Below are positions 1 through 37,419 of a stretch of 37,419 nt of DNA, piece by piece. The translations under genes and the position numbers were made by a program. The stretch is from the UHGV virus genome UHGV-0125336; one strand, given 5' to 3'. The notes below the pieces were generated by a model. That model was not told the origin of the DNA, searched no databases, and saw nothing but the letters and a program-made list of their open reading frames with translations. Source of the stretch: a virus. Positions within the stretch are counted from its first letter, which is position 1. Every line of letters starts with the position of its first letter.

Positions 1-239
1 AAATCCTTTTATATCAAAAGATTAAACCACTATTATTTTCCTCAACAAGGATTTTTAACCCTTTTTCAGTCTCTGACAATCTAAGGCTCCTTTATCAACA
101 AACGCCCATTTGCAAACTGCTGTTTAATCTGAAAAAAAACATTAATAATCATACAGATAACAACATAACCATTTAGACGGGCAATACTGAAAAATTGTTA
201 TTCAGTATCGCCCTTTAAGCCGTTTCAGGCTATATAAAA

Positions 240-1244
240 TTAATCCCCCGTGGACACTGCGTGGACACTTACGCCACCTTTCAGCGGATTAAGGGCCACC
301 GCATCCTGCAGGTAATCCGGTGCAAAATGCGCATATGCCATTGTTTGCTGAATGGTTGCGTGACCAAGAATCTTCTGAAGCGCAATAATGTTTCCTCCGT
401 TCATCACAAAATGGCTGGCGAACGTATGCCGCAGCACATGTGCAGCCTGGCCTTTTGGTAAATCGGGCTTAACTCTTTTCAGCGCCAGGCAGAATTCCCG
501 GTACTTCACCTCAAACAAGCCGCCTGTTTCTCTGGTTTTGATCGCCTCACAAACTGCCTGCGAAATTGGCACTGTTCTCTTCCGGCCATTTTTGGTTTCA
601 AGAAACGTTACACGGTTATGAACTATCTGTTCACCACGAAGCTTACAAGCTTCACTCCAGCGCGCCCCTGTGCTTAAACACAAAAGCGCAACACGCCAGT
701 AGTCGCCCTCCAGTGTATCGAGCAATAGCGCCACTTCCTTCTGTGACAGGAACGCCATTTCTCGTGGAGATACATAAAGAATAGAAATTCCCCTTACTGG
801 ATGTTCTGCATCCCAAAGACCTATTTTTTTCAGCACGGTAAACATTCCGGATAACCGATTCATGTACCTGTTAGCAGATGACGGTTTCAATCCTTCAGCT
901 ATCTTTTGAGAACGCCACGCGATAATTTTCAGCTTATCAAGATCCACAGCCTGCATATCAGCGCCAAGCTCATTGATTATGTTGCGCAGTTGTTTTCGGT
1001 CTTCTTCCGCCTTACGCCTGTGCTGGCCGTGATACATCCACCACAACTCAAGCAAATCATTTAGCGTTCGACGATCACGGTAGCCCTGTATATATTCCCG
1101 CTTTTCAGCGTTCGCCATGATGTAGCGTTCAGTGGCCACCGCTACCGATTTTTTGTCAAATACCTTACGCACGCGCTTTCCCTTGCGTCCGTTCGGCCTG
1201 ATGTCCAGCAAATAACGACCATCTTCGAGCTTCTTAATCGACAT
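240..1244 (-). CDS. int: Tyrosine integrase, P2 Int-like (site-specific recombinase)
   Basis: Translation from ATG at 1244 (MSIKKLEDGRY...) matches P2 Int as recalled, including the C-terminal HxLRHTFASH...ILGH...YAHF catalytic region. GGAGGG RBS 8 nt upstream. The ORF-track start at 1259 is probably 5 codons too far upstream. Confidence 0.9.
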   Translation of the reverse strand: MSIKKLEDGRYLLDIRPNGRKGKRVRKVFDKKSVAVATERYIMANAEKREYIQGYRDRRTLNDLLELWWMYHGQHRRKAEEDRKQLRNIINELGADMQAVDLDKLKIIAWRSQKIAEGLKPSSANRYMNRLSGMFTVLKKIGLWDAEHPVRGISILYVSPREMAFLSQKEVALLLDTLEGDYWRVALLCLSTGARWSEACKLRGEQIVHNRVTFLETKNGRKRTVPISQAVCEAIKTRETGGLFEVKYREFCLALKRVKPDLPKGQAAHVLRHTFASHFVMNGGNIIALQKILGHATIQQTMAYAHFAPDYLQDAVALNPLKGGVSVHAVSTGD

Positions 1245-1340
1245 TACGAAGCCCTCCAATGAACCGCTCTACAATTTCTCCAGCCTCTTTCCAGCAATAA
1301 TCAGACCAGACAAAAAGCAGGTCTAACCAGTTTTCTGGCC

Positions 1341-1661
1341 TCAGCGGGATAATTTTTGGATTGTTTCGGTTGAAACGCGATCTCCCTCCGAATTGCAGGA
1401 ACCATCAAGAGAGAGAGCCGGAGAAATTTGCCCGACCTCCGGCATCGTTTCATCTGTTGATAACCAATAAGCATACTTCTTAAATTTAGGGTGTTTCGTA
1501 ACCTTAAGTAAGGCACCCTCTGTTACTTGCTTCCCCCTCACCTCATAGTTAGTTACCGTCCCATAAGGCAGCCCAACACAATCCGCAAACTCCTGGCGGG
1601 TCATACCTTCTGCTTCACGAATCAGGCGAAATTTTTCACCCATGCTTGACAAAGATGCCAT
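1341..1661 (-). CDS. C: Immunity repressor, P2 C-like
   Basis: Segment ...FADCVGLPYGTVTNYE...KFKKYAYWL...GQISPAL aligns with recalled P2 C (LADLTGVPYGTLSYYE...QFTKYTLWF...GQIAPAL). Placed between int and cox, divergent from cox as in P2. Start chosen at MASLSS; upstream ATGs at 1670 and 1715 are possible. Confidence 0.8.
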   Translation of the reverse strand: MASLSSMGEKFRLIREAEGMTRQEFADCVGLPYGTVTNYEVRGKQVTEGALLKVTKHPKFKKYAYWLSTDETMPEVGQISPALSLDGSCNSEGDRVSTETIQKLSR

Positions 1662-1720
1662 ATCGGGCATATCCTCCATCGCAACATGCCACATCGGGCA
1701 CAAACATAAAAACACTCAAA

Positions 1721-1750
1721 TAAGCCGATATAAGCCATTTTGAGCCATTC
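1721..1750. promoter_or_regulatory. Candidate operator: three direct repeats at exact 10-bp phasing in the C/cox divergent promoter region
   Basis: TAAGCCGATA (1721), TAAGCCATTT (1731), TGAGCCATTC (1741). Sits between the C start and the cox start, where P2 has Pe/Pc and the C operators. Confidence 0.4.
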
Positions 1751-1774
1751 GAACGAATTAGGGAGATTACCACA

Positions 1775-2062
1775 ATGAGCGAATCAGAGCTTGGGGGGTT
1801 CATTCAGGTAGCACCATATCCACTTGAAGCGGTGCCATATCAACTATTCGCCAAGATGATCGGCCGCAAGGAATCCACAGTCAGAACCATGATTGACGCA
1901 GCAAAGCTACCGACAATTGACTTTGTGAAACCAGGTTCAGTAAAGACGCGTGCATCAGAAAACTGGGTATATCTGCCAGCATTTAACGAAGGCATGCGCA
2001 AAGCGTTTTTTGAGCAACCGAAAGAACGCCGCGACGCATGGTTGTTGTGGCTGGGACTTTAG
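1775..2062 (+). CDS. cox: Cox-like excisionase/early regulator
   Basis: ...PYQLFAKMIGRKESTVRTMIDAAKLPTIDF...NWVYLPAFNEGMRKAFFEQPKERRDAWLLWLGL matches recalled P2 Cox (...PYQEFAKLIG...RRMIDKGKLPVIDM...YWVYLPAWNNG...RPKEIRDGWLMWLGL). Confidence 0.85.
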   Translation: MSESELGGFIQVAPYPLEAVPYQLFAKMIGRKESTVRTMIDAAKLPTIDFVKPGSVKTRASENWVYLPAFNEGMRKAFFEQPKERRDAWLLWLGL

Positions 2063-2068
2063 TCATAA

Positions 2069-2275
2069 ATGACCAGCCATATCATCAGCGCCATTCTGAC
2101 CCTTGTTTTTATTGAGATAGGCGTAATAGAGATCTATTTGTTTCGCAAGTTAACGGGACATGAAGAACGCTTTATTGAACTCAGCATTGAATATATCGCC
2201 GCTTATACCAAAGGACTTTTCCCGGCAGCTATTGGGGCGATGTTTATAGCGTTTGTTATCTGGTTTATCGGGTGA
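2069..2275 (+). CDS. Small hydrophobic (membrane) protein, unknown function
   Basis: 68-aa ORF directly after cox. Two hydrophobic stretches (ISAILTLVFIEIGVIEI and AAIGAMFIAFVIWFIG). No recognised family. Confidence 0.45.
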   Translation: MTSHIISAILTLVFIEIGVIEIYLFRKLTGHEERFIELSIEYIAAYTKGLFPAAIGAMFIAFVIWFIG

Positions 2276-2418
2276 GAAACCTGACAACCCACAACTACTG
2301 CAATGAGGGTAATTATGTGTGGCATGGACAAATTGGACCTTATGTTAATTGTAATACTATCAATTAACTTCGGTTACCTCTTAAGCGGCGCAATTCTCAT
2401 GTGCGGAGGCAAACGAAA

Positions 2419-2526
2419 ATGAACCAGCAGTCCGCAAAACGTGAAAACAATGCGATGCGATTTAATCGCAAATATTTTGAGTTCGGCCTCTATGCCGGAA
2501 TAATTAAATCTGTACAGAGTCTTTAA
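2419..2526 (+). CDS. Small ORF (35 aa), hypothetical
   Basis: ATG 9 nt after a GGAGG RBS (2405-2409). Stop sits 1 nt before the start of the next gene. Not in the ORF track because it is under 60 aa. Confidence 0.3.
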   Translation: MNQQSAKRENNAMRFNRKYFEFGLYAGIIKSVQSL

Positions 2527-2527
2527 C

Positions 2528-2869
2528 ATGAAACAGCAACGTAATTCACGCTTTCGCAATGGTGCAGAACGCCACGCTAACCGTTTTGCTACCAGTGCAT
2601 CACGCAGCAACATCCGCTACAGCCTGAGTGATACACACGCAACGCCGGATGGCTACCCAGTAAAACAAATCGGCGAGCATGCCTGGCTGATTGAGAAAGC
2701 TGGAATCGTGATCCACAAATGCCCACGCAATCCGTTTACCGGAAACCGCATTTTTGCTCTAAGCAGTGGCGACAATCAGTTCGGGCAGGATTTCACATTA
2801 TACGAAGCACTTCGCACGGTTGATCGTCTGCTTCGCGGGCAAAGTTTTATTAAACAGGCTGATTTATAA
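2528..2869 (+). CDS. Phage early protein, unknown function
   Basis: 113-aa ORF in the early operon between cox and A. No recognised family. Confidence 0.55.
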   Translation: MKQQRNSRFRNGAERHANRFATSASRSNIRYSLSDTHATPDGYPVKQIGEHAWLIEKAGIVIHKCPRNPFTGNRIFALSSGDNQFGQDFTLYEALRTVDRLLRGQSFIKQADL

Positions 2870-2879
2870 CAGGTGCTTT

Positions 2880-3167
2880 ATGACCAAAGACCATGCACAA
2901 GGTGTATTTATCCGTTTTATTGATTTTCGCGGTGAACTGTTATTACGTGCATCCGCTATTGACGGAGTAACTCCGGCGGGTAAAAACGGAGCCGACGAAG
3001 CCACTTACGTTTATCTGAACGGTACGCGACTGCTTTTGGAACTTCCGTACCAGACCGTACGAGAAATCATTAGCGAAGCTGAAAAGGCACGCCAGGTTAA
3101 TGGCGATGAACCCTATATCGAAATTATTTGTATGGATTCAGAAGCTGAAATACAGAAAGCAGATTAA
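2880..3167 (+). CDS. Phage early protein, unknown function
   Basis: The ORF-track frame 2766..3167 overlaps the previous gene. The first ATG clear of that gene is 2880 (MTKDHAQGVF...). Confidence 0.5.
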   Translation: MTKDHAQGVFIRFIDFRGELLLRASAIDGVTPAGKNGADEATYVYLNGTRLLLELPYQTVREIISEAEKARQVNGDEPYIEIICMDSEAEIQKAD

Positions 3168-3178
3168 AGGGCGTTGTG

Positions 3179-3421
3179 ATGGGCAAAGAATATAAAACTC
3201 TCATTAACAAAGCACTTGAGCGTTTTTATTTTCGCTTAAGTGCATCAGGCGCTCATGCTGAACGTGCGGCCCGTGACTCATTGACCAGAGCAATCCGAAG
3301 TCTGTATGACGTGGCTTTTTACGCTGATGATCTGGATGCACTTAACGAACTTTCCGAGCTGATCTGTGCCGCAGAGTGCGGGGAACATATTGAACCGTAT
3401 AAGCTGGGGAATATCGCATGA
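3179..3421 (+). CDS. Phage early protein, unknown function
   Basis: 80-aa ORF (MGKEYKTLINKALERF...) in the early operon. Confidence 0.5.
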   Translation: MGKEYKTLINKALERFYFRLSASGAHAERAARDSLTRAIRSLYDVAFYADDLDALNELSELICAAECGEHIEPYKLGNIA

Positions 3422-3531
3422 GTATATTTATCTCATGGCTTGTTCTGATTATTTCGGTGGCCTGCGCTATTGGGATTATGCGAATTATTCATTCAATAAA
3501 AAAGATTGAACGCTTTTTCACTGGCGAATAA
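3418..3531 (+). CDS. Small membrane peptide (37 aa), hypothetical
   Basis: ATGA start/stop overlap with the upstream gene suggests translational coupling. Single hydrophobic helix (IFISWLVLIISVACAIGIM). Under 60 aa, so absent from the ORF track. Confidence 0.4.
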   Translation: MSIFISWLVLIISVACAIGIMRIIHSIKKIERFFTGE

Positions 3532-3616
3532 CAGAGCAAATAAAACCACAGATTAAATAAGAAAATGTAAAACAATCCGCATTCGCGGAGGTATTCGCAC
3601 ACGCCAAGGAGGCGTA

Positions 3617-3820
3617 ATGGCAATTAAGCATTTTCCTGTCGTTCGTTTTACCTCCAGAGGGCGTGAATACGAAGTCGACGAACGCCTGATTACCACAATC
3701 GACAAACACCGTTCAGAAAAGGATGCACATCACATCTATCTCACTGACGGCACTTACTTCTGCGCCACGAATGTGGTGCGGGTGAACCTTATCCGACAGG
3801 TACAGGAGTCACGCAGATGA
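3617..3820 (+). CDS. Phage early protein, unknown function
   Basis: 67-aa ORF preceded by AAGGAGG. Confidence 0.5.
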   Translation: MAIKHFPVVRFTSRGREYEVDERLITTIDKHRSEKDAHHIYLTDGTYFCATNVVRVNLIRQVQESRR

Positions 3821-4062
3821 CCATTCTGGACTATATCGCCGCCAATCCGGGGTGTAGCGGTGGAGAAATCGCCGCAGCACTGAATACCCCAACCACAGCC
3901 ATTAATGTGGAGTTACGCCGACTCTGGCGCAGCGGTTCAGTCATAAGAAAAGAGCGCAAAACAGGCGGTCGCTTTTCTTACCAGATAAACCCGATGCCGT
4001 TCGGGTGCGGCAATCCACTTACCAACATGTTTAACCAGCTACTGAAGGAAGCCAGAGCATGA
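3817..4062 (+). CDS. Small phage protein, possible winged-helix DNA-binding fold
   Basis: MTILDYIAANPGCSGGEIAAALNTPTTAINVELRRLWRSGSVIRK resembles a wHTH pattern. Start overlaps the stop of the upstream ORF. Confidence 0.5.
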   Translation: MTILDYIAANPGCSGGEIAAALNTPTTAINVELRRLWRSGSVIRKERKTGGRFSYQINPMPFGCGNPLTNMFNQLLKEARA

Positions 4063-4358
4063 GCGCCATCAACCACCAGGAATTACGCGAACTGGCGACT
4101 GACCTGCAACGAATGGCAACGCCTCAAAAATTACTGGCGTTTCGCGCAATGCTCTCGCCGTCTGCTGTGCTGGCGCTGCTGGATGAGCTGGAGCACGCCA
4201 GAACCACACCTCTCGCCATTCGCCTGACGCTCCGTCATGAAATCGAGGATTTCTGCGCGACGTTGGAGGCGCCAGGCGAACCGGAAACGCCGGAAGCAAT
4301 ACAGCAAGAGCTGCTGCAACGCATTGACAAGGTTTTTGATTTTTTTCTGAACCACTAA
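4059..4358 (+). CDS. Phage early protein, unknown function
   Basis: 99-aa acidic, helical ORF. Start overlaps the upstream stop. Confidence 0.5.
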   Translation: MSAINHQELRELATDLQRMATPQKLLAFRAMLSPSAVLALLDELEHARTTPLAIRLTLRHEIEDFCATLEAPGEPETPEAIQQELLQRIDKVFDFFLNH

Positions 4359-4480
4359 GAAACCAGAACATGCACACACAAAAAAACCGCTTGCCATGCC
4401 GCAATCAGTCAGGTTACATTTCCGCTGCACCTCACAAAACGGGTGCCGGGTTTCGCAGCCTGCTGACTACACAAGCGCAC

Positions 4481-4502
4481 AACCGCGCCAGCGGTTTTTT
4501 TG
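4481..4502 (+). terminator. Candidate intrinsic terminator inside the early operon
   Basis: AACCGC-GCCA-GCGGTT hairpin followed by a T7 run, within the 320-bp non-coding gap 4359..4680. Confidence 0.4.
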
Positions 4503-4680
4503 TGCGTACTGTATTGCCACGTTTTTTTCGCGTCAGAATTATGGCGGGGCGTACGGGGCCGACTTCGGTCGGGCCGGGTTCTTGTGTAGCCGGTACTGCG
4601 AACCTCGTACGTCTCGCCACCCACAGTTTCGCAGCTCTGGATGGTGAGTTTTCACAACTTACTACACAAGGGGCCACACC

Positions 4681-4911
4681 ATGGCAAACCGCAAACCACA
4701 CCGCGCTATCGCGGAGCGTCGTCACATCCAGACTGAAATCAACCGCAGACTTTCCCGCGCATCACGCGTCGCGCAAATCATGCACATCAATATGCTGCAT
4801 GAGCGCAGCCACGCACTATCAAACATTTATTCCGCCTCTGTTTTCAGCTATCTGGCGGATGATCTGCACGAGCTTCAACAGCTCATCCAGCAGCAAAACA
4901 AACTCCATTAA
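4681..4911 (+). CDS. Phage early protein, unknown function
   Basis: 76-aa ORF with AAGGGG RBS 8 nt upstream. Confidence 0.5.
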   Translation: MANRKPHRAIAERRHIQTEINRRLSRASRVAQIMHINMLHERSHALSNIYSASVFSYLADDLHELQQLIQQQNKLH

Positions 4912-4983
4912 CTCCTGTTCCGGGCCTTTCCTGCACCTTGCGGCGGGAGGCCTTCGCACATCTGTAACAAGAGGATTGCCGCA

Positions 4984-5349
4984 ATGATTCTCGCCAACGA
5001 CTTTCTTGAATACCTGCTCAACACAGAACGTGATCTTGCCGCTCGCGTGCGTGATCGTTATGACATGTACCTGAAATCCCTGCCTGTACCGCAGCTCGCT
5101 GACGGAAAGATTGTTATTGATGGTCGCTACATGATTGACAGCCACGAGGGAAATTACAGGCTTTACCGCATTGAAGGTGGCACCCCGTCCGTTATTGGCA
5201 TTTACCAGCGCCCATCCACTGCAATCGTCGATGTGATTGCCGACAGCATCCGCATCACACATCGCCATGCCGACACAGAAGACACCGTGCTGGAAATTCA
5301 GCGGCTGGCTACAGTCTGCCGCGACACCCTGAATGGCATGACGAAGTAA
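4984..5349 (+). CDS. Phage early protein, unknown function
   Basis: 121-aa ORF immediately upstream of gene A. Confidence 0.55.
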   Translation: MILANDFLEYLLNTERDLAARVRDRYDMYLKSLPVPQLADGKIVIDGRYMIDSHEGNYRLYRIEGGTPSVIGIYQRPSTAIVDVIADSIRITHRHADTEDTVLEIQRLATVCRDTLNGMTK

Positions 5350-5355
5350 ATCACT

Positions 5356-8178
5356 ATGACGGCAGAGTACATCAGGGACTGGCAACAACCGCGCCACGCA
5401 GTGGGGCGTGAAGGAACGGGGATCCCCGCTCCTGAATCCGCGCTTTCCTCCTGGCTGGATGCCTACCGGGTAGAGAACGAGCACCGCCAGGAAATGGCTG
5501 ATGCGGCGTTCTCCGCAACGCTGCTGGGCAACCTGATTAATAAAAGCCTGGACGCACAGGAAAAACAGGACAAAACCATCACACTGGCAGGAGACGCCAG
5601 AAAACAGGCACGCGGCGCGGTGGATGAAGCCATGGCCTCGCTGCGCCTGCTGCCGTCCTATCTGCGCGATCCGCTTATTCGCCACCTCTCCTTCCTGCGC
5701 AAAAAACAGGAAGCCGATCGCCGGAAAGGCAAAAAGAGCTGGCAGGCTGAACACTACGCGCGCGGAACCCTGCGCAAAATATTCGAACGTCTGGATCGCA
5801 CTGACAGACGCTGGCTGACACCGGGTTATCGCTCCCTTGCCGGACGCGAACGCCTGGACGATTTGCTTTACCTGCCGCAGCTCAACAAACACCAGATACA
5901 GACGCTGGCCACCATGACGGCGGCGATGTTCAGCAGCACCTTCGAAAAACTCTGCGATGGCTTTGGCGCGACTGATGGCGAACTGACCATGGATGTAACG
6001 CTGAAGGCGTATCAGATGCTGGCCCGCATGGCGTTACACCTGCACGCCATGCCTCCACATTATGACGCACTGACAACAGACAAAGACCGGAGGAACGAAC
6101 CGGACACGGAGCTGCTGCCGGGCGCAATCCTCCGCCTGACCTGTGCGGAATGGTGGAAACGCAAACTGTGGCTGTTACGTTGCGAGTGGAGAGAAGAACA
6201 ACTCCGCGCCGCCTGTCTGGTTTCCAGAAAAACATCGCCCTATCTGAGCCAGGACGCGTTAAGCGAGTTTCGCGCACAGCGCGAGAAAACACGCGATTTC
6301 CTGAAAAGTTTCATGCTGGAAAATGAAGACGGGTTCACGATTGATCTCGAGACGGTGTATTACGCGGGAGTAAGTAACCCGGTTCACCGTAAGGCAGAAA
6401 TGATGGCCACCATGAAGGGACTGGAACTTCTGGCCGAAGCCCGTAGCGACAGAGCGGTGTTTCTGACCGTCACCTGCCCGTCAAAATACCACGCAACAAC
6501 GGAGAACGGTCATCCGAACCCCAAATGGAACGGGGCCACCATGCGCGACTCCAGCGATTACCTGGTTAACACGTTTTTTGCGGCAGTCCGCAAAAAACTG
6601 AACCGCGACGGCCTGCGCTGGTATGGCATCCGCACGGTGGAGCCTCACCATGACGGCACCGTGCACTGGCATATGATGGTCTTTGCTCATCCGGAAGAAA
6701 TCGACAGCATCGTGGCCATCACCCGCGATATTGCCATTCAGGAAGATCGTCACGAACTGGGCGATGATATTACTCCGCGCTTTAAGGCGGAGTATGTCGA
6801 CGGCTCAAAAGGCACACCAACCAGCTATATCGCGACCTACATCGGAAAAAACCTGGACAGCCGCGCCGTAGATGGCATCGACCCGAAAACGGGCAAGCCA
6901 CGCGTTGACCACGAAACCGGAAAATCAATGGCCGAGAGCGTGGAGCGCGCCATTGGCTGGGCGCGTCTTCATCGGGTCCGCCAGTTCCAGTTCTTTGGCA
7001 TCCCCTCCCGTCAGGTATGGCGTGAACTCCGCCGCCTTGCCAGCCAGATGGCACGCAACCCGGAAGGCCCGCAACGGCTGAAGGATGATGCAATGGATGC
7101 GGTACTCGCTGCCGCTGATGCCGGGTGTTTTGCCTCCTACATTGAAAAACAGGGTGGCGTGCTTGTTCCACGCAAGGACTACCTGATTCGCACCGCCTAC
7201 GACCTCGCAGATGAGCTGAACGATTACGGCGAACAGAGCGTACAGATTTACGGGATCTGGTCACCACTCATCGGGGAATCCTCCCGTGTGTGCACGCATC
7301 CGGATAACTGGAAGCTGGTAAGACGTAAACCGGAAGCGGAAGACAGCGCCCGCGAAAATGGTTTTGACCTTCAGGGCGGCCCTGCCGCCCCTTGGACTCG
7401 TGGCAATAACTGTCCCCGTGTACAGGAAACGGACAACAACGGGACAGAACAGCCGGAAGAACGGCCAGCACCGTGGCCGCAGCTTCCTGACGGCGTTGAC
7501 GTGAACGAATGGATGCGCTCACTGAAACGGCACGAACGCCGGGCGCTGATGCGTTCGCTTCGTGACAAACAGGCAAAAAACAGCAGTGATGAAATGCAGA
7601 GCTGGACACAGAGCCGCAAACAGCAGCGGCCTTTGCCTGATAACCACGAATTACTCGCTAAAGAATGGCGGGAATCTGCCGAATCTCTCGGCCTGCATAT
7701 CGGTGAACAGCAGATGCAGCACCTGTTACGGGGCGGCAGTCTGTACGTTGACGGCAGCATCATTGCACCGCAGGGATTTGAAATTGTACGCAAACCGGAT
7801 ACCCGACCGGACAGCCGAATCACGCAGCTCTGGCAGCGCCTGAGCCGTAACCACGGCGTAAGCAGTACGGAGATCCGCCATAACCCGGTCGCCAGCTATC
7901 TGGAACAGCTGAGGGCATCAGACCCCGAAGCCGCCGCACGCCTGGCATCCACACTTCAGCAAGACCAGAACACCATGAAAACACCCGTTACCGTGCTTTC
8001 TGACATGCTGCGCGCCATCCGCGACGCAGAGCACGCACAGAGAATCAGTGAAACCACTGAACGCGCCCGCCGCAAAGCAGACCTGCTGCGGGGTGGCCTG
8101 ACCAGTGGAAACAAAAAACAGACAGAAACGGGATTCACAAATCCCGTAAATGAGCAAAAAACGCGCCGCGATATATGA
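5356..8178 (+). CDS. A: Replication initiation endonuclease, P2 gpA-like (rolling-circle)
   Basis: 940-aa ORF in the A position. Contains an HHDGTVHWHMMVF metal-binding HxH-type motif and downstream tyrosines typical of HUH rolling-circle initiators. Confidence 0.9.
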   Translation: MTAEYIRDWQQPRHAVGREGTGIPAPESALSSWLDAYRVENEHRQEMADAAFSATLLGNLINKSLDAQEKQDKTITLAGDARKQARGAVDEAMASLRLLPSYLRDPLIRHLSFLRKKQEADRRKGKKSWQAEHYARGTLRKIFERLDRTDRRWLTPGYRSLAGRERLDDLLYLPQLNKHQIQTLATMTAAMFSSTFEKLCDGFGATDGELTMDVTLKAYQMLARMALHLHAMPPHYDALTTDKDRRNEPDTELLPGAILRLTCAEWWKRKLWLLRCEWREEQLRAACLVSRKTSPYLSQDALSEFRAQREKTRDFLKSFMLENEDGFTIDLETVYYAGVSNPVHRKAEMMATMKGLELLAEARSDRAVFLTVTCPSKYHATTENGHPNPKWNGATMRDSSDYLVNTFFAAVRKKLNRDGLRWYGIRTVEPHHDGTVHWHMMVFAHPEEIDSIVAITRDIAIQEDRHELGDDITPRFKAEYVDGSKGTPTSYIATYIGKNLDSRAVDGIDPKTGKPRVDHETGKSMAESVERAIGWARLHRVRQFQFFGIPSRQVWRELRRLASQMARNPEGPQRLKDDAMDAVLAAADAGCFASYIEKQGGVLVPRKDYLIRTAYDLADELNDYGEQSVQIYGIWSPLIGESSRVCTHPDNWKLVRRKPEAEDSARENGFDLQGGPAAPWTRGNNCPRVQETDNNGTEQPEERPAPWPQLPDGVDVNEWMRSLKRHERRALMRSLRDKQAKNSSDEMQSWTQSRKQQRPLPDNHELLAKEWRESAESLGLHIGEQQMQHLLRGGSLYVDGSIIAPQGFEIVRKPDTRPDSRITQLWQRLSRNHGVSSTEIRHNPVASYLEQLRASDPEAAARLASTLQQDQNTMKTPVTVLSDMLRAIRDAEHAQRISETTERARRKADLLRGGLTSGNKKQTETGFTNPVNEQKTRRDI

Positions 8179-8226
8179 AGCGCGCATAAAACAGGCAAAA
8201 ACGGGATTTCAGAATCCCGTAAACGA
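8115..8226. repeat. Two 39-bp direct repeats, each with a 7-bp inverted repeat (ACGGGAT-N6-ATCCCGT); candidate ParR-binding centromere/operator
   Basis: Copy 1 at 8115..8153 lies inside the A 3' end. Copy 2 at 8188..8226 lies between A and the parM-like gene. Palindrome centres are 73 bp apart (about 7 helical turns). Confidence 0.45.
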
Positions 8227-8254
8227 TTAATTAATCAACATAAGGAAAAGCGAC

Positions 8255-9214
8255 ATGAAAATTTGTATCGATGACGGCTCCACCAACATCAAGCTGGCAT
8301 GGACTGAGAACGGCGAACGCCGCAACGCCATCAGCCCGAACAGCTTCAAGTCGGAATGGTCTGCGCCGTTCGGTGGCACGCAGCCCGCGAACTACATGCT
8401 TGATGGCGTGCGCTATGGTTTTGATCCGGTCAGCGATCGCTTTGTCCAGACGACTGACACGCAATACCAGTACAGCGATGTGAATGTCATTGCCATTCAT
8501 CACGCGCTGGTCAAATCAGGCATCACGCCACAGGAGGTGGATGTGGTTGTCACCCTGCCACTGAGCGAGTATTTCGACACAAACGCACAGCCGGACATAG
8601 CCAACATCAACCGCAAAAAAGCGAACGTTATGCGCCCGGTGGAGTACCAGAACGGCGAAGCATTCACTATCCGTAACGTACGGGTTATGCCTGAATCCAT
8701 TCCGGCTGGCTTTAAGGCACTGGCTGACATGAGTCCGTTTGAATCCCTGCTGATTGTGGATTTAGGCGGAACCACGCTGGATGTGGCAAAGGTTCAGGGA
8801 CAACTGGCAGGTATCAGCCAGGTGTTTTGCGATCCACACGTAGGCGTTTCCCTGATGGCCGATGCCGTACTGTCGGTGATGGCCACTAACGGTATGCGTA
8901 CCAGTCACCACATCGCCAATACCATTATCGAACATCGCCATGATGAAGCCTGGCTGCGCCAGCACATCCACAATGACGCGCATTACGCCAGCCTGATGGC
9001 GGTTATTCGTGAAAAGGAAGAAACACTGAAACAACGCGTGATCCGCGCGCTGGCGGGTTTTTCGGGTTACGGGCGGGTGATGGTTGTCGGTGGCGGGGCA
9101 GAGATTGTGGCACCCGCTATCCGCGAAGCCTGCGGAGTTAATGCGACTTTCATCGCGGACGGGGTGCCACAGTTTGCTCTGGTTAATGGGCTGTACGCAA
9201 TGGGCAAGGAGTAA
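8255..9214 (+). CDS. parM: ParM/StbA-like actin-type segregation ATPase
   Basis: Collinear similarity to plasmid R1 ParM as recalled: N-terminal IDDGSTNIKL, YSDVNV..HHAL, KKAN, VMPESIPAG, DLGGTTLD, GVSL, VGGGAE, LVNG. Confidence 0.8.
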   Translation: MKICIDDGSTNIKLAWTENGERRNAISPNSFKSEWSAPFGGTQPANYMLDGVRYGFDPVSDRFVQTTDTQYQYSDVNVIAIHHALVKSGITPQEVDVVVTLPLSEYFDTNAQPDIANINRKKANVMRPVEYQNGEAFTIRNVRVMPESIPAGFKALADMSPFESLLIVDLGGTTLDVAKVQGQLAGISQVFCDPHVGVSLMADAVLSVMATNGMRTSHHIANTIIEHRHDEAWLRQHIHNDAHYASLMAVIREKEETLKQRVIRALAGFSGYGRVMVVGGGAEIVAPAIREACGVNATFIADGVPQFALVNGLYAMGKE

Positions 9215-9218
9215 ACCA

Positions 9219-9530
9219 ATGACGACACCAACCAGACGGATAAGTTTCTATCTGAAGCCCGCCGCCGTCAAGAACGAAGGCGAAGCATGCGCCTGGCTGG
9301 ACAGCCTTACACCAGAAGCCCGCAAAAGTGGTCAACGCGTGGCTTTTCTGGCCGGGCTGGCACTACTGAAAATGAATCCGGCAGAGGCTTACCGACTGGC
9401 TGCATGGGCTGATGATGAGGCGTTATCAATGACACAAACCAGGACAGAACGCCCCGCGTCACAGCCAGTATCAGCCGCACAGATAACCAGTCAGATGGCC
9501 GGAAATATCCGGGCGTTATTTCCCGAATAA
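9219..9530 (+). CDS. parR: ParR-like centromere-binding adaptor
   Basis: ISFYLKPAAV...LDSLTPEARKSGQRVAFLAGLALL...IRALFPE parallels recalled R1 ParR (IAFKLNPDV...LDSIPQGERSRLNRAALTAGLALY...LRSLFPK). AAGGAG RBS, 5 bp after parM. Confidence 0.6.
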   Translation: MTTPTRRISFYLKPAAVKNEGEACAWLDSLTPEARKSGQRVAFLAGLALLKMNPAEAYRLAAWADDEALSMTQTRTERPASQPVSAAQITSQMAGNIRALFPE

Positions 9531-9535
9531 CACAA

Positions 9536-9559
9536 CATCAGGGCGCATCCGCCCTGATG
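9536..9559. promoter_or_regulatory. Perfect 10-bp stem-loop between parR-like and the next gene
   Basis: CATCAGGGCG-CATC-CGCCCTGATG, 6 nt after the parR stop. No T-run follows, so it is a candidate operator or RNA structure, not a clean terminator. Confidence 0.35.
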
Positions 9560-9593
9560 ACTTTAACCCGGGAGCATAAACAAGGGGGACACA

Positions 9594-9926
9594 ATGCAAC
9601 ACATTGACAGAGAAAAAGCGCAGCGACTGATTGAGCGGATGGAAGCGCTGGCGAAAGAAGAAAATGTCAACATCCAAAAAATAGCTGAATGTGGCCAGAT
9701 AGTTCTTCGTCGTGAAAAAGACCTCAAACAACTGATGTCTGGCGAAACCAGCAAAACATGGACTTCAGGCGAGAAGACGGTTTATTGCAGCTTCTGCAAT
9801 AAATCCCAGTACGAAGTCACAAAGGTGATTGCCGGACCGTCTGTTTACATCTGCAATGAGTGCGTGGATTTGTGCAATGAAATTATCAGGAAAGAAGTGA
9901 CAGACAAAAAGGAAAAAAACGCATGA
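9594..9926 (+). CDS. Small protein with a C-terminal ClpX N-terminal zinc-binding-domain (C4) homolog
   Basis: The C-terminal 40 aa ([40 protein letters not shown]) is near-identical in pattern to the E. coli ClpX ZBD as recalled ([40 protein letters not shown]). No AAA+ domain follows. N-terminal 60 aa are helical and unrelated. Confidence 0.7.
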
Positions 9927-10237
9927 ACAGAAAACAGAAACAAGAGTTGAAATACTTCTTACGTAAAGAAATTGCCAGGCTTGAAGATGCAGAGTCACAA
10001 TCATCAGAAATTCCGTTCGGAATGGATATCAACGACGCCCGTATGCTCCAGGCATACCGCATAGCTCAGGCTGCACTACAGGCAAAACCGTCAGATGGAC
10101 TGGTTAGAGCAGTACATTTCTATGAACAGGTAAAGCGTGAGAATCCGCCAGTCGAAACCGGAGCATGGAAAGACGCTGTTGACTGGGTGCTCAAAGAGGC
10201 TTGCCAGTCTGTAAACATTGGCATCAAAGGAGAGTGA
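9923..10237 (+). CDS. Hypothetical protein
   Basis: 104-aa ORF. Start overlaps the upstream stop. Ends ...IGIKGE. Confidence 0.5.
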
Positions 10238-10239
10238 GA

Positions 10240-10731
10240 ATGCAAATTTCACCGGTTACTCTTCGTGTTGCGAAGGCGTTTATATCCAGACATCACCGAC
10301 ACAATAAACCCCCGGTGGGGCATAAATTCAGCATTGGTCTGAGAAATGATGCCGGAGAATTGATAGGTGTGGCGACAGCCGGTAGACCTGTTGCACGACA
10401 TTTGGACGATGGATTAACGCTTGAAGTAAATCGCACATGTACCACAGGAGAACGCAACGCTAACAGCGCGCTTTATGGTGCTGTCTGGCGGGCAGCAAAG
10501 GCTATGGGTTATCAACGTTGTATTACGTACACCCAGGCAGATGAATCAGGAGCATCTCTCCGCGCAGCTGGTTTTGTTCGTGTGAAAGAGCTTCCTCCAA
10601 GAAAAAGCTGGGCGGAATCAAGCGTCGCCCTGCGGAGTAAACGCGATCCGGTCGGAAACGGTGGTGTTCCTCGTGTGCTCTGGGAAATCAGGAGAATGAG
10701 TACCACTGGCATTCGCATCAAAGGAGAGTGA
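10240..10731 (+). CDS. Hypothetical protein
   Basis: 163 aa from ATG 10240, with AAGGAG RBS. Ends ...GIRIKGE. No motif identified with confidence. Confidence 0.5.
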   Translation: MQISPVTLRVAKAFISRHHRHNKPPVGHKFSIGLRNDAGELIGVATAGRPVARHLDDGLTLEVNRTCTTGERNANSALYGAVWRAAKAMGYQRCITYTQADESGASLRAAGFVRVKELPPRKSWAESSVALRSKRDPVGNGGVPRVLWEIRRMSTTGIRIKGE

Positions 10732-10732
10732 T

Positions 10733-10996
10733 ATGGCAACTTTGACAAAAAAAGAACAAGCATGGTTGAGCGAATTACAGGACGTTCTTGATCGCTGTCC
10801 ATCACCGAAAAAAATTGGTTTTTACACCATTGGCGATAAAAGCATTTACCTGTATGACCTGCGCCGCATGGATGAAATCATGGAGGCTCTTGATAATCGT
10901 TCGTCAATGGATTGGTGTGTTGCTGTCCATGATATGAATGCAGGGTTTGATGAAAAGATTTTGTTCCCCTCATCAGTTGAAAGCACAGCAGGATAA
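10733..10996 (+). CDS. Hypothetical protein
   Basis: 87-aa ORF starting 2 nt after the previous stop, behind the same duplicated junction sequence. Confidence 0.5.
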   Translation: MATLTKKEQAWLSELQDVLDRCPSPKKIGFYTIGDKSIYLYDLRRMDEIMEALDNRSSMDWCVAVHDMNAGFDEKILFPSSVESTAG

Positions 10997-11040
10997 GGAC
11001 CCAGCAAATATACACAACCTATAAAACACTAAAGCGCCTC

Positions 11041-11065
11041 AGGGGCGCTTTTTGTTTGCACAAAA
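11041..11065 (+). terminator. Intrinsic terminator closing the accessory operon
   Basis: AGCGCC-TCAG-GGGCGCT hairpin followed by TTTTTGTTT. Confidence 0.55.
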
Positions 11066-11091
11066 GTGCACAAATTTGCACAATTTTTTTG
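11065..11091. repeat. Three TGCACAA direct repeats at exact 10-bp phasing
   Basis: TGCACAA at 11065, 11075 and 11085, with a fourth copy at 11149. Candidate protein-binding array beside the cos region. Confidence 0.4.
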
Positions 11092-11099
11092 AACGACTT

Positions 11100-11507
11100 T
11101 TTACCCTTCCGGCCCGCATGGCGGCTGGATCCGTCAAGGATCCGTGCGTGCACAAAAAAACGCGCTTTTTCTGCGCGCAGGTGACGGGGGAACAGCCCGC
11201 GTTTCAGGGGGTAAATAGCATCCCCTGAACGATGTCGCAGCGACACAACAGAATGGCTGTATTTCTCACGCTGAGCGTGAAAAAGACGTGAGGGCTTTTG
11301 ATTTGATGGAGTGGAAGATAAGGCCGTCAAAATCGCACTGAGGCGGCGAGAACATGCAGTCAACGCGGTGGGATTGTGTAAGAGTCTGACTGTCGATGAT
11401 GGCAATCAGCAGGAAAGCATCGTGAAATTATCTGACTGATACAGGAGCTGGAGAGTCGGGGCATAAATTTTTTATGCCCCGGCGAAGCAGCAGACAAGCG
11501 AAGCGCG
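11100..11507. other. Putative cos / packaging region
   Basis: About 400 bp non-coding between the accessory operon terminator and the Q stop, matching the P2 cos position. GC-rich, several hairpins (11161-11180, 11202-11232, 11453-11478). Exact cohesive end not identified. Confidence 0.3.
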
Positions 11508-12554
11508 TCAGGATGTGGGCTGGGTGTCTAACAGTGCGTAAGGGTTAAAGCGGATCACCTCTTCGCCAAGCCAGTCATTGATGTGCTTCATGGCCTCCAT
11601 GACGGGCATCAGCTCGTTAATTGCGTAAACCCGCGCGGCCTTCTCCACATCACCAAACGCACTTTTTTCGCCCGGCATCGCCCCCATCAGTTGCGGCGGA
11701 ACGCGGTGCGCAGCCAGCACATCATCACGGGATGCCGCCTTAACATTCATGAACTCATCCTTTGCGGTGATCTGCTGGAACGGCAAAATTTGCACCCCCT
11801 CTTTGCCCCCGTTAGGCGCATGAATGAGCACGTTTTTAAACGCACCACCACCACGTGCCCCCTGTAGCGTTTCTTTCAGGGAGTCCATGCTTTCGCGGTT
11901 TACCTGCGCTGCACCGATGTAGATGATGCACCCGGCGTGGGATCCATTGTCGTAATACAGTTTTCTGAACATGTCCGCCGAATGAGACAGGCTGGCCGAG
12001 AGTAATGCGCCGAGATATTCCGGCATGCCGTAGATTTCCTGGTTAATGTCAGGATTCATCAGGTGGCACACTTTGCCAGGGCGAAACTGAAACGCGTCCT
12101 TGCCATCCTGCACATACCACCATGATTCAAGATCGCTTCCGCGTCGCATGTATTTCGCCAGGGCGTGCCGTAATTTAAGCGGTTCGCCGAGCATATTGCT
12201 TCGAAGCTCAAGGAATGCGTTACCGAACACAAACCAGTCCAGCGCCAGCGCCGAGAAATCCTGCCGGGAAAGCAACGGGTGCGGGATGTAGCAACCGAGT
12301 AATACATTGCGCTTAAAGTAAAGCGCAGACTGATGCCAGGACGTTTGCCGGGCAGCTCTTGCCAGACCGTACCAGTCCACCGGGGTTTCATACCACCGCC
12401 CGTTATCAGCACAGTACATATTGTCCAGCAGGTCATGCCCGGTCAGGCGATAAGGACCATCAAATGTGAATGCACTGAGCGATGATTCTTTCCTGAGCGC
12501 ATCAGCGAGATCAATGCGTGAACTCATGCGCACTTTTTTATTTTTTCTGCTCAT
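11508..12554 (-). CDS. Q: Portal protein, P2 gpQ-like
   Basis: 348-aa ORF with P2-typical position and orientation (Q and P leftward, divergent from O). Confidence 0.85.
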   Translation of the reverse strand: MSRKNKKVRMSSRIDLADALRKESSLSAFTFDGPYRLTGHDLLDNMYCADNGRWYETPVDWYGLARAARQTSWHQSALYFKRNVLLGCYIPHPLLSRQDFSALALDWFVFGNAFLELRSNMLGEPLKLRHALAKYMRRGSDLESWWYVQDGKDAFQFRPGKVCHLMNPDINQEIYGMPEYLGALLSASLSHSADMFRKLYYDNGSHAGCIIYIGAAQVNRESMDSLKETLQGARGGGAFKNVLIHAPNGGKEGVQILPFQQITAKDEFMNVKAASRDDVLAAHRVPPQLMGAMPGEKSAFGDVEKAARVYAINELMPVMEAMKHINDWLGEEVIRFNPYALLDTQPTS

Positions 12555-14305
12555 CAGAACTCCATAACCGTGAAACGCTCGTTTTCTCCTTCGCCGCCAA
12601 TCGGTTCGTTAATGACAGCAAGCATGGTTGCCCACGCAAGGTCGCCGTGGCTGATCCCCCTCGCACGGTCCGTTTCGTAAGTGATAAAGCCGCCCGGTGT
12701 TTTCACCTTACGCACGGCGTTAAAGGCCGCGACCAGCTCGCGTTCGGCGCGATCGTATTCCCACCGCCCGGCACGCATTATTTGCAGCATTTTCAGTACC
12801 AGCGACCGTTTTGATGACAGCGTGAAGGTGTACGGAATAGCGGCAGGGAAAAACCGTTTCACTATCTGATAAACAGCCTCCCCGTTCCCGCCCGTCACAT
12901 CAATGCCGATGTGTTCCACGTTGTAGCGACACGTGAACTCTTCAATGACTCTGGCCTGTTCTTCAAACTCCAGCCCCTGAACGCGTCGCGTCTCCACCGT
13001 TCGAAAACGGCCACCAGGAACAGCCGGAGGAACCACCACGGATACAGCGCCGCTGTCGCCGTTGCCACTGCTGCCGTTTGCGTCATATCCAATCCATACC
13101 GGACGATTTCCCATCGGGCGGGGAGCAAAAGGTTTCCAGTCTTTCCAGTCGTCGTATCCGTCAACACCGCAGCCAATCAGGATATTCAGGTTAAATGCCG
13201 ATTCCCCTTCGCGGACAAACTCACACATATAGAGATTGAGGAACTCGTCTTCGGTGTTTTCATCACGAATTTCGTCGATATCGGTGTGTTCCCAGCCGTG
13301 ATTAACCACATCTTCCAGCGTGACAATTTGCCGCCACGTCCGGTCAGGGCAGATAAGCCCGTTATGCAGCGTTTTCCAGTCCACAGAAAAACGCTGGCGT
13401 TTATGCGTGGCCTTTTTCTCGTTCCAGCGGTCGCCGTTCCAGTAGGCGTATGCCTCGTGCGTTTCGGTGGATGGCGTGGAGAAGTAGGTGCGCCGCAGTC
13501 CGCTGAGGGTTGCCATAGCGCCAGCCACTTTGCGCAGTTCAGCAAAGCGACTGACCCAGAAAAATTCATCAAAATAAAAATTGCCCGTATAGGACTGTGC
13601 CGACGCAGCAGAAGTGCCGAGAAAATGCAGCTCTGCGCCGTTGGAGAGGATGATTTTATCGCCCCCTTTCAGCTCCACATCAACTTCAGCCGCGGCCTTC
13701 TGAATAATGCTTTTAAACTGGAACGCCTGACGACGCGACGCAGACAAAAAAATCTGGTTACGCTGGTAAGGTTGCGCCACATCGTCACGCAGCGCCATCA
13801 GCAGCGCTTCCTGTGCAAAATACCAGGTCGCCCCAATCTGTCGGGATTTCAGGATCATCCTGTTACGTATCCCTGCTTCCCTGCAAAGGGTCAGGGAGTC
13901 AAACCAGCCCCGCTGATGCCACTCCAGCCTGCTGATGATTTTTTCCCGCAGTGCGGCAATCTGTTCCGGCGTGAAATGATTTTTAAGCTTTTTCGCCCGG
14001 CCTTTCTTTCCTGTGGCCGTCGCATCCGGCTGGCCATCATGCAGTTTTTTAAGCTGCCGGGTCAGCAGGTCTATTTCCTTGAAGTCACCACCTGTTTTAT
14101 TCTGTTTTTCAGTGAGCTGGATGAGGCGCGCATCGATGGACTGCGTGACACGCTGCACGGGTGGCGTTTCATCCCACTGGTCGCGTTTTTTCCACGCATA
14201 AATCGTGTTCGGGTTTATTCCCATCAGACGTGATATTTCTGCGGGCGGATAACCCTGCCAGTAAAGTTGCCGCGCACGCTGGCGCACAAAAGCGTCCTGA
14301 ATCAT
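12554..14305 (-). CDS. P: Terminase large (ATPase) subunit, P2 gpP-like
   Basis: 583-aa ORF immediately upstream of Q on the same strand. Confidence 0.9.
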   Translation of the reverse strand: MIQDAFVRQRARQLYWQGYPPAEISRLMGINPNTIYAWKKRDQWDETPPVQRVTQSIDARLIQLTEKQNKTGGDFKEIDLLTRQLKKLHDGQPDATATGKKGRAKKLKNHFTPEQIAALREKIISRLEWHQRGWFDSLTLCREAGIRNRMILKSRQIGATWYFAQEALLMALRDDVAQPYQRNQIFLSASRRQAFQFKSIIQKAAAEVDVELKGGDKIILSNGAELHFLGTSAASAQSYTGNFYFDEFFWVSRFAELRKVAGAMATLSGLRRTYFSTPSTETHEAYAYWNGDRWNEKKATHKRQRFSVDWKTLHNGLICPDRTWRQIVTLEDVVNHGWEHTDIDEIRDENTEDEFLNLYMCEFVREGESAFNLNILIGCGVDGYDDWKDWKPFAPRPMGNRPVWIGYDANGSSGNGDSGAVSVVVPPAVPGGRFRTVETRRVQGLEFEEQARVIEEFTCRYNVEHIGIDVTGGNGEAVYQIVKRFFPAAIPYTFTLSSKRSLVLKMLQIMRAGRWEYDRAERELVAAFNAVRKVKTPGGFITYETDRARGISHGDLAWATMLAVINEPIGGEGENERFTVMEF

Positions 14306-14459
14306 TGCTCCCCCTGAGTAATTACAGGAAGATTACCCGCGCGCGAAACTGTTCTCCTTAACCCCCTGTTCTGGCCGTTTTCTTACAACAAAAGCCCTTT
14401 GTATCAGCCTGTTACGCTTTGCCATCATGACTGAAGAACCAGTCAGAGGGGCAAAAACT

Positions 14460-15296
14460 ATGGCTAATGAAAAAAAGACATCCCGCAAAAAGTTTCGCGT
14501 GGCTGTCTCCGGTGTAACGGCAGACGGGCGCGAAATCAACGGCGACATGCTGAAAGCTGCCGCCACCAGTTATAACCCGTCCGTTTATGGTGCACGTGTG
14601 AATATTGAGCACATCCTGTCACCACTCCCCGGTAGCGAGTTTTCCGCTATGGGCGATGTTGTGGGGTTGAGCACCGAAGACATAACCGATGGCCCGCTGG
14701 CAGGCCGCACGGCACTGTATGCCGAAATTGAGCCGACCGCTCGCATGATGTCCCTGCTTAACGATGGTAAAAAAATTTACTCCAGTATTGAGCTGGAACC
14801 ACAGTCAACCATCACGGGAGGCCCTTACCTGCGCGGGCTGGCAATGACCGACACCCCTGCCAGCCTGGGCACGGAACGTCTGGCCTTTGCGGCACAACAA
14901 CGTATGCAACTGATGACATTCAACTGTCAGCAGGGAGACGTGGCGATGTTTACCGCCGCTATGGAGTCAGAACTTATCGAACTCACCGAACAACGTCAGG
15001 AAGAAGGCACCCAGTGGTTTAACCGCGTTATGGGGATTATTGGCCGTGGCCGCAAAGCGGATGACGCCAGTTTCTCCCGTATTCAGGAAGCGGTGGAAGG
15101 TGTCGCAACGTCACAGGCCGACATTATCGACCGTTTTAATGTGCTGGAAACCCGCCATCAGCAGGACAGCCAGAAAATCACTTTACTGACCACAGAGCTG
15201 GCAGCACTGAAGGAAAAACTGCGCACGCAGGACGGCGATCCGCAGAACCGGTTCACCGCAACAGGTGCAGCCTCCGACCAGCTGGCTGACTTCTGA
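14460..15296 (+). CDS. O: Capsid scaffolding protein, P2 gpO-like
   Basis: From ATG 14460 (MANEKKTSRKKFRVAVSGVTADGREI...) it resembles recalled gpO (MAKKVSKFFRIGVEGDTCDGRVI...), including TDxPASLGTE..L.F.AQQ. The ORF-track start at 14427 is likely too far upstream. Confidence 0.85.
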   Translation: MANEKKTSRKKFRVAVSGVTADGREINGDMLKAAATSYNPSVYGARVNIEHILSPLPGSEFSAMGDVVGLSTEDITDGPLAGRTALYAEIEPTARMMSLLNDGKKIYSSIELEPQSTITGGPYLRGLAMTDTPASLGTERLAFAAQQRMQLMTFNCQQGDVAMFTAAMESELIELTEQRQEEGTQWFNRVMGIIGRGRKADDASFSRIQEAVEGVATSQADIIDRFNVLETRHQQDSQKITLLTTELAALKEKLRTQDGDPQNRFTATGAASDQLADF

Positions 15297-15319
15297 TAAG
15301 ACAAAGGAGCAAATTTTTT

Positions 15320-16372
15320 ATGAATCTGGTGATGTCAGATATTACCCGCAACAAGCTGGGTTGCTATATGGCGCAGCAGGCGTCGCTTAACAATATCCCG
15401 GTTTCTGCACTGGTATCGCGATTTACCGTGGAACCCGCGGTGCAGCAGCGTTTTGAAAACGCCTCAAAGGAAAGTACCGAATTTACGAAAAGAATTAACG
15501 TGATCGGCGTGACCGACCAGAAAGGCGAAAAAATCCTCCTGGACACCACCGGGCCAATTGCACGCACGAATACCAGTTATGACGGCACAAAACGCCGTAA
15601 CCCGAATAACGTGGTTGATCTGAAAAACCGCAAATACCAGTGCGAACAGGTGAACTACGACACGTTTATTTCGTATCCGCAGCTTGATGCCTGGTCGGCA
15701 CACCCTGATTTTCAGTCCCGCATCAGCGCACAGATTGCCCGACAGGTGGCGCTTGACCGCATCATGATCGGTTTCAACGGCACGTCTCACGCGGATGAGT
15801 CCAACTTCAGCACCAACAAGCTGCTTCAGGACGTTAACGTGGGATGGCTGGAGCACATCAGAACCGACGCCAGCGAGCGCGTAATGAATGACGTGACACT
15901 GACCTCCCGCAACATGGACAACACTGTGGCGCACGCGGGTAGGTATGCGAATCCCGATGCTCTGGTACAGGATGCACGCTCATCCCTGCTGGATGAATGG
16001 CACAAGGAAGCTGACGACCTCGTGGTGATTATGGGGCGCAACCTGTTTAACTCGCTGCGTCTGCCCGTGCTGAACAGCATCAGCGGCCAGAATCCCAATG
16101 CGGAATTACTTGCCGGGCAGCTCATCCTGTCATCGCGCACCATTGGCGGGCTGGGCGTGTTCCTTGCGCCGTTCTTCCCGGATGCAACGATGCTGATCAC
16201 CTCGTTCAACAACCTGTCGATTTACTGGCAGAAAGGTTCAATGCGTCGCCTGATGAAAGACGAACCGGAATACAACCGCATCGCCACCTACCAGTCCATC
16301 AATGACGCTTATGTCGTTGAAGACTATGGCAAGTGCGCGATGGTCACTGGCCTGAAGTTCGCCGACAGCTAA
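15320..16372 (+). CDS. N: Major capsid protein, P2 gpN-like
   Basis: 350-aa ORF. ...RFTVEPAVQQ...ESTEFTKRINVIGVTDQKGEKI matches the gpN N-terminal region as recalled. Confidence 0.9.
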   Translation: MNLVMSDITRNKLGCYMAQQASLNNIPVSALVSRFTVEPAVQQRFENASKESTEFTKRINVIGVTDQKGEKILLDTTGPIARTNTSYDGTKRRNPNNVVDLKNRKYQCEQVNYDTFISYPQLDAWSAHPDFQSRISAQIARQVALDRIMIGFNGTSHADESNFSTNKLLQDVNVGWLEHIRTDASERVMNDVTLTSRNMDNTVAHAGRYANPDALVQDARSSLLDEWHKEADDLVVIMGRNLFNSLRLPVLNSISGQNPNAELLAGQLILSSRTIGGLGVFLAPFFPDATMLITSFNNLSIYWQKGSMRRLMKDEPEYNRIATYQSINDAYVVEDYGKCAMVTGLKFADS

Positions 16373-16417
16373 TCAACTCACGGCGGGCATCATACCCGCC
16401 TGTAACGGAGAGAAAAA

Positions 16418-17218
16418 ATGATTACTCCTGCACAGCAACACTGGCAGAACGTGATGGCACAGCGCGCAGGCCGGGCGAATGAAGGCGTGGACCACGCCGC
16501 GCGTACCGCGCATGAAGAGGTGCTGTATCGTCTGCGTCTGGCACAGGCCCGGCTTAAGGGCGTACAGGCCAGAAGCGCGAAAGCCGCCATCAAAAAAGAG
16601 TTATTGCCGGACTTTTCCGGCTGGATTGAGGGAACGCTGGAGGCTGACGGCGGGCAGCAGGATGAAGTGATTGCCACGCTGATGGTGTGGGCGATTGACT
16701 GCAGCGATCTTCCGCTGGCGCTGCGTATTGGTGCGTATGTGGTCCGTCACAACCTCATCATGCCGGATAACTTTGGCCGTACTGCTGCCACGGTACTGAC
16801 CGAAGAAATCTGCAATCCGGTACTGACGCAGGCCGGGACGGATGCCGACGCGGATTTGTCCGCCTTTATCGAACCACTGGACACCCTCCGGGAGATTGTC
16901 ACCGACCAGGACATGCCGGACGAAGTGCGCGCCAAATTATGCAAGGCGTGCGCCTTTGCCCGCCGTGGCCTGAGCGATGCGGACAGCATGGCCTCATCAC
17001 TGAAGCTGCTGCGCGAAGCGATGCACCTGAACCCGAACGCAGGTGTGAAACGCGAGATTGCAACCCTTTCCCGCGCCCTGAAAAAAGCTGATTCCGCAGC
17101 CGCACCAGAAGATGCCAGCACACCGCAGACGCAGGACGAAAGCAGCAAAAGTAAAAAGACAACGCGGAAGCCTGCAACACGAAAAACCACCGCGACGCAG
17201 AAGGCGAAGCGCGGTTAA
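16418..17218 (+). CDS. M: Terminase small (endonuclease) subunit, P2 gpM-like
   Basis: 266-aa ORF after N, with basic C-terminal tail. Confidence 0.8.
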   Translation: MITPAQQHWQNVMAQRAGRANEGVDHAARTAHEEVLYRLRLAQARLKGVQARSAKAAIKKELLPDFSGWIEGTLEADGGQQDEVIATLMVWAIDCSDLPLALRIGAYVVRHNLIMPDNFGRTAATVLTEEICNPVLTQAGTDADADLSAFIEPLDTLREIVTDQDMPDEVRAKLCKACAFARRGLSDADSMASSLKLLREAMHLNPNAGVKREIATLSRALKKADSAAAPEDASTPQTQDESSKSKKTTRKPATRKTTATQKAKRG

Positions 17219-17234
17219 CGACTGACCCCGTCAG

Positions 17235-17305
17235 CGGGCGGCGTGCGCGGTGTTCCGGTTTGACTCCGTGACCGTTTACACCGCGCACCCACCGCCCGAT
17301 TTTTT
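17235..17305 (+). terminator. Long imperfect hairpin plus T-run between M and L (possible attenuator)
   Basis: GCGGGCGGCGTGCGCGGTG (17235-17253) pairs imperfectly with CACCGCGCACCCACCGCCCG (17279-17298), followed by ATTTTTT just before the L RBS. Confidence 0.3.
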
Positions 17306-17310
17306 CAGGA

Positions 17311-17814
17311 GTGAACCCCATGAGTATGGTTGCCAGAACTGAACCCGGACCCGCAGAGGACGACATCACCGATACCGATGATGGTGATACCCGTATTTCA
17401 GCGGGCGCATTCTGGCCGGATATTGTGCTGCGTGAGCTGCGTCTGGCGATACGACTGCCGGGCCGTGTGACCACCTCCCGCCTGCTGCATACCGCCACCG
17501 GGGCCGTGGCACACGTTACCCGCGAACTGGAAGCGTGGCAGCAGGAACAGCAGGCGGCTGGCCATCAGACGCTGGCCGATGTTCCGGCACCCGTAATTAA
17601 CGGAGAAAGCGTCAATCTCTGGCACTGGCGCAATGCCGTTTATACCGCCACACGCGCCCTGATTCTGGAGCGTTACCGCGATGCGGACACAACGGACAAG
17701 GGCGACCGCCGGGCGGACGCACTGGATATACAGACATCGGATTTGTGGCGAGATGTGAGCTGGGCCATCTCTGACATTCTGTGCCGCCCGCGAATCTTTG
17801 CGGAGTTGTGCTGA
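17311..17814 (+). CDS. L: Head completion/stabilisation protein, P2 gpL-like
   Basis: 167-aa ORF in the L position. Confidence 0.8.
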   Translation: MNPMSMVARTEPGPAEDDITDTDDGDTRISAGAFWPDIVLRELRLAIRLPGRVTTSRLLHTATGAVAHVTRELEAWQQEQQAAGHQTLADVPAPVINGESVNLWHWRNAVYTATRALILERYRDADTTDKGDRRADALDIQTSDLWRDVSWAISDILCRPRIFAELC

Positions 17815-18014
17815 TGAAAGTGAAGGCACTGGAAGGCGACACCGTGGATTCGCTCTGTTTTCGGTACTACGGCACGACGCAGGGCGTCACCGAAAAGGTG
17901 CTGGATGCCAACCCCGGACTCTGTCAGCAGGTATTTCTGGACGCCGGGCAGGAAGTGGAGATGCCGGAGCCGGAGAAGAAGAAACGAGAAATGATTCAGT
18001 TGTGGGGGGAGTAG
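17814..18014 (+). CDS. X: Tail protein X-like (LysM-type)
   Basis: ATGA overlap with the L stop. MKVKALEGDTVDSLCFRYYG... start is typical of gpX. Confidence 0.7.
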   Translation: MKVKALEGDTVDSLCFRYYGTTQGVTEKVLDANPGLCQQVFLDAGQEVEMPEPEKKKREMIQLWGE

Positions 18015-18016
18015 TA

Positions 18017-18340
18017 GTGAGCACCATTCAAACAGGGATCACAGAGCAGGTTATTGCGTGGCTCTTTGACCACCTGCCAACGGTGTATGCAGCAGGCGCG
18101 GCGGTCAGCATTTCCGCGCTGATGAGTCTTTATGACGGACGAACGCTGGTTCAGACCGTAACGGGATCGCTGGCGTGCGGCGTTCTTGCCATGGCCGTGG
18201 CTGGGTCGTTGCGCTTCTTCGGAGTTCCTGAAGATGCCGTGACGTTTTTCGGCGCATCTATCGGTTTTATGGGCGCAGAAAAAGCACGCGACAAGATCAT
18301 TGCCGCCTTTAACCGCATAACCCAAAAGGGAGATGAATAA
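18017..18340 (+). CDS. Y: Holin, P2 gpY-like
   Basis: GTG start after a GGGGGGAG RBS. Hydrophobic TM stretches (AAGAAVSISALMSL and GSLACGVLAMAVAGSL). Sits in the lysis cassette. Confidence 0.6.
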   Translation: MSTIQTGITEQVIAWLFDHLPTVYAAGAAVSISALMSLYDGRTLVQTVTGSLACGVLAMAVAGSLRFFGVPEDAVTFFGASIGFMGAEKARDKIIAAFNRITQKGDE

Positions 18341-18394
18341 ATCGCAGGCTTAAAGCCGGTAATCACCATAAAAATCATTCACAGAGGTGACGAA

Positions 18395-18940
18395 ATGAAA
18401 TCGAAAGACGAAATTTTTGATGCCGTTCTTGGCAAAGAAGGCGGCTACGTCAATCACCCGGATGACAGAGGCGGTCCGACAAAATGGGGCATCACTGAAA
18501 AGGTGGCACGGGCGCACGGATACCGTGGCGATATGCGTGATTTAACGCGCGGACAGGCACTGGAAATCCTTGAAGCTGATTACTGGTACGGACCGCGTTT
18601 TGATCAGATAGCGAAGCTGTCCCCGGATATTGCCGCAGAACTGTGTGACACCGGAGTAAATATGGGACCGTCTGTGGCAACCAGAATGCTTCAGCGCTGG
18701 CTGAACGCATTCAATCAGGGCGGGAAACTGTATCCCGATATGGACACGGACGGACGCACCGGCCCACGCACGATTAACGCATTGCGTGCATATCTGGAAA
18801 AACGCGGTCGGGACGGCGAGATGGTGATGTTAACAGCACTGAACTGTACACAGGGTGAACGCTATCTGGAGCTGGCGGAAAAACGCGAAGCCAACGAATC
18901 GTTTGTCTACGGCTGGATAAAGGAACGCGTGGCAGCATGA
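18395..18940 (+). CDS. K: Endolysin (GH108-like N-terminus with peptidoglycan-binding C-terminus)
   Basis: EGGYVNHPDDRGGPTKWGIT motif near the N-terminus. Position after the holin. Confidence 0.8.
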   Translation: MKSKDEIFDAVLGKEGGYVNHPDDRGGPTKWGITEKVARAHGYRGDMRDLTRGQALEILEADYWYGPRFDQIAKLSPDIAAELCDTGVNMGPSVATRMLQRWLNAFNQGGKLYPDMDTDGRTGPRTINALRAYLEKRGRDGEMVMLTALNCTQGERYLELAEKREANESFVYGWIKERVAA

Positions 18941-19344
18941 AGTTATGGACTTCTCTGGGCGTCGCTTTTCTTCTGATTGCCGCATGGGGAACATCCATGC
19001 GTCTGTCGTGGTCGCTGGGCCGGGAGAACGCCAGAAACGAAGCGCAGGCCAGCACCCTGAAAAGTACCGCCGACACCCTGAATATCATCAGCGCCGGGGT
19101 ACAGGATATGCAGCAGGTGCTGGCGCAACTCCGCGTGGAAAATCAGCAACGCAATCAGGACGGAGAGGTAAGACGTGAACAGCTACGCAACGATATTGCA
19201 AAAGATGAATGCGCCCACGCTTTGCCTGACGCTCGTTTTACTGACAGGCTGCGCAGGCACGCAGAACGCGCCACTGCCAGCGCCGTCAGTCCGGCTTATA
19301 CCGCAGACGCTGACCATACCGGTAACGCCTCCCCCCTTCCCTGA
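18937..19344 (+). CDS. lysB: Inner-membrane spanin component, LysB/Rz-like
   Basis: N-terminal TM segment followed by a coiled-coil-rich region. Overlaps the endolysin stop. Confidence 0.6.
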   Translation: MKLWTSLGVAFLLIAAWGTSMRLSWSLGRENARNEAQASTLKSTADTLNIISAGVQDMQQVLAQLRVENQQRNQDGEVRREQLRNDIAKDECAHALPDARFTDRLRRHAERATASAVSPAYTADADHTGNASPLP

Positions 19345-19495
19345 CACTCCCACATGGGGAAATCTCGGTATATGGGGCGACCGCCTTCTGGATGCACTGG
19401 AAACCTGTAACGCGGATAAACGGGCCATTGAATTACTGGAACAGCGCAGGCTGCAACGACTGAACAACGAGGACAACAACCATGCTGAAAACTGA
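19205..19495 (+). CDS. lysC: Outer-membrane spanin lipoprotein, LysC/Rz1-like
   Basis: Begins inside lysB in another frame. Lipobox LLTGCAG followed by Pro-rich sequence. An upstream in-frame ATG at 19175 is also possible. Confidence 0.55.
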   Translation: MNAPTLCLTLVLLTGCAGTQNAPLPAPSVRLIPQTLTIPVTPPPFPDTPTWGNLGIWGDRLLDALETCNADKRAIELLEQRRLQRLNNEDNNHAEN

Positions 19496-19949
19496 TTCCC
19501 TGCGTGAAGCCATGACCCGTTCATGCCGATGGTGTCAGGCTAACCCGGAAAAATTCACCATTTTCGTGGAGAGCGGCAACATTGAAACGACCGGAGAAAC
19601 GCCCTCGTTTGTTTACCGCTATCAGATGGTGATGTTTGTCATGGATTACGCCGGAGAGCTGGACGACCTCACGCTGCCGCTGCTGGCGTGGTTATCCGAA
19701 AATCAGCCACAGTTGTTGCTCAATCCGGAGCGTAATCAGGACATCAAATTCTCCGCCGTTATCAATGACGATGACAGCGCCGATCTCCTGTTTACGCTCC
19801 CCCTGCGGGAACGCGTTCGCATCACGCGCAGCAGTCAGGGCACACCGCAGGCAGAACACCTGCCGGAGCCAAAACCCCGCCTGCCCTCTTCCGAAGGCGA
19901 CTGGTCGCATGTATTCCAGGATGTGACGTGGGGTGAAAGCGATGGATAA
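19482..19949 (+). CDS. R: Tail completion protein, P2 gpR-like
   Basis: 155-aa ORF in the R position. Confidence 0.8.
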   Translation: MLKTDSLREAMTRSCRWCQANPEKFTIFVESGNIETTGETPSFVYRYQMVMFVMDYAGELDDLTLPLLAWLSENQPQLLLNPERNQDIKFSAVINDDDSADLLFTLPLRERVRITRSSQGTPQAEHLPEPKPRLPSSEGDWSHVFQDVTWGESDG

Positions 19950-20577
19950 GGCATTCACCCGCGTGGATGAAACCTTTGAGGCCATCCGCGACAGCCTGAA
20001 TCAGCAGGCCATCAATAACATCGCCAGAAAGCTGGCACAGGATTTACGCCGCGCCCAGCAGGCACGTATCCGGTCACAGAAAGCGCCGGACGGGACCGCA
20101 TGGACACCACGCAGACGCCGCGTAACCCGGATACAGGAGCGCATTCGCTTTATCTGGAATAACGAAGCACGCACGCTGAAAAACTGGCATCACGACACGG
20201 GGAAATACGGGCGAACCATTACCGGGTGGGATGAGGATAAAAACAATATCCGCACGTTTTACCGGGATGACATCGACCGTTTTCTGGAAATACGCACCCG
20301 GCGCATCAACCAGGACAGCACAAAGCGCGTCCCCATGTTCGTAAAACTGCGCACCACCCGCTACCTGAAAGCACGAGCGGATGCTTCCGGTGTGACGGTG
20401 GGTTACAGCGGTGTGGCTGCACGTATTGCACGCGTTCATCAGTTCGGTGAGCGCGATCAGGTTGCGCCAGGCATTTTCACCGATTACCCGGTACGTGAGC
20501 TGTTGGGCATCAGTCAGGCAGATGAACGCCTGATTTATAACACGGTGCTGGGCCGGATTGCGGAGGCTGTACGGTGA
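19933..20577 (+). CDS. S: Tail completion protein, P2 gpS-like
   Basis: 214-aa ORF overlapping the R end. Confidence 0.8.
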   Translation: MKAMDKAFTRVDETFEAIRDSLNQQAINNIARKLAQDLRRAQQARIRSQKAPDGTAWTPRRRRVTRIQERIRFIWNNEARTLKNWHHDTGKYGRTITGWDEDKNNIRTFYRDDIDRFLEIRTRRINQDSTKRVPMFVKLRTTRYLKARADASGVTVGYSGVAARIARVHQFGERDQVAPGIFTDYPVRELLGISQADERLIYNTVLGRIAEAVR

Positions 20578-21155
20578 GCGCAGAACTCATGCGACTGCTG
20601 AGCAACATCATCCGCACCGGGATCATCTCTGAAGTTGATGAGAAGTCCTGGCGCGTGCGCGTTCGCAGCGGCGAACTGGAAACAGGCTGGTTGCGCTGGA
20701 ACACCACGCGCGCGGGAGCCTTCAATGTGTGGCTGCCGCCATCACCCGGCGAACAGGTGGTAATTGCCTGCATTGGCGGCAACCCGGAAACCGCCATGAT
20801 AATTGGCAGCCTGTGGAGTGATGCCAATCCGGCCCCCGGCAAAAGCCTGAAGGAAATCGTGGTCACAGCGCCTGACGGCGCGGTGTTCCGCTACGATGCG
20901 GACGCAGGTGCACTGAGCGCCACCGGAATCAGAACCGCCACCATTCAGGCCGGAACGGGCGTGACGCTGGACACCCCCACCGTCACCTGCACAAATCATC
21001 TGAAGACGGCAACGTTTGAGGTGACAGAAGGCGGAACCCTGAGCGGCAATATCTCGCACAGCGGCGGTGATTTCACCTCCAACGGTGTGACGCTGCACAC
21101 ACACAAACACAGTGGCGTGAAGAGCGGCGGCGACACCACAGGAGGCCCGCAGTGA
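20574..21155 (+). CDS. V: Baseplate spike/assembly protein, P2 gpV-like
   Basis: 193-aa ORF with GTG start overlapping the S stop. Confidence 0.8.
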   Translation: MSAELMRLLSNIIRTGIISEVDEKSWRVRVRSGELETGWLRWNTTRAGAFNVWLPPSPGEQVVIACIGGNPETAMIIGSLWSDANPAPGKSLKEIVVTAPDGAVFRYDADAGALSATGIRTATIQAGTGVTLDTPTVTCTNHLKTATFEVTEGGTLSGNISHSGGDFTSNGVTLHTHKHSGVKSGGDTTGGPQ

Positions 21156-21517
21156 GTGCACGTTTTCTGGGGATGAACCCCGAAGCCACCGGCACGCTCA
21201 GCGACACGGACCATCTGTGGAACAGCGTGAGGGATATTCTGCTGACACCGCTCGCCAGCCGGGTGATGCGCCGGGAATACGGCAGCCTGCTGCCGGATTT
21301 GCTGGATGCACCGATGAATGCCACAACCCGCCTTCAGTGCATGAGTGCCGTGGTGATTGCCCTGACGCAGTGGGAGCCGCGCATCGCCCTGAATGCCGTT
21401 GACATTCAGTGGGAGGCGGGCGGAAAAGCCGTTATCACCCTCACCGGCACACTGACAGAAAGCATGGAAACCGTACAGAACACACTGACACTCGGGAGCG
21501 ACAATGCCAGCCGTTGA
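21152..21517 (+). CDS. W: Baseplate wedge protein, P2 gpW-like
   Basis: 121-aa ORF with GGAGG RBS, overlapping the V stop. Confidence 0.8.
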   Translation: MSARFLGMNPEATGTLSDTDHLWNSVRDILLTPLASRVMRREYGSLLPDLLDAPMNATTRLQCMSAVVIALTQWEPRIALNAVDIQWEAGGKAVITLTGTLTESMETVQNTLTLGSDNASR

Positions 21518-22400
21518 CCTGTCGGAACTGCCGACACCACAGATTATTGAAACGCCGGATTTTGAAGTCATCCTGGAAGACGTAAAAGAAAGCATGATTA
21601 CGGCATTCCCGCAGACACAACAGGCTGCCGTCCGGTCAGCCATGGCGCTCGAGTCCGAACCGCTCACGGTCATCGCTCAGGCATTTGCACTGCGTGAGTT
21701 GCTGCTTCGCCAGCGAATTAATGAAGGGGCAGCGGCCTGTATGCTGAGCCATTCCACAGGTGACGACCTGGATAACCTCGCCGCCAACATGAACACCGCG
21801 CGACTGGTCATCACACCGGCCACGGACACCGCGGAGGCCGTCATGGAAAGCGACACAGCCCTGCGGCTGCGTGCACAGTCTGCGTTTGATGGCCTCAGCG
21901 TGGCCGGTCCCACCGGGGCGTATGAATATTTTGCCCGCAGTGCCAGCGGTCAGGTGGCGGACGCACGCGCTACCAGCCCCGCACCGGCGGAAGTGGTGGT
22001 GGCGGTGCTGTCCACGGAAGGCGACGGTACGGCGACCGAAGCACTCCTGACGACGGTCAGAAATGCGCTGAATGCCGAAGACGTTCGCCCGGTCGGTGAC
22101 CGTCTGACGGTGCAGAGCGCAGAAATCATCCGGTATCAGATTGATGCCCGGCTTTACTTTTATCCGGGGCCGGAGTCGGAACCTATCCTGAATGCCGCCA
22201 GAAACAATCTGGAAACCTGGCTTGCCGAACAGGGCAAAATCGGTCGCGATGTGGCGCTTTCCGCCATCATGGCCGCGCTGCATGTTCAGGGCGTTCAGCG
22301 CGTGGAACTGACCAGCCCCGCACAGAATATTGTTATCAGTGATGTGCAGTCAGCGTACTGCACATCGTTTTCGGTCAGCGCAGGGGGAACCAATGAGTGA
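21504..22400 (+). CDS. J: Baseplate protein, P2 gpJ-like
   Basis: 298-aa ORF in the J position. Confidence 0.85.
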   Translation: MPAVDLSELPTPQIIETPDFEVILEDVKESMITAFPQTQQAAVRSAMALESEPLTVIAQAFALRELLLRQRINEGAAACMLSHSTGDDLDNLAANMNTARLVITPATDTAEAVMESDTALRLRAQSAFDGLSVAGPTGAYEYFARSASGQVADARATSPAPAEVVVAVLSTEGDGTATEALLTTVRNALNAEDVRPVGDRLTVQSAEIIRYQIDARLYFYPGPESEPILNAARNNLETWLAEQGKIGRDVALSAIMAALHVQGVQRVELTSPAQNIVISDVQSAYCTSFSVSAGGTNE

Positions 22401-22932
22401 ACCGTCACTTCTCCCCCCTTCAGCCAGCGATTTCATGCGCTGCGTGGAGCGGGGGGCTACCCGGTTGTCAGCATTACCTGTCAGCCTTAATCAGCTCTGG
22501 GATCCTGACACCTGCCCGGTGGCCCTGCTGCCTTATCTGGCGTGGGCGCTGTCCGTGGACAGGTGGGATCGTGACTGGACGGAAGAAACAAAGCGCCAGG
22601 TGATCCGTGATGCCTGGGCAATCCACCGCCATAAGGGAACCATCAGCGCCATCAGGCGTGTGGTTGAACCCTTTGGCTATGTCATTAACGTGACGGAATG
22701 GTGGGAAACCGGCGATCCGCGAGGGACTTTCCGGCTGGACATCGGTGTACTGGATACCGGTATCTCCGCTGCGACCTATACCGAGCTGGAGCGCCTCATC
22801 GATGATGCCCGCCCGGTGAGTCGCCATCTTACCGGATTAAATATTGTGCAGGACATTTACGGGGATGTGTACGCCGGCGGGGCGGTATTTTGCGGCGACA
22901 CTATTGAGGTTTATCCGGGAGAGGTTGTCTGA
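22393..22932 (+). CDS. I: Baseplate protein, P2 gpI-like
   Basis: Start at MSEPSLLPP (22393), overlapping the J stop. The ORF-track start at 22330 is likely too far upstream. Confidence 0.75.
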   Translation: MSEPSLLPPSASDFMRCVERGATRLSALPVSLNQLWDPDTCPVALLPYLAWALSVDRWDRDWTEETKRQVIRDAWAIHRHKGTISAIRRVVEPFGYVINVTEWWETGDPRGTFRLDIGVLDTGISAATYTELERLIDDARPVSRHLTGLNIVQDIYGDVYAGGAVFCGDTIEVYPGEVV

Positions 22933-22934
22933 AT

Positions 22935-25781
22935 ATGAAATATGGTGCCATTATCACAGCGGCTGGCGCTGCCAGGCTTGCTGCAGCCACAACAGCAACA
23001 GGCCAGAAGCTGAACATCACTCACATGGCCGTGGGAGATGGTAATGGAAATCTCCCGGAACCATCGGCCTCACAGACCGCCCTGAACAATGAAGTCTGGC
23101 GCGGGACGCTGAATAAAATTACACAGAACAGCAAAGCGCCAAATCAGGTGATTGCGGAACTGGTTATTCCTCCGGAAGTTGGCGGCTTCTGGATGCGGGA
23201 GCTGGGGTTGTATGACGACAGCGGAACCCTGATTGCCGTCGCCAATATGGCAGAAAGCTACAAGCCGTTACTCGCCGAAGGTTCGGGGCGCTCAATGGTC
23301 TGCCGCATGTTCATCATCATCAGCGATATGAACGCGGTGAATCTGTCAGTGGACAGCAGCGTCATTGCCGCAACACAGGAATATGTTAACGAAGCCATCT
23401 CCGGCCTGCACCGCGCCATCATTGATGATGTGGTTCTTCAGCATAAAGTTGTCCACGATATTGACTACACCGGGATTTTTGACGGCGCGGATAAGATGAG
23501 CCAGGGGTTCTGTATCTGTGATACGCCGCAGGGAACCCGAATGTTTCTGCATCAGCCTGTATCGGGTGGCGTAAGGATTGTTGAAACGACATTTAACCCT
23601 GACGGAGAAAACGAAAACCCGACGGTCATTTCGTTTTCTCCCGTTTTCGCTGATATTGGTCACCAGAGTATCGGGGCCGTATGTGAAGACGGTCGCGTGA
23701 TGCTGTATACCCCGACCGCTGACGGCAAGGGTGTGAATATCATCAACTGGAATGGGGCTGACACCAGTCTGACAGATGTCACCCGTACGGAGATTTTCAC
23801 CTCTGACTTTTTTACCGGGGATGAAATTATAACGGTGGCATTGTCGGTAGACGGAAGCCTGTTGATTGTTCAGTCAAGTAATGAAGCCGTCCATCTTCAT
23901 TACAACAGGGATGACCGCCGCACAGTTTATGTTTTCGATCGCGCTTCTCTGACGTTTAAACACCGGATTTATCTGTCCACCCAGTCAATGGTGTCGCAGG
24001 CATTTCAGGGGATGGCCAGCGATGGTCATTATCTGTTTGCTTATTACGGTTATACAGGCGTATTTCTGACTCACCGCATTGTTGTATATAACCTGTCAAC
24101 GGGCGAAGTTGTCAGACAGTTCAATGTGGATGGCGTTCGTGCCAGGTATGGCCGCCAGAAAATGCTGGGGAATGCAGAGCTGGGGTATCCCGTTTTGCAG
24201 GAAGCCGAAGGGCTGGCTCTTCATAACGGAAAACTGTATCTGCTCGATATGGATTTCTGGTGTCAGACAGCCGATGTGGTTTCTTTTGAGGGGGCATACT
24301 TTGCAGCACGTGCAACAAATTTTTCTGGCCGTTCCCCGGTGAATCCATCTTACTGGACGCCTACAGCATATGGAACGGCGGCTGCAACGAAATATGATGC
24401 CACGAAGTCTTATACGTGTGGCGTGGCGACAAAACGCAGCAAAGCTGTGGTTTCCGTGGAGGCTTACGACGGCACAGGCTATCTGGTGGACTCCGGCGTG
24501 GCGTTTCCTGACAGCCATGCCAGCCTTTTTCTGAGTCCCAATGCTGTAAATATAGCCCTGTCACCCAATGAAGACTTCCAGGTGGCAGCCTATGAGCAGA
24601 ATCTGCGCTCGCATCGCCCGTTATTTGAGGTCAGAAAGGAGGCTCCGGATACAGACACTTCTGCTGCTGTTTTTCGTTTGTACGGGGATGCGTTCCGAAC
24701 CGGAGAATACACAGGCCGCTTCGTTCAGTGGAAACACCGACTGAACGCCGTGCACGATTGTCTGGAAATACGCGCTGACGTGGATTTGTTGAGCGGTGGC
24801 GGAATTAACCTTTACTCAATGAACGATACTCAGTCGGCGGGACGCACAAGGCTTTATTGCACCGATGGCAGTGAGACCTGGTCTGTATTATTGAGTCCGG
24901 TCTCGCCGTCATTTCATCCCGACCAGGACAAGGCAATGAATCTGGGGTCATCGCCAAATCGCTGGAATGTGGCATACCTGCAGGGCGTGAATATTAAATC
25001 GGATGACGAAACCCAGAAGCGCATGGCCATCAGCACCACGCTGAAGGCGGGAGCTTTCCAGGTATCAACAGCCGGGAATCTGGGTATTTATGACGATTCT
25101 GCTGACGCTTATGTAATTGCAGCCCGTAGTGACGGCACTGCATTCATGCAGATGGATACAGATATTAACGGTGCATTCCGGCCATCGGTTAACAATACCA
25201 GCGACCTGGGTGCGCCCAACAAAGCGTTCCGGAGCGTGTATCTCTGCAACTCGCCGACCGTTGTGTCGGATGCGACGTTAAAGGATACACCGCGCGATGC
25301 GACAACAGCCGAAAACGCGGCATTTGCAGAAATAGCACGACTTCCGGGCGTGTGGCGCTGGTTACAGAGAATTGAGGAGGAGGGCGAGGACGCGCGTCTG
25401 CACGCCGGGCCGACAGTCCAGGCCGCGATAGCGGTGATGGAGAAACACGGTCTGGACTGGCGGAAATACAGCGCATTTTGTCTGGATTCGTGGGAAGCGG
25501 AGGAGGCACAGTACGAAGATATGCCGGAAGAGTATGAAGATATTCCGGTTCAGCCTGCGATTTATTCGGATGAAGGGGAGCTGTTGAGCGGGACAACCCG
25601 TGTGCTTACCCGACAGGCGGAAAGGGTTCTTGTTCGCCCTGCAACCGAAGCAGGAAGCCGTTATCGCTTCCGGAAAGAGGAGCTTCTCTGGTGGTGTCTG
25701 CGTGCTGTTGTCAGCCAGGTGGATGCGCTGACAGAGAGCATCAGCGCACTTACCCGCCGTGTTGATTTACTGGAGGAATAA
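22935..25781 (+). CDS. H: Tail fibre, P2 gpH-like N-terminus with divergent receptor-binding region and C-terminal intramolecular-chaperone-like domain
   Basis: N-terminal 150 aa conserved gpH anchor. C-terminal 170 aa begin at SDATLKD (25263-25286) and show the auto-cleaving chaperone pattern (..VWRW.., ..GPTVQAAIAVMEKHG.., terminal coiled coil). Confidence 0.85.
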   Translation: MKYGAIITAAGAARLAAATTATGQKLNITHMAVGDGNGNLPEPSASQTALNNEVWRGTLNKITQNSKAPNQVIAELVIPPEVGGFWMRELGLYDDSGTLIAVANMAESYKPLLAEGSGRSMVCRMFIIISDMNAVNLSVDSSVIAATQEYVNEAISGLHRAIIDDVVLQHKVVHDIDYTGIFDGADKMSQGFCICDTPQGTRMFLHQPVSGGVRIVETTFNPDGENENPTVISFSPVFADIGHQSIGAVCEDGRVMLYTPTADGKGVNIINWNGADTSLTDVTRTEIFTSDFFTGDEIITVALSVDGSLLIVQSSNEAVHLHYNRDDRRTVYVFDRASLTFKHRIYLSTQSMVSQAFQGMASDGHYLFAYYGYTGVFLTHRIVVYNLSTGEVVRQFNVDGVRARYGRQKMLGNAELGYPVLQEAEGLALHNGKLYLLDMDFWCQTADVVSFEGAYFAARATNFSGRSPVNPSYWTPTAYGTAAATKYDATKSYTCGVATKRSKAVVSVEAYDGTGYLVDSGVAFPDSHASLFLSPNAVNIALSPNEDFQVAAYEQNLRSHRPLFEVRKEAPDTDTSAAVFRLYGDAFRTGEYTGRFVQWKHRLNAVHDCLEIRADVDLLSGGGINLYSMNDTQSAGRTRLYCTDGSETWSVLLSPVSPSFHPDQDKAMNLGSSPNRWNVAYLQGVNIKSDDETQKRMAISTTLKAGAFQVSTAGNLGIYDDSADAYVIAARSDGTAFMQMDTDINGAFRPSVNNTSDLGAPNKAFRSVYLCNSPTVVSDATLKDTPRDATTAENAAFAEIARLPGVWRWLQRIEEEGEDARLHAGPTVQAAIAVMEKHGLDWRKYSAFCLDSWEAEEAQYEDMPEEYEDIPVQPAIYSDEGELLSGTTRVLTRQAERVLVRPATEAGSRYRFRKEELLWWCLRAVVSQVDALTESISALTRRVDLLEE

Positions 25782-25783
25782 TT

Positions 25784-26068
25784 ATGGACTTAACCCCGGT
25801 GTTCCATGCACTTTGTGCGGTGGCCACTCAGTTTCTGGTAGGTCTTTTTACCGGAAACTGGGCTTACGGAGCGATAGCCGGTTGTACGTTCTTCATTGCG
25901 CGTGAACACACCCAGGCAGAATATCGCTGGATTGAAATGTTCGGGCATGGCAGGCGTATGAATATGCCGTGGTGGGGCGGTTTTGACCCACGCGCGTGGG
26001 ATATGGCAAGTCTGATGGATTTTGCAGTGCCGGTGGTGGCATGTCTGCTGGTCTGGCTGGTCGTATGA
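25784..26068 (+). CDS. Small two-TM membrane protein in the position normally held by gpG
   Basis: 94-aa ORF starting 2 nt after the H stop. Two hydrophobic segments. Not gpG-like. Confidence 0.5.
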   Translation: MDLTPVFHALCAVATQFLVGLFTGNWAYGAIAGCTFFIAREHTQAEYRWIEMFGHGRRMNMPWWGGFDPRAWDMASLMDFAVPVVACLLVWLVV

Positions 26069-26080
26069 CGTAGCAGGAAA

Positions 26081-26105
26081 CAGGGGGATTTGCCCCTGTT
26101 TTTTT
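26081..26105 (+). terminator. Intrinsic terminator of the H operon
   Basis: CAGGGG-GATTTG-CCCCTG hairpin followed by a T7 run. Confidence 0.55.
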
Positions 26106-26222
26106 GTTCAGAATGCAGCCTTCACCATTCGTCTCTAATCGTATTCAGTAATTCGCCCGCAGAAACAAACTAAAATTCATCCCCCACATCACGCCACTGA
26201 AAGCAGACGGTAAACTCCAGAT
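26106..26222 (-). pseudogene. Degenerate remnant of a gpU 3' end
   Basis: About 75-80% identical by eye to 26888..27010 (the intact U 3' end) in the same orientation. Reading frame preserved at the stop (RMVKAAF* versus KMATAAF*), but an in-frame TAG lies upstream. Confidence 0.6.
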
Positions 26223-26525
26223 TTTCAAACCAGCGTCAGAAGTATTTAAATGGCACCAGATGTAATATGCAGGCGATTAATATGGTGTGCTTAAAGATCA
26301 TAAAAGCGGGCAACATTAAAACTCCGGGCTGTGTAAATTACCGCCACTCATAATCAGAGATGAAAACAGAATTAAACTGGCGGCGTGGATTGTATACATA
26401 AAATAAGTTCAGTTGTTGACTTTCACTTCCGTGAGTTGATGAAGGTTATTACAATACACCGGTATGATCTCTCCTCCTTAAAAGGGAGGACTTTTCAGAA
26501 CGCAGAAATTATTTATAATCCCGTA

Positions 26526-26576
26526 GTGTTCTACACATGCCAACATTCTTTGCCCGCCCCGTGCGGGCTTTTTTTT
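26526..26576 (+). ncRNA. Candidate small RNA 1 (about 50 nt)
   Basis: Weak promoter (TTTTCA-N16-TATAAT, -10 at 26514-26519) upstream of a strong terminator (GCCCGC-CCCGT-GCGGGC plus T8, 26552-26576). No convincing ORF. Confidence 0.25.
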
Positions 26577-26666
26577 GCCATAAAGACACAGTAACAAACA
26601 GAATTGTAATCAGAGCAATAAAATCATGAAAAACATTTTCATTGATGACGATAACAATTAAAAATA

Positions 26667-26696
26667 TTGCATTAAATGATTCCCGTTCAATATAAT
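26667..26696 (+). promoter_or_regulatory. Sigma70-like promoter (TTGCAT-N18-TATAAT)
   Basis: -35 TTGCAT at 26667-26672 and -10 TATAAT at 26691-26696. Drives the short transcript ending at the 26740-26763 terminator. Confidence 0.45.
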
Positions 26697-26703
26697 CCCC
26701 CTG

Positions 26704-26763
26704 CAACCAGAAAAATTAAATCTTCACACAATGCATGTTGCCCTCTTTATGAGGGCTTTTTTA
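26704..26763 (+). ncRNA. Candidate small RNA 2 (about 60 nt)
   Basis: Between the TTGCAT/TATAAT promoter and the terminator GCCCTC-TTTAT-GAGGGC plus T6. No ORF. Shares a CACA-ATGC-TTGCCC motif with candidate 1. Confidence 0.35.
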
Positions 26764-26854
26764 TTTCCCGAATATCACCATTGCCATCATCGGGCGATTT
26801 ATATATAGTCAGAATGTATTGACAACATTTTGCTTCTTTTCCATGAAGGCCATA

Positions 26855-26886
26855 AGGGAGTGCTTTTTACACTCCCTCTTTTTTTA
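26855..26886 (+). terminator. Intrinsic terminator abutting the U stop codon
   Basis: AGGGAGTG-CTTTTTA-CACTCCCT followed by a T8 run. Plus-strand oriented. Confidence 0.6.
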
Positions 26887-26887
26887 T

Positions 26888-27352
26888 TCAGAATGCCGCT
26901 GTCGCCATTTTGTCTTTAAGCGTGTTCAGTAATTCGCCCGCAGAAGCAGACTGAAACCTCTCCCTCATATCCTCATCACACCGCTGAAAGCTGATGGAGA
27001 ACTCAATCTTTTTTGCCTTTCCGTAACGATCCAGTTCGGAGCGGGTGGTCTGTAATCCCGTAATCACGTACATTCCGTAAATCTGCCCCGTGCCATCAAT
27101 CAGCGGCCAGGGACATCCTGTGTAGGCCTGGGTGTTCAGTAGTGTCAGCGACACCTCACCGCCGGTAATTTCCGGGTACAGCAAACCGGACAGCGTGATC
27201 TGGTCATCACCTGCGCCGATATACTGCCAGGCCGCAGAGCGGTTAATGCGCTCATTTTTCACATGTCGCCATGTTTTGCTCTGCTGGATCTGCTGATGTG
27301 GCAGCGTGCGCAGCTCAAAAACAAACATGCCGTAGATCATCATCATGGTCAT
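26888..27352 (-). CDS. U: Tail protein, P2 gpU-like
   Basis: ...ITLSGLLYPEITGGEVSL...IDGTG... parallels recalled gpU (...VTLSGTLYPELTGGRLSL...IEGTG...). Confidence 0.85.
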   Translation of the reverse strand: MTMMMIYGMFVFELRTLPHQQIQQSKTWRHVKNERINRSAAWQYIGAGDDQITLSGLLYPEITGGEVSLTLLNTQAYTGCPWPLIDGTGQIYGMYVITGLQTTRSELDRYGKAKKIEFSISFQRCDEDMRERFQSASAGELLNTLKDKMATAAF

Positions 27353-27358
27353 GACTCC

Positions 27359-30199
27359 TCAATCTTTATCGTAAAAACTGCCACGCCCGACACGGGCGCG
27401 CCGTTCCATTTCTGCCCTGACCATTTCACCGACCAGTTTCGCCAGTTCGCGGGGATTCTGCGTAACAACGTTATGCAGATGAACATGAATTTCACCACCA
27501 AATCCGGAGGCAACAGGCTCCCGGTTACGGGAAGTTACAGGAACTGATGCCACTGGAGATCGTATGGCCTCCGCCACCGGGCGGGAGCTGGCCGCAACAA
27601 CAGGGACCAGCGCCGGAGGCAGCGGAGCCGGGACCACGGGTGTGATATTAATTGCGGGGGGCTTACTGACCTGCGCAATCTTCCGCTCCTGCCACTCCCC
27701 ACGAACGGCAAGTGCGCGGGGCAGGTTCTTAAAGACAATATCACCGGGGCCAATGCGTTTTTTCGTCTCATCAACCAGCTTACCTGTGTTATCAGCAATT
27801 TTGCTGAGTCTGCGCAGCGTACCGGTATTGCTGTCTGTGAGTGGTTTATTGTCTTTGGGTTTATCACCTCCCGTGCCATTGCCATTTTCCACAGGCTTCG
27901 GCGGATTGATTTTCGCCAGGTCCCCCTGAAGCAAGGCAACCTTGTCCTGAAGAATGGCCGCACGCTGTGCGTCTTCGATTTTCTTGCGCGCCCTTTCCGC
28001 TTCATCCGGAAGGACGCCAAGTTTTTCAAGTATCCACGCCAGCGTATCCAGCAACATTTTTGCAGGCGTCAGAACAAGCTGTAGCGCGCCACCAAGAGCG
28101 TTACCGAATATCTCGCCAGCACTGGTACATTTATCCAGCGTTTCCTTGCTGGACTCCATCGGTGACAGCAGCGATTTAAACCAGTTAAACACCTGGCTGA
28201 TCCCGCTTCCGATTGCGTCAAAAACAGGACCAAACCGTTCAAAGGTTTCACGCAACGGGTTCAGCCTTTCCATAATCCCGCTGAACACCCCGGCAAAAAA
28301 TGCCCTGATGGGATCCCAGTATTTCCAGATAAGAACGGCAGCTCCGGCAAGCGCAGCCACGATAAGACCAACCGGACTGAACAGCGCCCCGATAGCGCCT
28401 CCCAGCAAAGAAACGGAACCCGTCACCATTCCCCACAGCGCAGGCAACACCCTGACGACATTCATTGACCGGGTAAGAATGTCAAAACCAAGACGCAGGG
28501 TGGCCAGCTTCCCGTAAAGCACCCCAATAACCAGCGACAACGAGCCAATCGTTGCAGTCATTGCCAGCAACGCACCGCCTGCTATCAGTAGCTGGCGCGT
28601 CAGTACCGGATGGGCCTGCGCCAGCGAGGTGATTTTTTCAAGCACCCGCGTGAGCCACTGCGTGACAGAACGCAGCGGACCGTCAACCAGATCACTGATG
28701 CGAATACGAAGACCTTCCCATGCGCTGTCGAGATTTTTCAGGTCCCCATCAAGATTATCGGCCATTACTTTTGCAACGCGATCGGCCTCTCCCCTTGCCC
28801 CCTGCAATTCTCTGGTCAGTTTTTGCAGCTCTCCTGAACCAGCCGCCGCAACAAGCGTCTGCAAACCAACGAACGCCTCTTCTCCGGCGATGTCCTTGAA
28901 GAAGGAGACCTGGTCCACCTGTCCGTATTTTTGTGTCGCCTTATAGAGATCAAGCAGCACATCCTCCATCGGGCGCATTTTGCCTCTGGCGTCAGCAACT
29001 GACACCCCCAGCTCTTTCAGCGCATCAGCCGCAGCTTTTGGCGGTGATGCAAGGCGGGACAGACTTGCGCGCATGGCCGTACCAGCATCGCTTCCACGAA
29101 GACCATTATTGGCAAGCATCCCGGCCATGGCTGCCGCTTCTTCAAGACTGATACCAAGTTTTGCGGCAACCGGACCGGTATACTTCATGGTTTCGCCCAG
29201 CGCGCGTAAATCAGTATTGGTCCGGGTGAATGCCGCTGTCAGCGTATCGCCAACCCGGTCCATTTGATCGGCTGTCAGGTTGAACTGTGTGAGGATATTG
29301 GAGCCTATATCCGCCGTCTCGCCGAGTTCGACGCCACCTGCCAGCGCCATATTAAGAACACCGGGCAATGCGGCCTGAATGGCCTGCGGAGTAAAACCAG
29401 CCATTGCCAGAAAGCTCTGCCCACTGGCGGCATCACTCGCAGTAAACTGTGTTTCAGAACCAAGTTTTAACGCCTGCTCACGCAGCGCCTTAAACTGCGG
29501 GCTGTTTTTGTCGATTCGCGTCAGTGCCTGAACGCGGGACATCTCTTTGCCGAACCCGATCGCAGGCTGCAAAAAACGCCCGGAAGCATAGCCGCCAGCC
29601 GCTGCAGCACCAATTGCCAGCGCACCACCTGTTTTCAGTTTTCCCGCGGTTTCCTGCGCGCGCGAATACCGCTCACGCGCCCGCGTTACACGCGCAAGCG
29701 CCTGCCGTTCGCGTTCAAGCTGGTTGTTGTACTGTTCGGTGCGTCTGATGGCCTGCTGGATTGTGTTATCGCTGCCTGTCAGGGAAATGCCGTGGCGTTT
29801 CAGCTCTCCGCCAAGTTCCCGCATTTTCTGAATTTCCCGTGTGCGCGATTCATTCAGGCGTTCAAGCCGGGTGCTTAACTGCTGCATCAGCTTTTGTTGT
29901 TTTTCGCTGAGCACTGTACCCGTGCGTTGTAACTGATTAAGGGCGTTAAGCTGGCGTCGTGCTTTCACGATGCCAGCATCCGCTTTACTGACAGCGTCGC
30001 GGGCGCGCTCAAATGATCGCGCCTGACGCTCGAGATTTTTGATCGCCCCCTGCGTTCGCTGGATGGAGTCACCAAACTGCCCCATCAGGCGGCGGGCGTT
30101 TTCGGCAGGCCGGGTCAGCCTGTCAACGGCGCTGAAAGCGACCCGGATATCAAGAGTCTTCATTGTCTGCATTCCCGCTGCGAAGTGCCGCCCGCTCAC
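27359..30199 (-). CDS. T: Tail tape-measure protein, P2 gpT-like
   Basis: 946-aa ORF, helix-rich with Ala/Gly-rich hydrophobic central segments, between E/E' and U. Confidence 0.85.
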   Translation of the reverse strand: MSGRHFAAGMQTMKTLDIRVAFSAVDRLTRPAENARRLMGQFGDSIQRTQGAIKNLERQARSFERARDAVSKADAGIVKARRQLNALNQLQRTGTVLSEKQQKLMQQLSTRLERLNESRTREIQKMRELGGELKRHGISLTGSDNTIQQAIRRTEQYNNQLERERQALARVTRARERYSRAQETAGKLKTGGALAIGAAAAGGYASGRFLQPAIGFGKEMSRVQALTRIDKNSPQFKALREQALKLGSETQFTASDAASGQSFLAMAGFTPQAIQAALPGVLNMALAGGVELGETADIGSNILTQFNLTADQMDRVGDTLTAAFTRTNTDLRALGETMKYTGPVAAKLGISLEEAAAMAGMLANNGLRGSDAGTAMRASLSRLASPPKAAADALKELGVSVADARGKMRPMEDVLLDLYKATQKYGQVDQVSFFKDIAGEEAFVGLQTLVAAAGSGELQKLTRELQGARGEADRVAKVMADNLDGDLKNLDSAWEGLRIRISDLVDGPLRSVTQWLTRVLEKITSLAQAHPVLTRQLLIAGGALLAMTATIGSLSLVIGVLYGKLATLRLGFDILTRSMNVVRVLPALWGMVTGSVSLLGGAIGALFSPVGLIVAALAGAAVLIWKYWDPIRAFFAGVFSGIMERLNPLRETFERFGPVFDAIGSGISQVFNWFKSLLSPMESSKETLDKCTSAGEIFGNALGGALQLVLTPAKMLLDTLAWILEKLGVLPDEAERARKKIEDAQRAAILQDKVALLQGDLAKINPPKPVENGNGTGGDKPKDNKPLTDSNTGTLRRLSKIADNTGKLVDETKKRIGPGDIVFKNLPRALAVRGEWQERKIAQVSKPPAINITPVVPAPLPPALVPVVAASSRPVAEAIRSPVASVPVTSRNREPVASGFGGEIHVHLHNVVTQNPRELAKLVGEMVRAEMERRARVGRGSFYDKD

Positions 30200-30368
30200 G
30201 CCAGCTAACCACTTCGCCGGGCGTCATCATGAAGATTTCGGCGGGCGACCAGTTAAAAATGGCGGCAATATCCGCCACAAAGTCTTCTATGTGCTCAAAG
30301 CACACAACCGTGATCAGGCTTCCGTCGCCTGTTCGTTCTTCCCGCCAGAGTCCGCACCGCTCAAAAAA
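30150..30368 (-). CDS. E' extension, reached by programmed -1 frameshift from E (E+E' product)
   Basis: Minus-strand heptamer TTTTTTG (plus coordinates 30362-30368) lies in-frame in E as AAT-TTT-TTG. The -1 frame continues as ERCGLWREER... to a stop at 30150, as in P2 E/E'. Confidence 0.65.
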   Translation of the reverse strand, partial: FFERCGLWREERTGDGSLITVVCFEHIEDFVADIAAIFNWSPAEIFMMTPGEVVSWRERAALRSGNADNEDS

Positions 30369-30679
30369 TTTACGGCAACCACACATAACTGAATAAAGTC
30401 ACGGGATGCCATTTTTTTGATCGTCACTTCATCCAGTCGCGGTGATGTCACGCGTGACAGCAGCGTAAACATGGATTCCGCTTTCAGATTCAGCACATCA
30501 GACAGCGACAAATCTCGCAGAGATCCAGCCTGCTCAATAGCCCCGGTGATCTCCACATACGTGATTTTTTCGCCGCCTCGCTCAATTGGTTGGGTAAGTT
30601 TTACGCCACGCTCACTGGTTTCTTTCACAGTGTCAGTAACTACCGTGTTTTCGGTATCGATGTTTTTCGTCTCTTTCAT
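30314..30679 (-). CDS. E: Tail assembly chaperone, P2 gpE-like
   Basis: 121-aa ORF upstream of T. Contains the slippery site used for E+E'. Confidence 0.8.
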   Translation of the reverse strand: MKETKNIDTENTVVTDTVKETSERGVKLTQPIERGGEKITYVEITGAIEQAGSLRDLSLSDVLNLKAESMFTLLSRVTSPRLDEVTIKKMASRDFIQLCVVAVNFLSGADSGGKNEQATEA

Positions 30680-30733
30680 CAGGAAACTCCTTTCAGTCAG
30701 AGGCGACGCACTGCGCCGCCTGCATATTACTTA

Positions 30734-31246
30734 TCAGCCAAGCCCGAGCGCGGAACGGATGCGATCGGGCACAATGTCCTTGCCGTCCTTCCGGTAAATG
30801 AAGTTCAGCAGGTCAATCTCCCACAACGGGCGATCGTTAACACTCAGCTTGTAGTAGGTGTTTTTAATGGCGTAAGTGTGTGATGTGGCTTCGCCCTGTT
30901 TGGCTTCCCCCATATCAATTTCCGTCACACGTCCGCGCATTTCGACTTCATACAGGTCGCTTTCTGCATCGGTGTAGTATTCACCCGCAAAACGCAGCAG
31001 CGTGCCGTCAATCGTGCCGCCATACTTAAGGAACAGCTCACGAACTGCGCCCCCCATGACAAAGCTCGCATCAAGCGCGGAGTCGTCCAGACCGAGATCA
31101 ATACTTACCGCACCCATCATGCCACCACCCCGGTAGCTGTCGGTTTTGCGCGTCAGCTTAGGCAGAGTGACGGACGTCACCTTACCCACTTCGTTTTCAC
31201 CATCCACAAACAGCGTAAAAAAGCGAAGATGTTTTGGTACAGCCAT
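30734..31246 (-). CDS. FII: Tail tube protein, P2 gpFII-like
   Basis: 170-aa ORF immediately downstream of the sheath gene on the same strand. Confidence 0.85.
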   Translation of the reverse strand: MAVPKHLRFFTLFVDGENEVGKVTSVTLPKLTRKTDSYRGGGMMGAVSIDLGLDDSALDASFVMGGAVRELFLKYGGTIDGTLLRFAGEYYTDAESDLYEVEMRGRVTEIDMGEAKQGEATSHTYAIKNTYYKLSVNDRPLWEIDLLNFIYRKDGKDIVPDRIRSALGLG

Positions 31247-32430
31247 CAGGCACCTCCCAGCACCGCAAATGCGGGACCAAAGAATTCATCAGTAAACGAC
31301 TGGTAAAGCTCCATGTCTTCCAGCGGGGGAACAGGCGTATATTTGTAGCGAATACGCACGCGCCCCTGACGTAAATTCGTGGTGCCGTTATCCACCACGT
31401 CATACCAGCACGACGCCCCAATCAGTTTCCCGGCAGTAACCAGTGAATCCAGTTTTGCCCTGATGGCACTGATAACATCTTTCACGTTCGCAGGCGTCAG
31501 TGGACTGTCGATGGTTTCAAACTGCGCTTCCGCAATTGAATCAGCCAGCACCTGTGCGGTTCGGGTATACACCTCAAAGATGTAGGCGTTCGTTTCCGGT
31601 GTGCGGTTGCCCCAGAAGCGGAACCCGTTGCGACGAATAATGGTCGTGATTTCTTTGTTGTTGAGGCTGTTGGCATCACTGTCTTCGGCCTGCAACGACC
31701 AGAACACATGCCTGGACATCCCCAGCACATTTTTAACCGGAACGTTGGACAGCGATTTGTGCCAGCCCTGCTCATGGTCAATGTACGCACGAAGGCCGCA
31801 CGCATAGGCAGGCGCGGGGAACGTTTCGTTTTTGCCACTTTTCGGGTTGTAGGCGATGAAGTCCGGCCATAAGAGCATCACCTCACGTTCGTTGAATTTC
31901 TGGCGGTAGGTAATCGCCTCAGCCATCGTGTTACAGCCGTGACATGAGGCATACACAAACGCGCGCAGTTTACCCGCAATCACGCACAGGGATTTTGTTA
32001 CCGCCTCCGTGTCCAGCTCCGGCGCGGCCAGAATACGCGGACGGTATCCGATGCTTTCATCCTGCTCTGCAACAAGCAGCGCATACATCCCCGTATAGCT
32101 GCCGTCAGATTCAGAACCACCGATAACCAGTTGATCCTGCGTTTTTCCGTCTTCTTCTTTGTGTTCAGCCACGCGAACGACGATCACCTTTGTGCTCACC
32201 TGGTCTGCGATGGCCTTAAGCGCACGATAAAGCGTCCCCGTTGTTCCGCATTTTCCCAGCACGTCATTGACGCGGGTCAGCAGTGTGGGCTTGTTCAGCG
32301 GGAACAGCTCCGCATCCGCATCATCCGCCGTTGCCACGATACCGATAACACTGGAATCAACATCGTTAATCGCTGTTACCAGGTCGGTATTTTCCGTAAC
32401 ACGGGCACCATGAAAACGAGTTTCACTCAT
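31246..32430 (-). CDS. FI: Tail sheath protein, P2 gpFI-like
   Basis: ...DADAELFPLNKP...RAF.Y......EA..YRQ.F..RE.M..WPDF.A....EQGWHK(T/S)LSNV...FWGNRT...YTRTAQV...YTPVPPLE... matches recalled gpFI. Confidence 0.9.
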   Translation of the reverse strand: MSETRFHGARVTENTDLVTAINDVDSSVIGIVATADDADAELFPLNKPTLLTRVNDVLGKCGTTGTLYRALKAIADQVSTKVIVVRVAEHKEEDGKTQDQLVIGGSESDGSYTGMYALLVAEQDESIGYRPRILAAPELDTEAVTKSLCVIAGKLRAFVYASCHGCNTMAEAITYRQKFNEREVMLLWPDFIAYNPKSGKNETFPAPAYACGLRAYIDHEQGWHKSLSNVPVKNVLGMSRHVFWSLQAEDSDANSLNNKEITTIIRRNGFRFWGNRTPETNAYIFEVYTRTAQVLADSIAEAQFETIDSPLTPANVKDVISAIRAKLDSLVTAGKLIGASCWYDVVDNGTTNLRQGRVRIRYKYTPVPPLEDMELYQSFTDEFFGPAFAVLGGA

Positions 32431-32586
32431 AGCTTCAGCCCCTTGTATCCGTTAAATGATTCGGCAACAATCATCACCCACCACGCGCGTAATCTCACCC
32501 CTGCGCCGTTCTCCCGCCACGGCGACAACAAAAAGCAGTAACCCCCTACGCACGCACATGCGACCATGCCGCACAGGGAGGGAACA

Positions 32587-33697
32587 GATGACCGATACCA
32601 CCATGCAATTGCTCAGTCAGAGCACAGACCCCGTGAAAATGCCGGATTTTGATATTCTCGCGGAGGGGGAAACACTGTCCGGCGTGGCAGAGCGCCTGAT
32701 GAGCCTGTCACTGACCGACAACCGGGGATTTGAAGCGGACCAGCTCACCATCACGCTGGATGATGCGGATGGTCAGTTGCAGCTACCGCCACGGGGCGCG
32801 CGCCTGACGGTTCTCATTGGCTGGAAAGGAGAACCGCTGACAGAAAAAGGCACTTACATTGTTGATGAAATCGCACACGAAGGACCGCCGGACAGGCTGA
32901 CTGTTTCAGCCAGAAGCGCAGATTTTCGGGATGAATTTAACGTTAAACGTGAGGTGTCCTGGCATGATGTGACCGTTGAGCGCGTGGTATCCGCCATCGC
33001 TCATCGGTACGGTCTGAAACCACAAATCAGCGAAATGCTGATGGATATTGAAATCGACCACGCCGACCAGACCGAAGAAAGCGACATGTCCTTCCTTACG
33101 CGCATGGCGGAAATGCTGGGCGCAATCACTACGGTAAAAAGCGGTAATCTGTTATTCATCATGCCAGGCGGTGGCGTGAACGCACAAGGCCAGCCGTTGC
33201 CCTCGTTCGCCATCACGCGCAGCAGTGGCGATCGCCATCAGTTCCGCATTGCTGACCGCGAAGCGTATACGGGGGTACGCGCTTACTGGCTTGATCTTAA
33301 TTACGGGAAAAAGAAAAAAGTCAGCGTGAAACGCCGCAAACCGCCAAAACCCAAAAAGGAGAAAAGCAGCAGCCGTGAAGGTGATTATATGGAAGGCGCG
33401 GAAGGCAATGTGTTTGTGTTACGCAAGGCTTATCAGAACGAGCAGGCAGCAAGACGCGCAGCGGCGGCAAAGTGGCAGCAGCTACAACGCGGAGCCGCAT
33501 CATTTTCCATCACGCTGGCGCGTGGACGTGCAGAACTCTACCCCGAAATGCATGGCACGGTAACAGGATTTAAAAGCGAGATTGATAATCAGGACTGGAT
33601 TATTGCGAAAGCCGAGCACACCATTGATAACAGCGGCTTTACCACGCAGCTTGAGCTTGAAGCAAAAATCCCGGAATGGATAGCAGAAACAGAGTGA
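32587..33697 (+). CDS. D: Tail/late protein, P2 gpD-like
   Basis: ...LAEGETLSGVAERLMSLSLTDNRG.EADQL.I.L.D.DG.L.LP.RGARLTVLIGW.GE.LT... matches recalled gpD. Start at 32587 after an AGGGAGG RBS. On the opposite strand to FI. Confidence 0.85.
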
Positions 33698-33739
33698 GCA
33701 ACTTAGAATAGCGGCAGCACCACGTTAAGGGAGGTCGCT

Positions 33740-34000
33740 ATGTTCCGTTGTCCGCTTTGTGGCGCATCTGCCCGTATCCGCACCAGTCGTTCGGAAAATG
33801 ATTCAAACACCGTACGGAAAAAATATTACCAGTGTAACAACCTGGAATGCGGCATAAGTTTCTCAACACTGGAAGCTTTCCATAAATTCACATCGAAACA
33901 CGCCCCCGGCGTTCACTCTTCAGAAGGTATCCCGTGGCATGAGTTGCCAGCTTCACACAGGGGAAACAATCAGATGAGTTTGCCTTTACCTCAGAATTAA
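33740..34000 (+). CDS. ogr: Ogr/Delta-family zinc-finger late-gene activator
   Basis: MFRCPLCG...YYQCNNLEC: a CxxC...CxxxxC zinc finger at the N-terminus as in P2 Ogr (MFHCPLC...YHQCQNVNC as recalled). Longer C-terminal tail than P2 Ogr. Confidence 0.75.
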   Translation: MFRCPLCGASARIRTSRSENDSNTVRKKYYQCNNLECGISFSTLEAFHKFTSKHAPGVHSSEGIPWHELPASHRGNNQMSLPLPQN

Positions 34001-34190
34001 CAGGCAGAATTGCCGGAGTAACAAAAAAGCGATAGATTACGCGCGGGTGCCTTTCGGCTGATGGTCGGAGGGAATACCCGAAGGCCAGATGTGGAAAGGC
34101 CCCGGAAAACATTTCTGTTTAACCGAGGCCCTAACCGTCTAACCTTAGCAAGTGATAGGTTAGCGCCTCCCTGAAAAAGGAGCAAGCGCT

Positions 34191-34331
34191 ATGTCGCAAA
34201 AATCGCTTACGGCCATCACGTTCTGCGTGACGGCAATCCTCATCATCTGGATGCTGCACGGTTCGCTGTGCGAAATACGGATGAGCTTCTGGGGAGCGGA
34301 GTTTGCGGCGTTCTTACAGTGTAAGCAGTAA
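34191..34331 (+). CDS. hok: Hok/Gef-family type I toxin (46 aa)
   Basis: MSQKSLTAITFCVTAILIIWMLHGSLCEIRMSFWGAEFAAFLQCKQ: one TM helix, then the SLCEI motif and an AAFL.CK C-terminus, closest to HokA as recalled. SD AAGGAG (34177-34182) sits in a hairpin. A GNRA-loop hairpin follows the stop (34341-34362). Confidence 0.7.
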   Translation: MSQKSLTAITFCVTAILIIWMLHGSLCEIRMSFWGAEFAAFLQCKQ

Positions 34332-34393
34332 GGAAACCGCGACGGGGGAGCAATCCCCCGTCAATCGGTTGCCAGGGTAAGGTCGATAAGGCA

Positions 34394-34404
34394 CCCTATC
34401 TCAC
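34394..34404. repeat. Left target-site duplication (CCCTATCTCAC)
   Basis: Perfect 11-bp direct repeat of 35890..35900, immediately outside the left inverted repeat. Confidence 0.6.
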
Positions 34405-34545
34405 CAATGCCGTTCAGTTAGTTAAGGAATTGAGGTTCGATAGCCCGAACCTCGCGCAGAGGCAATATGACCGAAAGCCTGATTCCTTAATGCCCAAGAT
34501 GAGTCTCTATTCATAAAAGCGCTTAACTACTCGACATTGGCGGTG
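34405..34545. repeat. Left terminal inverted repeat (about 140 bp)
   Basis: Contains nested hairpins (TTAAGGAAT...ATTCCTTAA and GAGGTTCG-ATAGCC-CGAACCTC). Inverse match to 35750..35889. Confidence 0.6.
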
Positions 34546-34740
34546 TATCCCCCGCATTGTCTGAATGCCGCCTCTTACCTTTCGCGGTCAACTGACGACT
34601 TCTAGTTCTAGAACGCCTTGATTTTTTGTACTTGTACATTGAAAAATAACCATAAATTGTTAGCCTGTGCAGTAGACTCAGTGGCGGTAACTGGTCAGCA
34701 TGAAGTGTAAAGTGAATAACGAAGCTCTAAAATTATAGGG

Positions 34741-35574
34741 ATGGTCATGAATAATAAGCTAAAGGTAATTGAGTTAAATAGTCTTGATCTGTTTCGTAAA
34801 GAATTACTAACTACTATAAAGCCAGAGAAAGTAGAGAAATTACTTAGATGGTATCTTCAATCATATGGCGGTGTTAATTTCAAGTTCGGTTATGACAGAC
34901 CAATTTTTAGAGCGCGAAAGTGCCCAAATGAATGCGGATATAATAACATCAGTGAGATATATCCCCCTCCACCAGAAAAATGTAAAATAGGCCGAATGAA
35001 TGATGATGGACAAGCTATCTTCTATGGCGCTTATAGTATCGGAACAGCTTTAGCCGAAATTAATGCAAAAGAAGGGGATTATGTTCACATAGCTCACTTT
35101 AAGATGCCGGAAAATTCAGAGTCTGGAATGCGATGTTTTGCTATCGGTGAGGTCTTTAATGTGTATCACGGTGTAAATACAATTTCAATTGAAGTGTTTA
35201 ATGAAATTCGCGACATCATTAGCAGAATTGGTAAGGACGACATCCGAGCTTTGCTATCATATTTGTATATGGATGCCCTTTCTGCTGAGTTGCTTAATAG
35301 TATCAATGCCCATGAGGTAAATTATATTTACTCAAGAATTTTTTGCCGTCTTCTTCTTGATAAATACCCTGATGTTGATGGTCTTATTTATCCTAGCGCT
35401 AAAATAAAAGGGGCCTCAAATATCGCTTTGCGCACAGAAACAGTTAAATCGAGAATGCATTTAGTTGCTAATCTTGTGTTTAAAGTAAATAAAATTTATC
35501 CATATGGAATAGTAGATTTCAGTATAGTAAAACAAGCCAAAGGACATACATCAGATGGGCGCATCGTTTGGTGA
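34741..35574 (+). CDS. RES-domain-like protein (putative NAD+-targeting toxin fold) with an N-terminal extension
   Basis: KIGRMNDDGQAIFYGAYSIGTALAEI fits the RES pattern (G-R-W/M-N..G...Y.A.S...A..E), and DGLIYPSAKIKGASNIAL fits the second conserved block. No adjacent Xre/antitoxin-like ORF. AT-rich. Confidence 0.5.
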   Translation: MVMNNKLKVIELNSLDLFRKELLTTIKPEKVEKLLRWYLQSYGGVNFKFGYDRPIFRARKCPNECGYNNISEIYPPPPEKCKIGRMNDDGQAIFYGAYSIGTALAEINAKEGDYVHIAHFKMPENSESGMRCFAIGEVFNVYHGVNTISIEVFNEIRDIISRIGKDDIRALLSYLYMDALSAELLNSINAHEVNYIYSRIFCRLLLDKYPDVDGLIYPSAKIKGASNIALRTETVKSRMHLVANLVFKVNKIYPYGIVDFSIVKQAKGHTSDGRIVW

Positions 35575-35749
35575 GCCAAACTTTTAGTTAGCTGATTGAA
35601 AAACCGATGCGTCAGTTTGCACTGCATGTGGTGTATGGGAAGCGCGGGCTTGTAGTGCAGGTCATTTCAGAAGAAGCTAACGAGAAAGCTTAGACATACT
35701 GTGACTACTAAACAAGCAGAAAGCCCGTGTTTATGGGGGGCAATCCACA

Positions 35750-35889
35750 CAACAGGCGATGTCGATTAGTTAATACACTTGTATGAATAGAGACTCATTT
35801 TTGTGCATTAAGGAATCAGGCTTTCAGTCATCTTGCCTCTGCGCGAGGTTCGGGCTATCGAACCTCAATTCCTTAACTGAACTACATTG
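35750..35889. repeat. Right terminal inverted repeat (about 140 bp)
   Basis: Reverse complement aligns with 34405..34545, with a 4-bp indel and scattered mismatches. Confidence 0.6.
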
Positions 35890-35900
35890 CCCTATCTCAC
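35890..35900. repeat. Right target-site duplication (CCCTATCTCAC)
   Basis: Perfect 11-bp direct repeat of 34394..34404, immediately outside the right inverted repeat. Confidence 0.6.
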
Positions 35901-36087
35901 AGCTCTAAATGCAAAAATCCCATGAAACTGTGGGTATTTCATTACACACTGACACTGCTCTACCTTTCTATATGTATCACTCTAAACCAGTTAATCAATT
36001 GGCACTTATCAACAACAAAAAATCTGATAAAATCAAAATGTTTTGTAACAAATTTCAGCTTGTAGTGTTCCAAAGGAGACGGATTAC

Positions 36088-36420
36088 ATGGCATTAATCA
36101 AATGTCCTGAATGCCAGAAAGAGGTCAGCGATTCAGCATTATGTTGCCCTGCTTGTGGTAAACAACTGAAAAAACTTAAGCGTTCATTTTTTGGAAAACT
36201 CATTAAATGGGCTTTTATATTTTTTAATATTTTTATGATCTATACACTTTTAGTTGGACTAGGAGGCGCTGATGAAATAATAAACAATACCACATCCGAT
36301 GCCGAAAAAGCTGGGGCAGTTATTGGTACGGGCTTAGGTTTAATTGCCATTGGAGGCTTATGGGTTATTGGCGATATAATTATCGGAATTTTAGTGTTTC
36401 TTACTAAACCAAAGGGATAA
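36088..36420 (+). CDS. Zinc-ribbon membrane protein, unknown function
   Basis: N-terminal CPEC...CPAC zinc ribbon followed by two hydrophobic helices. AAGGAG RBS. AT-rich. Confidence 0.6.
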   Translation: MALIKCPECQKEVSDSALCCPACGKQLKKLKRSFFGKLIKWAFIFFNIFMIYTLLVGLGGADEIINNTTSDAEKAGAVIGTGLGLIAIGGLWVIGDIIIGILVFLTKPKG

Positions 36421-36424
36421 TAAA

Positions 36425-37318
36425 ATGAAAAATATGATTTTTTCTATAGGTGCATTATTTATATCAATTAGTGTACTGCCTGTTCACGCAGCAACTGAAC
36501 ATAAGAATTTCAATGCAGTGCTCCAGTGCCGAGCGATAGAAAACAATAAAGACAGACTTTCTTGTTACGATAAGTCAATACAACCGACTCGAACGAAAGT
36601 TGCTGAAAAATTTGAAAGCAGGGATCAATGCCCTGATGAGAAAGATGATGACAAACGTTTATCTTGTTATGATCGTTTTTTTTCTCCAACATTTACTCCA
36701 TCTGTAAACTCAAAATCTAAAACGGAAAAGCTAGTAACAACAGAGGCTCAGCAACCAAATCTTTCTGAAATATCTAAATGCCGAGCAGAAAATGATAAAG
36801 AAGCCAGACTAAACTGCTACGATAAACTATTCCCACAGAATGAAGCTGTTCAATCTGAATCACAATTAGAGAAAGCCACAGATGCAGGAAAATGGCACAC
36901 GTCCATTACTACATCGCCAATTGATGATTCGAAAAATGTAATTTTATCGTTAGAAAGTGATGATTATATCAGAACTCCATTTGGAGAAGCTGTTACTCCC
37001 ACTCTGTTTATAGCTTGCCGAGAAAAGAAAACCGAAGTATTTCTTAGTTGGGATGTATATTTAGGCCTTGAACAAACCAGCATGCTGTATCGTCTTGATA
37101 AACAGAAAGCAGTTGAAAGAAACTGGCTAATATCTACAGATACAAAGGCTGTTTTTTATAAAGGTAATGATATTGATTTCATAAGAAAACTTGCCAACTC
37201 ACATAAAATGTACACAAAAATAACCCCCTATAATGAAAGCCCTGTAAGTGCAACTTTCAATTTAAGCGGCCTGTCAAATGCACTAAAACCGCTTCAAGAT
37301 GCTTGTAACTGGAAATAG
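36425..37318 (+). CDS. Secreted protein with three 20-aa Cys-pair repeats, unknown function
   Basis: Signal-peptide-like N-terminus (MKNMIFSIGALFISISVLPVHAA). Repeats LQCRAIENNKDRLSCYDK, DQCPDEKDDDKRLSCYDR, SKCRAENDKEARLNCYDK. Starts 4 nt after the upstream gene. Confidence 0.6.
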   Translation: MKNMIFSIGALFISISVLPVHAATEHKNFNAVLQCRAIENNKDRLSCYDKSIQPTRTKVAEKFESRDQCPDEKDDDKRLSCYDRFFSPTFTPSVNSKSKTEKLVTTEAQQPNLSEISKCRAENDKEARLNCYDKLFPQNEAVQSESQLEKATDAGKWHTSITTSPIDDSKNVILSLESDDYIRTPFGEAVTPTLFIACREKKTEVFLSWDVYLGLEQTSMLYRLDKQKAVERNWLISTDTKAVFYKGNDIDFIRKLANSHKMYTKITPYNESPVSATFNLSGLSNALKPLQDACNWK

Positions 37319-37336
37319 TATATACCTCCCCAATAT

Positions 37337-37378
37337 CAGATGACAAAACGCCCGTGAAAACGGGCGTTTTGTCATCTG
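37337..37378. terminator. Perfect 18-bp-stem palindrome, candidate bidirectional terminator
   Basis: CAGATGACAAAACGCCCG-TGAAAA-CGGGCGTTTTGTCATCTG, with A/T runs inside both arms. Lies between the converging plus-strand operon and the minus-strand partial ORF. Confidence 0.55.
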
Positions 37379-37419
37379 TAACTCGAAAATGTGGTCATTG
37401 CGTGGACATACGATGATAT
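37372..37419 (-). CDS. Partial ORF (C-terminal 15 codons); possibly the 3' end of a second integrase gene
   Basis: Minus-strand translation ...ISSYVHAMTTFSSYR* resembles the int C-terminus in this window (...VSVHAVSTGD*). DNA 37392-37409 matches 251-268 at 15 of 18 positions. Too short to be sure. Confidence 0.2.
   Translation of the reverse strand: MSSYVHAMTTFSSYR

What the first reader, a model, noticed from the sequence alone, without database searches (positions are those of the whole stretch)
11065..11160. Helically phased TGCACAA triplet beside the cos region
Three TGCACAA copies at exactly 10-bp spacing, with a fourth 64 bp downstream, sit between the accessory operon terminator and the GC-rich hairpins of the putative cos region. 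The phasing implies one-face protein binding, for example by the small terminase subunit or IHF.
Basis: seen in the sequence. Interest (0 to 1): 0.35.

Follow-up and report, generated by a model that had tools for sequence, protein, structure and literature searches.

The report
Phased repeats in phage packaging site
The three evenly spaced TGCACAA copies and a fourth copy 72 bp further on are a conserved, position-locked part of the DNA-packaging (cos) signal of a common P2-like E. coli prophage; they are also copied by a satellite element that has no packaging genes, so they are most likely where the phage packaging enzyme docks.

Summary
TGCACAA starts at 11057, 11067 and 11077 (exactly 10 bp apart), with a fourth copy at 11149.

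The window is a P88-like (Xuanwuvirus, P2-family) prophage. The copies lie 123, 113, 103 and 31 bp upstream of a predicted 19-nt cohesive-end sequence (11180-11198), between the cargo-operon terminator and portal gene Q.

- Relatives with unrelated cargo genes lose all similarity exactly left of copy 1.
- Phages with only 57-78% identical portals keep the array.
- A satellite island without portal or terminase shares only copy 1 to cos+~40. All four heptamers and the 10/10/72/31 spacing are exact.
- P2, 186 and P4 have the equivalent TGCAT array, also with 72 bp between copies 3 and 4.
- In 69 distinct P2-clade right arms, TGCAT survives at fixed positions inside otherwise unrelated DNA.

Best explanation: accessory recognition sites of the cos signal, read by terminase. 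IHF is not supported, because there is no consensus site. The small subunit gpM models as a TPR-like helical protein without a recognisable DNA-binding domain. The large subunit gpP carries an N-terminal helix-turn-helix, so which subunit reads the sites is open. No binding or cleavage was tested. Moderately interesting; a new member of a known kind.

The parts
11031..11051 (+). Terminator-like hairpin ending the rightward accessory (cargo) operon. It lies outside the conserved cos block.
   Evidence: 9-bp stem followed by a T run. Relatives with other cargo genes have unrelated sequence here.
11057..11063 (+). Copy 1 of TGCACAA, at -123 from the predicted cos 19-mer. It marks the left border of the conserved cos block.
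   Evidence: Information content among 68 unique P88-clade sequences rises from about 0 to about 2 bits exactly here. It is the least conserved copy in distant relatives (0.77 bits).
11067..11073 (+). Copy 2 (GTGCACAA), at -113.
11077..11083 (+). Copy 3 (TTGCACAA), at -103. It is followed by a conserved T7 tract (11084-11090) and a T5 tract (11098-11102).
   Evidence: It is the best conserved distal copy (1.13 bits).
11109..11143 (.). G+C-rich imperfect dyads between the triplet and copy 4: CCGGCCCGCATGGCGGCTGG, and GGATCC-GTCAA-GGATCC with two GATC sites. This feature is lineage-specific.
   Evidence: Inverted repeats are in excess in the broad P88 set (11 against 3 with a stem of 6 or more) but not in the P2 clade. 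The segment has diverged in the satellite.
11149..11155 (+). Copy 4 (GTGCACAAAAAAA). It starts 72 bp after copy 3 and 31 bp before the predicted cos 19-mer. It is the equivalent of TGCATTAAAA in P2, P4 and 186.
   Evidence: (1.74 bits).
11160..11179 (.). G+C inverted repeat ACGCGC-TTTTTCT-GCGCGC-A abutting the cos 19-mer. The ...GCGCGCA|GG junction is conserved.
11180..11198 (+). Predicted 19-nt cohesive-end sequence GGTGACGGGGGAACAGCCC (cosN). The exact cut positions are not determined.
   Evidence: 13 of 19 identical, without gaps, to the annotated P2 cosL GGCGAGGCGGGGAAAGCAC. Identical in Enterobacter phage phiT5282H and many loci. An alternative alignment shifts it by 1-2 nt.
11199..11222 (+). 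Left-end flank GCGTTTCAGGGGGTAAAT..., the last stretch shared with the satellite island.
   Evidence: Satellite and helper similarity ends about 40 bp after the start of the 19-mer.
11508..12554 (-). Portal gene (the P2 Q homolog). It fixes the position and orientation of cos.
   Evidence: PF04860.
12554..14305 (-). Terminase large subunit gpP. Residues 6-63 (nt 14117-14290) form a Terminase_5/HTH_23 helix-turn-helix, which makes it a candidate reader of the repeats.
16418..17218 (+). Terminase small subunit gpM (PF05944). The predicted fold is TPR-like and all-helical, with a basic disordered tail.

Best explanation
The four TGCACAA copies are accessory recognition elements of the cos packaging signal of a P88-like (P2-family) prophage.

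What is shown:
- They sit on the right-end arm of cos at fixed distances (-123, -113, -103, -31) from the predicted cohesive-end sequence.
- They are under selection, both as sequence and as geometry.

What is inferred:
- Several DNA-binding modules of the terminase holoenzyme (gpP plus gpM) occupy the three phased sites on one face of the helix, plus the proximal site about seven turns away.
- This bends or wraps the intervening about 70 bp and places the nuclease on cosN about 30 bp further on.
- The reading head is more likely the N-terminal helix-turn-helix of the large subunit gpP than the TPR-like small subunit gpM. This last step is the weakest.

Satellites that must be packaged by the same enzyme carry the same array.
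For: (1) Position. The array lies between the cargo terminator and a P2-like 19-mer, downstream of portal gene Q.

(2) Border of conservation. In 68 unique P88-clade sequences, conservation begins exactly at copy 1, while the cargo to the left is unrelated.

(3) Distant relatives. 39 unique loci with portals 57-78% identical, and Enterobacter phage phiT5282H of another genus with different cargo, keep the array. Information content is 0.14 bits left of copy 1, 0.77, 0.83 and 1.13 bits in copies 1-3, and 1.74 bits in copy 4.

(4) Satellite test.
- An island has an HTH regulator, Icd-like protein, toprim primase, integrase, Ogr/Delta and a divergent capsid homolog, but no portal or terminase. 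It occurs in 56 of 5426 complete E. coli genomes.
- It shares with helper phages only copy 1 to about cos+40.
- In three islands all four heptamers and the 10/10/72/31 spacing are exact, although the DNA between copies 3 and 4 has diverged.

(5) P2, 186 and P4 have TGCAT at -123/-124, -111, -101 and -29. The distance from copy 3 to copy 4 is again 72 bp.

(6) In 69 unique right arms of P2-clade phages:
- Exact TGCAT is found at -102..-100 in 53, at -112..-110 in 47, at -125..-119 in 32 and at -30..-28 in 64. About 0.23 is expected per 3-nt window.
- The DNA in between (-96..-37) is as dissimilar as unrelated cargo DNA (median pairwise identity 0.32 against 0.28).

(7) The distal and proximal motifs change together between clades: TGCAT with TGCATTAAAA, TGCACAA with TGCACAAAAA.

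(8) gpP has an N-terminal HTH. Its recognition-helix region is NTIYAW in TGCACAA phages, PTVQSW in P2, 186 and ENT90 (TGCAT), and GTVSTW/STVSSW in two phages with GGATC-type distal repeats.
Against: - No binding, cleavage or packaging data exist for this phage. The cos cut site is predicted by similarity only.
- Within the P88 clade the whole block from -123 to +45 is conserved, so that clade alone cannot separate the repeats from the spacers. The 3-nt spacers are almost as conserved as the heptamers in the broader set (0.75 against 0.91 bits).
- Aeromonas and Shewanella relatives have distal GGATC-type repeats with less regular spacing and a different proximal motif. One reader for all four sites is therefore not general.
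- The HTH-to-repeat-class correlation rests on 3-4 classes and is confounded with phylogeny.
- From memory (unverified): P2 DNA is thought to be packaged left end first. That would put the array on the last-packaged side of cosN, unlike lambda cosB.
- In P2 the distal TGCAT copies also lie 26-54 bp upstream of the annotated old-tin transcript starts, so a second role is possible there.
Confidence: 0.7

Rival explanations
1. The array is a site for a host architectural protein such as IHF, or simply an intrinsically curved stretch made of phased A/T tracts. Either would bend cos DNA without sequence-specific reading of TGCACAA by a phage protein.
For: - Each copy runs into an A/T tract (CACAAAAG, CACAAATT, CACAATTTTTTT), repeated every 10 bp.
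- Lambda cosB uses IHF plus an intrinsic bend (established knowledge; cited in the review read).
Against: - There is no IHF consensus, even with one mismatch, anywhere near cos.
- In the P2 clade the element that survives in otherwise scrambled DNA is the TGCAT core, not the A/T tracts.
- The motif differs between clades and changes together with the proximal copy. A host protein or pure curvature would not require that.
Confidence: 0.1
2. The repeats are a transcriptional element: a back-up terminator behind the cargo operon, or an operator or promoter element for cargo genes. In this reading they are not part of the packaging signal.
For: - Copies 2 and 3 form a weak hairpin (GTGCA-CAAATT-TGCAC) followed by a T7 run, which the scan lists as terminator-like.
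- In P2 the distal TGCAT copies lie 26-54 bp upstream of the old-tin transcript starts.
Against: - The stem has only 5 pairs.
- No promoter-like site is found here.
- The array keeps a fixed distance to cosN, not to any cargo gene, although cargo genes differ in identity and orientation.
- The satellite keeps it next to cos in a completely different gene context.
Confidence: 0.07
3. The array marks a recombination border. On this view it is a crossover site for exchange of cargo cassettes in the cos-adjacent hotspot, and its conservation reflects that role.
For: - Similarity among close relatives breaks exactly at copy 1.
- Rousset et al. 2022 (PMC9122126) describe this locus as a hotspot next to cos and speculate that cohesive ends promote recombination.
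Against: - A border at copy 1 is what is expected if everything to its right is needed for packaging.
- In the P2 clade the variable DNA extends through the array up to -36, yet TGCAT persists at fixed positions. That indicates selection on the motif rather than a single crossover point.
- No recombinase gene is associated with it.
Confidence: 0.06
4. The repeats are the centromere (parC) of the ParM/StbB partition system encoded 1.5-2.8 kb upstream.
For: - ParM (8255-9214) and a Plasmid_stab_B protein (to 9530) are encoded in the window.
- Partition centromeres are helically phased iterons (established knowledge of ParMRC).
Against: - phiT5282H and the satellite lack the ParM and StbB genes but keep the array.
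- P2, 186 and P4 have the equivalent array without any partition genes.
- A separate candidate centromere lies directly upstream of parM: two 42-nt units, each with an AACGGGATT..AATCCCGT inverted repeat, at 8112-8153 and 8185-8226.
Confidence: 0.02

Closest known systems
cos site of P2, P4 and 186 (the '55-bp core' of Ziermann & Calendar 1990, as cited in PMC5694545, PMC3931495 and PMC9122126)
   Same: - Same genomic place (right end / cos / portal gene Q).
- A similar G+C-rich 19-mer.
- The same proximal TGCAYNAAAA element about 30 bp upstream.
- The same three distal phased copies, with the same 72 bp between copies 3 and 4.
- Shared between helper and satellite.
   Different: - The motif is TGCACAA instead of TGCAT.
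- The 19-mer differs at 6 of 19 positions.
- The distal spacing is 10/10 instead of 12-13/10.
- The distal copies lie outside what later papers quote as the conserved 55-bp core. I found no description of them in the papers held. The 1990 paper itself could not be read.
Lambda cosB (R3-I1-R2-R1 sites bound by gpNu1, with IHF bending)
   Same: Repeated short recognition sequences beside the nicking site, with DNA bending implied. It is part of a cos signal about 150-200 bp long.
   Different: - Here the repeats lie on the opposite side of cosN from the terminase and portal genes, on the right-end arm.
- There is no IHF consensus.
- The small subunit has no winged-helix domain like gpNu1; the helix-turn-helix sits on the large subunit.
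- Three sites are phased at 10 bp and one lies 72 bp away.
Small-terminase recognition sites of HK97 and of SPP1/SF6 (DNA contacted by several HTH modules of a ring)
   Same: Several identical DNA-binding modules of an oligomer could contact successive helical turns. That fits a 10-bp repeat.
   Different: - The predicted gpM fold is TPR-like, not the HTH-plus-oligomerisation-core fold of those proteins.
- No oligomeric state is known here.
cos-carrying satellites (P4; cos-type SaPIs such as SaPIbov5)
   Same: A satellite carries a copy of the helper's cos so that the helper terminase packages it. The E. coli C25-type island does this with the TGCACAA-type cos.
   Different: The island is not P4. 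It shares only Ogr/Delta- and primase-type functions with P4 and carries a divergent P2-family capsid homolog. Its helper has not been shown experimentally.

Membership tests
P2-family cos site | Lies downstream of the leftward portal gene Q, between Q and the right-end cargo region. | tested here: met
   Portal at 11508-12554 (-), cargo operon ending at 11051, array and 19-mer in between.
P2-family cos site | G+C-rich 19-nt cohesive-end sequence related to GGCGAGGCGGGGAAAGCAC. | tested here: met
   GGTGACGGGGGAACAGCCC at 11180-11198 matches 13 of 19 positions and has the conserved GCGCGCA|GG junction. This is similarity only.
P2-family cos site | Staggered cleavage by terminase giving 19-nt 5' overhangs at this site. 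| not testable with these tools
   It needs sequencing of virion DNA ends. One virion-derived record (P88_4B11) has a small deletion inside the predicted 19-mer. That is only a hint.
P2-family cos site | The conserved core includes a TGCAYNAAAA element about 30 bp before the 19-mer. | tested here: met
   TGCACAAAAAAA at 11149. TGCATTAAAA in P2, P4 and 186, at -29.
P2-family cos site | Shared between helper phage and dependent satellite. | tested here: met
   The E. coli C25-type island shares only copy 1 to about cos+40.
Lambda-type cosB | Repeated sites bound by the small terminase subunit through a winged-helix N-terminal domain. | tested here: not met
   Repeats are present. However, gpM has no PDB sequence relative, and its model is TPR-like without an HTH. 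Binding itself was not tested.
Lambda-type cosB | IHF site between the repeats. | tested here: not met
   No WATCAANNNNTTR match with up to 1 mismatch between 10523 and 14401.
Lambda-type cosB | Lies on the side of cosN next to the terminase genes, at the first-packaged end. | tested here: not met
   The array is on the side of the 19-mer away from Q and P. The direction of packaging in this phage is not known.
ParMRC centromere (parC) | Iterons adjacent to parM/parR that co-occur with them. | tested here: not met
   The array lies 1.5 kb downstream of the StbB-like gene. It is kept in phages and satellites without ParM. Another repeat pair lies upstream of parM.
Intrinsic terminator | Stable G+C-rich hairpin followed by a T run at the end of a transcription unit. 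| tested here: inconclusive
   The hairpin formed by copies 2 and 3 has only 5 pairs, 3 of them G-C, before the T7 run. A strong terminator already lies at 11031-11051.

The most novel reading that the evidence does not exclude
P2-family phages may recognise their packaging site in a way not described for any model phage.
- Helix-turn-helix modules carried by the large terminase subunit, organised by a TPR-like small subunit, would read a position-locked set of short repeats: three phased copies plus one exactly 72 bp away, on the right-end arm of cos.
- The repeat 'dialect' (TGCAT, TGCACAA, GGATC-type) would define helper-satellite packaging compatibility groups.
- One such group would include a previously uncharacterised capsid-homolog-carrying satellite family that uses the TGCACAA dialect.
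Probability: 0.3. Interest if true: 0.6.

Novelty: new member of a known kind. Interest (0 to 1): 0.4.

Why it matters
P2-like prophages and their satellites are among the commonest mobile elements of enterobacteria. This cos region is present in 1181 of 5426 complete E. coli genomes.

The DNA next to cos is a known hotspot for anti-phage defence genes. How P2-type terminase finds cos has not been worked out.

A short, position-locked repeat array that differs between clades, and that satellites copy, has three practical uses:
- It gives a concrete and easily testable model for packaging specificity.
- It offers a way to predict which helper packages which satellite.
- It gives a precise left border of the essential cos region, for designing P2/P4-type cosmids and for delimiting cargo hotspots.

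Tried and rejected
- **IHF:** the consensus scan found nothing near cos.
- **ParR centromere:** rejected by distribution, and by a better candidate upstream of parM.
- **Known RNA families:** only one chance-level match (SprD, E=0.33, far below its gathering score).
- **Conserved dyad or cruciform between the triplet and copy 4:** inverted repeats are in excess only in the broader P88 set (11 against 3 with a stem of 6 or more). They are not in excess in the P2 clade (4 against 7). It is therefore lineage-specific, not a general feature.
- **Pattern scan of IMG/VR (TGCACAANNNTGCACAA) for more satellites:** all 25 cos-type hits were next to a portal and TerL. The rest were chance matches.
- **Sequence search of the PDB for gpM and gpP:** no relatives found.
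- **Literature searches for a description of repeats in P2-type cos sites:**
  - Only the '55-bp core' citation turned up.
  - Ziermann & Calendar 1990 is not held.
  - The direction of P2 packaging could not be verified.
- **Covariation between the gpP helix-turn-helix and repeat class:** suggestive, but it cannot be separated from phylogeny with the few classes available.

Full report
**1. The observation**

TGCACAA occurs on the + strand at 11057, 11067, 11077 and 11149.
- The first three copies are exactly 10 bp apart.
- The fourth starts 72 bp after the third, with 65 nt in between.

The heptamer is not over-represented in the window as a whole (9 copies, 8.9 expected). The clustering is not chance. 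It is the only 7-mer in the window found three times at 10-bp spacing, and only 1 of 300 first-order Markov simulations of the window produced any such triplet.

**2. Context**

The window is a P88-like prophage (Xuanwuvirus, Peduoviridae). In this stretch it is 92-96% identical to phages P88, PhiR44_2 and 500465-2, and 100% identical to the chromosome of E. coli Eco889.

Around the array, in order:
- The rightward accessory operon holds ParM, a StbB-like protein, a ClpX-zinc-finger protein, a weak Mom-like protein and others. It ends in a terminator-like hairpin at 11031-11051.
- The four copies follow. Between copies 3 and 4 lie T tracts and G+C-rich dyads.
- A G+C inverted repeat lies at 11160-11179.
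- GGTGACGGGGGAACAGCCC lies at 11180-11198. It matches the annotated P2 cohesive end GGCGAGGCGGGGAAAGCAC at 13 of 19 positions.
- The leftward portal gene (11508-12554) and the large terminase gene (12554-14305) follow, as in P2.

Relative to the predicted 19-mer the copies start at -123, -113, -103 and -31. The cut site is a prediction by similarity. An alternative alignment shifts it by 1-2 nt.

**3. Conservation in relatives**

I collected 143 loci around portal homologs from IMG/VR.

- *Close relatives.* Among phages with 95% or more identical portals there are 68 different cos regions. The sequence left of copy 1 is unrelated from phage to phage, because the cargo differs. Information content rises from about 0 to about 2 bits exactly at the T of copy 1.
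- *Distant relatives.* In 39 unique loci with portals only 57-78% identical, the consensus is tgcacaa.a.tgcacaAattTgcacAAttTTttt ... TGCACaAAAAa. Information content is:
  - 0.14 bits left of copy 1;
  - 0.77, 0.83 and 1.13 bits in copies 1-3;
  - 0.58 bits in the DNA between the T tract and copy 4;
  - 1.74 bits in copy 4.
- *Another genus.* Enterobacter phage phiT5282H (Novemvirus) has an S8 peptidase and an AAA ATPase instead of the ParM cargo. It keeps TGCACgA/TGCACAA/TGCACAA, the fourth copy and an identical 19-mer.

**4. Satellite test**

A search of complete E. coli genomes found the region in 1181 of 5426 genomes. One weak partial hit covered only window 11057-11216.

That hit lies in an island of E. 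coli C25. The island has:
- an HTH regulator, an Icd-like protein, a toprim primase, an integrase and an Ogr/Delta zinc-finger protein;
- a divergent P2-family capsid homolog (36% and 34% identical to the capsid proteins of this phage and of P2);
- no portal and no terminase.

The island type is present in 56 genomes. The only part it shares with the helper-type prophages of another 421 genomes is the stretch from copy 1 to about 40 bp after the start of the 19-mer. In three islands the four TGCACAA copies lie at -123, -113, -103 and -31, all exact, although the DNA between copies 3 and 4 has diverged.

This is the same relation as P4 to P2, whose only homologous region is cos (Rousset et al. 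2022, PMC9122126). An element that depends on someone else's terminase has kept precisely this array.

**5. P2, 186 and P4**

| Phage | TGCAT positions relative to cos |
|---|---|
| P2 | -123, -111, -101, -29 |
| P4 | -124, -111, -101, -29 |
| 186 | -124, -111, -101, -29 |

The distance from copy 3 to copy 4 is 72 bp in all of them, as in the window. The '55-bp core' quoted from Ziermann & Calendar 1990 would fit the span from the proximal copy (29 bp) through the 19-mer plus 7 bp. That mapping is my inference. The three distal copies lie outside it.

I then took 80 P2-clade loci with 99-100% identical portals. They contain 69 different right arms.
- From -96 to -37 their median pairwise identity is 0.32. 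That is no better than unrelated cargo DNA (0.28). It is 0.93 from -35 to +25.
- Yet exact TGCAT is present at -102..-100 in 53 of 69, at -112..-110 in 47, at -125..-119 in 32 and at -30..-28 in 64. About 0.23 sequences are expected per 3-nt window.

Position-locked pentamers surviving in otherwise scrambled DNA are the strongest evidence here for selection on the motif and on its distance from cosN.

The distal and proximal motifs also change together between clades: TGCAT with TGCATTAAAA, TGCACAA with TGCACAAAAA.

Other genera show the limits of the pattern.
- Erwinia phage ENT90 and a Klebsiella Gegevirus are TGCAT(G)-type.
- Aeromonas LPM4 and Shewanella M16-3 have distal GGATC-type repeats but a TGCATGG or TGCGTTT proximal element.

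**6. Who reads the sites**

- *IHF.* The consensus is absent, even with one mismatch.
- *The large subunit gpP.* It has an N-terminal Terminase_5/HTH_23 domain at residues 6-63. The 186 record also notes a putative HTH. The presumed recognition helix differs with repeat class:

| Repeat class | Phages | Recognition-helix region |
|---|---|---|
| TGCACAA | All TGCACAA-type phages examined, including one only 51% identical overall | NT(I/V)Y(A/S)W |
| TGCAT | P2, 186, ENT90 | PTVQSW |
| TGCATGA | Klebsiella phage ST437-OXA245phi4.1 | ATVHSW |
| GGATC-type distal repeats | Aeromonas LPM4, Shewanella M16-3 | GTVSTW, STVSSW |

I treat 'terminase holoenzyme' as well supported and 'gpP helix-turn-helix' as a working hypothesis.

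**7. Mechanism (inferred)**

- Three sites 10 bp apart face one side of the helix and would suit adjacent modules of an oligomer.
- The fourth site, 72 bp (about seven turns) from the third, is on roughly the same face.
- The invariance of this distance, despite free divergence of the intervening sequence, points to a looped or wrapped complex. Such a complex would position the nuclease on cosN about 30 bp beyond the fourth site.
- Unlike lambda cosB, the array lies on the side of cosN away from the terminase genes.
- Whether that is the first- or last-packaged end in this phage is unknown. My recollection that P2 packages left end first could not be verified.

**8. Rivals**

- *Curvature or a host factor.* It does not explain clade-specific cores that co-vary with the proximal copy.
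- *A transcriptional role.* The copy 2/3 hairpin plus T run is weak. A transcriptional role would not explain a fixed distance to cosN across different cargo, nor retention in the satellite. In P2 the distal copies lie 26-54 bp upstream of the old-tin transcript starts, so a dual role there is possible.
- *A recombination border.* It is explained more simply by the need to keep cos intact.
- *The ParR centromere idea.* It fails on distribution. A better candidate lies upstream of parM.
- *A known RNA.* No Rfam family matches.

**9. Novelty and verdict**

The element belongs to the known P2-family cos site. It is ordinary in the sense that every relative has it.

I could not find a description of the distal phased repeats, their fixed geometry or their clade-specific dialects in the held literature. 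Later papers cite only the 55-bp core. The 1990 paper could not be read, so prior description cannot be excluded.

I file it as a new member of a known kind. Interest is moderate (0.4) because the model is specific and cheap to test. Confidence that the array is part of the terminase-recognised cos signal is about 0.7.

Noticed in passing
window 8112-8153 and 8185-8226 (upstream of parM at 8255): Two copies of a 42-nt unit, each containing the inverted repeat AACGGGATT..AATCCCGT. They lie directly upstream of a ParM (StbA) gene, which is followed by a Plasmid_stab_B (StbB/ParR-like) gene. This is a likely centromere/operator of a plasmid-type partition system carried by a P2-like prophage.
   Followed up: partly
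L163 1-10700 (E. coli C25, NZ_CP127314.1 4532400-4543076); also L284, L285: A satellite-like island found in 56 of 5426 complete E. coli genomes. It has an HTH regulator, Icd-like protein, toprim primase, integrase, TGCACAA-type cos, Ogr/Delta, an unknown 236-aa protein and a 423-aa divergent P2-family capsid homolog with an N-terminal extension, followed by MazEF. It has no portal or terminase. A capsid homolog in a cos satellite recalls Ccm of SaPIbov5. I did not check whether this family has been described.
   Followed up: partly
window 16418-17218 (+): The P2-family small terminase subunit (PF05944) has no sequence relative in the PDB. It models confidently as a TPR-like all-helical protein, unlike the small terminases with solved structures.
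   Followed up: partly
L286-L365, 36-125 bp upstream of cos: Among 80 P2-clade loci with 99-100% identical portals there are 69 different right arms. The variable hotspot reaches to within about 36 bp of the cohesive end.
   Followed up: yes
L003 70-100 (Xuanwuvirus P88_4B11, NC_049391.1): This record reads GGTGACGGGGGGACAGGTTTCAGG where the window has GGTGACGGGGGAACAGCCCGCGTTTCAGG. That is a small deletion inside the predicted 19-mer, possibly an assembly artefact at the physical DNA ends. The record itself starts between the triplet and the dyad (equivalent to window 11102).
   Followed up: no
window 11127-11143; L160, L161 upstream of cos: There are two GGATCC (GATC, Dam) sites 11 bp apart between the triplet and copy 4. 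Aeromonas phage LPM4 and Shewanella phage M16-3 have runs of GGATC-type repeats in the place of the distal TGCA repeats.
   Followed up: no
window 9594-9926 and 10201-10731: The cargo genes next to cos include a protein with a ClpX-type C4 zinc finger and a protein with a weak, sub-threshold match to the Mom family. They lie in the hotspot that other P2-like phages use for defence genes.
   Followed up: no
window 11200-11507: About 300 bp between the predicted cos and the portal stop codon is conserved in P88-like phages. It contains further hairpins (11259-11287, and 11457-11481 as the likely Q terminator). Relatives annotate small hypothetical ORFs here. The function is unknown, and the stretch is not shared with the satellite.
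   Followed up: no

What the first reader, a model, noticed from the sequence alone, without database searches (positions are those of the whole stretch)
22935..26068. Tail fibre with a built-in C-terminal chaperone domain and no gpG; a small membrane protein sits in the G position
P2-like phages normally encode a separate tail-fibre assembly chaperone (G) after H. Here H ends in an SDATLKD-initiated domain that resembles the auto-cleaving intramolecular chaperones of endosialidase-type fibres, and the central 500 aa are unlike P2 H, so receptor specificity is likely different. The co-translated 94-aa two-TM protein could be a superinfection-exclusion or receptor-masking factor.
Basis: partly seen in the sequence, partly recalled or inferred. 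Interest (0 to 1): 0.5.

Follow-up and report, generated by a model that had tools for sequence, protein, structure and literature searches.

The report
Self-chaperoning swapped tail spike, plus passenger gene
A P2-like E. coli prophage has replaced the outer part of its tail fibre with a receptor-binding spike from another phage type; the spike carries its own cleavable folding domain, so the usual helper gene has decayed, and a very common but unstudied small membrane-protein gene came along with it.

Summary
ORF 22935-25781 (948 aa) has a P2 gpH N-terminal anchor (aa 1-158). The rest (aa 159-947) is 78% identical to tailspike gp75 of the N4-like podophage Pollock. That part holds a five-bladed beta-propeller receptor-binding domain, a stalk/tip, and a C-terminal Peptidase_S74 intramolecular chaperone domain starting at S778-D-A-T-L-K783, scored above Pfam's cutoff and homologous to T5 pb1 and the K1F endosialidase chaperone.

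No intact gpG/Tfa gene exists in the window. Decayed relics of G (5' start 26267-26322; 3' end 26353-26505) lie downstream, and a sibling prophage keeps H plus an intact Tfa. So the self-chaperoning cassette displaced a conventional H-G pair.

The 94-aa ORF (25784-26068) is real and translationally coupled to H. It belongs to PHROG 1443, a strongly conserved family of predicted three-helix membrane proteins with no known function. Homologs occur in 35% of complete E. coli genomes. In phages the gene sits at the end of receptor-binding gene clusters of many types, with or without S74 or Tfa. It also occurs in non-phage chromosomal contexts. It is therefore not a G substitute. A receptor-specific masking role is unlikely, and a general envelope or exclusion role remains untested.

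Overall: an ordinary modular tail-fibre swap, plus one uncharacterised gene family worth testing.

The parts
22935..23408 (+). H N-terminal baseplate-anchor domain (aa 1-158), P2 gpH type
   Evidence: PF12571 Phage_tail_fib aa 2-148, E 3.6e-54. 65% identical to P2 H aa 26-158. Follows the P2 I homolog (PF09684).
23409..24488 (+). Five-bladed beta-propeller receptor-binding domain (about aa 159-518)
24489..25265 (+). Stalk and distal tip of the mature spike (about aa 519-777)
   Evidence: Beta-rich but low pLDDT in the monomer model. aa 708-777 align with the pre-cleavage tip of T5 pb1 (4uw8). A weak End_tail_spike match at aa 659-684 is below the cutoff.
25266..25781 (+). C-terminal intramolecular chaperone domain (Peptidase_S74), aa 778-948 plus stop. 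Predicted cleavage before or at S778; dyad S778/K783
   Evidence: PF13884, 38.1 bits against cutoff 22. phmmer hits to 4uw8 (5e-15), 7y5s, 6eu4, 9vvr, 3gw6 and 3gud, with SDATLK aligned to (S/A)DARLK. SDxxxK is found in every homolog checked that retains this C-terminal region except P0168; the shorter or truncated ones (P0169-P0171) lack it.
25772..25777 (+). Shine-Dalgarno GGAGGA of orf94, inside the last H codons
   Evidence: Read directly from the sequence. DNA homology to lambdoid orf94 homologs begins exactly here.
25784..26068 (+). orf94: small predicted three-helix membrane protein, PHROG 1443
   Evidence: phrog_1443, E 1.9e-55. 576 90%-identity clusters and 442 50%-identity clusters, all stand-alone. 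23 invariant positions across 40 diverse members. AF2 pLDDT 93.6. No hit in Pfam, NCBIfam or PADLOC.
26083..26107 (+). Intrinsic terminator ending the V-W-J-I-H-orf94 transcription unit
   Evidence: GC-rich hairpin followed by a T run.
26094..26225 (-). Relic copy of the 3' end of gene U
   Evidence: 85% identical to 26874-26945 within the window. 74% identical to L013 5520-5657, the U 3' end.
26236..26322 (+). Relic of the 3' end of a conventional H and the 5' start of G (truncated 28-codon ORF from 26267)
   Evidence: 81% identical to the H/G junction of a P2-type phage, NC_070904 (L012 3501-3588), and 78% to SfMu.
26353..26505 (+). Relic of the 3' end of G/Tfa
   Evidence: tblastn: Tfa of sibling prophage L013, aa 138-165, 64% identical, E 1.9e-6. 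DNA 26353-27359 is 88% identical to L013 5001-6004, where the tfa gene ends at 5153.
26888..27352 (-). Intact gene U, first gene of the inverted FI-U tail block (boundary of the locus)
   Evidence: PF06995 Phage_P2_GpU, E 9.5e-40. tblastn with P2 U.

Best explanation
The locus is the product of a receptor-binding-protein cassette swap in a P2-like prophage. The resident H gene kept its N-terminal baseplate anchor (aa 1-158). Everything distal was replaced by a Pollock-type spike: a five-bladed beta-propeller receptor-binding domain, a stalk/tip, and a C-terminal S74 intramolecular chaperone domain. By analogy with K1F endosialidase and T5 pb1, the chaperone domain should drive trimer folding of the stalk. 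It should then cut itself off at S778, using K783 as the general base. Virions would then carry H aa 1-777 (roughly 85 kDa, estimated from residue count), with a free fragment of about 19 kDa left behind. Because folding is self-contained, the separate assembly chaperone G became dispensable and has decayed to two short relics downstream. The 94-aa ORF arrived as the last gene of the cassette. It is translated from the H late transcript (SD inside H, ATG 3 nt after the stop, terminator 15 nt after its own stop). It encodes a conserved small inner-membrane protein of a family that rides at the end of receptor-binding gene clusters in many temperate phages. It is an accessory passenger, not a fibre chaperone. 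My best guess is that it acts at the cell envelope in a way that does not depend on the particular receptor, for example blocking secondary infection or re-adsorption. Status of the steps: the domain architecture, the homologies, the absence and relics of G, and the gene coupling are shown. Autocleavage, the dispensability of G and the envelope role of orf94 are inferred. Confidence is about 0.85 for the H/G part and about 0.3 for any specific orf94 role.
For: H architecture. The same distal module is fused to three different anchors: PF12571 (P2 H), PF18668 (TSP1/gp66 N) and PF03906 (T7 fibre N). There is a GC drop inside H. No Tfa gene is found. G and H relics lie downstream. Sibling prophage L013 has the same gene order but an intact H plus Tfa. 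Sibling L014 carries a different cassette in the same slot, fibre + 92 aa + orf94-like, again followed by a U-3' relic. E. coli B Rac shows the same pattern, with a truncated tfa pseudogene after an orf94-like gene. orf94 coupling and terminator. Family breadth and conservation. Phage contexts: phage 21, Gally, phiHAP-1, Citrobacter, Comamonas, Aeromonas HP1-like and a 108-kb lambdoid-tailed phage carrying ParA. In P2-like phages the slot between G and FI is a known moron position (PMC3573123).
Against: Autoproteolysis is not demonstrated; an S74 hit and an SDxxxK motif do not prove activity. The stalk preceding the domain is modelled poorly, so a triple-beta-helix substrate is not shown. It is not known whether this prophage makes virions. 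For orf94, no similarity to any characterised protein was found. No sigma-70-like promoter was found upstream of it, so expression in the lysogen, which a classical exclusion gene would need, is unsupported here. Cellular homologs next to Pirin, DNA ligase and PNPase genes suggest a housekeeping-type biochemical activity unrelated to phage exclusion.
Confidence: 0.8

Rival explanations
1. orf94 is a superinfection-exclusion or receptor-masking factor matched to this fibre's receptor. It would be made with or after the fibre and would hide or alter the receptor that H recognises.
For: It is adjacent to the receptor-binding gene, like T5 llp or lambdoid cor (general knowledge). It is a membrane protein. 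It moves together with receptor-binding cassettes.
Against: Homologs 75-90% identical follow unrelated receptor-binding proteins: Stf-like fibres, a P22-type tailspike and the propeller spike. More distant members follow a pectate-lyase spike, a GpJ-like protein and an H-like fibre without S74. A receptor-specific factor should co-vary with the receptor-binding protein. There is no lipobox and no similarity to PADLOC models. There are non-phage chromosomal homologs. No promoter for lysogenic expression was found in this window.
Confidence: 0.12
2. orf94 (with the 92-aa ORF in lambdoid cassettes) is a non-canonical tail-fibre assembly or maturation factor that functionally replaces Tfa/G.
For: In two independent places a cassette ending in an orf94-like gene is followed by a truncated Tfa relic: this window and E. 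coli B Rac. Phage-21-type cassettes have a fibre with no S74 and no Tfa, but do have the 92-aa ORF and an orf94-like gene. The gene is tightly coupled to the fibre gene.
Against: phiHAP-1 has both an annotated Tfa and an orf94 homolog. P22-type tailspikes, known not to need a separate chaperone (general knowledge), are also followed by it, and in Gally it lies behind a terminator. Cellular homologs occur far from any phage genes. An integral membrane protein is an unlikely chaperone for a cytoplasmic trimeric fibre. Here the S74 domain already supplies that function.
Confidence: 0.08
3. orf94 is a host-derived accessory gene (moron) with a general cell-envelope or physiological function that benefits the lysogen. 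It is parked at the end of the tail-fibre cluster only because that is a permissive insertion site.
For: P2-like phages have a recognised moron slot between G and FI (PMC3573123). In Gally the gene follows a terminator, as a separate unit. The family has cellular members in Aeromonas (Pirin-linked in several species) and in Alphaproteobacteria. It is present in 1887 of 5426 complete E. coli genomes, with up to 7 copies.
Against: In this window it has no detectable promoter of its own and is coupled to a late structural gene. It travels with receptor-binding cassettes rather than inserting independently.
Confidence: 0.3
4. The prophage is defective and H/orf94 are decaying remnants with no current function.
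For: Relics and pseudogene fragments lie just downstream. The ST131 copy L003 has a shortened D gene. The tail block is inverted relative to P2.
Against: H is an intact 948-aa ORF, conserved at 99-100% in 58 genomes, and represented by a 609-member cluster. In this window D is a full-length ORF. All P2 structural genes searched for are present. The inverted block is shared by sibling prophages and is a lineage trait.
Confidence: 0.1

Closest known systems
Escherichia phage Pollock gp75 tail spike (N4-like podophage, KM236242)
   Same: aa 159-947 of H are 78% identical to gp75 aa 157-944. This covers the propeller domain, the stalk/tip and the S74 chaperone domain with the identical VVSDATLKD site.
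   Different: The N-terminal anchor differs: Pollock has PF18668 Tail_spike_N and this protein has the P2 gpH N-terminal domain. Pollock has no orf94 homolog after gp75; a terminator follows, then lysis genes on the other strand.
C-terminal intramolecular chaperone domains of K1F endosialidase (3GW6) and T5 L-shaped tail fibre pb1 (4UW8); Pfam PF13884 / MEROPS S74
   Same: Position at the C-terminus of a receptor-binding protein, the SDxxxK Ser-Lys motif, and sequence homology over about 110-155 residues.
   Different: The mature part is a propeller spike rather than a sialidase or a pb1 fibre. Cleavage has not been shown for this protein. The last 85 or so residues (acidic linker plus a C-terminal helix) are not covered by the solved structures.
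P2 H-G tail fibre and assembly chaperone pair
   Same: Same genomic slot after V-W-J-I, and a homologous N-terminal 158 aa.
   Different: The distal 790 aa are unrelated. G is reduced to relics of 56 and about 150 nt. The FI-U operon is inverted.
Staphylococcus phage phi11 receptor-binding protein Gp45 (5EFV); Pfam PF21311 Phage_RBD_prop
   Different: Only 13% sequence identity. The Pfam model does not reach its cutoff. The host and the ligand (wall teichoic acid) do not apply to E. coli.
Phage 21 gp24 'putative membrane protein' (UMO75439) and other PHROG 1443 members
   Same: 90% identical to orf94 and in the same position as last gene of the fibre cluster.
   Different: It follows an Stf-type side fibre and a 92-aa ORF rather than an S74 spike. 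No function is known for any member.
Receptor-binding-gene-linked exclusion proteins (T5 Llp, lambdoid Cor, HK97 gp15), cited from general knowledge
   Same: Small envelope proteins encoded next to tail or receptor-binding genes.
   Different: There is no sequence or fold similarity. orf94 has no lipobox. It is conserved across phages with different receptors and tail types.

Membership tests
Peptidase S74 / C-terminal intramolecular chaperone domain (PF13884) | Match to the family model above the curated threshold | tested here: met
   38.1 bits against cutoff 22, aa 778-840.
Peptidase S74 / C-terminal intramolecular chaperone domain (PF13884) | Catalytic Ser-Lys dyad, S-D-x-x-x-K, at the start of the domain | tested here: met
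   S778 and K783. The motif aligns with ADARLK of 4uw8 (which I recall, from memory and not checked here, to be the non-cleaving Ser-to-Ala form), SDARLK of 7y5s and SDARKK of 6eu4. It is found in the homologs that retain this C-terminal region, except P0168.
Peptidase S74 / C-terminal intramolecular chaperone domain (PF13884) | Sits at the C-terminus of a trimeric fibre or spike, directly after a beta-helical stalk or tip that it helps to fold | tested here: inconclusive
   The position is right, and aa 708-777 align with the pb1 tip. But the monomer model of aa 519-777 has pLDDT below 50.
Peptidase S74 / C-terminal intramolecular chaperone domain (PF13884) | Autoproteolytic release from the mature protein | not testable with these tools
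   Needs protein chemistry, such as virion MS or S778A/K783A mutants.
P2 gpH-type tail fibre | N-terminal tail-collar/baseplate domain PF12571, encoded after gpI | tested here: met
   E 3.6e-54. The I homolog lies immediately upstream.
P2 gpH-type tail fibre | Distal shaft/tip homologous to P2 H and dependent on gpG | tested here: not met
   No similarity beyond aa 156.
Tail-fibre assembly chaperone (gpG/Tfa) | An intact ORF homologous to a Tfa anywhere in the window | tested here: not met
   tblastn with four Tfa queries gives only a 28-aa relic. None is annotated in the ST131 record L003, whose H/orf94 region is 100% identical to the window. The end ORFs of the window are integrase, repressor, Cox, RES and others.
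Phage five-bladed propeller receptor-binding platform (PF21311) | Five-bladed beta-propeller fold similar to phi11 Gp45 | tested here: met
Phage five-bladed propeller receptor-binding platform (PF21311) | Match to the Pfam model above threshold | tested here: not met
   Not reported for H. Pollock gp75 scores 13.6 bits against cutoff 23.7.
PHROG 1443 (small membrane protein, unknown function) | Full-length match to the family profile | tested here: met
   E 1.9e-55, aa 1-94 against profile positions 1-94 of 97.
Known superinfection-exclusion / receptor-masking proteins (Llp, Cor, Imm, gp15, Sie) | Sequence or fold similarity to a characterised member, or a lipoprotein signal | tested here: not met
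   No PADLOC, Pfam or NCBIfam hit. No PDB or BFVD fold match. C11 is not conserved and is not in a lipobox.
Known superinfection-exclusion / receptor-masking proteins (Llp, Cor, Imm, gp15, Sie) | Blocks adsorption or DNA entry of the cognate phage | not testable with these tools
   Needs plating and adsorption assays.
Moron (independently transcribed accessory gene) | Own promoter and terminator, separate from the flanking late genes | tested here: inconclusive
   A terminator is present after orf94. No promoter-like site was found in the last 480 nt of H, and the ATG lies 3 nt after the H stop. In Gally a terminator separates the gene from the tailspike.

The most novel reading that the evidence does not exclude
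PHROG 1443 / orf94 could be a new, receptor-independent class of phage-carried inner-membrane factor that travels with receptor-binding cassettes across myo-, sipho- and podoviruses. Possible roles are a general block to secondary DNA entry, or a modulator of envelope-glycan assembly. It would derive from an unstudied cellular membrane-protein family, and it is present in about a third of E. coli genomes.
Probability: 0.2. Interest if true: 0.65.

Novelty: new member of a known kind. Interest (0 to 1): 0.35.

Why it matters
For the fibre, this is a clean and datable example of how temperate P2-like phages change host range. They import a complete self-folding spike from a virulent podophage lineage, after which the helper chaperone gene decays. 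That is useful for predicting the host range of prophages in ST131-type strains and for engineering tailocins or phages without having to co-transfer a chaperone. For orf94, a 94-aa gene found in 1887 of 5426 complete E. coli genomes, always annotated 'hypothetical', always at the tip of receptor-binding gene clusters and with 23 invariant residues, is a cheap and well-defined target for functional work.

Tried and rejected
2. Foldseek of the orf94 model against PDB and BFVD gave nothing significant. Pfam, NCBIfam and PADLOC also gave nothing, including for distant cellular members.
3. I tested whether orf94 is tied specifically to S74-bearing fibres. Three of about five E. coli cassette types do have an S74 protein immediately upstream. 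Phage-21-type, P22-type, Citrobacter, Comamonas and Aeromonas contexts do not. The lambdoid S74 proteins are also unrelated to the H domain by BLAST. Rejected as a rule.
4. I considered the minus-strand FI-U block a sign of a broken prophage. Rejected, because sibling prophages share it.
5. Rfam on 25700-27000 found only sub-threshold noise.
6. Literature searches found nothing on this fibre type in P2-like phages or on the orf94 family. Only the general moron-slot statement was useful.
7. My regex check to name which upstream ORFs are DNA ligases failed. Only the Pfam counts are used.
8. The promoter scan upstream of orf94 homologs in P22-like phages was not above chance.
Full report
OBSERVATION. 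H is 22935..25781 (+), 948 aa, and a 94-aa ORF is at 25784..26068 (+). The H stop (TAA, 25779-25781) is followed after two bases by the ATG. A GGAGGA Shine-Dalgarno at 25772-25777 lies inside the last H codons. A hairpin plus T-run terminator follows at 26083-26107. The region is 100% identical in several E. coli chromosomes, including O25b:H4-ST131 isolates. 58 of 5426 complete genomes carry at least 80% of it. The surrounding window is a P2-like prophage: integrase, C-like repressor, Cox, replication gene, portal, terminase, capsid, lysis, V-W-J-I-H, D and ogr.

THE FIBRE. Pfam places the P2 gpH N-terminal domain (PF12571) at aa 2-148 (E 3.6e-54). It places Peptidase_S74, 'chaperone of endosialidase' (PF13884), at aa 778-840, with 38.1 bits against a curated cutoff of 22.

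phmmer against PDB sequences finds the T5 L-shaped tail fibre pb1 (4uw8, 5e-15), Klebsiella phage fibre 7y5s, spikes 6eu4 and 9vvr, the K1F endosialidase chaperone 3gw6 (1.5e-5) and phi29 gp12 3gud. S778-D-A-T-L-K783 aligns with their (S/A)-D-A-R-L-K site. That is the Ser-Lys dyad arrangement established for this family (general knowledge of the K1F and T5 work; also summarised in bioRxiv 10.64898/2026.05.19.726188). The motif is found in the homologs that retain this C-terminal region, with one exception, P0168.

Only aa 24-156 resemble P2 H, at 65% identity. From aa 159 to 947 the protein is 78% identical to tailspike gp75 of the N4-like podophage Pollock. Pollock's own N-terminus is a different anchor, PF18668.

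The central-domain family is small, 54 clusters. The same distal module occurs behind three different anchors: P2 H, TSP1/gp66-N and T7 fibre-N. GC content falls from about 0.60 in the baseplate genes to about 0.51 inside H.

So H is a chimeric receptor-binding protein with four parts: a P2 anchor, a propeller binding domain, a stalk/tip, and a cleavable chaperone. Whether the propeller only binds or also degrades a surface glycan cannot be decided here.

NO G, BUT ITS REMAINS. tblastn with P2 G finds nothing in the window; the best E is 0.8. The 788 bp between orf94 and gene U (26100-26887, GC 0.41) is not empty, though.

- 26236-26322 is 81% identical to the junction 'last 46 nt of H / first 41 nt of G' of a P2-type phage, and 78% to SfMu. 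It leaves a 28-codon stub beginning MQAIN...
- 26353-26436 translates to 28 residues that are 64% identical to aa 138-165 of the Tfa of a sibling prophage (E 1.9e-6). DNA homology to that sibling runs on through the end of its tfa gene into U.
- 26094-26225 is a second, degraded copy of the 3' end of U.

The sibling prophage (E. coli strain 135, L013) has the same gene order, with an intact 1079-aa H followed by an intact 187-aa Tfa.

The simplest history is this. A fragment '[distal H with S74]-orf94-terminator-[start of U]' from a related phage was spliced into a resident H-G locus. G, no longer needed, then lost its middle. Another sibling (L014) carries a lambdoid-type cassette in the same slot, fibre + 92 aa + orf94-like, again followed by a U-3' relic. 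In E. coli B the Rac prophage has stf-remnant + 92 aa + orf94-like + a truncated tfa pseudogene + pinR.

THE 94-aa ORF. It matches PHROG 1443 end to end (1.9e-55), a family of unknown function. No Pfam, NCBIfam or PADLOC model matches it or its distant relatives.

The family is large: 576 clusters at 90% identity and 442 at 50%. All members are stand-alone proteins of about 70-146 aa. The family is tightly conserved. Forty members from Escherichia, Aeromonas, Comamonas, Leclercia, Citrobacter and others share 23 invariant positions, including D2, H8, Q16, R40, E41, Q44, E46-W49, the M-P-W-W-G-G-F block, D79, P83 and C87.

AlphaFold2 gives a confident model (pLDDT 93.6) of three helices: 4-23, 26-53 and 74-93. 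Residues 4-38 and 77-94 are hydrophobic, and all Lys/Arg lie in the 40-70 loop. The phage 21 homolog is annotated as having two TM segments, so the topology is open. Fold searches against PDB and viral models give nothing significant.

Homologs at 85% or more nucleotide identity occur in 1887 of 5426 complete E. coli genomes. The median is 2 copies and the maximum 7, and every listed hit is annotated 'hypothetical protein'. 518 IMG/VR viral contigs encode one.

In phages the gene is almost always the last gene of the receptor-binding cluster:
- after the side tail fibre and a 92-aa ORF in phage 21 and many lambdoids;
- after Stf + 93 aa + a short S74-bearing protein in other lambdoids;
- after the tailspike in P22-like phages, where in Gally it sits behind a terminator;
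- after fibre + Tfa and before the sheath gene in Halomonas phiHAP-1;
- after a pectate-lyase spike in Citrobacter;
- after a GpJ-like protein in Comamonas;
- overlapping the end of an H-like fibre without S74 in an Aeromonas HP1-like prophage;
- in a 108-kb lambdoid-tailed phage that carries ParA.

The family is also cellular. In several Aeromonas species it sits next to a Pirin gene with no phage genes nearby. In Alphaproteobacteria its upstream neighbours include NAD-ligase, PNPase and RNase PH domains.

WHAT THIS MEANS FOR orf94. It is not a stand-in for G. It co-exists with an annotated Tfa in phiHAP-1 and follows spikes that need no chaperone. Here the S74 domain already does that job.

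It is unlikely to mask a specific receptor. Near-identical copies accompany unrelated receptor-binding proteins on three tail morphotypes. It does move with receptor-binding cassettes, and in this window it is expressed from the late H message, with no promoter-like site found upstream.

The slot between G and FI is a recognised moron position in P2-like phages (PMC3573123). I therefore rate it as an accessory inner-membrane protein of cellular origin that phages carry at the tip of the fibre cluster. The most likely role is a receptor-independent action at the envelope, such as general exclusion, anti-readsorption or glycan-assembly modulation. This is inference, with about 0.3 confidence in any one role.

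COMPARISON AND NOVELTY. S74 intramolecular chaperones on fibres and spikes are well known (K1F, T5 pb1, Kp7, Acinetobacter spikes). This exact protein family already has its own PHROG, 19921 'tail spike protein'. Modular swapping of receptor-binding modules between phage types is textbook. The fibre is thus a new member of a known kind. The added value is the documented decay of G after the arrival of a self-chaperoning spike, and a 78%-identical module shared between a temperate myovirus and a virulent N4-like podovirus. The orf94 family is the only really open item. It is abundant, conserved, positionally constrained and unstudied in the searched literature.

VERDICT. Interest is 0.35: the mechanism on the fibre side is ordinary, and the gene family is a modest but concrete lead.

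Noticed in passing
window 26888-32430 (minus strand), against 20574-25781 and about 32600-34000 (plus strand): The FI-FII-E-E'-T-U tail block is inverted relative to P2, while D and ogr keep the P2 orientation. About 170 bp separate the divergent FI and D starts. Sibling prophages L013 and L014 share this arrangement, so it is a lineage trait and not damage.
   Followed up: partly
window 26100-26887: AT-rich spacer (GC 0.41) holding relics of U, H and G, plus four plus-strand terminator-like hairpins and several promoter-like sites. No Rfam family reaches threshold. About 330 bp (26506-26854) remain unexplained apart from homology to the same spacer in sibling prophages.
   Followed up: partly
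L167 (E. coli B Rac prophage) 2955-4403: A stf remnant, a 92-aa ORF, an orf94-like gene and then a truncated tail-fibre-assembly pseudogene before pinR. This is the same 'cassette arrives, Tfa decays' pattern as in the window.
   Followed up: partly
L055 5286-5990 and L057 4918-5958 (lambdoid viral contigs): Short proteins of 234 and 346 aa with a Peptidase_S74 domain lie between an Stf-like fibre/93-aa ORF and the orf94 homolog. This would be a second, small S74-bearing fibre component in lambdoid phages. They are unrelated by BLAST to the H chaperone domain.
   Followed up: partly
L002 4689-4967, L009 4210-4488 (phage 21 gp23): A 92-aa acidic ORF (PHROG 1361, unknown function) always precedes the orf94 homolog in lambdoid cassettes whose fibre has neither S74 nor Tfa. 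It is a candidate small fibre chaperone or adaptor.
   Followed up: no
L005 5990-10645 (Aeromonas rivipollensis chromosome): The cellular orf94 homolog sits after a Pirin gene. Divergently, it sits next to a RIO1/Kdo-kinase-like gene and two lipid A acyltransferase genes, which is a weak hint of an LPS-related role.
   Followed up: no
window 34741-35574: A RES-domain ORF (277 aa, PF08808, E 4.5e-12) lies in the low-GC right end of the prophage, after ogr. It may be a toxin of a RES-Xre type module carried as cargo.
   Followed up: no
L003 5532-6807 (ST131 copy of the prophage): ParM and a partition/stability protein are annotated inside the early region of this P2-like prophage.
   Followed up: no
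L003 29923-31919, against window 32456-33697: The ST131 record has a shortened D (266 aa), a pseudogene fragment and an extra 1023-bp gene. The window has a full-length D ORF (413 aa by mechanical call). The window therefore comes from a variant with an intact tail hub gene.
   Followed up: no

What the first reader, a model, noticed from the sequence alone, without database searches (positions are those of the whole stretch)
26069..26887. Z/fun-position moron with no protein genes: four plus-strand terminators and small-RNA candidates
About 800 bp between the H operon and U contains four plus-strand intrinsic terminators and at least one good sigma70 promoter (26667-26696) driving a 60-nt transcript, plus a second weaker promoter-terminator unit. 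The only ORFs are implausible ones running through terminators. This is the second cargo hot spot of P2-like phages, so an RNA-only cassette here would be unusual.
Basis: partly seen in the sequence, partly recalled or inferred. Interest (0 to 1): 0.7.

Follow-up and report, generated by a model that had tools for sequence, protein, structure and literature searches.

The report
Fibre-swap scar plus candidate prophage small RNAs
The "gene-free" 800 bp in this E. coli prophage is half wreckage from a tail-fibre swap and half a conserved non-coding spacer, which probably encodes one to three small regulatory RNAs whose expression has not been tested.

Summary
The interval is not one RNA-only cassette, and it is not at the P2 Z/fun site.

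**Left half (26069-26505): a recombination scar.**
- It holds the fibre-operon terminator T1, a dead 128-bp copy of the 3' end of gene U, and a tail-fibre-assembly (tfa) pseudogene.
- An incoming fibre cassette left these behind. Its fibre carries its own S74 chaperone domain, which made tfa redundant.

**Right half (26495-26887): the lineage's native tfa|U intergenic region.**
- It is 36% GC and occurs in 72 of 5426 complete E. coli genomes. It is absent from other P88-like phages, which have a single hairpin here.
- It carries three tandem promoter-like/terminator units, predicting RNAs of about 51, 60 and 70 nt.
- Variability matches these elements. The unit-2 -10 box is invariant inside a hypervariable patch. 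The 3' part of RNA2 plus T3 varies at 3/48 columns, against 51/154 at U third codon positions.
- RNA2 has a variable 5' end and a conserved 3' end, like EHEC prophage anti-sRNAs, but it does not match their Rfam models.

Expression and targets are untested. Interest is moderate.

The parts
26075..26104 (+). T1: intrinsic terminator closing the present fibre operon (H-like fibre plus orf94). The hairpin has an A-tract upstream and T7 downstream.
   Evidence: -17.4 kcal/mol, z = -4.6. Its T-run and the following bases repeat those at T4 and the U stop (repeat D2).
26098..26226 (-). U' remnant: the last ~128 bp of a second, diverged copy of tail gene U, with an in-frame stop. Non-functional.
   Evidence: Direct repeats D1/D2, 79-83% identical to 26874-26971. 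tblastn of U residues 114-148 gives E = 8e-6 with a stop in frame. The same remnant sits in relatives L002-L004, L006, L011 and L012.
26281..26505 (+). Pseudogene of a tail-fibre-assembly gene (tfa, Caudo_TAP). It keeps the start region (MVCLKIIKAGNIKT...) and the C-terminal third, with an internal deletion and in-frame stops.
   Evidence: Alignments to relatives that have annotated tfa fragments and to the intact 187-aa tfa of strain 135. tblastn gives E = 3e-8 with a stop in frame. The intact homologue matches Pfam PF02413.
26492..26576 (+). Unit 1: promoter-like TTTTCA-16-TATAAT (TTTACA in relatives), a predicted ~51-nt RNA (26526-26576) and T2 (stem 26552-26568, then T8). T2 is also the terminator of the ancestral fibre-tfa operon.
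   Evidence: 13/82 columns vary, against 51/154 at U third codon positions (p = 0.005). 5 of the 6 T2 stem pairs are invariant.
26577..26666 (.). AT-rich spacer with no sign of constraint.
   Evidence: 32/90 variable columns, the same as U third codon positions.
26667..26762 (+). Unit 2, the best sRNA candidate: TTGCAT-18-TATAAT, a predicted ~60-nt RNA (about 26703-26762) and T3 (stem 26740-26756, then T6). The first ~17 nt are allelic. Next comes the invariant UUAAAUCUUCACACAAUGCAUG.
   Evidence: The -10 block 26689-26699 varies at 0/11 columns, while its flanks vary at 14/22 and 12/17. The 3' part plus T3 varies at 3/48 (p = 1e-4). All 6 T3 stem pairs are invariant. Fold.
26781..26886 (+). 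Unit 3: TTGCCA-17-TATAGT, a predicted ~70-nt RNA (about 26816-26885) and T4 (stem 26855-26877, then T7). T4 ends one base before the U stop codon.
   Evidence: The promoter block varies at 2/29 columns (p = 0.003). T4 has one compensatory G-C to C-G change, and the small upstream hairpin has one C-G to U-A change.
26888..27352 (-). Gene U (tail protein), the last gene of the inverted FI-FII-E-T-U operon. It is the right-hand border of the interval and the yardstick for neutral variation.
   Evidence: Pfam Phage_P2_GpU, E = 9.5e-40. PGAP annotation in the identical SCU-176 copy. Variable columns at codon positions 1/2/3 are 11/5/51 of 154.

Best explanation
The interval is a composite of two parts.

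**Shown: the left part, 26069-26505.** This is the scar of a tail-fibre cassette replacement.
- The resident phage had the layout fibre - tfa - 390-bp spacer - U (convergent). This layout is still intact in E. coli strain 135.
- An incoming cassette replaced the resident fibre. It carried a fibre with a C-terminal S74 self-chaperone domain, orf94, terminator T1 and the last 128 bp of the donor's U.
- The now superfluous and untranscribed tfa decayed to a pseudogene.

**Shown: the right part, 26495-26887.** This is the lineage's native tfa|U intergenic region.
- It is an AT-rich accretion, absent from other P88-like phages.
- It holds three same-strand intrinsic terminators. Each is preceded at 49-68 nt by a sigma70-like promoter.

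**Inferred, about 50-60% likely for at least unit 2.** These are small RNA genes transcribed by host RNA polymerase in the lysogen.
- Unit 2 would give a ~60-nt RNA with an unstructured 5' region and a terminator hairpin plus U-tail, the usual Hfq-type build.
- It would act in trans by base pairing. Its allele-specific first ~17 nt and/or the invariant 22-nt stretch would serve as the pairing surface.
- The target is unknown.

T2 and T4 additionally stop plus-strand transcription from running antisense into the tail operon.
For: **Anatomy**
- Direct repeats of T-run plus U 3' end lie 780 bp apart.
- tblastn detects the U and tfa remnants, each with an in-frame stop.
- Strain 135 has an intact tfa followed by the same 380-bp spacer and U.
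- Relatives show different stages of tfa decay.
- The window's fibre has a Peptidase_S74 domain.

**Lineage**
- Every U homologue with at least 54% identity lacks D downstream.
- P88 has an invertase at this junction.
- Other genera have gaps of 25-250 bp with 0-1 hairpin, 2 in two loci.
- Nothing similar to the spacer was found in phages, plasmids, GTDB species representatives or 52 U loci from other genera.

**Function of the spacer**
- Three of the six promoter-to-terminator units in the whole 37-kb window (both strands) sit here in tandem.
- The joint shuffle probability is 0.002-0.008.
- Variability is heterogeneous and tracks the predicted elements, against a yardstick of 51/154 at U third codon positions:
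  - -10 of unit 2: 0/11
  - its flanks: 26/39
  - 3' part of RNA2 plus T3: 3/48
  - P3: 2/29
  - spacer 26577-26666: 32/90
- 17 of 20 terminator stem pairs are invariant, with one compensatory change.
- The variable-5'/conserved-3' design matches the prophage anti-sRNAs described in PMC4104026.
Against: - There are no expression data of any kind.
- Only about 12 distinct spacer sequences exist, all from E. coli. Covariation is therefore almost nil, and mosaic recombination could mimic heterogeneous constraint.
- Overall the spacer is no better conserved than U (86-92% against 93-95%).
- Each promoter-like site alone is expected in 12-31% of shuffles of this AT-rich DNA.
- The unit-2 -35 hexamer is weak (3/6) and the spacer is 18 nt.
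- No Rfam family matches.
- No target was found in the phage or among 15 core sRNAs (best z = -2.4 over about 100 tests).
- Related phages manage with a single hairpin here, so the spacer is not needed for tail-gene expression.
Confidence: 0.6

Rival explanations
1. Terminator stack only. The 393-bp spacer merely insulates two convergent late operons. T2, T3 and T4 are redundant terminators that protect the tail operon from antisense read-through. The promoter-like boxes are chance products of AT-rich DNA, and no RNA with a function of its own is made.
For: All hairpins point the same way, towards U. T2 and T4 sit where operon terminators are expected, and T4 is positionally equivalent to T1. 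Single promoter-like sites are common in shuffles (12-31%). Terminator stems are the most invariant elements.
Against: A terminator needs only a hairpin and a U-tract. Here constraint also covers the 22 nt upstream of T3, the 29-nt P3 block and an 11-nt -10 block inside a hypervariable patch. Related phages use one hairpin at this junction, so triple termination is not a family requirement. All three terminators having a promoter-like site at sRNA distance has a joint shuffle probability of 0.002-0.008.
Confidence: 0.25
2. Non-functional leftovers. The whole interval, spacer included, is decaying debris from earlier cargo or cassette exchanges. The low-variability blocks reflect recent recombination or hitch-hiking with U.
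For: The left half demonstrably is such debris. The locus is mosaic: T is only 73-83% identical among relatives whose U is 93-95% identical. The element has a narrow distribution, 72 of 5426 genomes.
Against: No protein or DNA remnant is detectable in 26506-26887. tblastn with P88 invertase, fibre and tfa gives E > 1. Local alignment to the U 3' end is not above shuffles. No blastn hits were found elsewhere. The low-variability blocks are short and bracketed on both sides by neutral or hypervariable sequence, and they coincide with predicted functional elements.
Confidence: 0.1
3. A small protein. The conserved block 26717-26815 encodes the 25-aa ORF 26731-26808 (MHVALFMRAFLFPEYHHCHHRAIYI), or another micro-ORF.
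For: The ORF coincides almost exactly with the least variable block.
Against: There is no Shine-Dalgarno sequence. The ORF runs through the T3 hairpin and U-tract. One extra T in the H1827/L009 allele group shifts the frame. The substitutions are 5 non-synonymous to 1 synonymous, by my reading. There is no Pfam hit for the longer ORFs tested, 26509-26706 (-) and 26676-26822 (+). Other micro-ORFs lose their ATG in relatives.
Confidence: 0.03

Closest known systems
AsxR / AgvB anti-sRNAs of EHEC lambdoid prophages (Tree et al. 2014, PMC4104026; Rfam RF02703, RF02702)
   Same: Both are prophage-borne, in an accessory (moron-type) intergenic site next to convergent genes. Both are 51-60 nt, with an unstructured 5' part followed by a 6-bp GC-rich terminator hairpin and a U-tail. 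Both have a variable 5' end and a highly conserved 3' part among alleles.
   Different: The host phage family differs (P88-like Peduoviridae, not lambdoid) and so does the site (tfa|U, not downstream of PR'). The units lie in tandem on one strand, not in convergent pairs. The Rfam models do not detect them even in an 86-nt search at E <= 10, although they find AsxR/AgvB in the Sakai control. Pairing to GcvB or FnrS is not above noise. Expression and Hfq binding are unknown.
Lysogenic-conversion morons of P2 (Z/fun between G and FI; tin and old elsewhere in the P2 genome). Stated from my own knowledge of the P2 literature.
   Same: AT-rich accessory DNA placed just downstream of the tail-fibre/tfa genes, with its own promoter-like and terminator signals, and variable among related phages.
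   Different: Those morons are protein genes. Here no ORF survives. The right-hand neighbour is U on the opposite strand, not FI, because the FI-U block is inverted in this lineage.
Escherichia phage P88 (Xuanwuvirus, Peduoviridae), tfa / invertible segment / DNA invertase | U junction
   Same: Same gene order and orientation on both sides. The U protein is 77% identical.
   Different: P88 has a second tfa, an alternative fibre end and a Hin/Gin-type invertase here, then a single hairpin before U. The window has none of these and no crossover-site motif; it has the 393-bp spacer instead.
Tail-fibre cassette exchange between prophages, leaving tfa pseudogenes
   Same: orf94 and its fibre cassette occur at about 90% DNA identity in 2068 of 5426 E. 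coli genomes, including Rac-type lambdoid prophages. The resident tfa is left as a fragment, and PGAP annotates such fragments in relatives.
   Different: This scar also carries 128 bp of the donor's U. That marks the donor as another P88-like phage and produces the 780-bp direct repeat.

Membership tests
P2 Z/fun-position moron | Lies between the tail-fibre assembly gene G and the sheath gene FI | tested here: not met
   The right neighbour is U on the minus strand, and FI lies 4.4 kb further on, also on the minus strand. This is the P88-type layout.
P2 Z/fun-position moron | Foreign, AT-rich DNA with its own promoter and terminator | tested here: met
   36-39% GC against 52% for the window. 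Promoter-like and terminator motifs are present. Promoter activity itself was not tested.
P2 Z/fun-position moron | Carries an expressed protein-coding conversion gene | tested here: not met
   There is no intact or conserved ORF. Pfam finds nothing for the two longest ORFs.
AsxR/AgvB anti-sRNA family (Rfam RF02703/RF02702) | Scores at or above the family's gathering threshold with the covariance model | tested here: not met
   There is no AsxR or AgvB hit at E <= 10 in 2-kb and 86-nt searches. The positive control in Sakai scored 88.1 bits for AsxR (above its 63-bit gathering score) and 40.9 bits for AgvB (below its 56-bit gathering score).
AsxR/AgvB anti-sRNA family (Rfam RF02703/RF02702) | 51-60 nt, variable 5' end, conserved 3' region with an intrinsic terminator | tested here: met
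   The predicted RNA2 is about 60 nt. Its first 17 nt vary at 12/17 columns and its 3' 48 nt at 3/48. Both ends are predicted, not mapped.
AsxR/AgvB anti-sRNA family (Rfam RF02703/RF02702) | Pairs with and antagonises a core sRNA | tested here: inconclusive
   Duplex scan against 15 K-12 sRNAs gave a best z of -2.4 (SgrS), which is not significant after about 100 tests. The AgvB-GcvB control gave z = -2.6, while the AsxR-FnrS control was not recovered.
Hfq-type trans-acting sRNA (general class) | Own promoter, single-stranded body, Rho-independent terminator with a U-tail of 6 or more | tested here: met
   These are motif-level findings only.
Hfq-type trans-acting sRNA (general class) | Stable transcript detected, Hfq-bound, with a defined target | not testable with these tools
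   No transcriptome or CLIP data are available here.
Tail-fibre assembly gene (Pfam Caudo_TAP), as a pseudogene | Detectable homology to intact tfa but a disrupted reading frame | tested here: met
   tblastn E = 3e-8 with an in-frame stop. There is an internal deletion relative to SCU-172 and strain 135.
Type I toxin-antitoxin locus | Conserved small hydrophobic ORF overlapped by, or adjacent to, an antisense sRNA | tested here: not met
   The only hydrophobic ORF (26509-26706, minus strand, TTG start) is broken by indels in relatives and has no family hit.

The most novel reading that the evidence does not exclude
The tfa|U spacer is an RNA-only accessory module. It would be a tandem array of up to three sigma70-driven sRNA genes in a P88-like (Peduoviridae) prophage. 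RNA2 would be a modular riboregulator whose 5' targeting end has been swapped between alleles. It would be a functional analogue of the lambdoid anti-sRNAs, evolved independently in a different phage family and acting on host or competing-phage transcripts in lysogens, including ST131 carriers.
Probability: 0.3. Interest if true: 0.6.

Novelty: new member of a known kind. Interest (0 to 1): 0.4.

Why it matters
If the RNAs are real, the idea of short, modular sRNAs carried as prophage cargo would extend from lambdoid phages of EHEC to the P2/P88-like family, and to commensal and ExPEC E. coli. The two natural 5' alleles would also provide a ready-made test of targeting.

The scar itself is a clean, datable example of how tail-fibre cassettes with self-chaperoning fibres move between prophage families and make tfa genes obsolete.

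For genome scanning, the result is a caution. Here a gene-free, terminator-rich interval turned out to be partly stacked operon ends and pseudogenes. Comparative variability separated that debris from the candidate functional part.

Tried and rejected
1. **Known RNA families.** Rfam searches over 2 kb and 86 nt returned only terminator-driven hits far below gathering scores. ARAGORN found no tRNA or tmRNA.
2. **Homologues outside E. coli.** A pattern scan of GTDB species representatives found nothing. Four of the nine metagenome pattern hits were chance matches in unrelated DNA. nhmmer of the spacer profile against 52 U loci from other genera found nothing. blastn against phages and plasmids found nothing.
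3. **A stack of older U scars.** I tested whether the T2-T3 and T3-T4 spacers are older U remnants. Local alignments to the U 3' end are not above shuffles (p > 0.09), and the shared TCAGAATG octamer is chance.
4. **Paralogy of the three units, or homology to AsxR/AgvB.** Only the terminator segments align. Unit 1 against AgvB looks significant versus mononucleotide shuffles, but it is terminator-like sequence and the covariance model does not support it.
5. **Small ORFs on either strand.** They are not conserved, are frameshifted, or run through terminators.
6. **Remnants of a P88-type invertase, second fibre or crossover site.** None were found.
7. **Targets.** There is no complement of the invariant 17-mer elsewhere in the prophage. 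Nothing convincing appeared among 15 core sRNAs. A whole-window duplex scan was abandoned as uninformative.

Full report
**What is there.**
The window is a complete P2-like prophage of E. coli. It has integrase, gene A, ParM, portal, terminase, capsid, lysis, baseplate and fibre genes on the plus strand. The FI-FII-E-T-U tail block is on the minus strand. The interval 26069-26887 lies between orf94, the last gene of the fibre operon (plus strand), and the stop codon of U (minus strand).

The consensus scan confirms four strong plus-strand intrinsic terminators: T1 at 26083-26097, T2 at 26552-26568, T3 at 26740-26756 and T4 at 26855-26877. It also finds one weak site, and none on the minus strand. 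The 2-kb scan found 8 sites against 2.3 +/- 1.6 in shuffles. Two further promoter-like sites score 10/12, at 26492-26519 and 26781-26809. No intact, plausible ORF exists.

**The left half is a recombination scar.**
The repeat finder shows that 26094-26190 is a 79-83% direct repeat of 26874-26971. That stretch is the T-run of T4 plus the 3' end of U. tblastn confirms a U remnant at 26128-26226 on the minus strand with an in-frame stop.

Downstream, 26281-26505 aligns to tail-fibre-assembly genes. PGAP annotates 55-70-aa tfa fragments at this spot in relatives, and SCU-172 retains about 370 bp more. The window copy has the typical N-terminal codons and the C-terminal third, but with an internal deletion and stops (tblastn E = 3e-8).

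E. coli strain 135 shows the undisturbed layout: fibre, an intact 187-aa Caudo_TAP tfa, a 380-bp spacer, then U. The window's own fibre ends in a Peptidase_S74 intramolecular-chaperone domain. Such a fibre needs no Tfa. The fibre/orf94 cassette is widespread, with orf94 at about 90% identity in 2068 of 5426 genomes, including Rac-type prophages.

The simplest history is as follows. A cassette consisting of fibre(S74), orf94, T1 and the donor's U end replaced the resident fibre. T1 now stops transcription upstream of tfa, and tfa decays. T1 and T4 occupy the same position relative to a U stop codon.

**This is not the Z/fun site.**
All 30-odd U homologues with at least 54% identity, from Serratia, Salmonella, Enterobacter, Pantoea, Photorhabdus, Providencia and others, lack D downstream. 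Only distant homologues (47% or less) have the canonical U-D order. The inverted FI-U block is therefore an old lineage trait.

The closest isolated phages belong to the P88 group (Xuanwuvirus), with U 77% identical at the protein level. In P88 the same junction holds a second tfa, an alternative fibre end and a DNA invertase, followed by a single hairpin before U. Citrobacter youngae has the same arrangement. In other genera the gap after U is 25-250 bp with 0-1 hairpin, 2 in two loci.

**The right half is a lineage-specific spacer with signs of function.**
The stretch 26495-26887 is 36% GC. It occurs in 72 of 5426 complete E. coli genomes, always at this junction and never annotated. It is also present in a few IMG/VR and metagenome contigs. 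It was not found in phage or plasmid collections, GTDB species representatives, or U loci of other genera. Rfam gives nothing.

It contains three tandem units in which a promoter-like site lies 49-68 nt upstream of a terminator's stem end. The whole window, on both strands, has only three other such pairs, all with weak hairpins inside genes. Shuffling the sequence upstream of each terminator gives a promoter-like site in range in 12%, 31% and 20% of trials, for a joint probability of 0.002-0.008.

**Comparative test.**
With 15 sequences, I compared the fraction of variable columns with U third codon positions. Those vary at 51/154, while positions 1 and 2 vary at 11/154 and 5/154.

| Segment | Variable columns | p vs U third positions |
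|---|---|---|
| Unit 1, 26495-26576 | 13/82 | 0.005 |
| Spacer 26577-26666 | 32/90 | n.s. (neutral-like) |
| Unit 2 -35 and spacer, 26667-26688 | 14/22 | 0.0085 (elevated) |
| Unit 2 -10 block AATATAATCCC, 26689-26699 | 0/11 | 0.019 |
| First 17 nt of predicted RNA2 | 12/17 | 0.0034 (elevated) |
| Next 48 nt of RNA2 including T3 | 3/48 | 1e-4 |
| P3 block, 26781-26809 | 2/29 | 0.003 |
| RNA3 body, 26810-26854 | 7/45 | 0.025 |
| T4, 26855-26886 | 5/32 | 0.057 |

The first 17 nt of RNA2 occur as two alleles, CCUGCAACCAGAAAA... and UUCCGGAACAUAGAAC.... Seventeen of 20 terminator stem pairs never vary, and T4 has one compensatory G-C to C-G change. Constraint thus extends beyond what a terminator needs and coincides with the predicted -10 boxes and the RNA2 body.

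There are caveats. Few independent alleles exist, the locus is mosaic (T is only 73-83% identical), and the spacer as a whole is slightly less conserved than U.

**Mechanism proposed.**
Shown: T1 and T2 are the ends of the present and former fibre operons. T4, like T1, abuts the U stop codon.

Inferred: host sigma70 polymerase makes short RNAs from P2, and possibly from P1 and P3, in the lysogen. RNA2 is predicted to be about 60 nt, with an unstructured 5' region plus a terminator hairpin and U6 tail. It has the modular build reported for prophage anti-sRNAs: 51-60 nt, variable 5' end, conserved 3' region (PMC4104026).

RNA2 is not a member of that family. The AsxR and AgvB models find their Sakai copy (88.1 and 40.9 bits) but not the window. 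No target emerged in the prophage or among 15 core sRNAs. I put the probability that at least one functional sRNA is made here at about 50-60%.

**Alternatives.**
- A pure terminator stack explains the hairpins but not the constrained -10 boxes or the 22-nt invariant stretch. The family normally uses a single hairpin here.
- Pure debris is unlikely for 26506-26887, because no remnant is detectable and the variability is patterned.
- The 25-aa ORF 26731-26808 overlaps the most conserved block. However, it lacks a ribosome-binding site, runs through T3, is frameshifted in one allele group, and shows mostly non-synonymous changes.

**Verdict.**
Half of the "RNA-only moron" is a fibre-swap scar, and the site is the P88-type tfa|U junction rather than Z/fun. 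The remaining 393 bp is a credible, previously undescribed candidate for prophage-borne small RNAs. If real, it would be a new member of a known kind. Interest is moderate (0.4) until expression is shown.

Noticed in passing
window 22935-26068: The fibre gene ends in a Peptidase_S74 intramolecular-chaperone domain. The small gene after it (orf94, no Pfam family) has ~90% DNA homologues in 2068 of 5426 complete E. coli genomes, for example beside pinR in a Rac-type lambdoid prophage. This is a fibre cassette shared across phage families.
   Followed up: partly
window 31246-33697: FI (minus strand) and the D ORF (plus strand, 413 aa) start only 25 bp apart and diverge. The Phage_GPD match begins at residue 135. 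In the SCU-176 prophage, which is identical across the finding interval, PGAP calls only a 266-aa VgrG/Pvc8-like CDS plus a pseudogene fragment. The D N-terminus and the FI promoter region look rearranged.
   Followed up: no
window 26069-26887, minus strand: There is no minus-strand intrinsic terminator downstream of U. The T4 and T1 hairpins lack a U-tract in that orientation. It is unclear where the FI-U late transcript ends, and whether it runs antisense into the fibre operon.
   Followed up: no
window 8255-9214: A full-length ParM actin-like segregation protein (Pfam StbA_N plus ParM_N) lies in the early region of an integrated P2-like prophage.
   Followed up: no
window 33700-37419: To the right of D the window carries a RES-domain ORF (34741-35574), a zinc-ribbon ORF and a VasI-like ORF. 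The otherwise matching SCU-176 prophage has DUF3800, ogr and hok next to ihfA. The right end, and possibly the insertion site, differ between carriers.
   Followed up: no
window 26765-26790: The 98%-identical allele group shows a tight cluster of five substitutions (26769, 26776, 26779, 26786, 26790) in the otherwise conserved T3-P3 stretch. One of them changes the P3 -35 hexamer from TTGCCA to TTGCCT.
   Followed up: partly
L046 (Citrobacter youngae) 3531-5231; L077 (phage P88) 5031-7735: Relatives carry a Hin/Gin-type invertase and an invertible fibre/tfa segment exactly where the window has the 393-bp spacer. The window lineage has lost, or never had, this phase-variation module.
   Followed up: partly

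What the first reader, a model, noticed from the sequence alone, without database searches (positions are those of the whole stretch)
26106..27010. Diverged partial duplicate of the U gene 3' end bracketing the moron
26106-26222 is about 75-80% identical to the real U 3' end (26888-27010) in the same orientation and already contains a premature stop. The divergence argues against a recent duplication and for recombination between two different P2-like genomes at the conserved U terminus, which would have placed the 26223-26887 cassette there. This records how cargo is exchanged at this hot spot.
Basis: seen in the sequence. Interest (0 to 1): 0.5.

Follow-up and report, generated by a model that had tools for sequence, protein, structure and literature searches.

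The report
Old recombination scar beside tail gene U
A decayed second copy of the last 40 codons of the prophage tail gene U is real; it is a non-functional scar of an old illegitimate recombination that swapped the phage's receptor-binding fibre module, which is an ordinary kind of phage mosaic joint.

Summary
The duplicate is real. Window 26094-26225 matches 26874-27012 in direct orientation (75.5% over 139 columns, E=1.7e-22; best of 200 shuffles 31 bits against 96).

Copy A (26106-26225, minus sense) is a dead fragment of GpU codons about 114 to the stop. It carries a TAG, a 6-nt deletion and a 1-nt frameshift.

The bracketed 'cassette' is not imported cargo:
- 26223-26508 is the decayed 3' end of a tail-fibre gene H plus an internally deleted tail-fibre-assembly gene (Tfa), both plus sense.
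- 26509-26887 is the native Tfa-U intergenic region.

Relatives L010 and E. coli strain 135 carry intact H-Tfa, the same intergenic DNA and a convergent U, with no duplicate.

The same U//H junction (about 3 nt of microhomology) occurs in lineages diverged at dS 0.2-0.4. So it was one old illegitimate join. It put a chaperone-containing fibre, orf94, a terminator and a U 3' end in front of a resident H-Tfa-U layout.

Most divergence between the copies is neutral decay after the event, not evidence for very different parents. No donor genome was found.

Side lead: parts of the intergenic DNA are far more conserved than synonymous sites. It holds three promoter-plus-terminator units that may be small RNAs.

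The parts
22935..25781 (+). H*: tail fibre. It has a conserved tail-collar N-terminus and a C-terminal Peptidase_S74 intramolecular chaperone, so it needs no separate Tfa. This is the incoming receptor-binding module.
   Evidence: PF12571 E=3.6e-54 and PF13884 E=1.9e-09. RefSeq annotates it as a 'phage tail-collar fiber domain-containing protein'.
25784..26068 (+). orf94: a small protein of unknown function that travels with the fibre module.
   Evidence: phrog_1443, E=1.9e-55, function unknown; no Pfam hit. Copies about 90% identical sit in many lambdoid prophages. Homology with those copies ends at its last codons.
26069..26105 (.). A-tract, hairpin and T-tract: an intrinsic terminator. It ends the H*-orf94 transcript. 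Its 3' arm and T-run are homologous to the terminator after the real U, so it came in together with the U fragment.
   Evidence: Terminator scan. Fold -17.4 kcal/mol, z=-4.6. Repeat D2, 26094-26129 vs 26874-26909, 83%.
26106..26225 (-). Delta-U': dead copy of the last 40 or so codons of a GpU gene plus its stop. It carries a TAG at 26170-26172 (plus-strand CTA), a 6-nt deletion and a 1-nt frameshift near 26128.
   Evidence: RefSeq annotates nothing here.
26223..26281 (+). Delta-H: remnant of the last 18 or so codons and the stop of a classical P2/Mu-type tail-fibre gene. It abuts Delta-U' with about 3 nt of overlap.
   Evidence: Translation QKYLNGTRCNMQAI aligns with QKYINGTWYNVASV*. Nucleotide alignment to the L007 H end. 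About 80% identity to the H|Tfa junction in hundreds of E. coli prophages and in P2 and SfMu.
26282..26508 (+). Delta-Tfa: tail-fibre-assembly pseudogene. It keeps the first 14-24 codons, has lost codons about 25-137, and keeps a degenerate C-terminal part with an in-frame stop.
   Evidence: MVCLKIIKAGNIKT aligns with MMHLKNIKAGNAKT. IRDENRIKLAAWIVYIK*VQLLTFTSVS aligns with Tfa residues 138-165 of L147. Longer decayed versions exist in L005 and L003; the L003 piece hits PF02413 Caudo_TAP at E=6e-08.
26509..26887 (+). Native Tfa-U intergenic region: AT-rich and non-coding, with three promoter-like plus terminator units. Predicted RNAs are about 26526-26577, 26703-26762 and 26816-26887.
   Evidence: Terminators at 26552-77, 26740-62 and 26855-87, and promoter-like sites. 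Present between intact Tfa and U in L010 and L147. Mean pairwise difference is 0.03 in 26721-26815 and 0.06 in unit 1, against 0.138 at U third codon positions. No Rfam family. No protein family.
26888..27352 (-). U: the intact resident tail gene GpU. Its 3' end, 26888-27012, is copy B.
   Evidence: PF06995 E=9.5e-40. RefSeq 'phage tail protein' WP_001546053.1.

Best explanation
The window is a P88-like (Xuanwuvirus, P2-family) prophage of E. coli.

In this group the fibre genes (plus strand) converge on the tail operon FI-FII-E-T-U (minus strand). The usual layout is H, Tfa, a short spacer, then the end of U.

Copy A is the relic of one old illegitimate recombination between two related genomes of this group.
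- One parent contributed everything to the left: a fibre with its own intramolecular chaperone (H*), orf94, a bidirectional terminator and its U gene up to about codon 114.
- The other parent contributed everything to the right: its H from 18 codons before the stop, then Tfa, the spacer and its complete U.

The hybrid therefore kept one whole U and one orphan U 3' end. It gained a new receptor-binding module. It was left with a useless H tip and Tfa, which have since decayed by point mutations and deletions.

Shown: the homology of each relic, the abutting joint, its presence in diverged lineages, the existence of the duplicate-free layout, and the neutral rate of decay.

Inferred: that the event was a single crossover between two genomes (co-infecting, or tandem prophages), and that the relic has no function beyond the terminator next to it.
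For: 1. Each piece is identified by homology.
   - Delta-U' matches U at E=1.7e-22 and aligns at protein level.
   - The H-end and Tfa-start remnants and the Tfa C-terminal remnant are also identified.

2. The joint is direct. U homology ends at 26225 and H homology starts at 26223. In the least-decayed locus L005 the overlap is 3492-3497.

3. The same joint is present in the L003, L004, L005, L011, L012, L148, L149 and L152 lineages. Their U genes differ from the window's at dS 0.23-0.30. This points to one event, and an old one.

4. The relics show a decay series. Tfa is nearly full length with stops in L005, shorter in L003 and L004, and shortest in the window.

5. The layout without the scar exists. 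L010 (IMG/VR) and L147 (E. coli strain 135) have intact H, an intact 187-aa Tfa, the same 379-nt spacer and a convergent U, and no second U piece.

6. Across 52 species-representative loci, U is faced by a convergent Tfa or by an invertase, and none has a second U end. The duplicate is therefore a derived oddity.

7. Relic divergence is neutral-like. It is 0.31-0.35 between lineages for Delta-U' and for the Tfa remnant, at or above U synonymous divergence.

8. H* carries a Peptidase_S74 chaperone domain. This explains why Tfa became dispensable.
Against: - No extant 'left parent' was found, meaning an orf94-like gene followed directly by an intact U.
   - IMG/VR relatives of orf94 are lambdoid.
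   - The relic-specific motif FQWCDEDMW hits only the relics themselves.
   - A chimeric orf94-plus-U probe found no place covering at least 80% of the query in 5,426 complete E. coli genomes.
- The 3' tail of the relic and the adjacent terminator differ between the window type and the L003 type. At least one further exchange must therefore have occurred on the left side.
- The 3' part of the L004 Tfa remnant is 97.6% identical to the functional Tfa of L010. This shows later recombination that blurs the history.
- The data cannot separate a one-step crossover between two genomes from a tandem duplication followed by replacement of the left copy.
Confidence: 0.68

Rival explanations
1. A tandem duplication arose inside one genome, covering the segment from the H tip to U codon 114. 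This would create the same U//H joint. A later homologous exchange then replaced the left copy (H-Tfa-spacer) with the H*-orf94-terminator module, using the orphan U end as the right-hand homology arm.
For: - A tandem duplication gives exactly this kind of joint.
- The relic belongs to the same short-tailed U family as the resident gene. After allowing for neutral decay, little pre-existing divergence remains to be explained.
- The window and L003 types differ in the distal part of the relic and in the terminator. This is what crossovers inside the relic would produce.
Against: - It needs two or more steps where one suffices.
- No genome has two copies of the spacer in tandem. The one record with two places has them apart, and its locus is the ordinary type.
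- The replacement step still requires a donor with a fibre module directly abutting U. That is the same unobserved genome the main model needs.
Confidence: 0.17
2. The relic is kept because it does something. It could serve as a homology handle that lets fibre cassettes be swapped repeatedly. It could also act as an antisense element, because read-through of H*-orf94 would give RNA partly complementary to the 3' end of U mRNA.
For: - The relic has persisted through lineages diverged at dS 0.2-0.4.
- The fibre modules to its left differ between lineages.
- A perfectly identical stretch of about 22 nt is shared with U in the window.
Against: - It evolves at or above the synonymous rate: 0.33 between lineages.
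- It accumulates stops, frameshifts and deletions that differ between lineages.
- The 22-nt identical core is not conserved in the L003 type.
- A strong terminator sits upstream of it.
- For: recombinant junctions mapped inside the relic in experimental crosses.
Confidence: 0.08
3. Homologous recombination at the conserved U terminus between two clearly different P2-like phages inserted a 26223-26887 moron cassette.
For: - Two direct repeats bracket an AT-rich segment with GC 0.34-0.41, against about 0.52-0.56 in the flanks.
- The segment contains promoter-like and terminator-like sites.
Against: - The joint is U//H, not U//U.
- The segment is made of H and Tfa remnants plus the native spacer, which is also present in duplicate-free relatives.
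- It has no conserved ORF and no protein family.
- The relic is of the same U family as the resident gene.
Confidence: 0.05
4. The similarity is due to chance or low sequence complexity.
For: None. Only the T-run is of low complexity.
Against: E=1.7e-22. The observed score is 96 bits against a maximum of 31 bits in 200 shuffles. Protein-level colinearity supports homology.
Confidence: 0

Closest known systems
Novel joints made by illegitimate recombination in mosaic phage genomes
   Same: - The boundary is abrupt and does not respect gene ends.
- Microhomology is minimal (about 3 nt).
- Gene fragments are left behind and then decay.
- The surviving product keeps a full set of essential genes.
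   Different: - Both sides of the joint can still be recognised.
- The pre-event layout survives in relatives.
- The joint produced a partial direct duplication of a tail gene end, not a clean module boundary.
Escherichia phage P88 (Xuanwuvirus P88, NC_026014) and relatives
   Same: - The overall genome plan is the same. The fibre genes converge on T-U, and the T and U genes are about 91% identical from window position 26960 onward.
   Different: - P88 has H, Tfa, an inverted alternative Tfa'-H' segment and a DNA invertase in front of U.
- Its U has a longer, different C-terminal tail.
- It has no spacer units and no U relic.
Morons and cargo hot spots of P2-like phages, such as Z/fun after gene G (from my own knowledge)
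   Same: - The position is the same: immediately after the fibre and assembly genes.
- The DNA is AT-rich, with its own promoter-like and terminator-like signals.
   Different: - No protein-coding gene is present.
- More than 40% of the bracketed segment is pseudogene debris.
- The remainder is conserved non-coding DNA found only in this E. coli lineage.
Truncated tail-fibre and Tfa pseudogenes of cryptic prophages
   Same: Orphan H-end and Tfa fragments persist after the receptor-binding module has been exchanged.
   Different: Here the relics lie inside an otherwise complete-looking prophage, next to an orphan piece of a non-fibre gene (U).

Membership tests
GpU (Pfam PF06995) gene | Sequence homology to GpU | tested here: met
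   Copy A aligns with the 3' 120 nt of the resident GpU gene (E=1.7e-22) and with residues 114-148. The resident gene hits PF06995 at E=9.5e-40. Copy A covers only the part after the Pfam domain (profile residues 8-127).
GpU (Pfam PF06995) gene | Complete open reading frame | tested here: not met
   Only about 40 codons remain. They carry an in-frame TAG, a 2-codon deletion and a frameshift. It is a pseudogene fragment, not a gene.
Moron (an extra transcription unit between genes that are adjacent in relatives) | Absent from relatives in which the flanking genes are adjacent | tested here: inconclusive
   The left 285 nt are H and Tfa debris, not an insert. The right 380 nt are present in all 72 E. 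coli genomes of this lineage, including those without the duplicate. They are absent from the Tfa-U gaps of other species.
Moron (an extra transcription unit between genes that are adjacent in relatives) | Own promoter and terminator | tested here: inconclusive
   Three plus-strand intrinsic terminators and matching promoter-like hexamers are found. In the whole 25700-27100 scan, 5 terminator-like sites were found against 1.1 expected. These are consensus matches only, with no expression data.
Moron (an extra transcription unit between genes that are adjacent in relatives) | Encodes a protein | tested here: not met
   No ORF is conserved across lineages, because indels break the frames. PHROG gave no significant hit, best E=0.061. 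RefSeq annotates nothing here.
Moron (an extra transcription unit between genes that are adjacent in relatives) | Deviant base composition | tested here: met
   GC is 0.34-0.41 across 26100-26900, against about 0.52-0.56 on both sides.
Known RNA families (Rfam 15) | Match at or near the gathering score | tested here: not met
   The best hit in 25700-27100 scores 22.7 bits against a gathering score of 50, E=0.24, and aligns only through the terminator hairpin.
Illegitimate-recombination joint | Two unrelated sequences abut with no or minimal homology, and each continues into its own homologous context | tested here: met
   U homology runs to 26225 and H homology starts at 26223. The same holds in L005, with overlap at 3492-3497.
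Illegitimate-recombination joint | The parental arrangements are observable | tested here: inconclusive
   The right-hand parent layout was found twice (L010, L147). The left-hand parent layout was not found.

The most novel reading that the evidence does not exclude
The right-hand 380 nt of the bracketed segment (26509-26887) is a lineage-specific non-coding 'moron'. It would carry up to three undescribed prophage small RNAs of about 50-70 nt. Each has a promoter-like site and an intrinsic terminator, and all are transcribed towards the end of the tail operon. Units 1 and 2 look like paralogues: both have TATAATCCC...CACA(A)TGC...TTGCCC-stem-T-run, with a compensatory change in the stem (GCCCGC/GCGGGC vs GCCCTC/GAGGGC). 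Blocks of this DNA are held at a mean pairwise difference of 0.03, against 0.138 at third codon positions of the neighbouring U gene.
Probability: 0.35. Interest if true: 0.45.

Novelty: new member of a known kind. Interest (0 to 1): 0.27.

Why it matters
This is a clean, datable example of how a P2-family prophage changes its receptor-binding module. Both halves of an illegitimate joint are still legible. A natural 'before' state survives in relatives, and there is a graded series of decay of the displaced H and Tfa genes.

It also corrects the annotation picture. The 780 nt between orf94 and U, left blank in RefSeq, is 40% pseudogene debris and 50% conserved non-coding DNA.

For practical work such as phage host-range engineering and prophage typing in ST131 and other E. 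coli, it shows that a fibre with an intramolecular chaperone can replace an H-Tfa pair in this phage group.

It does not reveal a new mechanism.

Tried and rejected
**Search for the left-hand parent (orf94-like gene directly followed by an intact U): all negative.**
- orf94 relatives in IMG/VR: the best 80 of 395 are lambdoid, apart from the window type itself.
- A degenerate DNA pattern for the relic-specific peptide FQWCDEDMW in IMG/VR hit only the relics.
- tblastn of a reconstructed relic peptide against 50,697 phage records gave a best identity of 51%, in Enterobacter phage phiT5282H. Nothing was closer than the resident U.
- A chimeric 300-nt probe (orf94 3' end plus U body) against 5,426 E. 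coli genomes found no place covering at least 80% of the query.

**Wider scans.**
- The spacer word TTAAATCTTCACACAATGCATG in one genome per species (185,579 species) gave 0 hits.
- A spacer word in metagenome contigs gave 4 hits, all of already known types.

**Other checks.**
- A second U end was looked for in 52 U-bearing loci from other species. None was found.
- Rfam found no family in the region. PHROG scans of the small ORFs inside the segment found nothing significant.
- Complementarity of the predicted small RNAs to the rest of the prophage gave only 10-11-nt matches, as expected by chance.
- The one genome with two spacer copies was checked for a tandem intermediate. Its locus is the ordinary type.

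**Rejected ideas.**
- I first read the H|Tfa remnant as minus sense, because the phage hits were on the minus strand of their records. Translation shows it is plus sense.
- I considered that the segment is a decayed invertase region like that of P88. There is no similarity.

Full report
**Context**

The window is a complete-looking P2-family prophage of E. coli. The 3-kb stretch 25000-28000 is 100% identical to the chromosome of strain SCU-176, and at least 99% identical in 38 complete genomes, ST131 among them.

Its genes include:
- integrase at 240-1259
- GpA at 5356-8178
- portal and terminase at 11508-14305
- sheath at 31246-32430 (minus strand)
- GpD at 32456-33697
- Ogr at 33740-34000

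The nearest named phages are P88 and other Xuanwuvirus. They match at about 91%, but only from position 26960 rightwards, which covers U and T.

In this group the fibre genes on the plus strand converge on the tail operon FI-FII-E-T-U on the minus strand.

**The observation**

Copy A (26094-26225) and copy B (26874-27012) are direct repeats. blastn gives 75.5% identity over 139 columns, E=1.7e-22, 96 bits. Dinucleotide shuffles of copy A never exceed 31 bits against the window. Ungapped blocks reach 79% and 83%.

Copy B is the 3' end of the intact GpU gene at 26888-27352 (PF06995).

Copy A, read on the minus strand, aligns with U residues 114-148. It carries an in-frame TAG (plus-strand CTA at 26170-26172), a two-codon deletion and a 1-nt frameshift before the last codons.

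The homology continues past the stop codon into the T-run and one arm of the terminator hairpin. The fragment therefore arrived together with the terminator that now follows orf94 (26069-26105; -17.4 kcal/mol, z=-4.6).

**What lies between the copies**

The segment is not a cassette of cargo.

- *Tail-fibre and Tfa debris.* Immediately to the right of copy A, on the plus strand, lies the remnant of the last 18 or so codons of a classical tail-fibre gene. The remnant reads QKYLNGTRCNMQAI, against QKYINGTWYNVASV*. It is followed by its stop and the first codons of a tail-fibre-assembly gene: MVCLKIIKAGNIKT against MMHLKNIKAGNAKT. This H|Tfa junction matches hundreds of E. coli prophages, P2 and SfMu at about 80%.
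- *Internal deletion.* After a deletion of Tfa codons about 25-137, the C-terminal part reappears at 26353-26436 with an in-frame stop. It fades out near 26508, where the Tfa stop lies in relatives.
- *The remainder.* 26509-26887 is non-coding.

**The joint**

U homology ends at 26225 and H homology begins at 26223, an overlap of TTT. In L005, the least-decayed relative, the overlap is 3492-3497. This is an illegitimate joint between U codon about 114 and H codon -18. It is not an exchange within shared homology.

**Relatives**

- *Same joint, diverged lineages.* The same orf94-like gene, terminator, Delta-U', Delta-H, Delta-Tfa, spacer and U arrangement, with the same joint, occurs in clearly diverged lineages: L003, L004, L005, L148 and the metagenomic or viral contigs L011, L012, L149, L152. 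Their U genes differ from the window's at dS 0.23-0.30, and their fibre genes are different.
- *A decay series.* The Tfa relic is almost full length but riddled with stops in L005, shorter in L003 and L004, and shortest in the window.
- *The layout without the scar.* Two relatives show it: IMG/VR contig L010 and E. coli strain 135 (L147). Both have an intact H, an intact 187-aa Tfa, the same 379-nt spacer and a convergent U, with no second U piece.
- *Other species.* In 52 loci from one genome per species, U is faced by a convergent Tfa (most loci) or by an invertase (as in P88). No locus has a second U end.
- *Frequency.* Among 5,426 complete E. coli genomes the spacer occurs in 72, always at this position. 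Sixty-seven of them carry the window-type relic at 99% or more.

**History inferred**

The simplest account is one illegitimate crossover between two related genomes, either co-infecting or present as tandem prophages.

- The left parent supplied H* (with a Peptidase_S74 intramolecular chaperone), orf94, the terminator and its U down to codon about 114.
- The right parent supplied the tip of H, Tfa, the spacer and a whole U.

The hybrid had a new receptor-binding module and no further use for Tfa, which then decayed.

The left parent's layout was not found in any collection. A tandem duplication followed by replacement of the left copy would give the same end state and cannot be excluded.

Later exchanges certainly happened:
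- The distal tail of the relic and the terminator differ between the window and L003 types.
- The 3' part of the L004 Tfa remnant is 97.6% identical to the functional Tfa of L010.
- The window's orf94 is closer to lambdoid copies (93%) than to the L003-type gene (80%).

**Age and the meaning of the divergence**

- The relics of the two lineages differ from each other by 0.33.
- Each differs from the E. coli short-tailed U family by 0.25-0.31.
- Each differs from P88, Salmonella or Citrobacter U by 0.46-0.57.
- The Tfa remnant shows the same 0.31-0.34 between lineages. Both values are at or above the synonymous divergence of U.

A three-point split of the distances gives about 0.165 to each relic and 0.115 to U. 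Most of the difference between copies A and B is therefore neutral decay after the event. The donor U was a close relative of the resident one.

The inference of 'two different genomes, hence divergent copies' does not follow from the divergence. It rests instead on the two different fibre modules that were brought together.

**Function**

Nothing suggests that the relic does anything.
- It evolves neutrally.
- Its lesions differ between lineages.
- Its 22-nt perfect match to U is not conserved in the L003 type.
- It lies behind a strong terminator.

**The spacer (a side finding)**

26509-26887 is AT-rich (GC 0.34-0.39) and has no conserved ORF or protein family. It contains three plus-strand intrinsic terminators, each preceded by promoter-like hexamers:
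- TTTTCA-16-TATAAT
- TTGCAT-18-TATAAT, which I read by eye from the sequence
- TTGCCA-17-TATAGT

These would give RNAs of roughly 52, 60 and 72 nt (folds).

Conservation across ten distinct sequences is patchy. Mean pairwise difference is 0.026-0.033 in 26721-26815 and 0.061 in unit 1. It is 0.135-0.285 in the stretches between. For comparison, third codon positions of U show 0.138 and second positions 0.012.

One compensatory change supports the third hairpin: GGGAGTC...GACTCCC in L003.

No Rfam family matches. The sequence is absent from other species' Tfa-U gaps and from the species-representative genomes. No target inside the prophage stood out.

Small RNAs are a reasonable guess but are untested.

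**Verdict**

- The feature is an ordinary, if unusually legible, phage mosaic joint.

Noticed in passing
window 26509-26887: This non-coding Tfa-U spacer has three promoter-like plus terminator units. Blocks of it are conserved far above synonymous sites (mean pairwise difference 0.03 vs 0.138). Units 1 and 2 look paralogous. It has no Rfam match and occurs only in 72 of 5,426 E. coli genomes, always at this position. These may be prophage small RNAs.
   Followed up: partly
window 4427-4624: Rfam finds isrK (4427-4501, 64 bits) and the C4 antisense RNA (4537-4624, 83 bits) side by side. This is the P1/P7-type immunity RNA pair, here in the early region of a P2-family prophage.
   Followed up: no
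window 26888-26960: The last 24 or so codons of U form a mosaic boundary. Similarity to P88-type phages starts only at 26960. P88, Salmonella and Citrobacter U proteins have a longer, different C-terminal tail (...KDKVTSSLNSAASSVKGLF), against ...KDKMATAAF here.
   Followed up: partly
window 25784-26068: orf94 (phrog_1443, function unknown, hydrophobic) is shared at about 90-93% with many lambdoid prophages. There it sits at the very end of the fibre region or the predicted prophage. Homology stops at its last three codons.
   Followed up: partly
L006 3344-3884 (E. coli H1827/12), also L008 and L009: This is a defective derivative of the same prophage. A deletion joins a truncated gene that RefSeq annotates as an incomplete 'oxidoreductase' (probably the terminase gene, by its position next to the portal gene) directly to the terminator after orf94. 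Head, lysis, baseplate and fibre genes are removed, but the U relic, spacer and tail operon are kept. It is present in about 9 complete genomes at about 94% identity.
   Followed up: partly
window 8255-9214: A ParM/StbA-type actin-like segregation protein (PF06406, E=3.6e-82) is encoded just after the replication gene A. This is unusual cargo for an integrated P2-family prophage.
   Followed up: no
window 34741-35574 and 36088-37318: Downstream of ogr lies a RES-domain protein (PF08808), which may be a toxin of a toxin-antitoxin pair. It is followed by a zinc-ribbon protein and a VasI-family type VI secretion protein. These are probably the prophage end and host flank.
   Followed up: no
L010 4881-5460 and L147 2934-3497: The functional Tfa of the duplicate-free relatives is itself chimeric. 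Its N-terminal half (MNNFKNFTSY...) is unrelated to the MMHLKNIK-type start preserved in the relics, while its C-terminal third matches them.
   Followed up: partly

What the first reader, a model, noticed from the sequence alone, without database searches (positions are those of the whole stretch)
26888..32586. Tail block FI-FII-E/E'-T-U is on the opposite strand to H and D, unlike canonical P2
In P2, FI through D form one operon co-directional with V-W-J-I-H-G. Here FI to U run leftward, convergent with H, while D and ogr run rightward from a 156-bp divergent region (32431-32586). D would therefore need its own promoter. I found no TGT-N12-ACA Ogr-type dyad in that region.
Basis: partly seen in the sequence, partly recalled or inferred. 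Interest (0 to 1): 0.45.

Follow-up and report, generated by a model that had tools for sequence, protein, structure and literature searches.

The report
P88-type inverted tail gene block
The tail sheath-to-U gene block of this P2-like E. coli prophage really does point the opposite way from P2, but that is the normal gene order of a large, already catalogued group of P2 relatives (phage P88 and at least four other genera), so it is ordinary.

Summary
FI, FII, E/E', T and U (26888-32430) lie on the minus strand. H lies on the plus strand upstream, and D (true start 32588) and ogr lie on the plus strand downstream. P2 has all of them co-directional. It is not unusual. The same order is annotated in phage P88 and four other Peduoviridae genera (Xuanwuvirus, Novemvirus, Reginaelenavirus, Senquatrovirus, Reipivirus). 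It is also found in every usable locus from more than 25 Enterobacterales species whose gpD is at least 64% identical. The FI/D junction is present in 1358 of 5426 complete E. coli genomes. The missing "TGT-N12-ACA" is a consequence of using a strict pattern. The 157-bp FI/D spacer carries GTTCT-N12-ACAAC (32508-32529), the same dyad as this phage's P/O spacer. That dyad is flanked symmetrically, 43.5 bp each side, by -10-like elements facing FI and D. Dyad, spacing and both cores are conserved in 33 divergent relatives, and the dyad variant matches the P/O dyad within each genome. Most likely one Ogr-type site drives a divergent PF/PD late promoter pair, as P2's PP/PO does. That part is inferred, not measured.

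The parts
26888..27352 (-). gpU tail protein, last gene of the leftward tail operon
   Evidence: Pfam Phage_P2_GpU 9.5e-40. PHROG 76.
27359..30199 (-). gpT tape measure (longest ORF; probable ATG start at 30163 or 30172)
   Evidence: PHROG 28 and Pfam PhageMin_Tail. 95% aa identity to P88 T. Start codons checked.
30150..30679 (-). gpE (30314-30679) and the E+E' -1 frameshift product. Slippery TTTTTTG at 30368-30362; E' stop at 30150.
   Evidence: PHROG 103. Slippery site and frameshifted reading. P88 annotates the E' piece separately.
30734..31246 (-). gpFII tail tube
   Evidence: Pfam Phage_tube 7.5e-47.
31246..32430 (-). gpFI tail sheath, first gene of the leftward operon
   Evidence: PHROG 23 at 2e-125 and Pfam sheath domains.
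32431..32587 (.). 157-bp divergent FI/D control region
   Evidence: Sequence. Alignment of 33 distinct homologous spacers.
32508..32529 (.). Predicted Ogr-type activator dyad GTTCT-N12-ACAAC, centre 32518.5
   Evidence: One of only two exact matches in the window; the other is in the P/O spacer. T5 and ACAA are invariant in 33 relatives. In phiT5282H and 3LV2017 the pattern hits only the P/O and FI/D spacers genome-wide.
32470..32475 (-). Predicted PF -10 (GATGAT on the minus strand), 43.5 bp from the dyad centre. Predicted start near 32463.
   Evidence: The aligned position reads GATTAT/GAATAT/GAACAT in relatives with gap-free spacing. The dyad-to-FI distance is 88.5 bp here and 82.5 bp at P2 pF.
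32559..32567 (+). Predicted PD extended -10 (TG-c-GACCAT), 43.5 bp from the dyad centre. Predicted start near 32572-32576.
   Evidence: Relatives carry CGCGCGC-(A/G)TG-(A/G)AA-NNAT at the same position. It resembles the O-side core TGCCATCAT of this and related genomes.
32588..33697 (+). gpD (baseplate hub / late control D)
   Evidence: Pfam Phage_GPD and PHROG 52. 96-99% identical to Xuanwuvirus D and 48% to P2 D.
33740..34000 (+). ogr-type zinc-finger late activator (CX2CX24CX4C)
   Evidence: Pfam Ogr_Delta 57.8 bits against a cutoff of 26.3. Translation.
14368..14389 (.). Matching dyad in the P/O spacer (comparison site). The P-side -10 is TAATCT at 14335->14330 and the O-side -10 is CATCAT at 14423-14428.
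   Evidence: The P2 record annotates one activator site for both pP and pO.
26093..26225 (-). Decayed duplicate of the 3' end of U plus its terminator, left of the intact U
   Evidence: About 80% identity with indels to 26873-27012.

Best explanation
The window holds a P88-type (genus Xuanwuvirus) P2-like prophage. In this whole clade the segment [PF promoter-FI-FII-E/E'-T-U] is fixed in the opposite orientation to P2, while D and ogr keep the ancestral direction. The most likely origin is one old inversion with two breakpoints. One lay just upstream of the PF activator site. The other lay between U and D.

As a result, D sits about 70 bp from the centre of the dyad that activates PF. I propose that this single Ogr-type dyad (32508-32529) now serves two divergent late promoters. 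PF runs leftward through FI to U. PD runs rightward through D and reads on into ogr. Each has a -10-like element 43.5 bp from the dyad centre. This is the arrangement P2 and this phage use at the divergent P/O promoters.

Shown: gene identities, orientation, breadth of the arrangement, and conservation of the dyad, its spacing and both core elements.

Inferred: that the elements are promoters, the transcription starts, Ogr dependence, and the single-inversion history.

Confidence by part: about 0.97 that this is the ordinary, fixed gene order of a described clade; about 0.65 that the shared-dyad PF/PD promoter model is right.
For: 1. Orientation and identity of the genes. P2 reference order.

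2. The same order is annotated in P88 and P884B11, phiT5282H/Novemvirus, 3LV2017/Reginaelenavirus, SEN4/Senquatrovirus and ST16-OXA48phi5.4/Reipivirus.

3. 47 genomic loci with gpD at 64-99% identity were found, from Salmonella, Serratia, Erwinia, Pantoea, Klebsiella, Brenneria and others. Every one with upstream DNA has FI divergent from D.

4. The junction is present in 1358 of 5426 complete E. coli genomes.

5. Cartapus (gpD 53% identical) and P2 (48%) are co-directional, and Cartapus has invertase-FI...U-D. Only FI to U is flipped.

6. The exact pattern GTTST-N12-ACAAC occurs twice in the window, in the P/O and FI/D spacers (0.15 expected).

7. The loosened pattern hits only those two spacers in the whole genomes of phiT5282H and 3LV2017. 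The left half-site variant is the same at both sites within a genome and differs between genomes: GTTCT, GGTCTGGCC and GTTGTG.

8. In 33 distinct spacers the dyad, an FI-side GATTAT-like hexamer and a D-side CGCGCGC-TGnNANNAT block keep fixed, nearly gap-free spacing, while the DNA between them is scrambled.

9. The geometry mirrors P2. P2 has one annotated activator site centred 55.5 bp from both the pP and pO starts, and the pF -10 lies 44.5 bp from its dyad centre.

10. Phages with this order are viable: P88 (PMC5285337), phiSM (PMC6456863), SEN4/5 (PMC5261728).
Against: - No transcript data were available, so promoters, start sites and Ogr dependence are predictions.
- The dyad pattern was defined after looking at the two window sites, so the count is partly circular. 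on other genomes is the independent check.
- The predicted PD start leaves only a 12-16 nt leader.
- The window's D-side core (GACCAT, CGCACGCAC) is a weaker version of the relatives' consensus.
- The generic sigma-70 scan finds nothing in the spacer. That is expected for activator-dependent promoters but is not positive evidence.
- P2's pV and pO/pP sites do not match the clade pattern within one mismatch.
- Single origin and direction of the inversion rest on identity tiers and outgroup order, not on a phylogeny.
Confidence: 0.75

Rival explanations
1. The block is an actively invertible (flip-flop) segment or an assembly or misorientation artefact. On this reading the orientation seen here is one of two states, or an error.
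For: P88-type phages often carry a Gin/Hin-type DNA invertase gene directly next to the 3' end of U. P2-type Cartapus has one directly upstream of FI.
Against: - There are no meaningful inverted repeats at the block ends in the window or in P88, where the only long repeats flank the tail-fibre segment.
- The window has no invertase gene.
- All loci from more than 25 species and 1358 complete E. coli genomes show the same junction.
- The spacer is alignable across the clade, so the junction is old and fixed.
Confidence: 0.02
2. D and ogr are transcribed from an Ogr-independent (early or constitutive) rightward promoter. The dyad serves PF only, and the conserved D-side block is something else, for example a binding site for another factor or an upstream element of PF.
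For: - ogr must be made before Ogr exists, and no terminator separates D from ogr.
- The conserved D-side block includes TG plus a -10-like hexamer, which could work without an activator as an extended -10.
Against: - The D-side core lies at the mirror-image distance from the dyad (43.5 bp, matching the FI side). It resembles the O-side and P-side late cores (TGCCATCAT; CGCGCGCGGGTAATCT) of the same genomes.
- A separate -10-like TAGAAT (33704-33709) lies just upstream of ogr. -10-like hexamers (TAGAAT, or CATAAT/TAAAAT) also sit at or just after the D stop in many relatives. This could supply early Ogr as P2's own ogr promoter does.
- D is a structural late protein in P2.
Confidence: 0.2
3. 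D starts at the upstream in-frame ATG 32456 (413-aa ORF). The spacer would then be only 25 bp, and D would be expressed from a promoter inside FI.
For: The ORF 32456-33697 is open. Some pipelines call small ORFs in this spacer (P88 gp50; PGAP 'hypothetical protein').
Against: - Family matches begin at residue 43-45 of the long ORF.
- Relatives have a conserved Shine-Dalgarno sequence and ATG at the position of 32588. The upstream DNA aligns with non-triplet indels and promoter-like blocks rather than as coding sequence.
- P88, P884B11, phiT5282H and 3LV2017 are annotated with the short start.
Confidence: 0.03

Closest known systems
Escherichia phage P88 and genus Xuanwuvirus (Peduoviridae)
   Same: 92-97% nucleotide identity in one collinear stretch from inside U (26960) through D and ogr (to 34100), so the FI/D junction and all strands match. 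Same gene order and strands, and same right-end cargo (hok-like, RES, zinc-ribbon genes).
   Different: P88 has a tail fibre, two fibre-assembly genes, an invertible alternative fibre and a DNA invertase between H and U. The window instead has a 948-aa tailspike with a C-terminal chaperone domain, a 94-aa ORF, a U remnant and about 650 bp of AT-rich DNA.
Bacteriophage P2 F operon (pF: FI FII E E' T U D, read-through to ogr)
   Same: Same genes in the same internal order, with the same E/E' TTTTTTG frameshift. The PF-side geometry is the same: TGT half distal, dyad about 83-89 bp from the FI ATG.
   Different: In P2, D is the last gene of the operon and co-directional with V to G. Here D is split off on the other strand. 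Proteins are only 33-48% identical.
P2 divergent pP/pO late promoters sharing one Ogr site
   Same: One dyad lies midway between two divergent late operons, with -10 elements about 44 bp and starts about 55 bp on either side (P2 record). The window's own P/O spacer has the same dyad as its FI/D spacer. PMC3931495 likewise assigns one TGT-N12-ACA site to both PP' and PO' of phage Smp131.
   Different: pP/pO is experimentally mapped in P2. The FI/D pair is only predicted, and I found no paper describing it.
Escherichia phage Cartapus (Elveevirus) and other P2-type relatives
   Same: Nearest tier of gpD homologues outside the clade (53% identity). The neighbours are the same: fibre, invertase, tail block, D, ogr.
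   Different: FI to U are co-directional with D, and U overlaps D.

Membership tests
P88-type Peduoviridae (Xuanwuvirus and allied genera with an inverted FI-U block) | High nucleotide identity to P88-group genomes across the tail block, D and ogr | tested here: met
   92-97% identity over window 26960-34100 to P88, 500465-2, PhiR44_2, P884B11 and Shae_phiSM.
P88-type Peduoviridae (Xuanwuvirus and allied genera with an inverted FI-U block) | Gene order H -> | <- U T E' E FII FI | D -> ogr -> | tested here: met
   Window ORFs compared with the annotated records.
P88-type Peduoviridae (Xuanwuvirus and allied genera with an inverted FI-U block) | Formal ICTV genus or species demarcation by whole-genome identity | not tested
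   Only the tail/D/ogr region and the junction were compared. The fibre module clearly differs from P88.
P2-like phage (Peduoviridae) late gene set | Q, P | O, N, M, L, X, lysis genes, R, S, V, W, J, I, H, FI, FII, E, T, U, D and ogr present, with int, C and the early operon | tested here: met
   The tail genes, H, D and ogr have PHROG or Pfam hits, and gpO is 35% identical to P2 gpO. The other genes were assigned from ORF size and order matching the annotated P88-type prophage of E. coli WAT.
Ogr/Delta-dependent late promoter | Cognate Ogr/Delta zinc-finger activator encoded by the phage | tested here: met
   Ogr_Delta Pfam hit above cutoff. The four cysteines are spaced CX2CX24CX4C, against CX2CX22CX4C quoted for P2 (PMC3931495).
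Ogr/Delta-dependent late promoter | Partial dyad of the TGT-N12-ACA type centred about 55 bp upstream of the start | tested here: inconclusive
   A dyad with 5 of 6 consensus bases is present, conserved and shared with the P/O spacer. Its position relative to the start is inferred from -10-like elements only, because no start site is mapped.
Ogr/Delta-dependent late promoter | Transcription requires Ogr and the alpha subunit of host RNA polymerase | not testable with these tools
   Needs reporter or in vitro transcription assays.
Site-specific invertible segment (Gin/Hin/Cin type) | Inverted-repeat crossover sites at both ends and an adjacent invertase | tested here: not met
   No flanking inverted repeats. 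No invertase gene in the window.

The most novel reading that the evidence does not exclude
An ancient inversion whose breakpoint fell just upstream of the PF activator site turned a unidirectional late promoter into a second bidirectional one. A single Ogr-type dyad would then drive both the FI-U operon and a new D(-ogr) transcript. The dyad co-evolves with the P/O dyad and the phage's own Ogr across at least five genera. I found no paper that describes this.
Probability: 0.6. Interest if true: 0.3.

Novelty: already known. Interest (0 to 1): 0.13.

Why it matters
There is little at stake. The gene order is the standard one for a very common family of E. coli and Enterobacterales prophages, so it should not be flagged as an anomaly in future scans.

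Two small practical points follow:
- Strict TGT-N12-ACA searches miss real P2-family late promoter sites, including P2's own. A clade-specific dyad should be used instead (here GNT(C/G)T-N12-ACAAC).
- The FI/D spacer is a compact, well-conserved candidate for a second bidirectional Ogr-dependent promoter. It could be tested cheaply and would show how an operon survives being split by an inversion.

Tried and rejected
- **Strict TGT-N12-ACA scan of the window.** It gave 10 hits, none in any late spacer, at chance level. It is uninformative, because P2's annotated sites also fail it.
- **Generic sigma-70 scan.** No hit in 32431-32587. This is expected for activator-dependent promoters.
- **Inverted repeats at the block ends.** I looked for them as a sign of site-specific inversion, or of an origin through the neighbouring invertase. 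None were found in the window or in P88.
- **A third, V-type late site.** The one-mismatch hit at 19008-19029 lies inside the spanin-like gene and is within chance expectation. The spacer upstream of R has no dyad. Left open.
- **The E. coli WAT prophage.** It matches the junction 100% but is a different, IS-disrupted relative, so it was not used as the source genome.
- **Klebsiella record CP052639.** It has a broken, rearranged FI and was disregarded.
- **Open-access papers on P88, phiSM, SEN4/5, PP4 and Xuanwuvirus.** I searched them for any mention of the inversion and found none.
- **Rfam.** Nothing in the finding's range.

Full report
**1. What is in the sequence**

The window is a P2-like prophage. 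Reading left to right it has:
- int (240-1259, minus strand) and a C-type repressor
- a rightward early operon with the A replication gene (5356-8178)
- Q and P leftward (11508-14305)
- O through H rightward

The block in question follows.

| Gene | Coordinates | Strand |
|---|---|---|
| U | 26888-27352 | minus |
| T | 27359-30199 | minus |
| E | 30314-30679 | minus |
| FII | 30734-31246 | minus |
| FI | 31246-32430 | minus |
| D | ends 33697 | plus |
| ogr | 33740-34000 | plus |

E carries a TTTTTTG -1 frameshift site at 30368-30362 that opens E', which ends at 30150.

The longest D ORF starts at 32456. Homology, a strong ribosome-binding site (GGGAGGG) and the alignment with relatives all put the real start at ATG 32588. 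The divergent spacer is therefore 32431-32587, which is 157 bp.

The annotated P2 genome has V-W-J-I-H-G and FI-FII-E-E'-T-U-D-ogr all on one strand. D and ogr keep the canonical direction, and only FI to U is flipped.

**2. Is it unusual? No.**

*Named phages.* A megablast of 25000-34100 against deposited phages gives single collinear matches at 92-97% identity running from inside U (26960) to the end of the query just past ogr (34100), so across the FI/D junction. The matches are Escherichia phages P88, 500465-2, PhiR44_2, P884B11, 520873 and Chuche, and Citrobacter phage Shae_phiSM. The P88 and P884B11 records (genus Xuanwuvirus) annotate U, T, E', E, FII and FI on one strand, with D and the Ogr-like regulator on the other.

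The same order is annotated in four further ICTV genera of Peduoviridae:
- Enterobacter phage phiT5282H, Novemvirus
- Klebsiella phage 3LV2017, Reginaelenavirus
- Salmonella phage SEN4, Senquatrovirus
- Klebsiella phage ST16-OXA48phi5.4, Reipivirus

*Bacterial genomes.* A scan of one genome per bacterial species with gpD returned 47 loci with 64-99% identical gpD. They come from Salmonella, Trabulsiella, Symbiopectobacterium, Edwardsiella, Serratia, Kluyvera, Erwinia, Enterobacter, Citrobacter, Mixta, Pantoea, Kosakonia, Pectobacterium, Brenneria, Klebsiella, Raoultella, Yokenella, Rouxiella and others. In every locus that retains upstream DNA, FI lies immediately upstream of D on the opposite strand and ogr follows D.

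*E. coli.* The 851-bp junction probe (32100-32950) is found in full length in 1358 of 5426 complete E. coli genomes.

*Outside the clade.* The next tier of gpD homologues has the co-directional order. These are Escherichia phage Cartapus (Elveevirus, 53% identity) and P2 (48%). Cartapus reads invertase-FI-FII-E-T-U-D-ogr, whereas P88 reads invertase-U...FI-D-ogr.

The arrangement is therefore the fixed state of a deep, widespread and taxonomically described sublineage.

*Viability and literature.* Phages with this order are viable: P88 (PMC5285337), phiSM (PMC6456863), SEN4/5 (PMC5261728) and the Serratia prophage PP4 (PMC9826266). None of these open-access papers comments on the inversion.

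**3. It is not a switch or an artefact**

- No significant inverted repeats flank the block in the window.
- In P88 the only long inverted repeats bound the tail-fibre segment next to the invertase.
- The window has no invertase.
- The FI/D spacer is alignable across the whole clade, so the junction is ancient.

**4. How D is probably expressed**

It misses the activator sites annotated in the P2 record as well, which read GTTGT-N12-CCAAC at pF and GTTGT-N12-CCATC at pO/pP.

*The dyad.* The FI/D spacer contains GTTCT-N12-ACAAC at 32508-32529. On the FI strand this reads GTTGT-N12-AGAAC, a 5-of-6 match with the TGT half distal to FI, as at P2 pF. The same motif sits in the P/O spacer at 14368-14389. 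These are the only two exact matches in 37 kb (0.15 expected). That pattern was defined from these two sites, so the count is partly circular.

*Independent test on other genomes.* I scanned whole genomes of other genera with the loosened pattern GNT(C/G)T-N12-ACAA(C/T).
- In phiT5282H and 3LV2017 it hits only the P/O and FI/D spacers.
- In SEN4 it hits FI/D, and P/O misses by one base.
- The variable left half is the same at the two sites within a genome and differs between genomes. The window has GTTCT at both sites, phiT5282H has GGTCTGGCC at both, and 3LV2017 has GTTGTG...CACAAC at both.

This is what is expected if one phage-specific activator reads both sites.

*Conservation of geometry.* I aligned 33 distinct FI/D spacers.
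- The dyad is conserved, with T5 and ACAA invariant.
- On the FI side a -10-like hexamer is conserved (GATTAT, GAATAT or GAACAT; GATGAT at 32475->32470 in the window).
- On the D side a block CGCGCGC-(A/G)TG-(A/G)AA-NNAT is conserved. In the window this is TG-c-GACCAT at 32559-32567.
- The sequence between these elements is scrambled, but the spacing is almost gap-free.
- Both -10-like elements begin 43.5 bp from the dyad centre (32518.5).

*Comparison with known late promoters.*
- In the window's P/O spacer the P-side TAATCT lies 43.5 bp from the centre and the O-side TG-c-CATCAT lies 44.5 bp from it.
- At P2 pF the -10 lies 44.5 bp from the dyad centre.
- The single pP/pO site in P2 is centred 55.5 bp from each mapped start.
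- The P-side core CGCGCGCGGGTAATCT and the O-side core TGCCATCAT recur in phiT5282H and 3LV2017, and they resemble the D-side block.

*Model.* I infer a bidirectional late promoter pair that shares one Ogr-type site. PF would start near 32463 on the minus strand, and PD near 32572-32576 on the plus strand. PD would have a short leader of 12-16 nt that carries the ribosome-binding site.

*Early supply of Ogr.* No terminator separates D from ogr, so PD would also give late read-through into ogr, as pF does in P2. A -10-like TAGAAT lies at 33704-33709. Comparable -10-like hexamers (TAGAAT, or CATAAT/TAAAAT) sit at or just after the D stop in many relatives. These could provide the early, Ogr-independent supply.

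All of this is prediction. No transcript data were available.

**5. History (inferred)**

P2, Cartapus and more distant contractile-tail systems (the last from general knowledge) have sheath through D co-directional, so the P88-type order is probably derived. The likely event is one inversion with breakpoints just upstream of the PF dyad and between U and D. An Ogr-type dyad already works in both directions at P/O. The inversion would therefore have left D beside a usable activator site, needing only a -10 at the right distance. I did not build a phylogeny to confirm a single event.

**6. Verdict**

D does need its own promoter.
- The claim of oddity is refuted. The arrangement is already present in named, classified phages and in a quarter of complete E. 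coli genomes.
- The only mildly new element is the predicted shared-dyad PF/PD promoter.
- Interest is low.

Noticed in passing
window 26093-26225 (compare 26873-27012): A decayed second copy of the 3' end of U together with its adjacent terminator hairpin. It is about 80% identical, with frame-breaking indels. It lies directly after the 94-aa ORF, which suggests the tailspike module was imported from another phage with the same inverted order.
   Followed up: partly
window 22935-26068: The usual H fibre, G chaperones, alternative fibre and DNA invertase of P88 are replaced. In their place is a 948-aa tailspike (P2-type N-terminal collar domain plus a C-terminal endosialidase-chaperone domain) and a 94-aa ORF. 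The ORF's DNA is about 93% identical to an ORF in many lambda-like phages. This exact variant is in 58 complete E. coli genomes, including ST131 strains.
   Followed up: partly
window 26226-26873: About 650 bp of AT-rich (about 41% GC) apparently non-coding DNA between the U remnant and U. It has several terminator-like hairpins and sigma-70-like promoters on both strands. There was no Rfam hit. Function unknown.
   Followed up: no
window 14427-14460: The longest gpO ORF starts at 14427. Alignment with P2 gpO and a ribosome-binding site (AGAGGGG) favour ATG 14460. The earlier start would lie upstream of the predicted pO transcription start.
   Followed up: partly
window 19008-19029: A one-mismatch copy of the late dyad (GTGGT-N12-AGAAC on the plus strand; its first nine bases on the minus strand are identical to the FI/D site). 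It lies inside the DUF2570 spanin-like gene, upstream of R-S-V. It could be a V-type late promoter or chance.
   Followed up: no
window 4427-4624: Rfam hits above threshold for isrK (4427-4501) and C4 antisense RNA (4537-4624), in tandem in the early region.
   Followed up: no
window 34191-35574: Cargo downstream of ogr: a hok/gef-like 47-aa ORF (34191-34331) and a RES-domain protein (34741-35574). The same cargo is seen in P884B11 and E. coli WAT.
   Followed up: no
window 33740-34000: The Ogr homologue has its cysteines spaced CX2CX24CX4C. This is two residues more between the cysteine pairs than the CX2CX22CX4C quoted for P2 Ogr.
   Followed up: no
loci L005 and L046: Contigs labelled Vagococcus sp. 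and Planococcaceae (Firmicutes) carry gpD that is 98-99% identical to the E. coli phage protein. This is probably contamination or mis-binning in those assemblies.
   Followed up: no
L057 (E. coli WAT) 34844-35697; L001 (P88) 14454-14585: Automatic annotation around the FI/D spacer is inconsistent. D is called from an internal start in WAT, and small 'hypothetical protein' ORFs are called across the spacer in P88 and many E. coli genomes.
   Followed up: no

What the first reader, a model, noticed from the sequence alone, without database searches (positions are those of the whole stretch)
30362..30368. Conserved E/E' programmed -1 frameshift site
The slippery heptamer TTTTTTG (read on the minus strand) sits in-frame in E, and the -1 frame runs to a stop overlapping the T start. 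This reproduces the P2 tail chaperone frameshift and confirms the identity and orientation of the tail block.
Basis: partly seen in the sequence, partly recalled or inferred. Interest (0 to 1): 0.2.

Follow-up and report, generated by a model that had tools for sequence, protein, structure and literature searches.

The report
Phage tail-chaperone frameshift site, confirmed
This is the well-known ribosome "slip" site that lets P2-family phages make a short and a long tail-assembly chaperone from one gene; it is real here but ordinary, and in this phage lineage a second slippery motif one codon upstream may do the work.

Summary
On the minus strand, TTTTTTG (30368->30362) lies in the canonical register T_TTT_TTG inside gene E (30679->30314, 121 aa). 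The -1 frame stays open from there to TGA 30152-30150, which overlaps the tape-measure start (ATG 30163) by 14 nt. The predicted 176-aa E+E' fusion aligns end to end with P2 E+E'. Its -1 extension matches Pfam Phage_P2_GpE (44.6 bits, cut-off 23).

An in-register T_TTT_TTN occupies the same spot in 73 of 80 genome loci from different species and in P2, Wphi and 186. Sequence variation switches to -1-frame periodicity inside the overlap, before the E stop. No downstream RNA structure is conserved, as reported for P2.

Two refinements. First, the element is a P88-like (Xuanwuvirus) E. coli prophage, not P2 proper, and D and ogr lie on the opposite strand. Second, the site is really a decamer, A_AAT_TTT_TTG, made of two overlapping slippery heptamers. 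In 120 related viral contigs AAATTTT never varies, while 59 have lost TTTTTTG (TTG->ATG) yet keep E' intact. The working slip site in this lineage may therefore be 30371->30365. Database records annotate E' as a separate 51-aa gene. This is a known mechanism and of low interest.

The parts
30314..30679 (-). Gene E, the tail assembly chaperone (zero-frame product, 121 aa). The start ATG at 30679 is preceded by the SD AAGGAG at 30692-30687.
   Evidence: ORF. It matches phrog_103 'tail protein' at 2.3e-35. The Pfam Phage_TAC_7 match scores 17.2 bits, below the cut-off of 25. RefSeq annotates the same coordinates as 'tail protein'. The protein aligns with P2 gpE.
30362..30368 (-). Slippery heptamer T_TTT_TTG, at the position homologous to the P2 E/E+E' shift site.
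   Evidence: Searches give the register. The same heptamer sits at the aligned Phe-Leu codons in P2, Wphi, 186 and 8 other Peduoviridae phages. It also occurs in 73 of 80 genome loci as T_TTT_TTN.
30365..30371 (-). Overlapping upstream slippery heptamer A_AAT_TTT. Together with the part above it forms the decamer AAATTTTTTG at 30362-30371.
   Evidence: It is in register. It is invariant in 120 of 120 related IMG/VR contigs, 59 of which have lost TTTTTTG. It is the only canonical heptamer in P88_4B11 and in Citrobacter phage Shae_phiSM.
30150..30362 (-). E', the -1-frame extension of 70 codons plus the stop TGA at 30152-30150. Joined to E codons 1-106 it gives a 176-aa E+E' fusion.
   Evidence: It matches PF06528 Phage_P2_GpE at 44.6 bits against a cut-off of 23 and phrog_1756 at 2.1e-38. 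-1-frame codon periodicity already appears inside the overlap with E.
27359..30163 (-). Gene T, the tail tape measure. Its ATG at 30163 overlaps the E' stop by 14 nt.
   Evidence: It matches PF10145 at 1.5e-56 and TIGR01760 at 3.9e-86. RefSeq uses the same start.
30734..31246 (-). Tail tube gene (FII homologue), immediately upstream of E.
   Evidence: PF04985 at 7.5e-47.
31246..32430 (-). Tail sheath gene (FI homologue).
   Evidence: PF04984, PF22671 and PF17482.
26888..27352 (-). Gene U homologue, downstream of T.
   Evidence: PF06995 Phage_P2_GpU at 9.5e-40.

Best explanation
This is a programmed -1 ribosomal frameshift site in the tail-assembly-chaperone gene of a P88-like (Xuanwuvirus, Peduoviridae) E. 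coli prophage. Most ribosomes translate E to its stop at 30316-30314 and make the 121-aa chaperone. A minority slip back one base on the decamer A_AAU_UUU_UUG while the tRNAs for Asn/Phe or Phe/Leu occupy the P and A sites. These ribosomes continue in the -1 frame for 70 more codons and make a 176-aa E+E' fusion that ends where the tape-measure gene T begins. By analogy with P2 gpE/gpE+E' and lambda gpG/gpGT, the shared N-terminal domain would bind the tape measure and the E' domain would recruit the tail tube. The fixed low slip frequency would set the ratio of the two proteins needed for tail assembly. What is shown here: the geometry, the homology, the conservation and the coding signature of the -1 frame. 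What is inferred: the fusion protein itself, the frameshift efficiency, which of the two heptamers is used, and the binding partners.
For: This is the only one of 29 TTTTTTG copies in the window with that geometry. E' matches PF06528 at 9.9e-12 and E and E' match phrog_103 and phrog_1756. All 14 reconstructed fusions from different phages match PF06528 and 13 of 14 match PF10109 Phage_TAC_7. The fusion aligns full-length with P2 and 186 E+E', with the slip-site Phe nearly invariant. GenBank records for Wphi, 186 and Milagro annotate a -1 frameshift at the homologous site. PMC3091744, citing Christie 2002 and Xu 2004, states that P2 shifts at TTTTTTG to give E (91 aa) and E+E' (142 aa). In-register T_TTT_TTN is found in 73 of 80 species-level genome loci and some canonical heptamer in 75 of 80. 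Where T6 is broken, another in-register heptamer replaces it: AAATTTT, CCCTTTC, AAAAAAG or GGGAAAG. Across 24 distinct relatives the variability peak moves from zero-frame position 3 upstream (1.33 bits) to -1-frame position 3 (1.05 bits) within the last 24 nt of the overlap. Amino-acid identity in the overlap is 0.59 in the -1 frame against 0.43 in the zero frame. The window versus 4B11 comparison shows the same trend. P88, which carries the identical decamer, is an inducible phage with a normal contractile tail.
Against: There is no protein-level evidence for this lineage. No stimulatory RNA structure was found: the first 60 nt downstream fold no better than shuffles (z = +1.19), and the relatives share no consensus structure. 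In E. coli reporters without a stimulator both heptamers are barely above the 0.055% background: UUUUUUG 0.118% and AAAUUUU 0.070% (Sharma 2014 Table S3). Sequence alone therefore cannot explain a useful efficiency. The window's E reaches only 17.2 bits against the 25-bit cut-off for Phage_TAC_7, and no NCBIfam model matches E or the fusion.
Confidence: 0.9

Rival explanations
1. The mechanism is the same, but in this lineage the ribosome slips on the upstream heptamer A_AAU_UUU (30371->30365), one codon before the site the reader named. U_UUU_UUG would then be a dispensable relic or a secondary contributor. The junction would read ...VNFFER... rather than ...VNFLER....
For: AAATTTT is invariant in 120 of 120 related IMG/VR contigs. 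In 59 of them TTG has become ATG, which destroys TTTTTTG, yet the 71-codon E' stays intact. Two of those 59 are in the window-type sequence background. P88_4B11 and Citrobacter phage Shae_phiSM have only AAATTTT. Klebsiella phage Kp4847-1 and K. michiganensis have moved the site the same way, to C_CCT_TTC followed by TTG. Eleven of 80 genome loci carry such an overlapping upstream heptamer. With stimulators, AAAUUUU shifts 11.4% against 0.77% for UUUUUUG in E. coli reporters, and the main text says UUY A-site codons shift better than UUR.
Against: Without a stimulator, which is the situation found here, the reporter values are reversed: UUUUUUG 0.118% against AAAUUUU 0.070%. TTTTTTG is the experimentally established P2 site and is by far the commonest in the family. 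Both heptamers may be used in the window, and nothing here measures their shares.
Confidence: 0.4
2. E' is an independent small gene with its own start codon, and no frameshift occurs. The start would be GTG 30305, as annotated in RefSeq and the P88 record (51 aa), or ATG 30386, the 78-aa ORF listed mechanically.
For: PGAP and the P88, 4B11, SEN5, Shewanella and Yersinia records annotate a stand-alone 'GpE family phage tail protein'. An ATG lies in the -1 frame 18 nt upstream of the heptamer.
Against: The annotated starts differ from record to record, giving products of 29 to 51 aa, as expected if gene callers simply take the first available start. -1-frame codon periodicity and higher -1-frame amino-acid conservation begin upstream of the E stop, and so upstream of GTG 30305. 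No SD-like sequence precedes ATG 30386 or GTG 30305. In P2, 186, SEN5, Shewanella M16-3 and Yen201.16 the -1 frame has a stop 0-9 nt before the heptamer and no start codon in between, so upstream initiation is impossible there. The slippery heptamer would have no reason to be conserved in register in 75 of 80 loci.
Confidence: 0.04
3. The fusion arises from transcriptional slippage. RNA polymerase would add one U at the T6 run, giving an mRNA that encodes E+E' in a single frame.
For: A T6 (A3T6) run is present, and adding one U would yield ...NFFER..., the same product as a ribosomal slip on AAAUUUU. UUUUUUU and AAAAAAA runs are known slippage-prone motifs.
Against: Half of the sampled sister sequences have only T4 (AAATTTTATG) and Kp4847-1 has CCCTTTCTTG, both too short for polymerase slippage, yet they keep E' intact. 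The conserved feature is the reading register of the heptamer, which matters to ribosomes and not to RNA polymerase. The P2 event is described as translational.
Confidence: 0.03
4. The match is chance. A common T-rich heptamer happens to sit in a decaying prophage and has no function.
For: TTTTTTG occurs 29 times in the window. A canonical heptamer somewhere in an 85-nt overlap is not very rare, at roughly 0.1 by simple counting.
Against: All the homology and conservation evidence above argues against it. The tail block is 100% intact relative to inducible phage P88.
Confidence: 0.01

Closest known systems
Bacteriophage P2 gpE / gpE+E' programmed -1 frameshift (Christie et al. 2002, as described in PMC3091744). 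Annotated likewise in Wphi (AY135739) and inferred in phage 186 (orf51/orf52).
   Same: It uses the same heptamer T_TTT_TTG at the aligned Phe-Leu codons. The gene sits in the same position between tube and tape measure. E' ends overlapping the T start. The E' domain is homologous (PF06528; 45% identity over 42 aa). There is no downstream stimulatory structure.
   Different: E+E' is only 33% identical overall. E is 121 aa against 91 and the fusion is 176 aa against 142, with an N-terminal extension and a 14-residue insertion after the slip site. E continues 15 codons past the site against 6 in P2. An extra overlapping heptamer, A_AAT_TTT, is absent from P2, which has GGT there. D and ogr are on the opposite strand rather than completing an F-E-T-U-D operon.
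Escherichia phage P88 and relatives (Xuanwuvirus; NC_026014, NC_049343, NC_049391)
   Same: The region is 98.9-99.4% identical across E/E', with the same decamer, gene order and divergent D gene.
   Different: These records annotate E' as a separate 51-aa 'tail protein' and do not record a frameshift. The P88 paper does not mention one. The P88_4B11 sub-lineage has AAATTTTATG instead of AAATTTTTTG. Next to U, P88 has a DNA invertase that the window lacks.
Lambda gpG/gpGT and the general tail-assembly-chaperone frameshift of long-tailed phages (Xu, Hendrix and Duda 2004; reviewed in PMC5009743)
   Same: Two overlapping ORFs lie between the major tail protein gene and the tape-measure gene. They give a short abundant product and a rare -1 extended product sharing its N-terminus.
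   Different: Sequence homology to lambda G/T was not tested or claimed here. The slippery sequence is different. This is a contractile-tail phage, so the presumed partner of the extension is the tube protein FII rather than gpV.
Burkholderia P2-like phages KS5, KS14, KL3, phiE202 and Milagro
   Same: TTTTTTG is conserved in register, no downstream hairpin is present, and the frameshift is predicted from sequence.
   Different: These are hosted in GC-rich genomes where the -1 frame is open far upstream. They have no overlapping upstream heptamer of the AAATTTT type, although a GGGGGGT lies 18 nt upstream.

Membership tests
P2-type gpE / gpE+E' tail chaperone frameshift (Peduoviridae) | The gene pair lies between the tail tube gene (FII) and the tape-measure gene (T), on the same strand. 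| tested here: met
   Tube 30734-31246, E 30314-30679 and T 27359-30163 are all on the minus strand. Pfam matches are PF04985 and PF10145.
P2-type gpE / gpE+E' tail chaperone frameshift (Peduoviridae) | A canonical X_XXY_YYZ slippery heptamer lies in register near the 3' end of E, at the position of the P2 site. | tested here: met
   T_TTT_TTG is at 30368->30362, at offset 311 mod 3 = 2. It aligns with the Phe-Leu codons of P2 and 186.
P2-type gpE / gpE+E' tail chaperone frameshift (Peduoviridae) | A -1-frame ORF is open from the heptamer and terminates at or overlapping the T start. | tested here: met
   The -1 frame is open from 30398 to 30153. The stop at 30152-30150 overlaps T ATG 30163 by 14 nt.
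P2-type gpE / gpE+E' tail chaperone frameshift (Peduoviridae) | The -1 extension belongs to the P2 GpE (E') family, Pfam PF06528. | tested here: met
   44.6 bits against a cut-off of 23, E = 9.9e-12, covering residues 135-170 of the fusion. phrog_1756 matches at 2.1e-38. tblastn matches P2, 186 and Wphi E' at 45-46% identity.
P2-type gpE / gpE+E' tail chaperone frameshift (Peduoviridae) | The zero-frame product belongs to the gpE tail-assembly-chaperone family, Pfam PF10109 Phage_TAC_7. | tested here: inconclusive
   The window's E scores 17.2 bits, below the 25-bit cut-off, and no NCBIfam model matches. However, phrog_103 matches at 2.3e-35. E aligns with P2 gpE with invariant R34, L54, R55, L74, R76, P80 and D94. 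Thirteen of the 14 aligned relatives match PF10109.
P2-type gpE / gpE+E' tail chaperone frameshift (Peduoviridae) | The -1 frame is under protein-coding selection from the slip site onwards, not merely from a downstream start. | tested here: met
   The codon-position variability switches inside the overlap, and amino-acid identity is 0.59 in the -1 frame against 0.43 in the zero frame. The window versus 4B11 comparison gives 7 of 12 overlap differences at -1-frame position 3. These are small numbers.
P2-type gpE / gpE+E' tail chaperone frameshift (Peduoviridae) | No downstream stimulatory RNA structure, as reported for P2. | tested here: met
   The first 60 nt downstream give z = +1.19. RNAalifold on 25 relatives gives -0.13 kcal/mol, 2 pairs and no covariation.
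P2-type gpE / gpE+E' tail chaperone frameshift (Peduoviridae) | A fusion protein E+E' is actually produced and is required for tail assembly. | not testable with these tools
   This needs proteomics or genetics. The only indirect support is that P88, with the identical site, forms normal contractile tails.
Bacteriophage P2 itself (genus Peduovirus), with the FETUD operon layout | Close nucleotide similarity to P2, and D following U on the same strand. | tested here: not met
   blastn of the E/E' region finds Xuanwuvirus phages at 85-99% identity, Klebsiella and Enterobacter phages at about 72%, and no Peduovirus record. D (32456-33697) and ogr (33740-34000) are on the + strand, as in P88.

The most novel reading that the evidence does not exclude
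The slip site in this lineage may be caught mid-migration. The decamer A_AAU_UUU_UUG carries both the ancestral P2 heptamer and a newer heptamer one codon upstream. Once the upstream heptamer exists, the ancestral one becomes dispensable. It has been lost in about half of sampled Xuanwuvirus sequences (TTG->ATG) and, independently, in Reipivirus-type Klebsiella phages (C_CCU_UUC UUG). If so, in the window most or all frameshifting happens at 30371->30365 rather than at the reported coordinates. The family would then offer a natural series for studying how a recoding signal moves while the protein ratio is preserved.
Probability: 0.4. Interest if true: 0.3.

Novelty: new member of a known kind. 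Interest (0 to 1): 0.15.

Why it matters
The value is mostly practical. This tail block occurs in 1516 of 5426 complete E. coli genomes. RefSeq and GenBank annotate E' there as a free-standing 51-aa 'GpE family' gene instead of a frameshift-joined E+E', so the real 176-aa chaperone is missing from protein databases. There is also a modest scientific point. The family shows an almost universally conserved but intrinsically weak heptamer, with repeated replacement or doubling by an adjacent heptamer. That makes a small natural experiment on how phages keep a fixed low chaperone ratio. Nothing here challenges current understanding.

Tried and rejected
- **Downstream stimulatory RNA structure.** The first 60 nt fold no better than shuffles (z = +1.19). 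The 100-nt fold (z = -1.96) owes its stability to a hairpin 54 nt downstream, too far away to act on a slipping ribosome. Several relatives seemed to pair CGCC...GGCGG in single-sequence folds, but RNAalifold on 25 sequences found no consensus and no covariation. Rejected.
- **Upstream SD-like stimulator.** None is visible in GTGTGGTTGCCGTA. This was not quantified.
- **P2-type late promoter dyad, TGT-N12-ACA, upstream of the sheath gene.** There were 10 matches in the window against 9 expected, and none in the 32430-32600 intergenic region. Dropped.
- **Solved structures related to E+E'.** None were found, even at E <= 1.
- **NCBIfam models for E or the fusion.** None matched.
- **Original P2 paper (PMC135442).** It is not held. 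P2 facts are taken from PMC3091744.
- **First IMG/VR pattern scan.** It had one N too many and found nothing. It was repeated correctly.
- **First automated parse of genome loci.** It misassigned the E stop in GC-rich genomes. It was redone with a motif-anchored method.
- **Structure prediction.** Not run. It would not bear on the frameshift, and the alignment built from fetched loci is not accepted by that tool.

Full report
**1. The observation**

Read on the minus strand, the window has ...GTT GCC GTA AAT TTT TTG AGC GGT.... TTTTTTG occupies 30368->30362. Gene E runs from ATG 30679 to TGA 30316-30314 and encodes 121 aa. Its start is preceded by AAGGAG at 30692-30687.

The heptamer begins at offset 311 of E, and 311 mod 3 = 2. 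The reading is therefore T_TTT_TTG, with Phe in the P site and Leu in the A site. This is the canonical X_XXY_YYZ register.

From the G at 30362 the -1 frame reads ERCGLWREERTGDGS...RSGNADNEDS and stops at TGA 30152-30150. The tape-measure gene T starts at ATG 30163, so the sequence ATGAAGACTCTTGA gives a 14-nt overlap.

The heptamer on its own proves nothing. It occurs 29 times in the window against 12.8 +/- 3.7 expected. Only this copy has a long zero-frame ORF upstream, a nearby zero-frame stop and a -1 frame that continues for 70 codons.

**2. What the genes are**

Pfam identifies the following:
- sheath, 31246-32430
- tube, 30734-31246
- tape measure, 27359-30163
- U, 26888-27352, like the three above on the minus strand
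- D (32456-33697) and an Ogr/Delta zinc finger (33740-34000), on the plus strand

The reconstructed 176-aa fusion matches PF06528 'Phage P2 GpE' in its -1-frame part (residues 135-170; 44.6 bits against a cut-off of 23). E alone matches PF10109 Phage_TAC_7 only weakly, at 17.2 bits against 25. PHROGs gives strong matches: phrog_103 for E at 2e-35 and phrog_1756 for E' at 2e-38.

The DNA is 100% identical to a prophage of E. coli AVS0969. It is 98.9-99.4% identical to phages P88, 500465-2 and PhiR44_2, and 85% identical to P88_4B11 and Citrobacter phage Shae_phiSM. All of these phages belong to genus Xuanwuvirus, family Peduoviridae. blastn against the phage collection finds no P2 record, and the divergent D/ogr arrangement is native to P88. 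The tail block therefore belongs to the P2 family but not to P2 itself.

**3. Homology of the frameshift**

tblastn with the fusion protein finds 288 phage records. Closer relatives match as two pieces in two frames. P2, Wphi, 186, PSP3 and the Burkholderia phages match the E' part at 41-47% identity.

I reconstructed E+E' fusions from 13 other phages and aligned them with the window's. The alignment is collinear over the full length and is 31-35% identical to P2-group proteins. Residues are invariant in both halves, and the slip-site Phe is nearly invariant. All 14 fusions match PF06528, and 13 match PF10109.

GenBank records of Wphi, 186 and Milagro annotate a -1 frameshift at exactly this place. 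PMC3091744 summarises the experimental P2 case: a shift at TTTTTTG, E of 91 aa, E+E' of 142 aa and no downstream hairpin.

**4. Conservation of the signal**

In-register TTTTTTG occurs at the aligned codons in P2, Wphi, 186, SEN5, KSP20, Shewanella M16-3, Yersinia 201.16, RSA1, Alfacinha1, phiE202 and Milagro, and in Kp4872-3.

In 80 genome loci from different bacterial species:
- 73 have in-register T_TTT_TTN.
- 75 have some canonical heptamer.
- The other five are at contig ends or are decayed copies in Symbiopectobacterium, which still contain TTTTTTG.

Flanking bases vary freely while the T run does not.

**5. Evidence that the -1 frame is translated from the slip site**

Across 24 distinct enterobacterial relatives, I measured column entropy by codon position:
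- The 90 nt upstream of the site peak at zero-frame position 3 (1.33 bits, against 0.72 and 0.58).
- The last 24 nt of the E/E' overlap already peak at -1-frame position 3 (1.05, against 0.43 and 0.46), as does the E'-only region downstream.
- Mean amino-acid identity in the overlap is 0.59 in the -1 frame and 0.43 in the zero frame.

The window against P88_4B11 shows the same pattern, with 7 of 12 overlap differences at -1-frame position 3.

This argues against the database annotation, which makes E' a separate 51-aa gene starting at GTG 30305. It also argues against initiation at the -1-frame ATG 30386, which has no SD. In P2, 186, SEN5 and others a -1-frame stop lies 0-9 nt before the heptamer, so upstream initiation is excluded there.

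**6. Stimulators**

The 60 nt downstream fold no better than shuffled sequence (z = +1.19). A hairpin that lowers the 100-nt energy lies 54 nt away. RNAalifold on 25 relatives finds no consensus structure. This agrees with what is reported for P2.

**7. Refinement: a double slippery site**

The sequence is A_AAT_TTT_TTG, so a second in-register heptamer, A_AAT_TTT (30371->30365), overlaps the first.

AAATTTT was invariant. Sixty-one contigs had AAATTTTTTG and 59 had AAATTTTATG. Two of the 59 were in the window-type background. Nearly all kept a 71-codon E'.

P88_4B11 and Shae_phiSM have only AAATTTT. Klebsiella phage Kp4847-1 and K. michiganensis have C_CCT_TTC TTG, which is the same one-codon upstream move with T6 broken. 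Eleven of the 80 genome loci carry CCC, GGG or AAA immediately before the T run.

Sharma et al. 2014 measured both heptamers in E. coli reporters:

| Heptamer | No stimulator | IS911 stimulators | IS3 pseudoknot |
|---|---|---|---|
| UUUUUUG | 0.118% | 0.247% | 0.765% |
| AAAUUUU | 0.070% | 0.355% | 11.4% |

The upstream heptamer is therefore sufficient in sister lineages and may be the main site here. The unstimulated reporter values do not decide between them. The two routes give ...VNFFER... and ...VNFLER..., which mass spectrometry could tell apart.

The short T4 run in half of the lineage also argues against transcriptional slippage as the mechanism.

**8. Verdict**

The feature is a member of the long-known P2-type tail-chaperone -1 frameshift. 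It sits in a P88-like prophage whose public annotations do not record the frameshift.

The one point of modest novelty is the overlapping or migrating slippery heptamer. The fusion protein, the frameshift efficiency, the choice of site and the binding partners remain inferred. Interest is low.

Noticed in passing
window 32456-34000 (+): The D (baseplate hub, PF05954) and Ogr/Delta zinc-finger genes are transcribed divergently from the sheath gene rather than following U as in the P2 FETUD operon. Phage P88 has the same layout. RefSeq calls D from a much later start (window 32897) and adds a pseudo-ORF, so the true D start is uncertain.
   Followed up: partly
window 30150-30305 (-): RefSeq (PGAP) and the P88 and 4B11 records annotate E' as a free-standing 51-aa 'GpE family phage tail protein' starting at an internal GTG. 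Other phage records choose different starts, giving products of 29 to 44 aa. This looks like a systematic annotation artefact. The tail block is present in 1516 of 5426 complete E. coli genomes.
   Followed up: yes
window 34191-34331 and 34741-35574 (+): Just beyond ogr, the identical RefSeq genome annotates a Hok/Gef family toxin and a RES-family NAD+ phosphorylase. These look like toxin or defence cargo at the prophage end.
   Followed up: no
window 25784-26887: The ORF at 25784-26068 is 93% identical to a hypothetical gene of lambda-like phages. The following ~820 bp have no ORF of 90 aa or more and no match to the phage collection. P88 has a DNA invertase at the equivalent position next to U, which is absent here.
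   Followed up: partly
window 30702-30720 (-): A GC-rich hairpin, GGCGGCGCAGTGCGTCGCC, lies in the tube-E intergenic region just upstream of the E ribosome-binding site and has no T tail. Phage 186 has an annotated partial terminator (tI) at the corresponding place. The hairpin might lower expression of E, T and U relative to sheath and tube.
   Followed up: no
window 30259-30278 (-) and about 30286-30308 (-): Two hairpins lie inside the E' coding region. One is terminator-like, GTGGCGGATATTGCCGCCAT followed by TTTTT, and lies over the conserved ADIAAIF motif. The other is a 9-bp stem just after the E stop. P2 does not have the first, so it is probably coincidental.
   Followed up: no
window 4340-4346 (+) and 9914-9920 (+): Two other in-register slippery heptamers sit 1-3 codons before a stop, with the -1 frame continuing into the next ORF. 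TTTTTTT precedes 4370-4987 and AAAAAAC precedes 9923-10237. These are probably ordinary gene junctions, but they were not examined.
   Followed up: no
L100 (Symbiopectobacterium sp. Tser MAG), locus positions ~961-985: A 1-nt insertion just after an intact TTTTTTG fuses E and E' into one continuous ORF. This is either a hard-wired E+E' in a decaying symbiont prophage or an assembly error. L101 and L102 carry other disrupting indels.
   Followed up: partly
window, whole: TTTTTTG is over-represented on both strands, with 29 copies against 12.8 +/- 3.7 expected from dinucleotide shuffles. None of 100 shuffles reached 29. The cause is unknown.
   Followed up: no
Relatives (L103, L107-L109, L112-L114, L136, L158 and others): Overlapping 'double' slippery sites (CCC, GGG or AAA followed by TTTTTTN) recur in several unrelated branches of the E/E' family. 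The intrinsically weak heptamer UUUUUUG is nevertheless by far the commonest. This suggests selection for a low but non-zero frameshift rate.
   Followed up: partly

Follow-up and report, generated by a model that had tools for sequence, protein, structure and literature searches.

The 37,419-nt stretch of DNA analyzed here (virus genome UHGV-0125336; hereafter the window) very probably carries, between ogr and attP, a complete hok/sok-type module that is accessory cargo of a P88-like (Xuanwuvirus, P2 family) prophage of E. coli. As a gene, this hok is already known: it is annotated in RefSeq, catalogued, and included in the toxicity tests of a preprint (bioRxiv 10.1101/2025.08.07.668861). We add the full anatomy of the module, the placement of sok, the boundaries of the prophage, the absence of mok in this branch, and a candidate mok-independent switch. 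The absence of mok is the only unusual feature of the locus, which is otherwise ordinary.

The hok gene, its peptide, and its prophage

The hok ORF lies at 34191–34331 on the plus strand, runs from ATG to TAA, and encodes a peptide of 46 amino acid residues (MSQKSLTAITFCVTAILIIWMLHGSLCEIRMSFWGAEFAAFLQCKQ). It is preceded by its own strong Shine-Dalgarno sequence (SD), AAGGAG, spaced 8 nt from the AUG. An earlier note on this DNA had assigned the ORF to the Hok family on account of its architecture, with an SLCEI motif and an AAFL-CK tail, and had held that a lack of Hok-family similarity would speak against this. Both motifs are present in the peptide (SLCEI at residues 25–29; tail AAFLQCK), and the family assignment was borne out by profile search. 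Pfam HOK_GEF (Hok/Gef, PF01848) matched the peptide with E = 4.1e-7 and 29.9 bits, above the curated gathering score of 22, with residues 7–44 aligned to profile positions 5–42 of 42. The peptide has the N-terminal hydrophobic helix and the conserved Cys, Thr, Leu-Cys-Glu, and Glu residues of the Hok/Gef family. When it was aligned with the R1 and K-12 Hoks, as the earlier note had proposed, C12, T14, and E28 were invariant, and L26, C27, and E37 fitted, as read by eye, the published logo, in which the conserved Cys, Thr, Leu-Cys-Glu, and Glu are positions 16, 18, 30–32, and 41 (Escalera-Maurer et al., bioRxiv 10.1101/2025.08.07.668861). In the same alignment, C44 occupies the position of a Tyr in R1 Hok. 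Both cysteines are hard-coded, as in HokA, so the TadA editing described for hokB (introduction of bioRxiv 10.1101/2025.08.07.668861) would not be needed.

The RefSeq protein WP_000078916.1, annotated as 'Hok/Gef family protein' (e.g., in strain WAT), is identical to this peptide. So is entry 72_1621 in Table S2 of Escalera-Maurer et al. 2026 (bioRxiv 10.1101/2025.08.07.668861), over all 46 residues, and the coding DNA of that entry is one synonymous base apart from hok of the window. Entry 72_1621 belongs to the high-abundance Hok 'cluster 72' and was cloned as LRP137 for an arabinose-induced toxicity assay; 42 of the 45 Hok homologues tested were toxic, and only 19_179, 60_1482, and 69_1540 were named as non-toxic (bioRxiv 10.1101/2025.08.07.668861). 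The toxicity of the exact peptide in E. coli is taken from this literature, where 72_1621 is in the tested set and absent from the named non-toxic ones. According to the same preprint, hok is enriched in prophages; its catalogue covers coding sequences only and says that Mok, Sok, and mRNA ends were not analyzed. Relative to its homologues, hok of the window had dN/dS values of 0.13–0.54, which indicates that selection acts on the Hok peptide.

Upstream, the neighbor of the module is the late-gene activator ogr (33740–34000, plus strand; Pfam Ogr_Delta, E = 1e-15; 'ogr/Delta-like zinc finger protein' in RefSeq), preceded by an ORF with the Phage_GPD baseplate-hub domain (Pfam). The earlier note was thus correct in placing the toxin immediately downstream of ogr. 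The consensus terminator scan found no terminator-like site on the plus strand between the ogr stop and hok, so late transcription could possibly read through into hok during lytic growth. The earlier note had also asked whether the locus lies in the prophage or in flanking host DNA, and comparison with strain WAT and with the record of phage P88_4B11 (Xuanwuvirus, Peduoviridae) places it inside the prophage, ~3 kb from the right end (attR). The 1 kb around the module (33700–34700) was 100% identical to many E. coli chromosomes, where the ORF is annotated as 'Hok/Gef family protein', and 99.7% identical to P88_4B11; ogr plus hok were 95–98% identical to P88 and other P2-like phages. The gene order in P88_4B11 is ogr, hok, two ORFs over an RES gene, a short ORF, a zinc-ribbon gene, a VasI/TagO-like gene, and the integrase. 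The window is the whole prophage, from the attL core through the base before attR, because its first 55 bp (attL core, 1–55) are repeated exactly in strain WAT directly after the window end (attR), and because the P88_4B11 record joins the last base of the window to its first base without a gap. Beyond the second 55-bp copy, strain WAT continues with host sequence upstream of flk. Strain 4/4 is another lysogen, and there no further phage gene separates hok from serS of the host.

Related modules were detected by blastn in 1750 of 5426 complete E. coli genomes (32%), with up to nine copies per genome. They are carried by P2-like phages, Stx phages, and IncI and IncF plasmids, and others adjoin the type B L31 gene; the lambdoid and Stx-phage copies sit after lom or gpJ. 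Decayed relatives also occur, with a frameshift in Stx2_8243 and a deletion in an E. albertii plasmid copy. At their ogr-attP junction, P88-like phages carry a probably complete hok/sok module as standard cargo, adjoining a variable region with genes for an RES-domain protein, a zinc-ribbon membrane protein, and a VasI/TagO-like protein. PADLOC gave no match for Hok or the neighboring cargo proteins. Cargo of this kind at this site bears on how temperate phages stabilize themselves or time lysis, and its candidate roles in the phage are prophage addiction, exclusion of other phages, and help in lysis as reported for hokW-sokW.

The hok mRNA and its predicted antisense RNA

The functional unit measures ~390 bp, from the hok promoter at 34010 to the end of fbi at 34396. 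The extent given in the earlier note, 34100–34365, falls within this unit and is too small. The boundaries were determined by aligning the locus with copies from P88, IncF and IncI plasmids, and Stx phages, and with copies adjacent to the type B L31 gene. Similarity among these copies starts at a promoter-like pair of hexamers (34010) and stops at GGCACCC (34390–34396), and the flanks are unrelated; similarity to the Stx-phage and plasmid copies covers 34041–34404 and then ends. Since the similarity is bounded by unrelated flanks, the unit has, by sequence comparison, the character of a mobile module of ~390 bp. The putative hok promoter (34010–34038, plus strand) consists of a −35 hexamer TTGCCG (34010–34015), a 17-nt spacer, and a −10 hexamer TAGATT (34033–34038). 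It is weak, with 8 of 12 consensus positions, and the hexamers are kept in homologues (TTGCCC, TTGAAA, TTGCGC, and TTGCGG; TAAATT, TAGAAT, and TACATT), where the sequences further upstream are unrelated. The consensus promoter scan reported no promoter, neither the hok nor the sok candidate. The corresponding terminator scan found no intrinsic terminator on the plus strand after fbi, and its sole terminator-like match was the GNRA hairpin described below, read on the minus strand.

The Rfam model RF01794 matched 34045–34204 on the plus strand over its full length (1–157; E = 1.2e-7), with a score of 43.6 bits that does not reach the gathering threshold of 59. On K-12, this model scored 118 bits for hokC, 110 bits for hokB, and 70 bits for hokA; there the match is on the hok strand and extends from the start of the mRNA to the ATG of hok, and the annotated sokC and sokB lie inside the match on the opposite strand. 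A reading of the plus-strand 'sok' match as a sense-strand Sok was rejected, since on K-12 the model covers the hok-sense leader. The match represents the hok leader and thereby places the 5′ end of the mRNA at G34045. The hok mRNA unit would then comprise 352 nt (34045–34396, plus strand), beginning with GGGUGCC and ending with the GGCACCC of fbi, as delimited by the Rfam match, the similarity span, and the fold. For both hok and sok, we infer the transcription starts and the RNA 3′ ends, and likewise the 3′ trimming of the mRNA.

The 356 nt from 34045 to 34400 folded with a minimum free energy (MFE) of −159.5 kcal/mol (z = −6.85), with the first 15 nt paired to the 3′ end. A consensus fold of 10 loci comprised 93 pairs, 10 of them with compensatory changes, and retained this end pairing, the SD hairpin, a start-region helix, and the 3′ hairpin. 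The 5′-end element tac (34045–34059) pairs in the full-length RNA with the complementary element fbi (GGUCGAUAAGGCACCC; 34381–34396). The energy of the tac-fbi duplex was −27.2 kcal/mol in the window and −24.6 to −31.7 kcal/mol in 14 loci, 4–6 standard deviations (sd) better than shuffled 3′ segments (average ~−13.5 kcal/mol, sd ~3). Duplex energies were used here because the fixed-column covariation count over 10 loci gave only one-sided (G-U) changes for tac-fbi. The fbi sequence varies in at least six ways among the loci, and its pairing with tac is kept. Long-range pairing of tac with fbi is thus found in the MFE fold, in the consensus fold, and in the duplex energies compared with shuffles. 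The alternative partner of tac, 34094–34103, lies in a 5′ hairpin: the 5′ 60 nt alone folded with −35.1 kcal/mol (z = −5.1), with tac paired to GAAAGGC-CCC. An alternative tac partner of this sort is known from R1 (PMC9841398) and matches the 5′ hairpin of the window locus.

The hok SD is sequestered in a hairpin at 34161–34191 (−13.0 kcal/mol, z = −2.7), in which the anti-SD CUCC (34167–34170) pairs with GGAG of the SD (34179–34182). The first base of the AUG is included as well, and the hairpin belongs to the consensus fold of 10 homologues, so the folds predict a closed hok SD in the inactive mRNA. A downstream complementary box, GUUUGCGGCGU (34301–34311), pairs with the start region AUGUCGCAAA (34191–34200); this helix corresponds to consensus columns 151–160 with 263–272, and its pairs are kept in all 10 sequences. 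After the stop codon, a hairpin with the GNRA loop GCAA spans 34341–34362 (−19.7 kcal/mol, z = −5.0). In homologues, compensatory changes affect two base pairs of this hairpin (G-C to A-U, A-U to C-G), and the loop is of GNRA type in 7 of the 10 aligned loci (GCAA, GUAA, and GAAA). By analogy with plasmid R1, this hairpin is presumed to be the stop point for 3′ trimming. The earlier note had described a buried SD and a GNRA-loop hairpin after the stop and had read both as signs of hok-type mRNA regulation. Both structures reappeared in the folds of the window and its homologues, and the computed end pairing of tac with fbi adds to this reading.

The earlier note had further expected a sok-type antisense RNA within 34000–34190. 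A candidate can now be placed at ~34149–34088 on the minus strand by position and sequence homology to the annotated K-12 SokB and SokC, with which it aligns. The predicted Sok RNA measures ~60 nt (34088–34149, both ends approximate) and would be complementary to these positions of the hok leader. It consists of a 13-nt single-stranded 5′ tail and a terminator-like hairpin (−24.1 kcal/mol, z = −3.6), and this shape, a free 5′ tail followed by a long hairpin, agrees with the published shape of Sok. On the minus strand of K-12 sokB, TTGCCG is followed by 17 nt, TAAGAT, 7 nt, and then GCUAGGUUCAUUCGUUGGCCUCGG...CGGGGCCUUCGUCUUU; the minus strand of the window has TTGCTC (34185–34180), 17 nt, TAACCT (34162–34157), 7 nt, and then GCUAAGGUUAGACGGUUAGGGCCUCGG...CCGGGGCCUUUCCACAUC. 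The predicted Sok starts at the same distance from the −10 hexamer as the annotated K-12 SokB and SokC, and it has the same GGCCUCGG...CGGGGCC hairpin. The putative sok promoter formed by these hexamers (34157–34185, minus strand) overlaps the hok SD and is weak (6 of 12 consensus matches). Its −10 hexamer is invariant in 13 loci, where the −35 hexamer is TTGCTC, TTGACT, or TTGCCT. However, since the −10 hexamer also forms part of a conserved mRNA helix, its invariance is no proof of a promoter. Of the minus-strand promoter and terminator that the earlier note had suggested looking for, a putative promoter was found by SokB/SokC homology and not by the consensus scan, and the terminator-like hairpin is followed by a poor U-tract (UUUCCACAUC).

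On the mRNA, the Sok-target hairpin (34098–34130; GGCCCCGG...CCGAGGCC) holds a relic mok SD, GAGG (34125–34128). The target loop of the window contains UUAG, which fits the YUNR U-turn motif. By eye, this motif is inconsistent across homologues, and it was not used.

Absence of mok and a candidate mok-independent switch

A mok reading frame, which the earlier note had expected within 34000–34190, is not there. Downstream of its leader SD, K-12 hokB has GAGGCCAACGA-AUG-AACCUAGCA, with the AUG starting MokB, whereas the window reads GAGGCCCUAACCG-UCU-AACCUUAGCA at the same place when aligned by eye; the mokB AUG is UCU here. In the window, all three frames are closed between GAGG and the hok ATG, and no ATG, GTG, TTG, or near-cognate codon was seen by eye within reach of GAGG. 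An in-frame TAG (34161–34163) sits in an invariant block, and no leader or mok frame is conserved across 13 related loci. Two substitutes were considered and rejected. A 37-codon ORF at 34061–34174 lies inside the tac helix, has no SD, and is not conserved; it reads MAGG-stop in the Stx-phage copies and has 24–31 codons in others. Fewer than half of the 13 loci have a TTG or GTG start ~46 nt before hok; these starts have no SD and are absent from the window. The searchable literature yielded no description of a mok-less hok locus, only unrelated papers; Faridani 2006 does not mention cluster 72, and the Pas sRNA preprint holds nothing specific.

We tentatively propose, with rather less than even confidence, that the cluster-72 modules (this prophage, the lom-adjacent hok of Stx phages, and the IncI and IncF copies) form a natural mok-less branch, in which Sok would control hok directly through a three-part RNA switch and not by blocking a leader ORF. 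The first steps are modeled on plasmid R1. The full-length hok mRNA would be stable, would not be translated, and would not bind Sok. It would lose fbi as its 3′ end is slowly trimmed up to the GNRA hairpin, and tac would then fold onto GAAAGGCCCC (34094–34103). Unstable Sok would silence the mRNA activated in this way and expose it to RNase III; once sok transcription stops, Hok would be made and the inner membrane would be depolarized. The subsequent steps come from our computations, and the switch is proposed because mok is absent. The released GAGGC (34125–34129), which contains the relic mok SD, would pair with GCCUC (34165–34169) of the anti-SD strand and thereby open the hok SD AAGGAG for direct translation. 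Binding of Sok would cover GAGGC and restore the sequestration of the SD.

When the RNA was ended at the GNRA hairpin, its MFE structure had tac paired with GAAAGGCCCC and GAGGC paired with GCCUC, and the SD hairpin was dissolved. The GAGGC:GCCUC pairing occurred in the MFE structure of the 3′-truncated RNA in 9 of the 13 loci. Covariation gives this pairing no support because GAGGC and GCCUC are both nearly invariant. The accessibility of the ribosome binding site (RBS), expressed as the mean energy needed to open it in 13 loci, was 12.6 kcal/mol for the full-length RNA and 8.2 kcal/mol for the 3′-truncated RNA. It was 12.3 kcal/mol when the Sok target of the truncated RNA was masked, 11.5 kcal/mol when GAGGC alone was masked, and 11.3 kcal/mol when tac was masked. 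Masking only the target of the Sok 5′ tail gave 8.0 kcal/mol, and two controls with masked coding segments of equal length gave 7.7 and 8.2 kcal/mol. These values suggest a coherent model in which Sok would lock the SD by covering the anti-anti-SD. The mok-less branch is widespread and lacks a reading frame that the R1 paradigm regards as indispensable for translating hok. Should the branch be active, the textbook R1 mechanism is not general, and the relic mok SD would have been re-used as an element of an RNA switch.

We also weighed the view that the module is a silent relic, in which the loss of the mok start uncoupled hok from translation and left harmless baggage. The closed frames before hok would agree with this, and in R1 the translation of hok depends strictly on that of mok as far as the hok SD (PMC9841398), so a mok-less locus could be poorly translated. 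Chromosomal hokA, hokB, and hokC of K-12 were judged inactive in earlier work, as cited in bioRxiv 10.1101/2025.08.07.668861, and the frameshifted Stx2_8243 copy and the deleted E. albertii plasmid copy demonstrate that such modules decay. In contrast, the hok ORF of the window is intact, its dN/dS values are those given above, and its own SD is strong and well spaced from the AUG. Moreover, 13–14 loci with identities down to ~75% have retained the two putative promoters and tac/fbi together with the hairpins at the SD and at the 3′ end, and the way in which fbi changes and still pairs points to ongoing selection on regulation. The module is also found on active phages and conjugative plasmids, apart from its frequency in E. 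coli genomes. We therefore regard a silent relic as unlikely.

Even less probable, and in our judgment very much so, is a classical mok-dependent locus in which mok is read from a non-canonical start or the 37-codon ORF stands in for it. The ATG of this ORF (34061) is invariant in an 11-locus alignment, and in the window the ORF stops 16 nt before the hok ATG, just ahead of the hok SD; in a few relatives, the TTG or GTG ~46 nt before hok stands in an open frame. These points are outweighed by the features for which both substitutes were rejected, by the lack of any start or near-cognate codon seen within reach of GAGG, and by the TAG fixed in the invariant block. Finally, the view that there is no gene and that the features arose by chance in the 3′ region of ogr (e.g., as a terminator), to which an ORF of just 46 codons in an intergenic-looking stretch beside att-proximal cargo might lend itself, has next to no probability given the Pfam match above threshold, the conservation of the unit in unrelated contexts (after lom/gpJ, on IncI/IncF plasmids, and beside the type B L31 gene), and the toxicity of the peptide according to bioRxiv 10.1101/2025.08.07.668861.

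Comparison with known hok/sok modules and other type I systems

The candidate mok-less module resembles the paradigm of type I toxin-antitoxin systems, hok/sok (parB) of plasmid R1, in many respects (R1 RNA features from PMC9841398). Both encode a Hok with conserved Cys, Thr, and Leu-Cys-Glu. In both mRNAs, the ends pair through tac/fbi, tac takes part in a 5′ hairpin, the hok SD is sequestered, and a 3′ stem-loop precedes fbi. As in R1, the putative sok promoter overlaps the hok SD, and the predicted Sok consists of a free 5′ tail and a hairpin. The main difference is mok, which is absent here, whereas R1 needs a 70-codon mok that starts 58 nt before hok. The leader is also shorter (146 nt versus 173 nt in R1), as is the peptide (46 versus 52 residues, with 30% identity). 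Further differences from R1 are Cys44 in place of Tyr, no terminator after fbi, and a phage instead of a plasmid as carrier.

Among the K-12 loci, the annotated Sok that comes closest to the predicted one is SokB, which has equal promoter spacing and shares with it the RNA start GCUA(A)GG and the GGCCUCGG...CGGGGCC hairpin. The two loci differ at the AUG of mokB, which is UCU in the window. The nearest named peptide is HokA, with 41% identity and the best NCBIfam model. However, the HokA model NF007290 scored 34 bits against an equivalog cut-off of 89, so by profile score the 46-residue Hok is not a HokA orthologue. The K-12 hokA leader is also shorter, ~108 nt compared with 146 nt here.

In tisB/istR-1 and zorO/orzO, the antitoxin pairs far upstream of the toxin RBS and acts through mRNA structure or ribosome access, not by covering the SD. 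These systems, which have no coupled leader ORF, resemble the proposed switch in mechanism only, and their sequences and peptides have no kinship with the window locus. The zorO 5′ UTR is described in PMC5397157.

The best functional precedent for a prophage hok is hokW-sokW of the Stx2 prophage Sp5/933W, a phage-borne and experimentally shown type I pair (Takada et al. 2021, PMC8621323). Upon induction of Sp5, Hok is produced and about twice as much phage is released (PMC8621323). The hokW gene belongs to a different Hok cluster: its peptide has 51 residues, starts with MKQQKAM (primer YO-357), and is HokD-like, and its leader is GGGUGCUUGAGG (primers in PMC8621323). The Stx-phage relative of the window locus is a second hok, downstream of lom. 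Phage records use 'MokW-like host killing' as a generic label, and equating the window locus with hokW-sokW on account of 'MokW-like' was rejected, as the hokW primers and the 51-residue MKQQKAM peptide belong to another hok gene of these Stx phages. The closest published counterpart is entry 72_1621, from which the peptide of the window does not differ at all and to whose catalogue the regulatory anatomy given here is an addition.

Limits of the prophage

The window covers a single prophage from end to end, no more and no less. Its positions 1–55 are a 55-bp att core (AAATCCTTTTATATC...AAGGATTTT), and a second copy directly follows base 37419 in E. coli strain WAT, which carries the prophage; the host flk gene starts ~160 bp past the window end in this strain. 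The tyrosine integrase is encoded at 240–1259 on the minus strand. A perfect 14-bp stem (GACAAAACGCCCGU/ACGGGCGUUUUGUC, loop GAAA) that resembles a terminator separates the last cargo gene from attR, at 37342–37373. A weak Rfam match to Brucella BSnc120 in this place (E = 0.26) is most likely due to chance.

Cargo between hok and attR

Downstream of hok (34191–34331) lies a 1.57-kb cassette (34405–35972) that is missing in the P2-like element of plasmid pETEC-2265. This element is elsewhere collinear with the prophage, and its zinc-ribbon gene is joined straight to hok. The cassette encodes a 277-aa protein with a RES domain (34741–35574; Pfam RES, E = 4.5e-12) and contains two pairs of inverted repeats, one of 78 nt with 96% complementarity (34420–34497/35801–35878) and a second at 34496–34519/35778–35801. 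Within 34405–35972, no partner ORF of at least 60 aa (e.g., for an Xre-type antitoxin) was found for the RES protein, and PADLOC gave no match to this cassette.

Two more cargo genes are located ahead of attR, at 36088–37318. One encodes a zinc-ribbon protein of 110 aa whose C-terminal half is hydrophobic. The product of the other is a 297-aa VasI/TagO-like protein that begins like a signal peptide and contains three RLSCYD/RLNCYD repeats; it is named TagO in RefSeq and matched the type VI secretion-associated VasI model TIGR03360 with E = 2e-22, under the cut-off. Such a protein is an odd passenger in a P2-like phage.

Divergent and decayed copies of the cluster-72 hok

The most divergent copies of the hok in cluster-72, the catalogue group that includes the peptide of the window, have ~75% identity and were found in E. 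coli E23, O157:H7 TT12B and 2009C_3612 (loci L016–L018). The neighbour of hok in these loci, ~300 bp ahead of its ATG, is a gene for a type B ribosomal protein L31, with TraT/TraG remnants around it. This setting suggests an integrated conjugative element. Two other copies are decayed: in Stx2_8243 (L007), a one-base insertion causes a frameshift at the Hok C-terminus, and the copy on E. albertii plasmid pEA5_1 (L013) has an internal deletion and a module without its 3′ end.

Annotation of sok and of the second hok in Stx phages

The Rfam model RF01794 ("sok antitoxin") matched the hok-sense strand, both in the window (34045–34204) and in three other loci (L008, 402–554; L009, 567–718; L015, 2216–2355). 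The match extends from the start of the mRNA up to the ATG of hok and so covers its leader, whereas the actual Sok, a predicted RNA in the window, is encoded within this interval on the other strand. A sok annotated straight from RF01794 would be placed on the wrong strand and be ~100 nt too long.

In many Stx records, the cluster-72 hok is left without annotation, and the label "MokW-like host killing", which phage records give to the Hok coding sequence, is a misnomer. There are two hok loci in Stx phages, unrelated to each other: the published hokW (HokD-like, 51 aa) and the cluster-72 hok, which is located directly downstream of lom (L004, 1654–1794; L005, 452–592; and L006).
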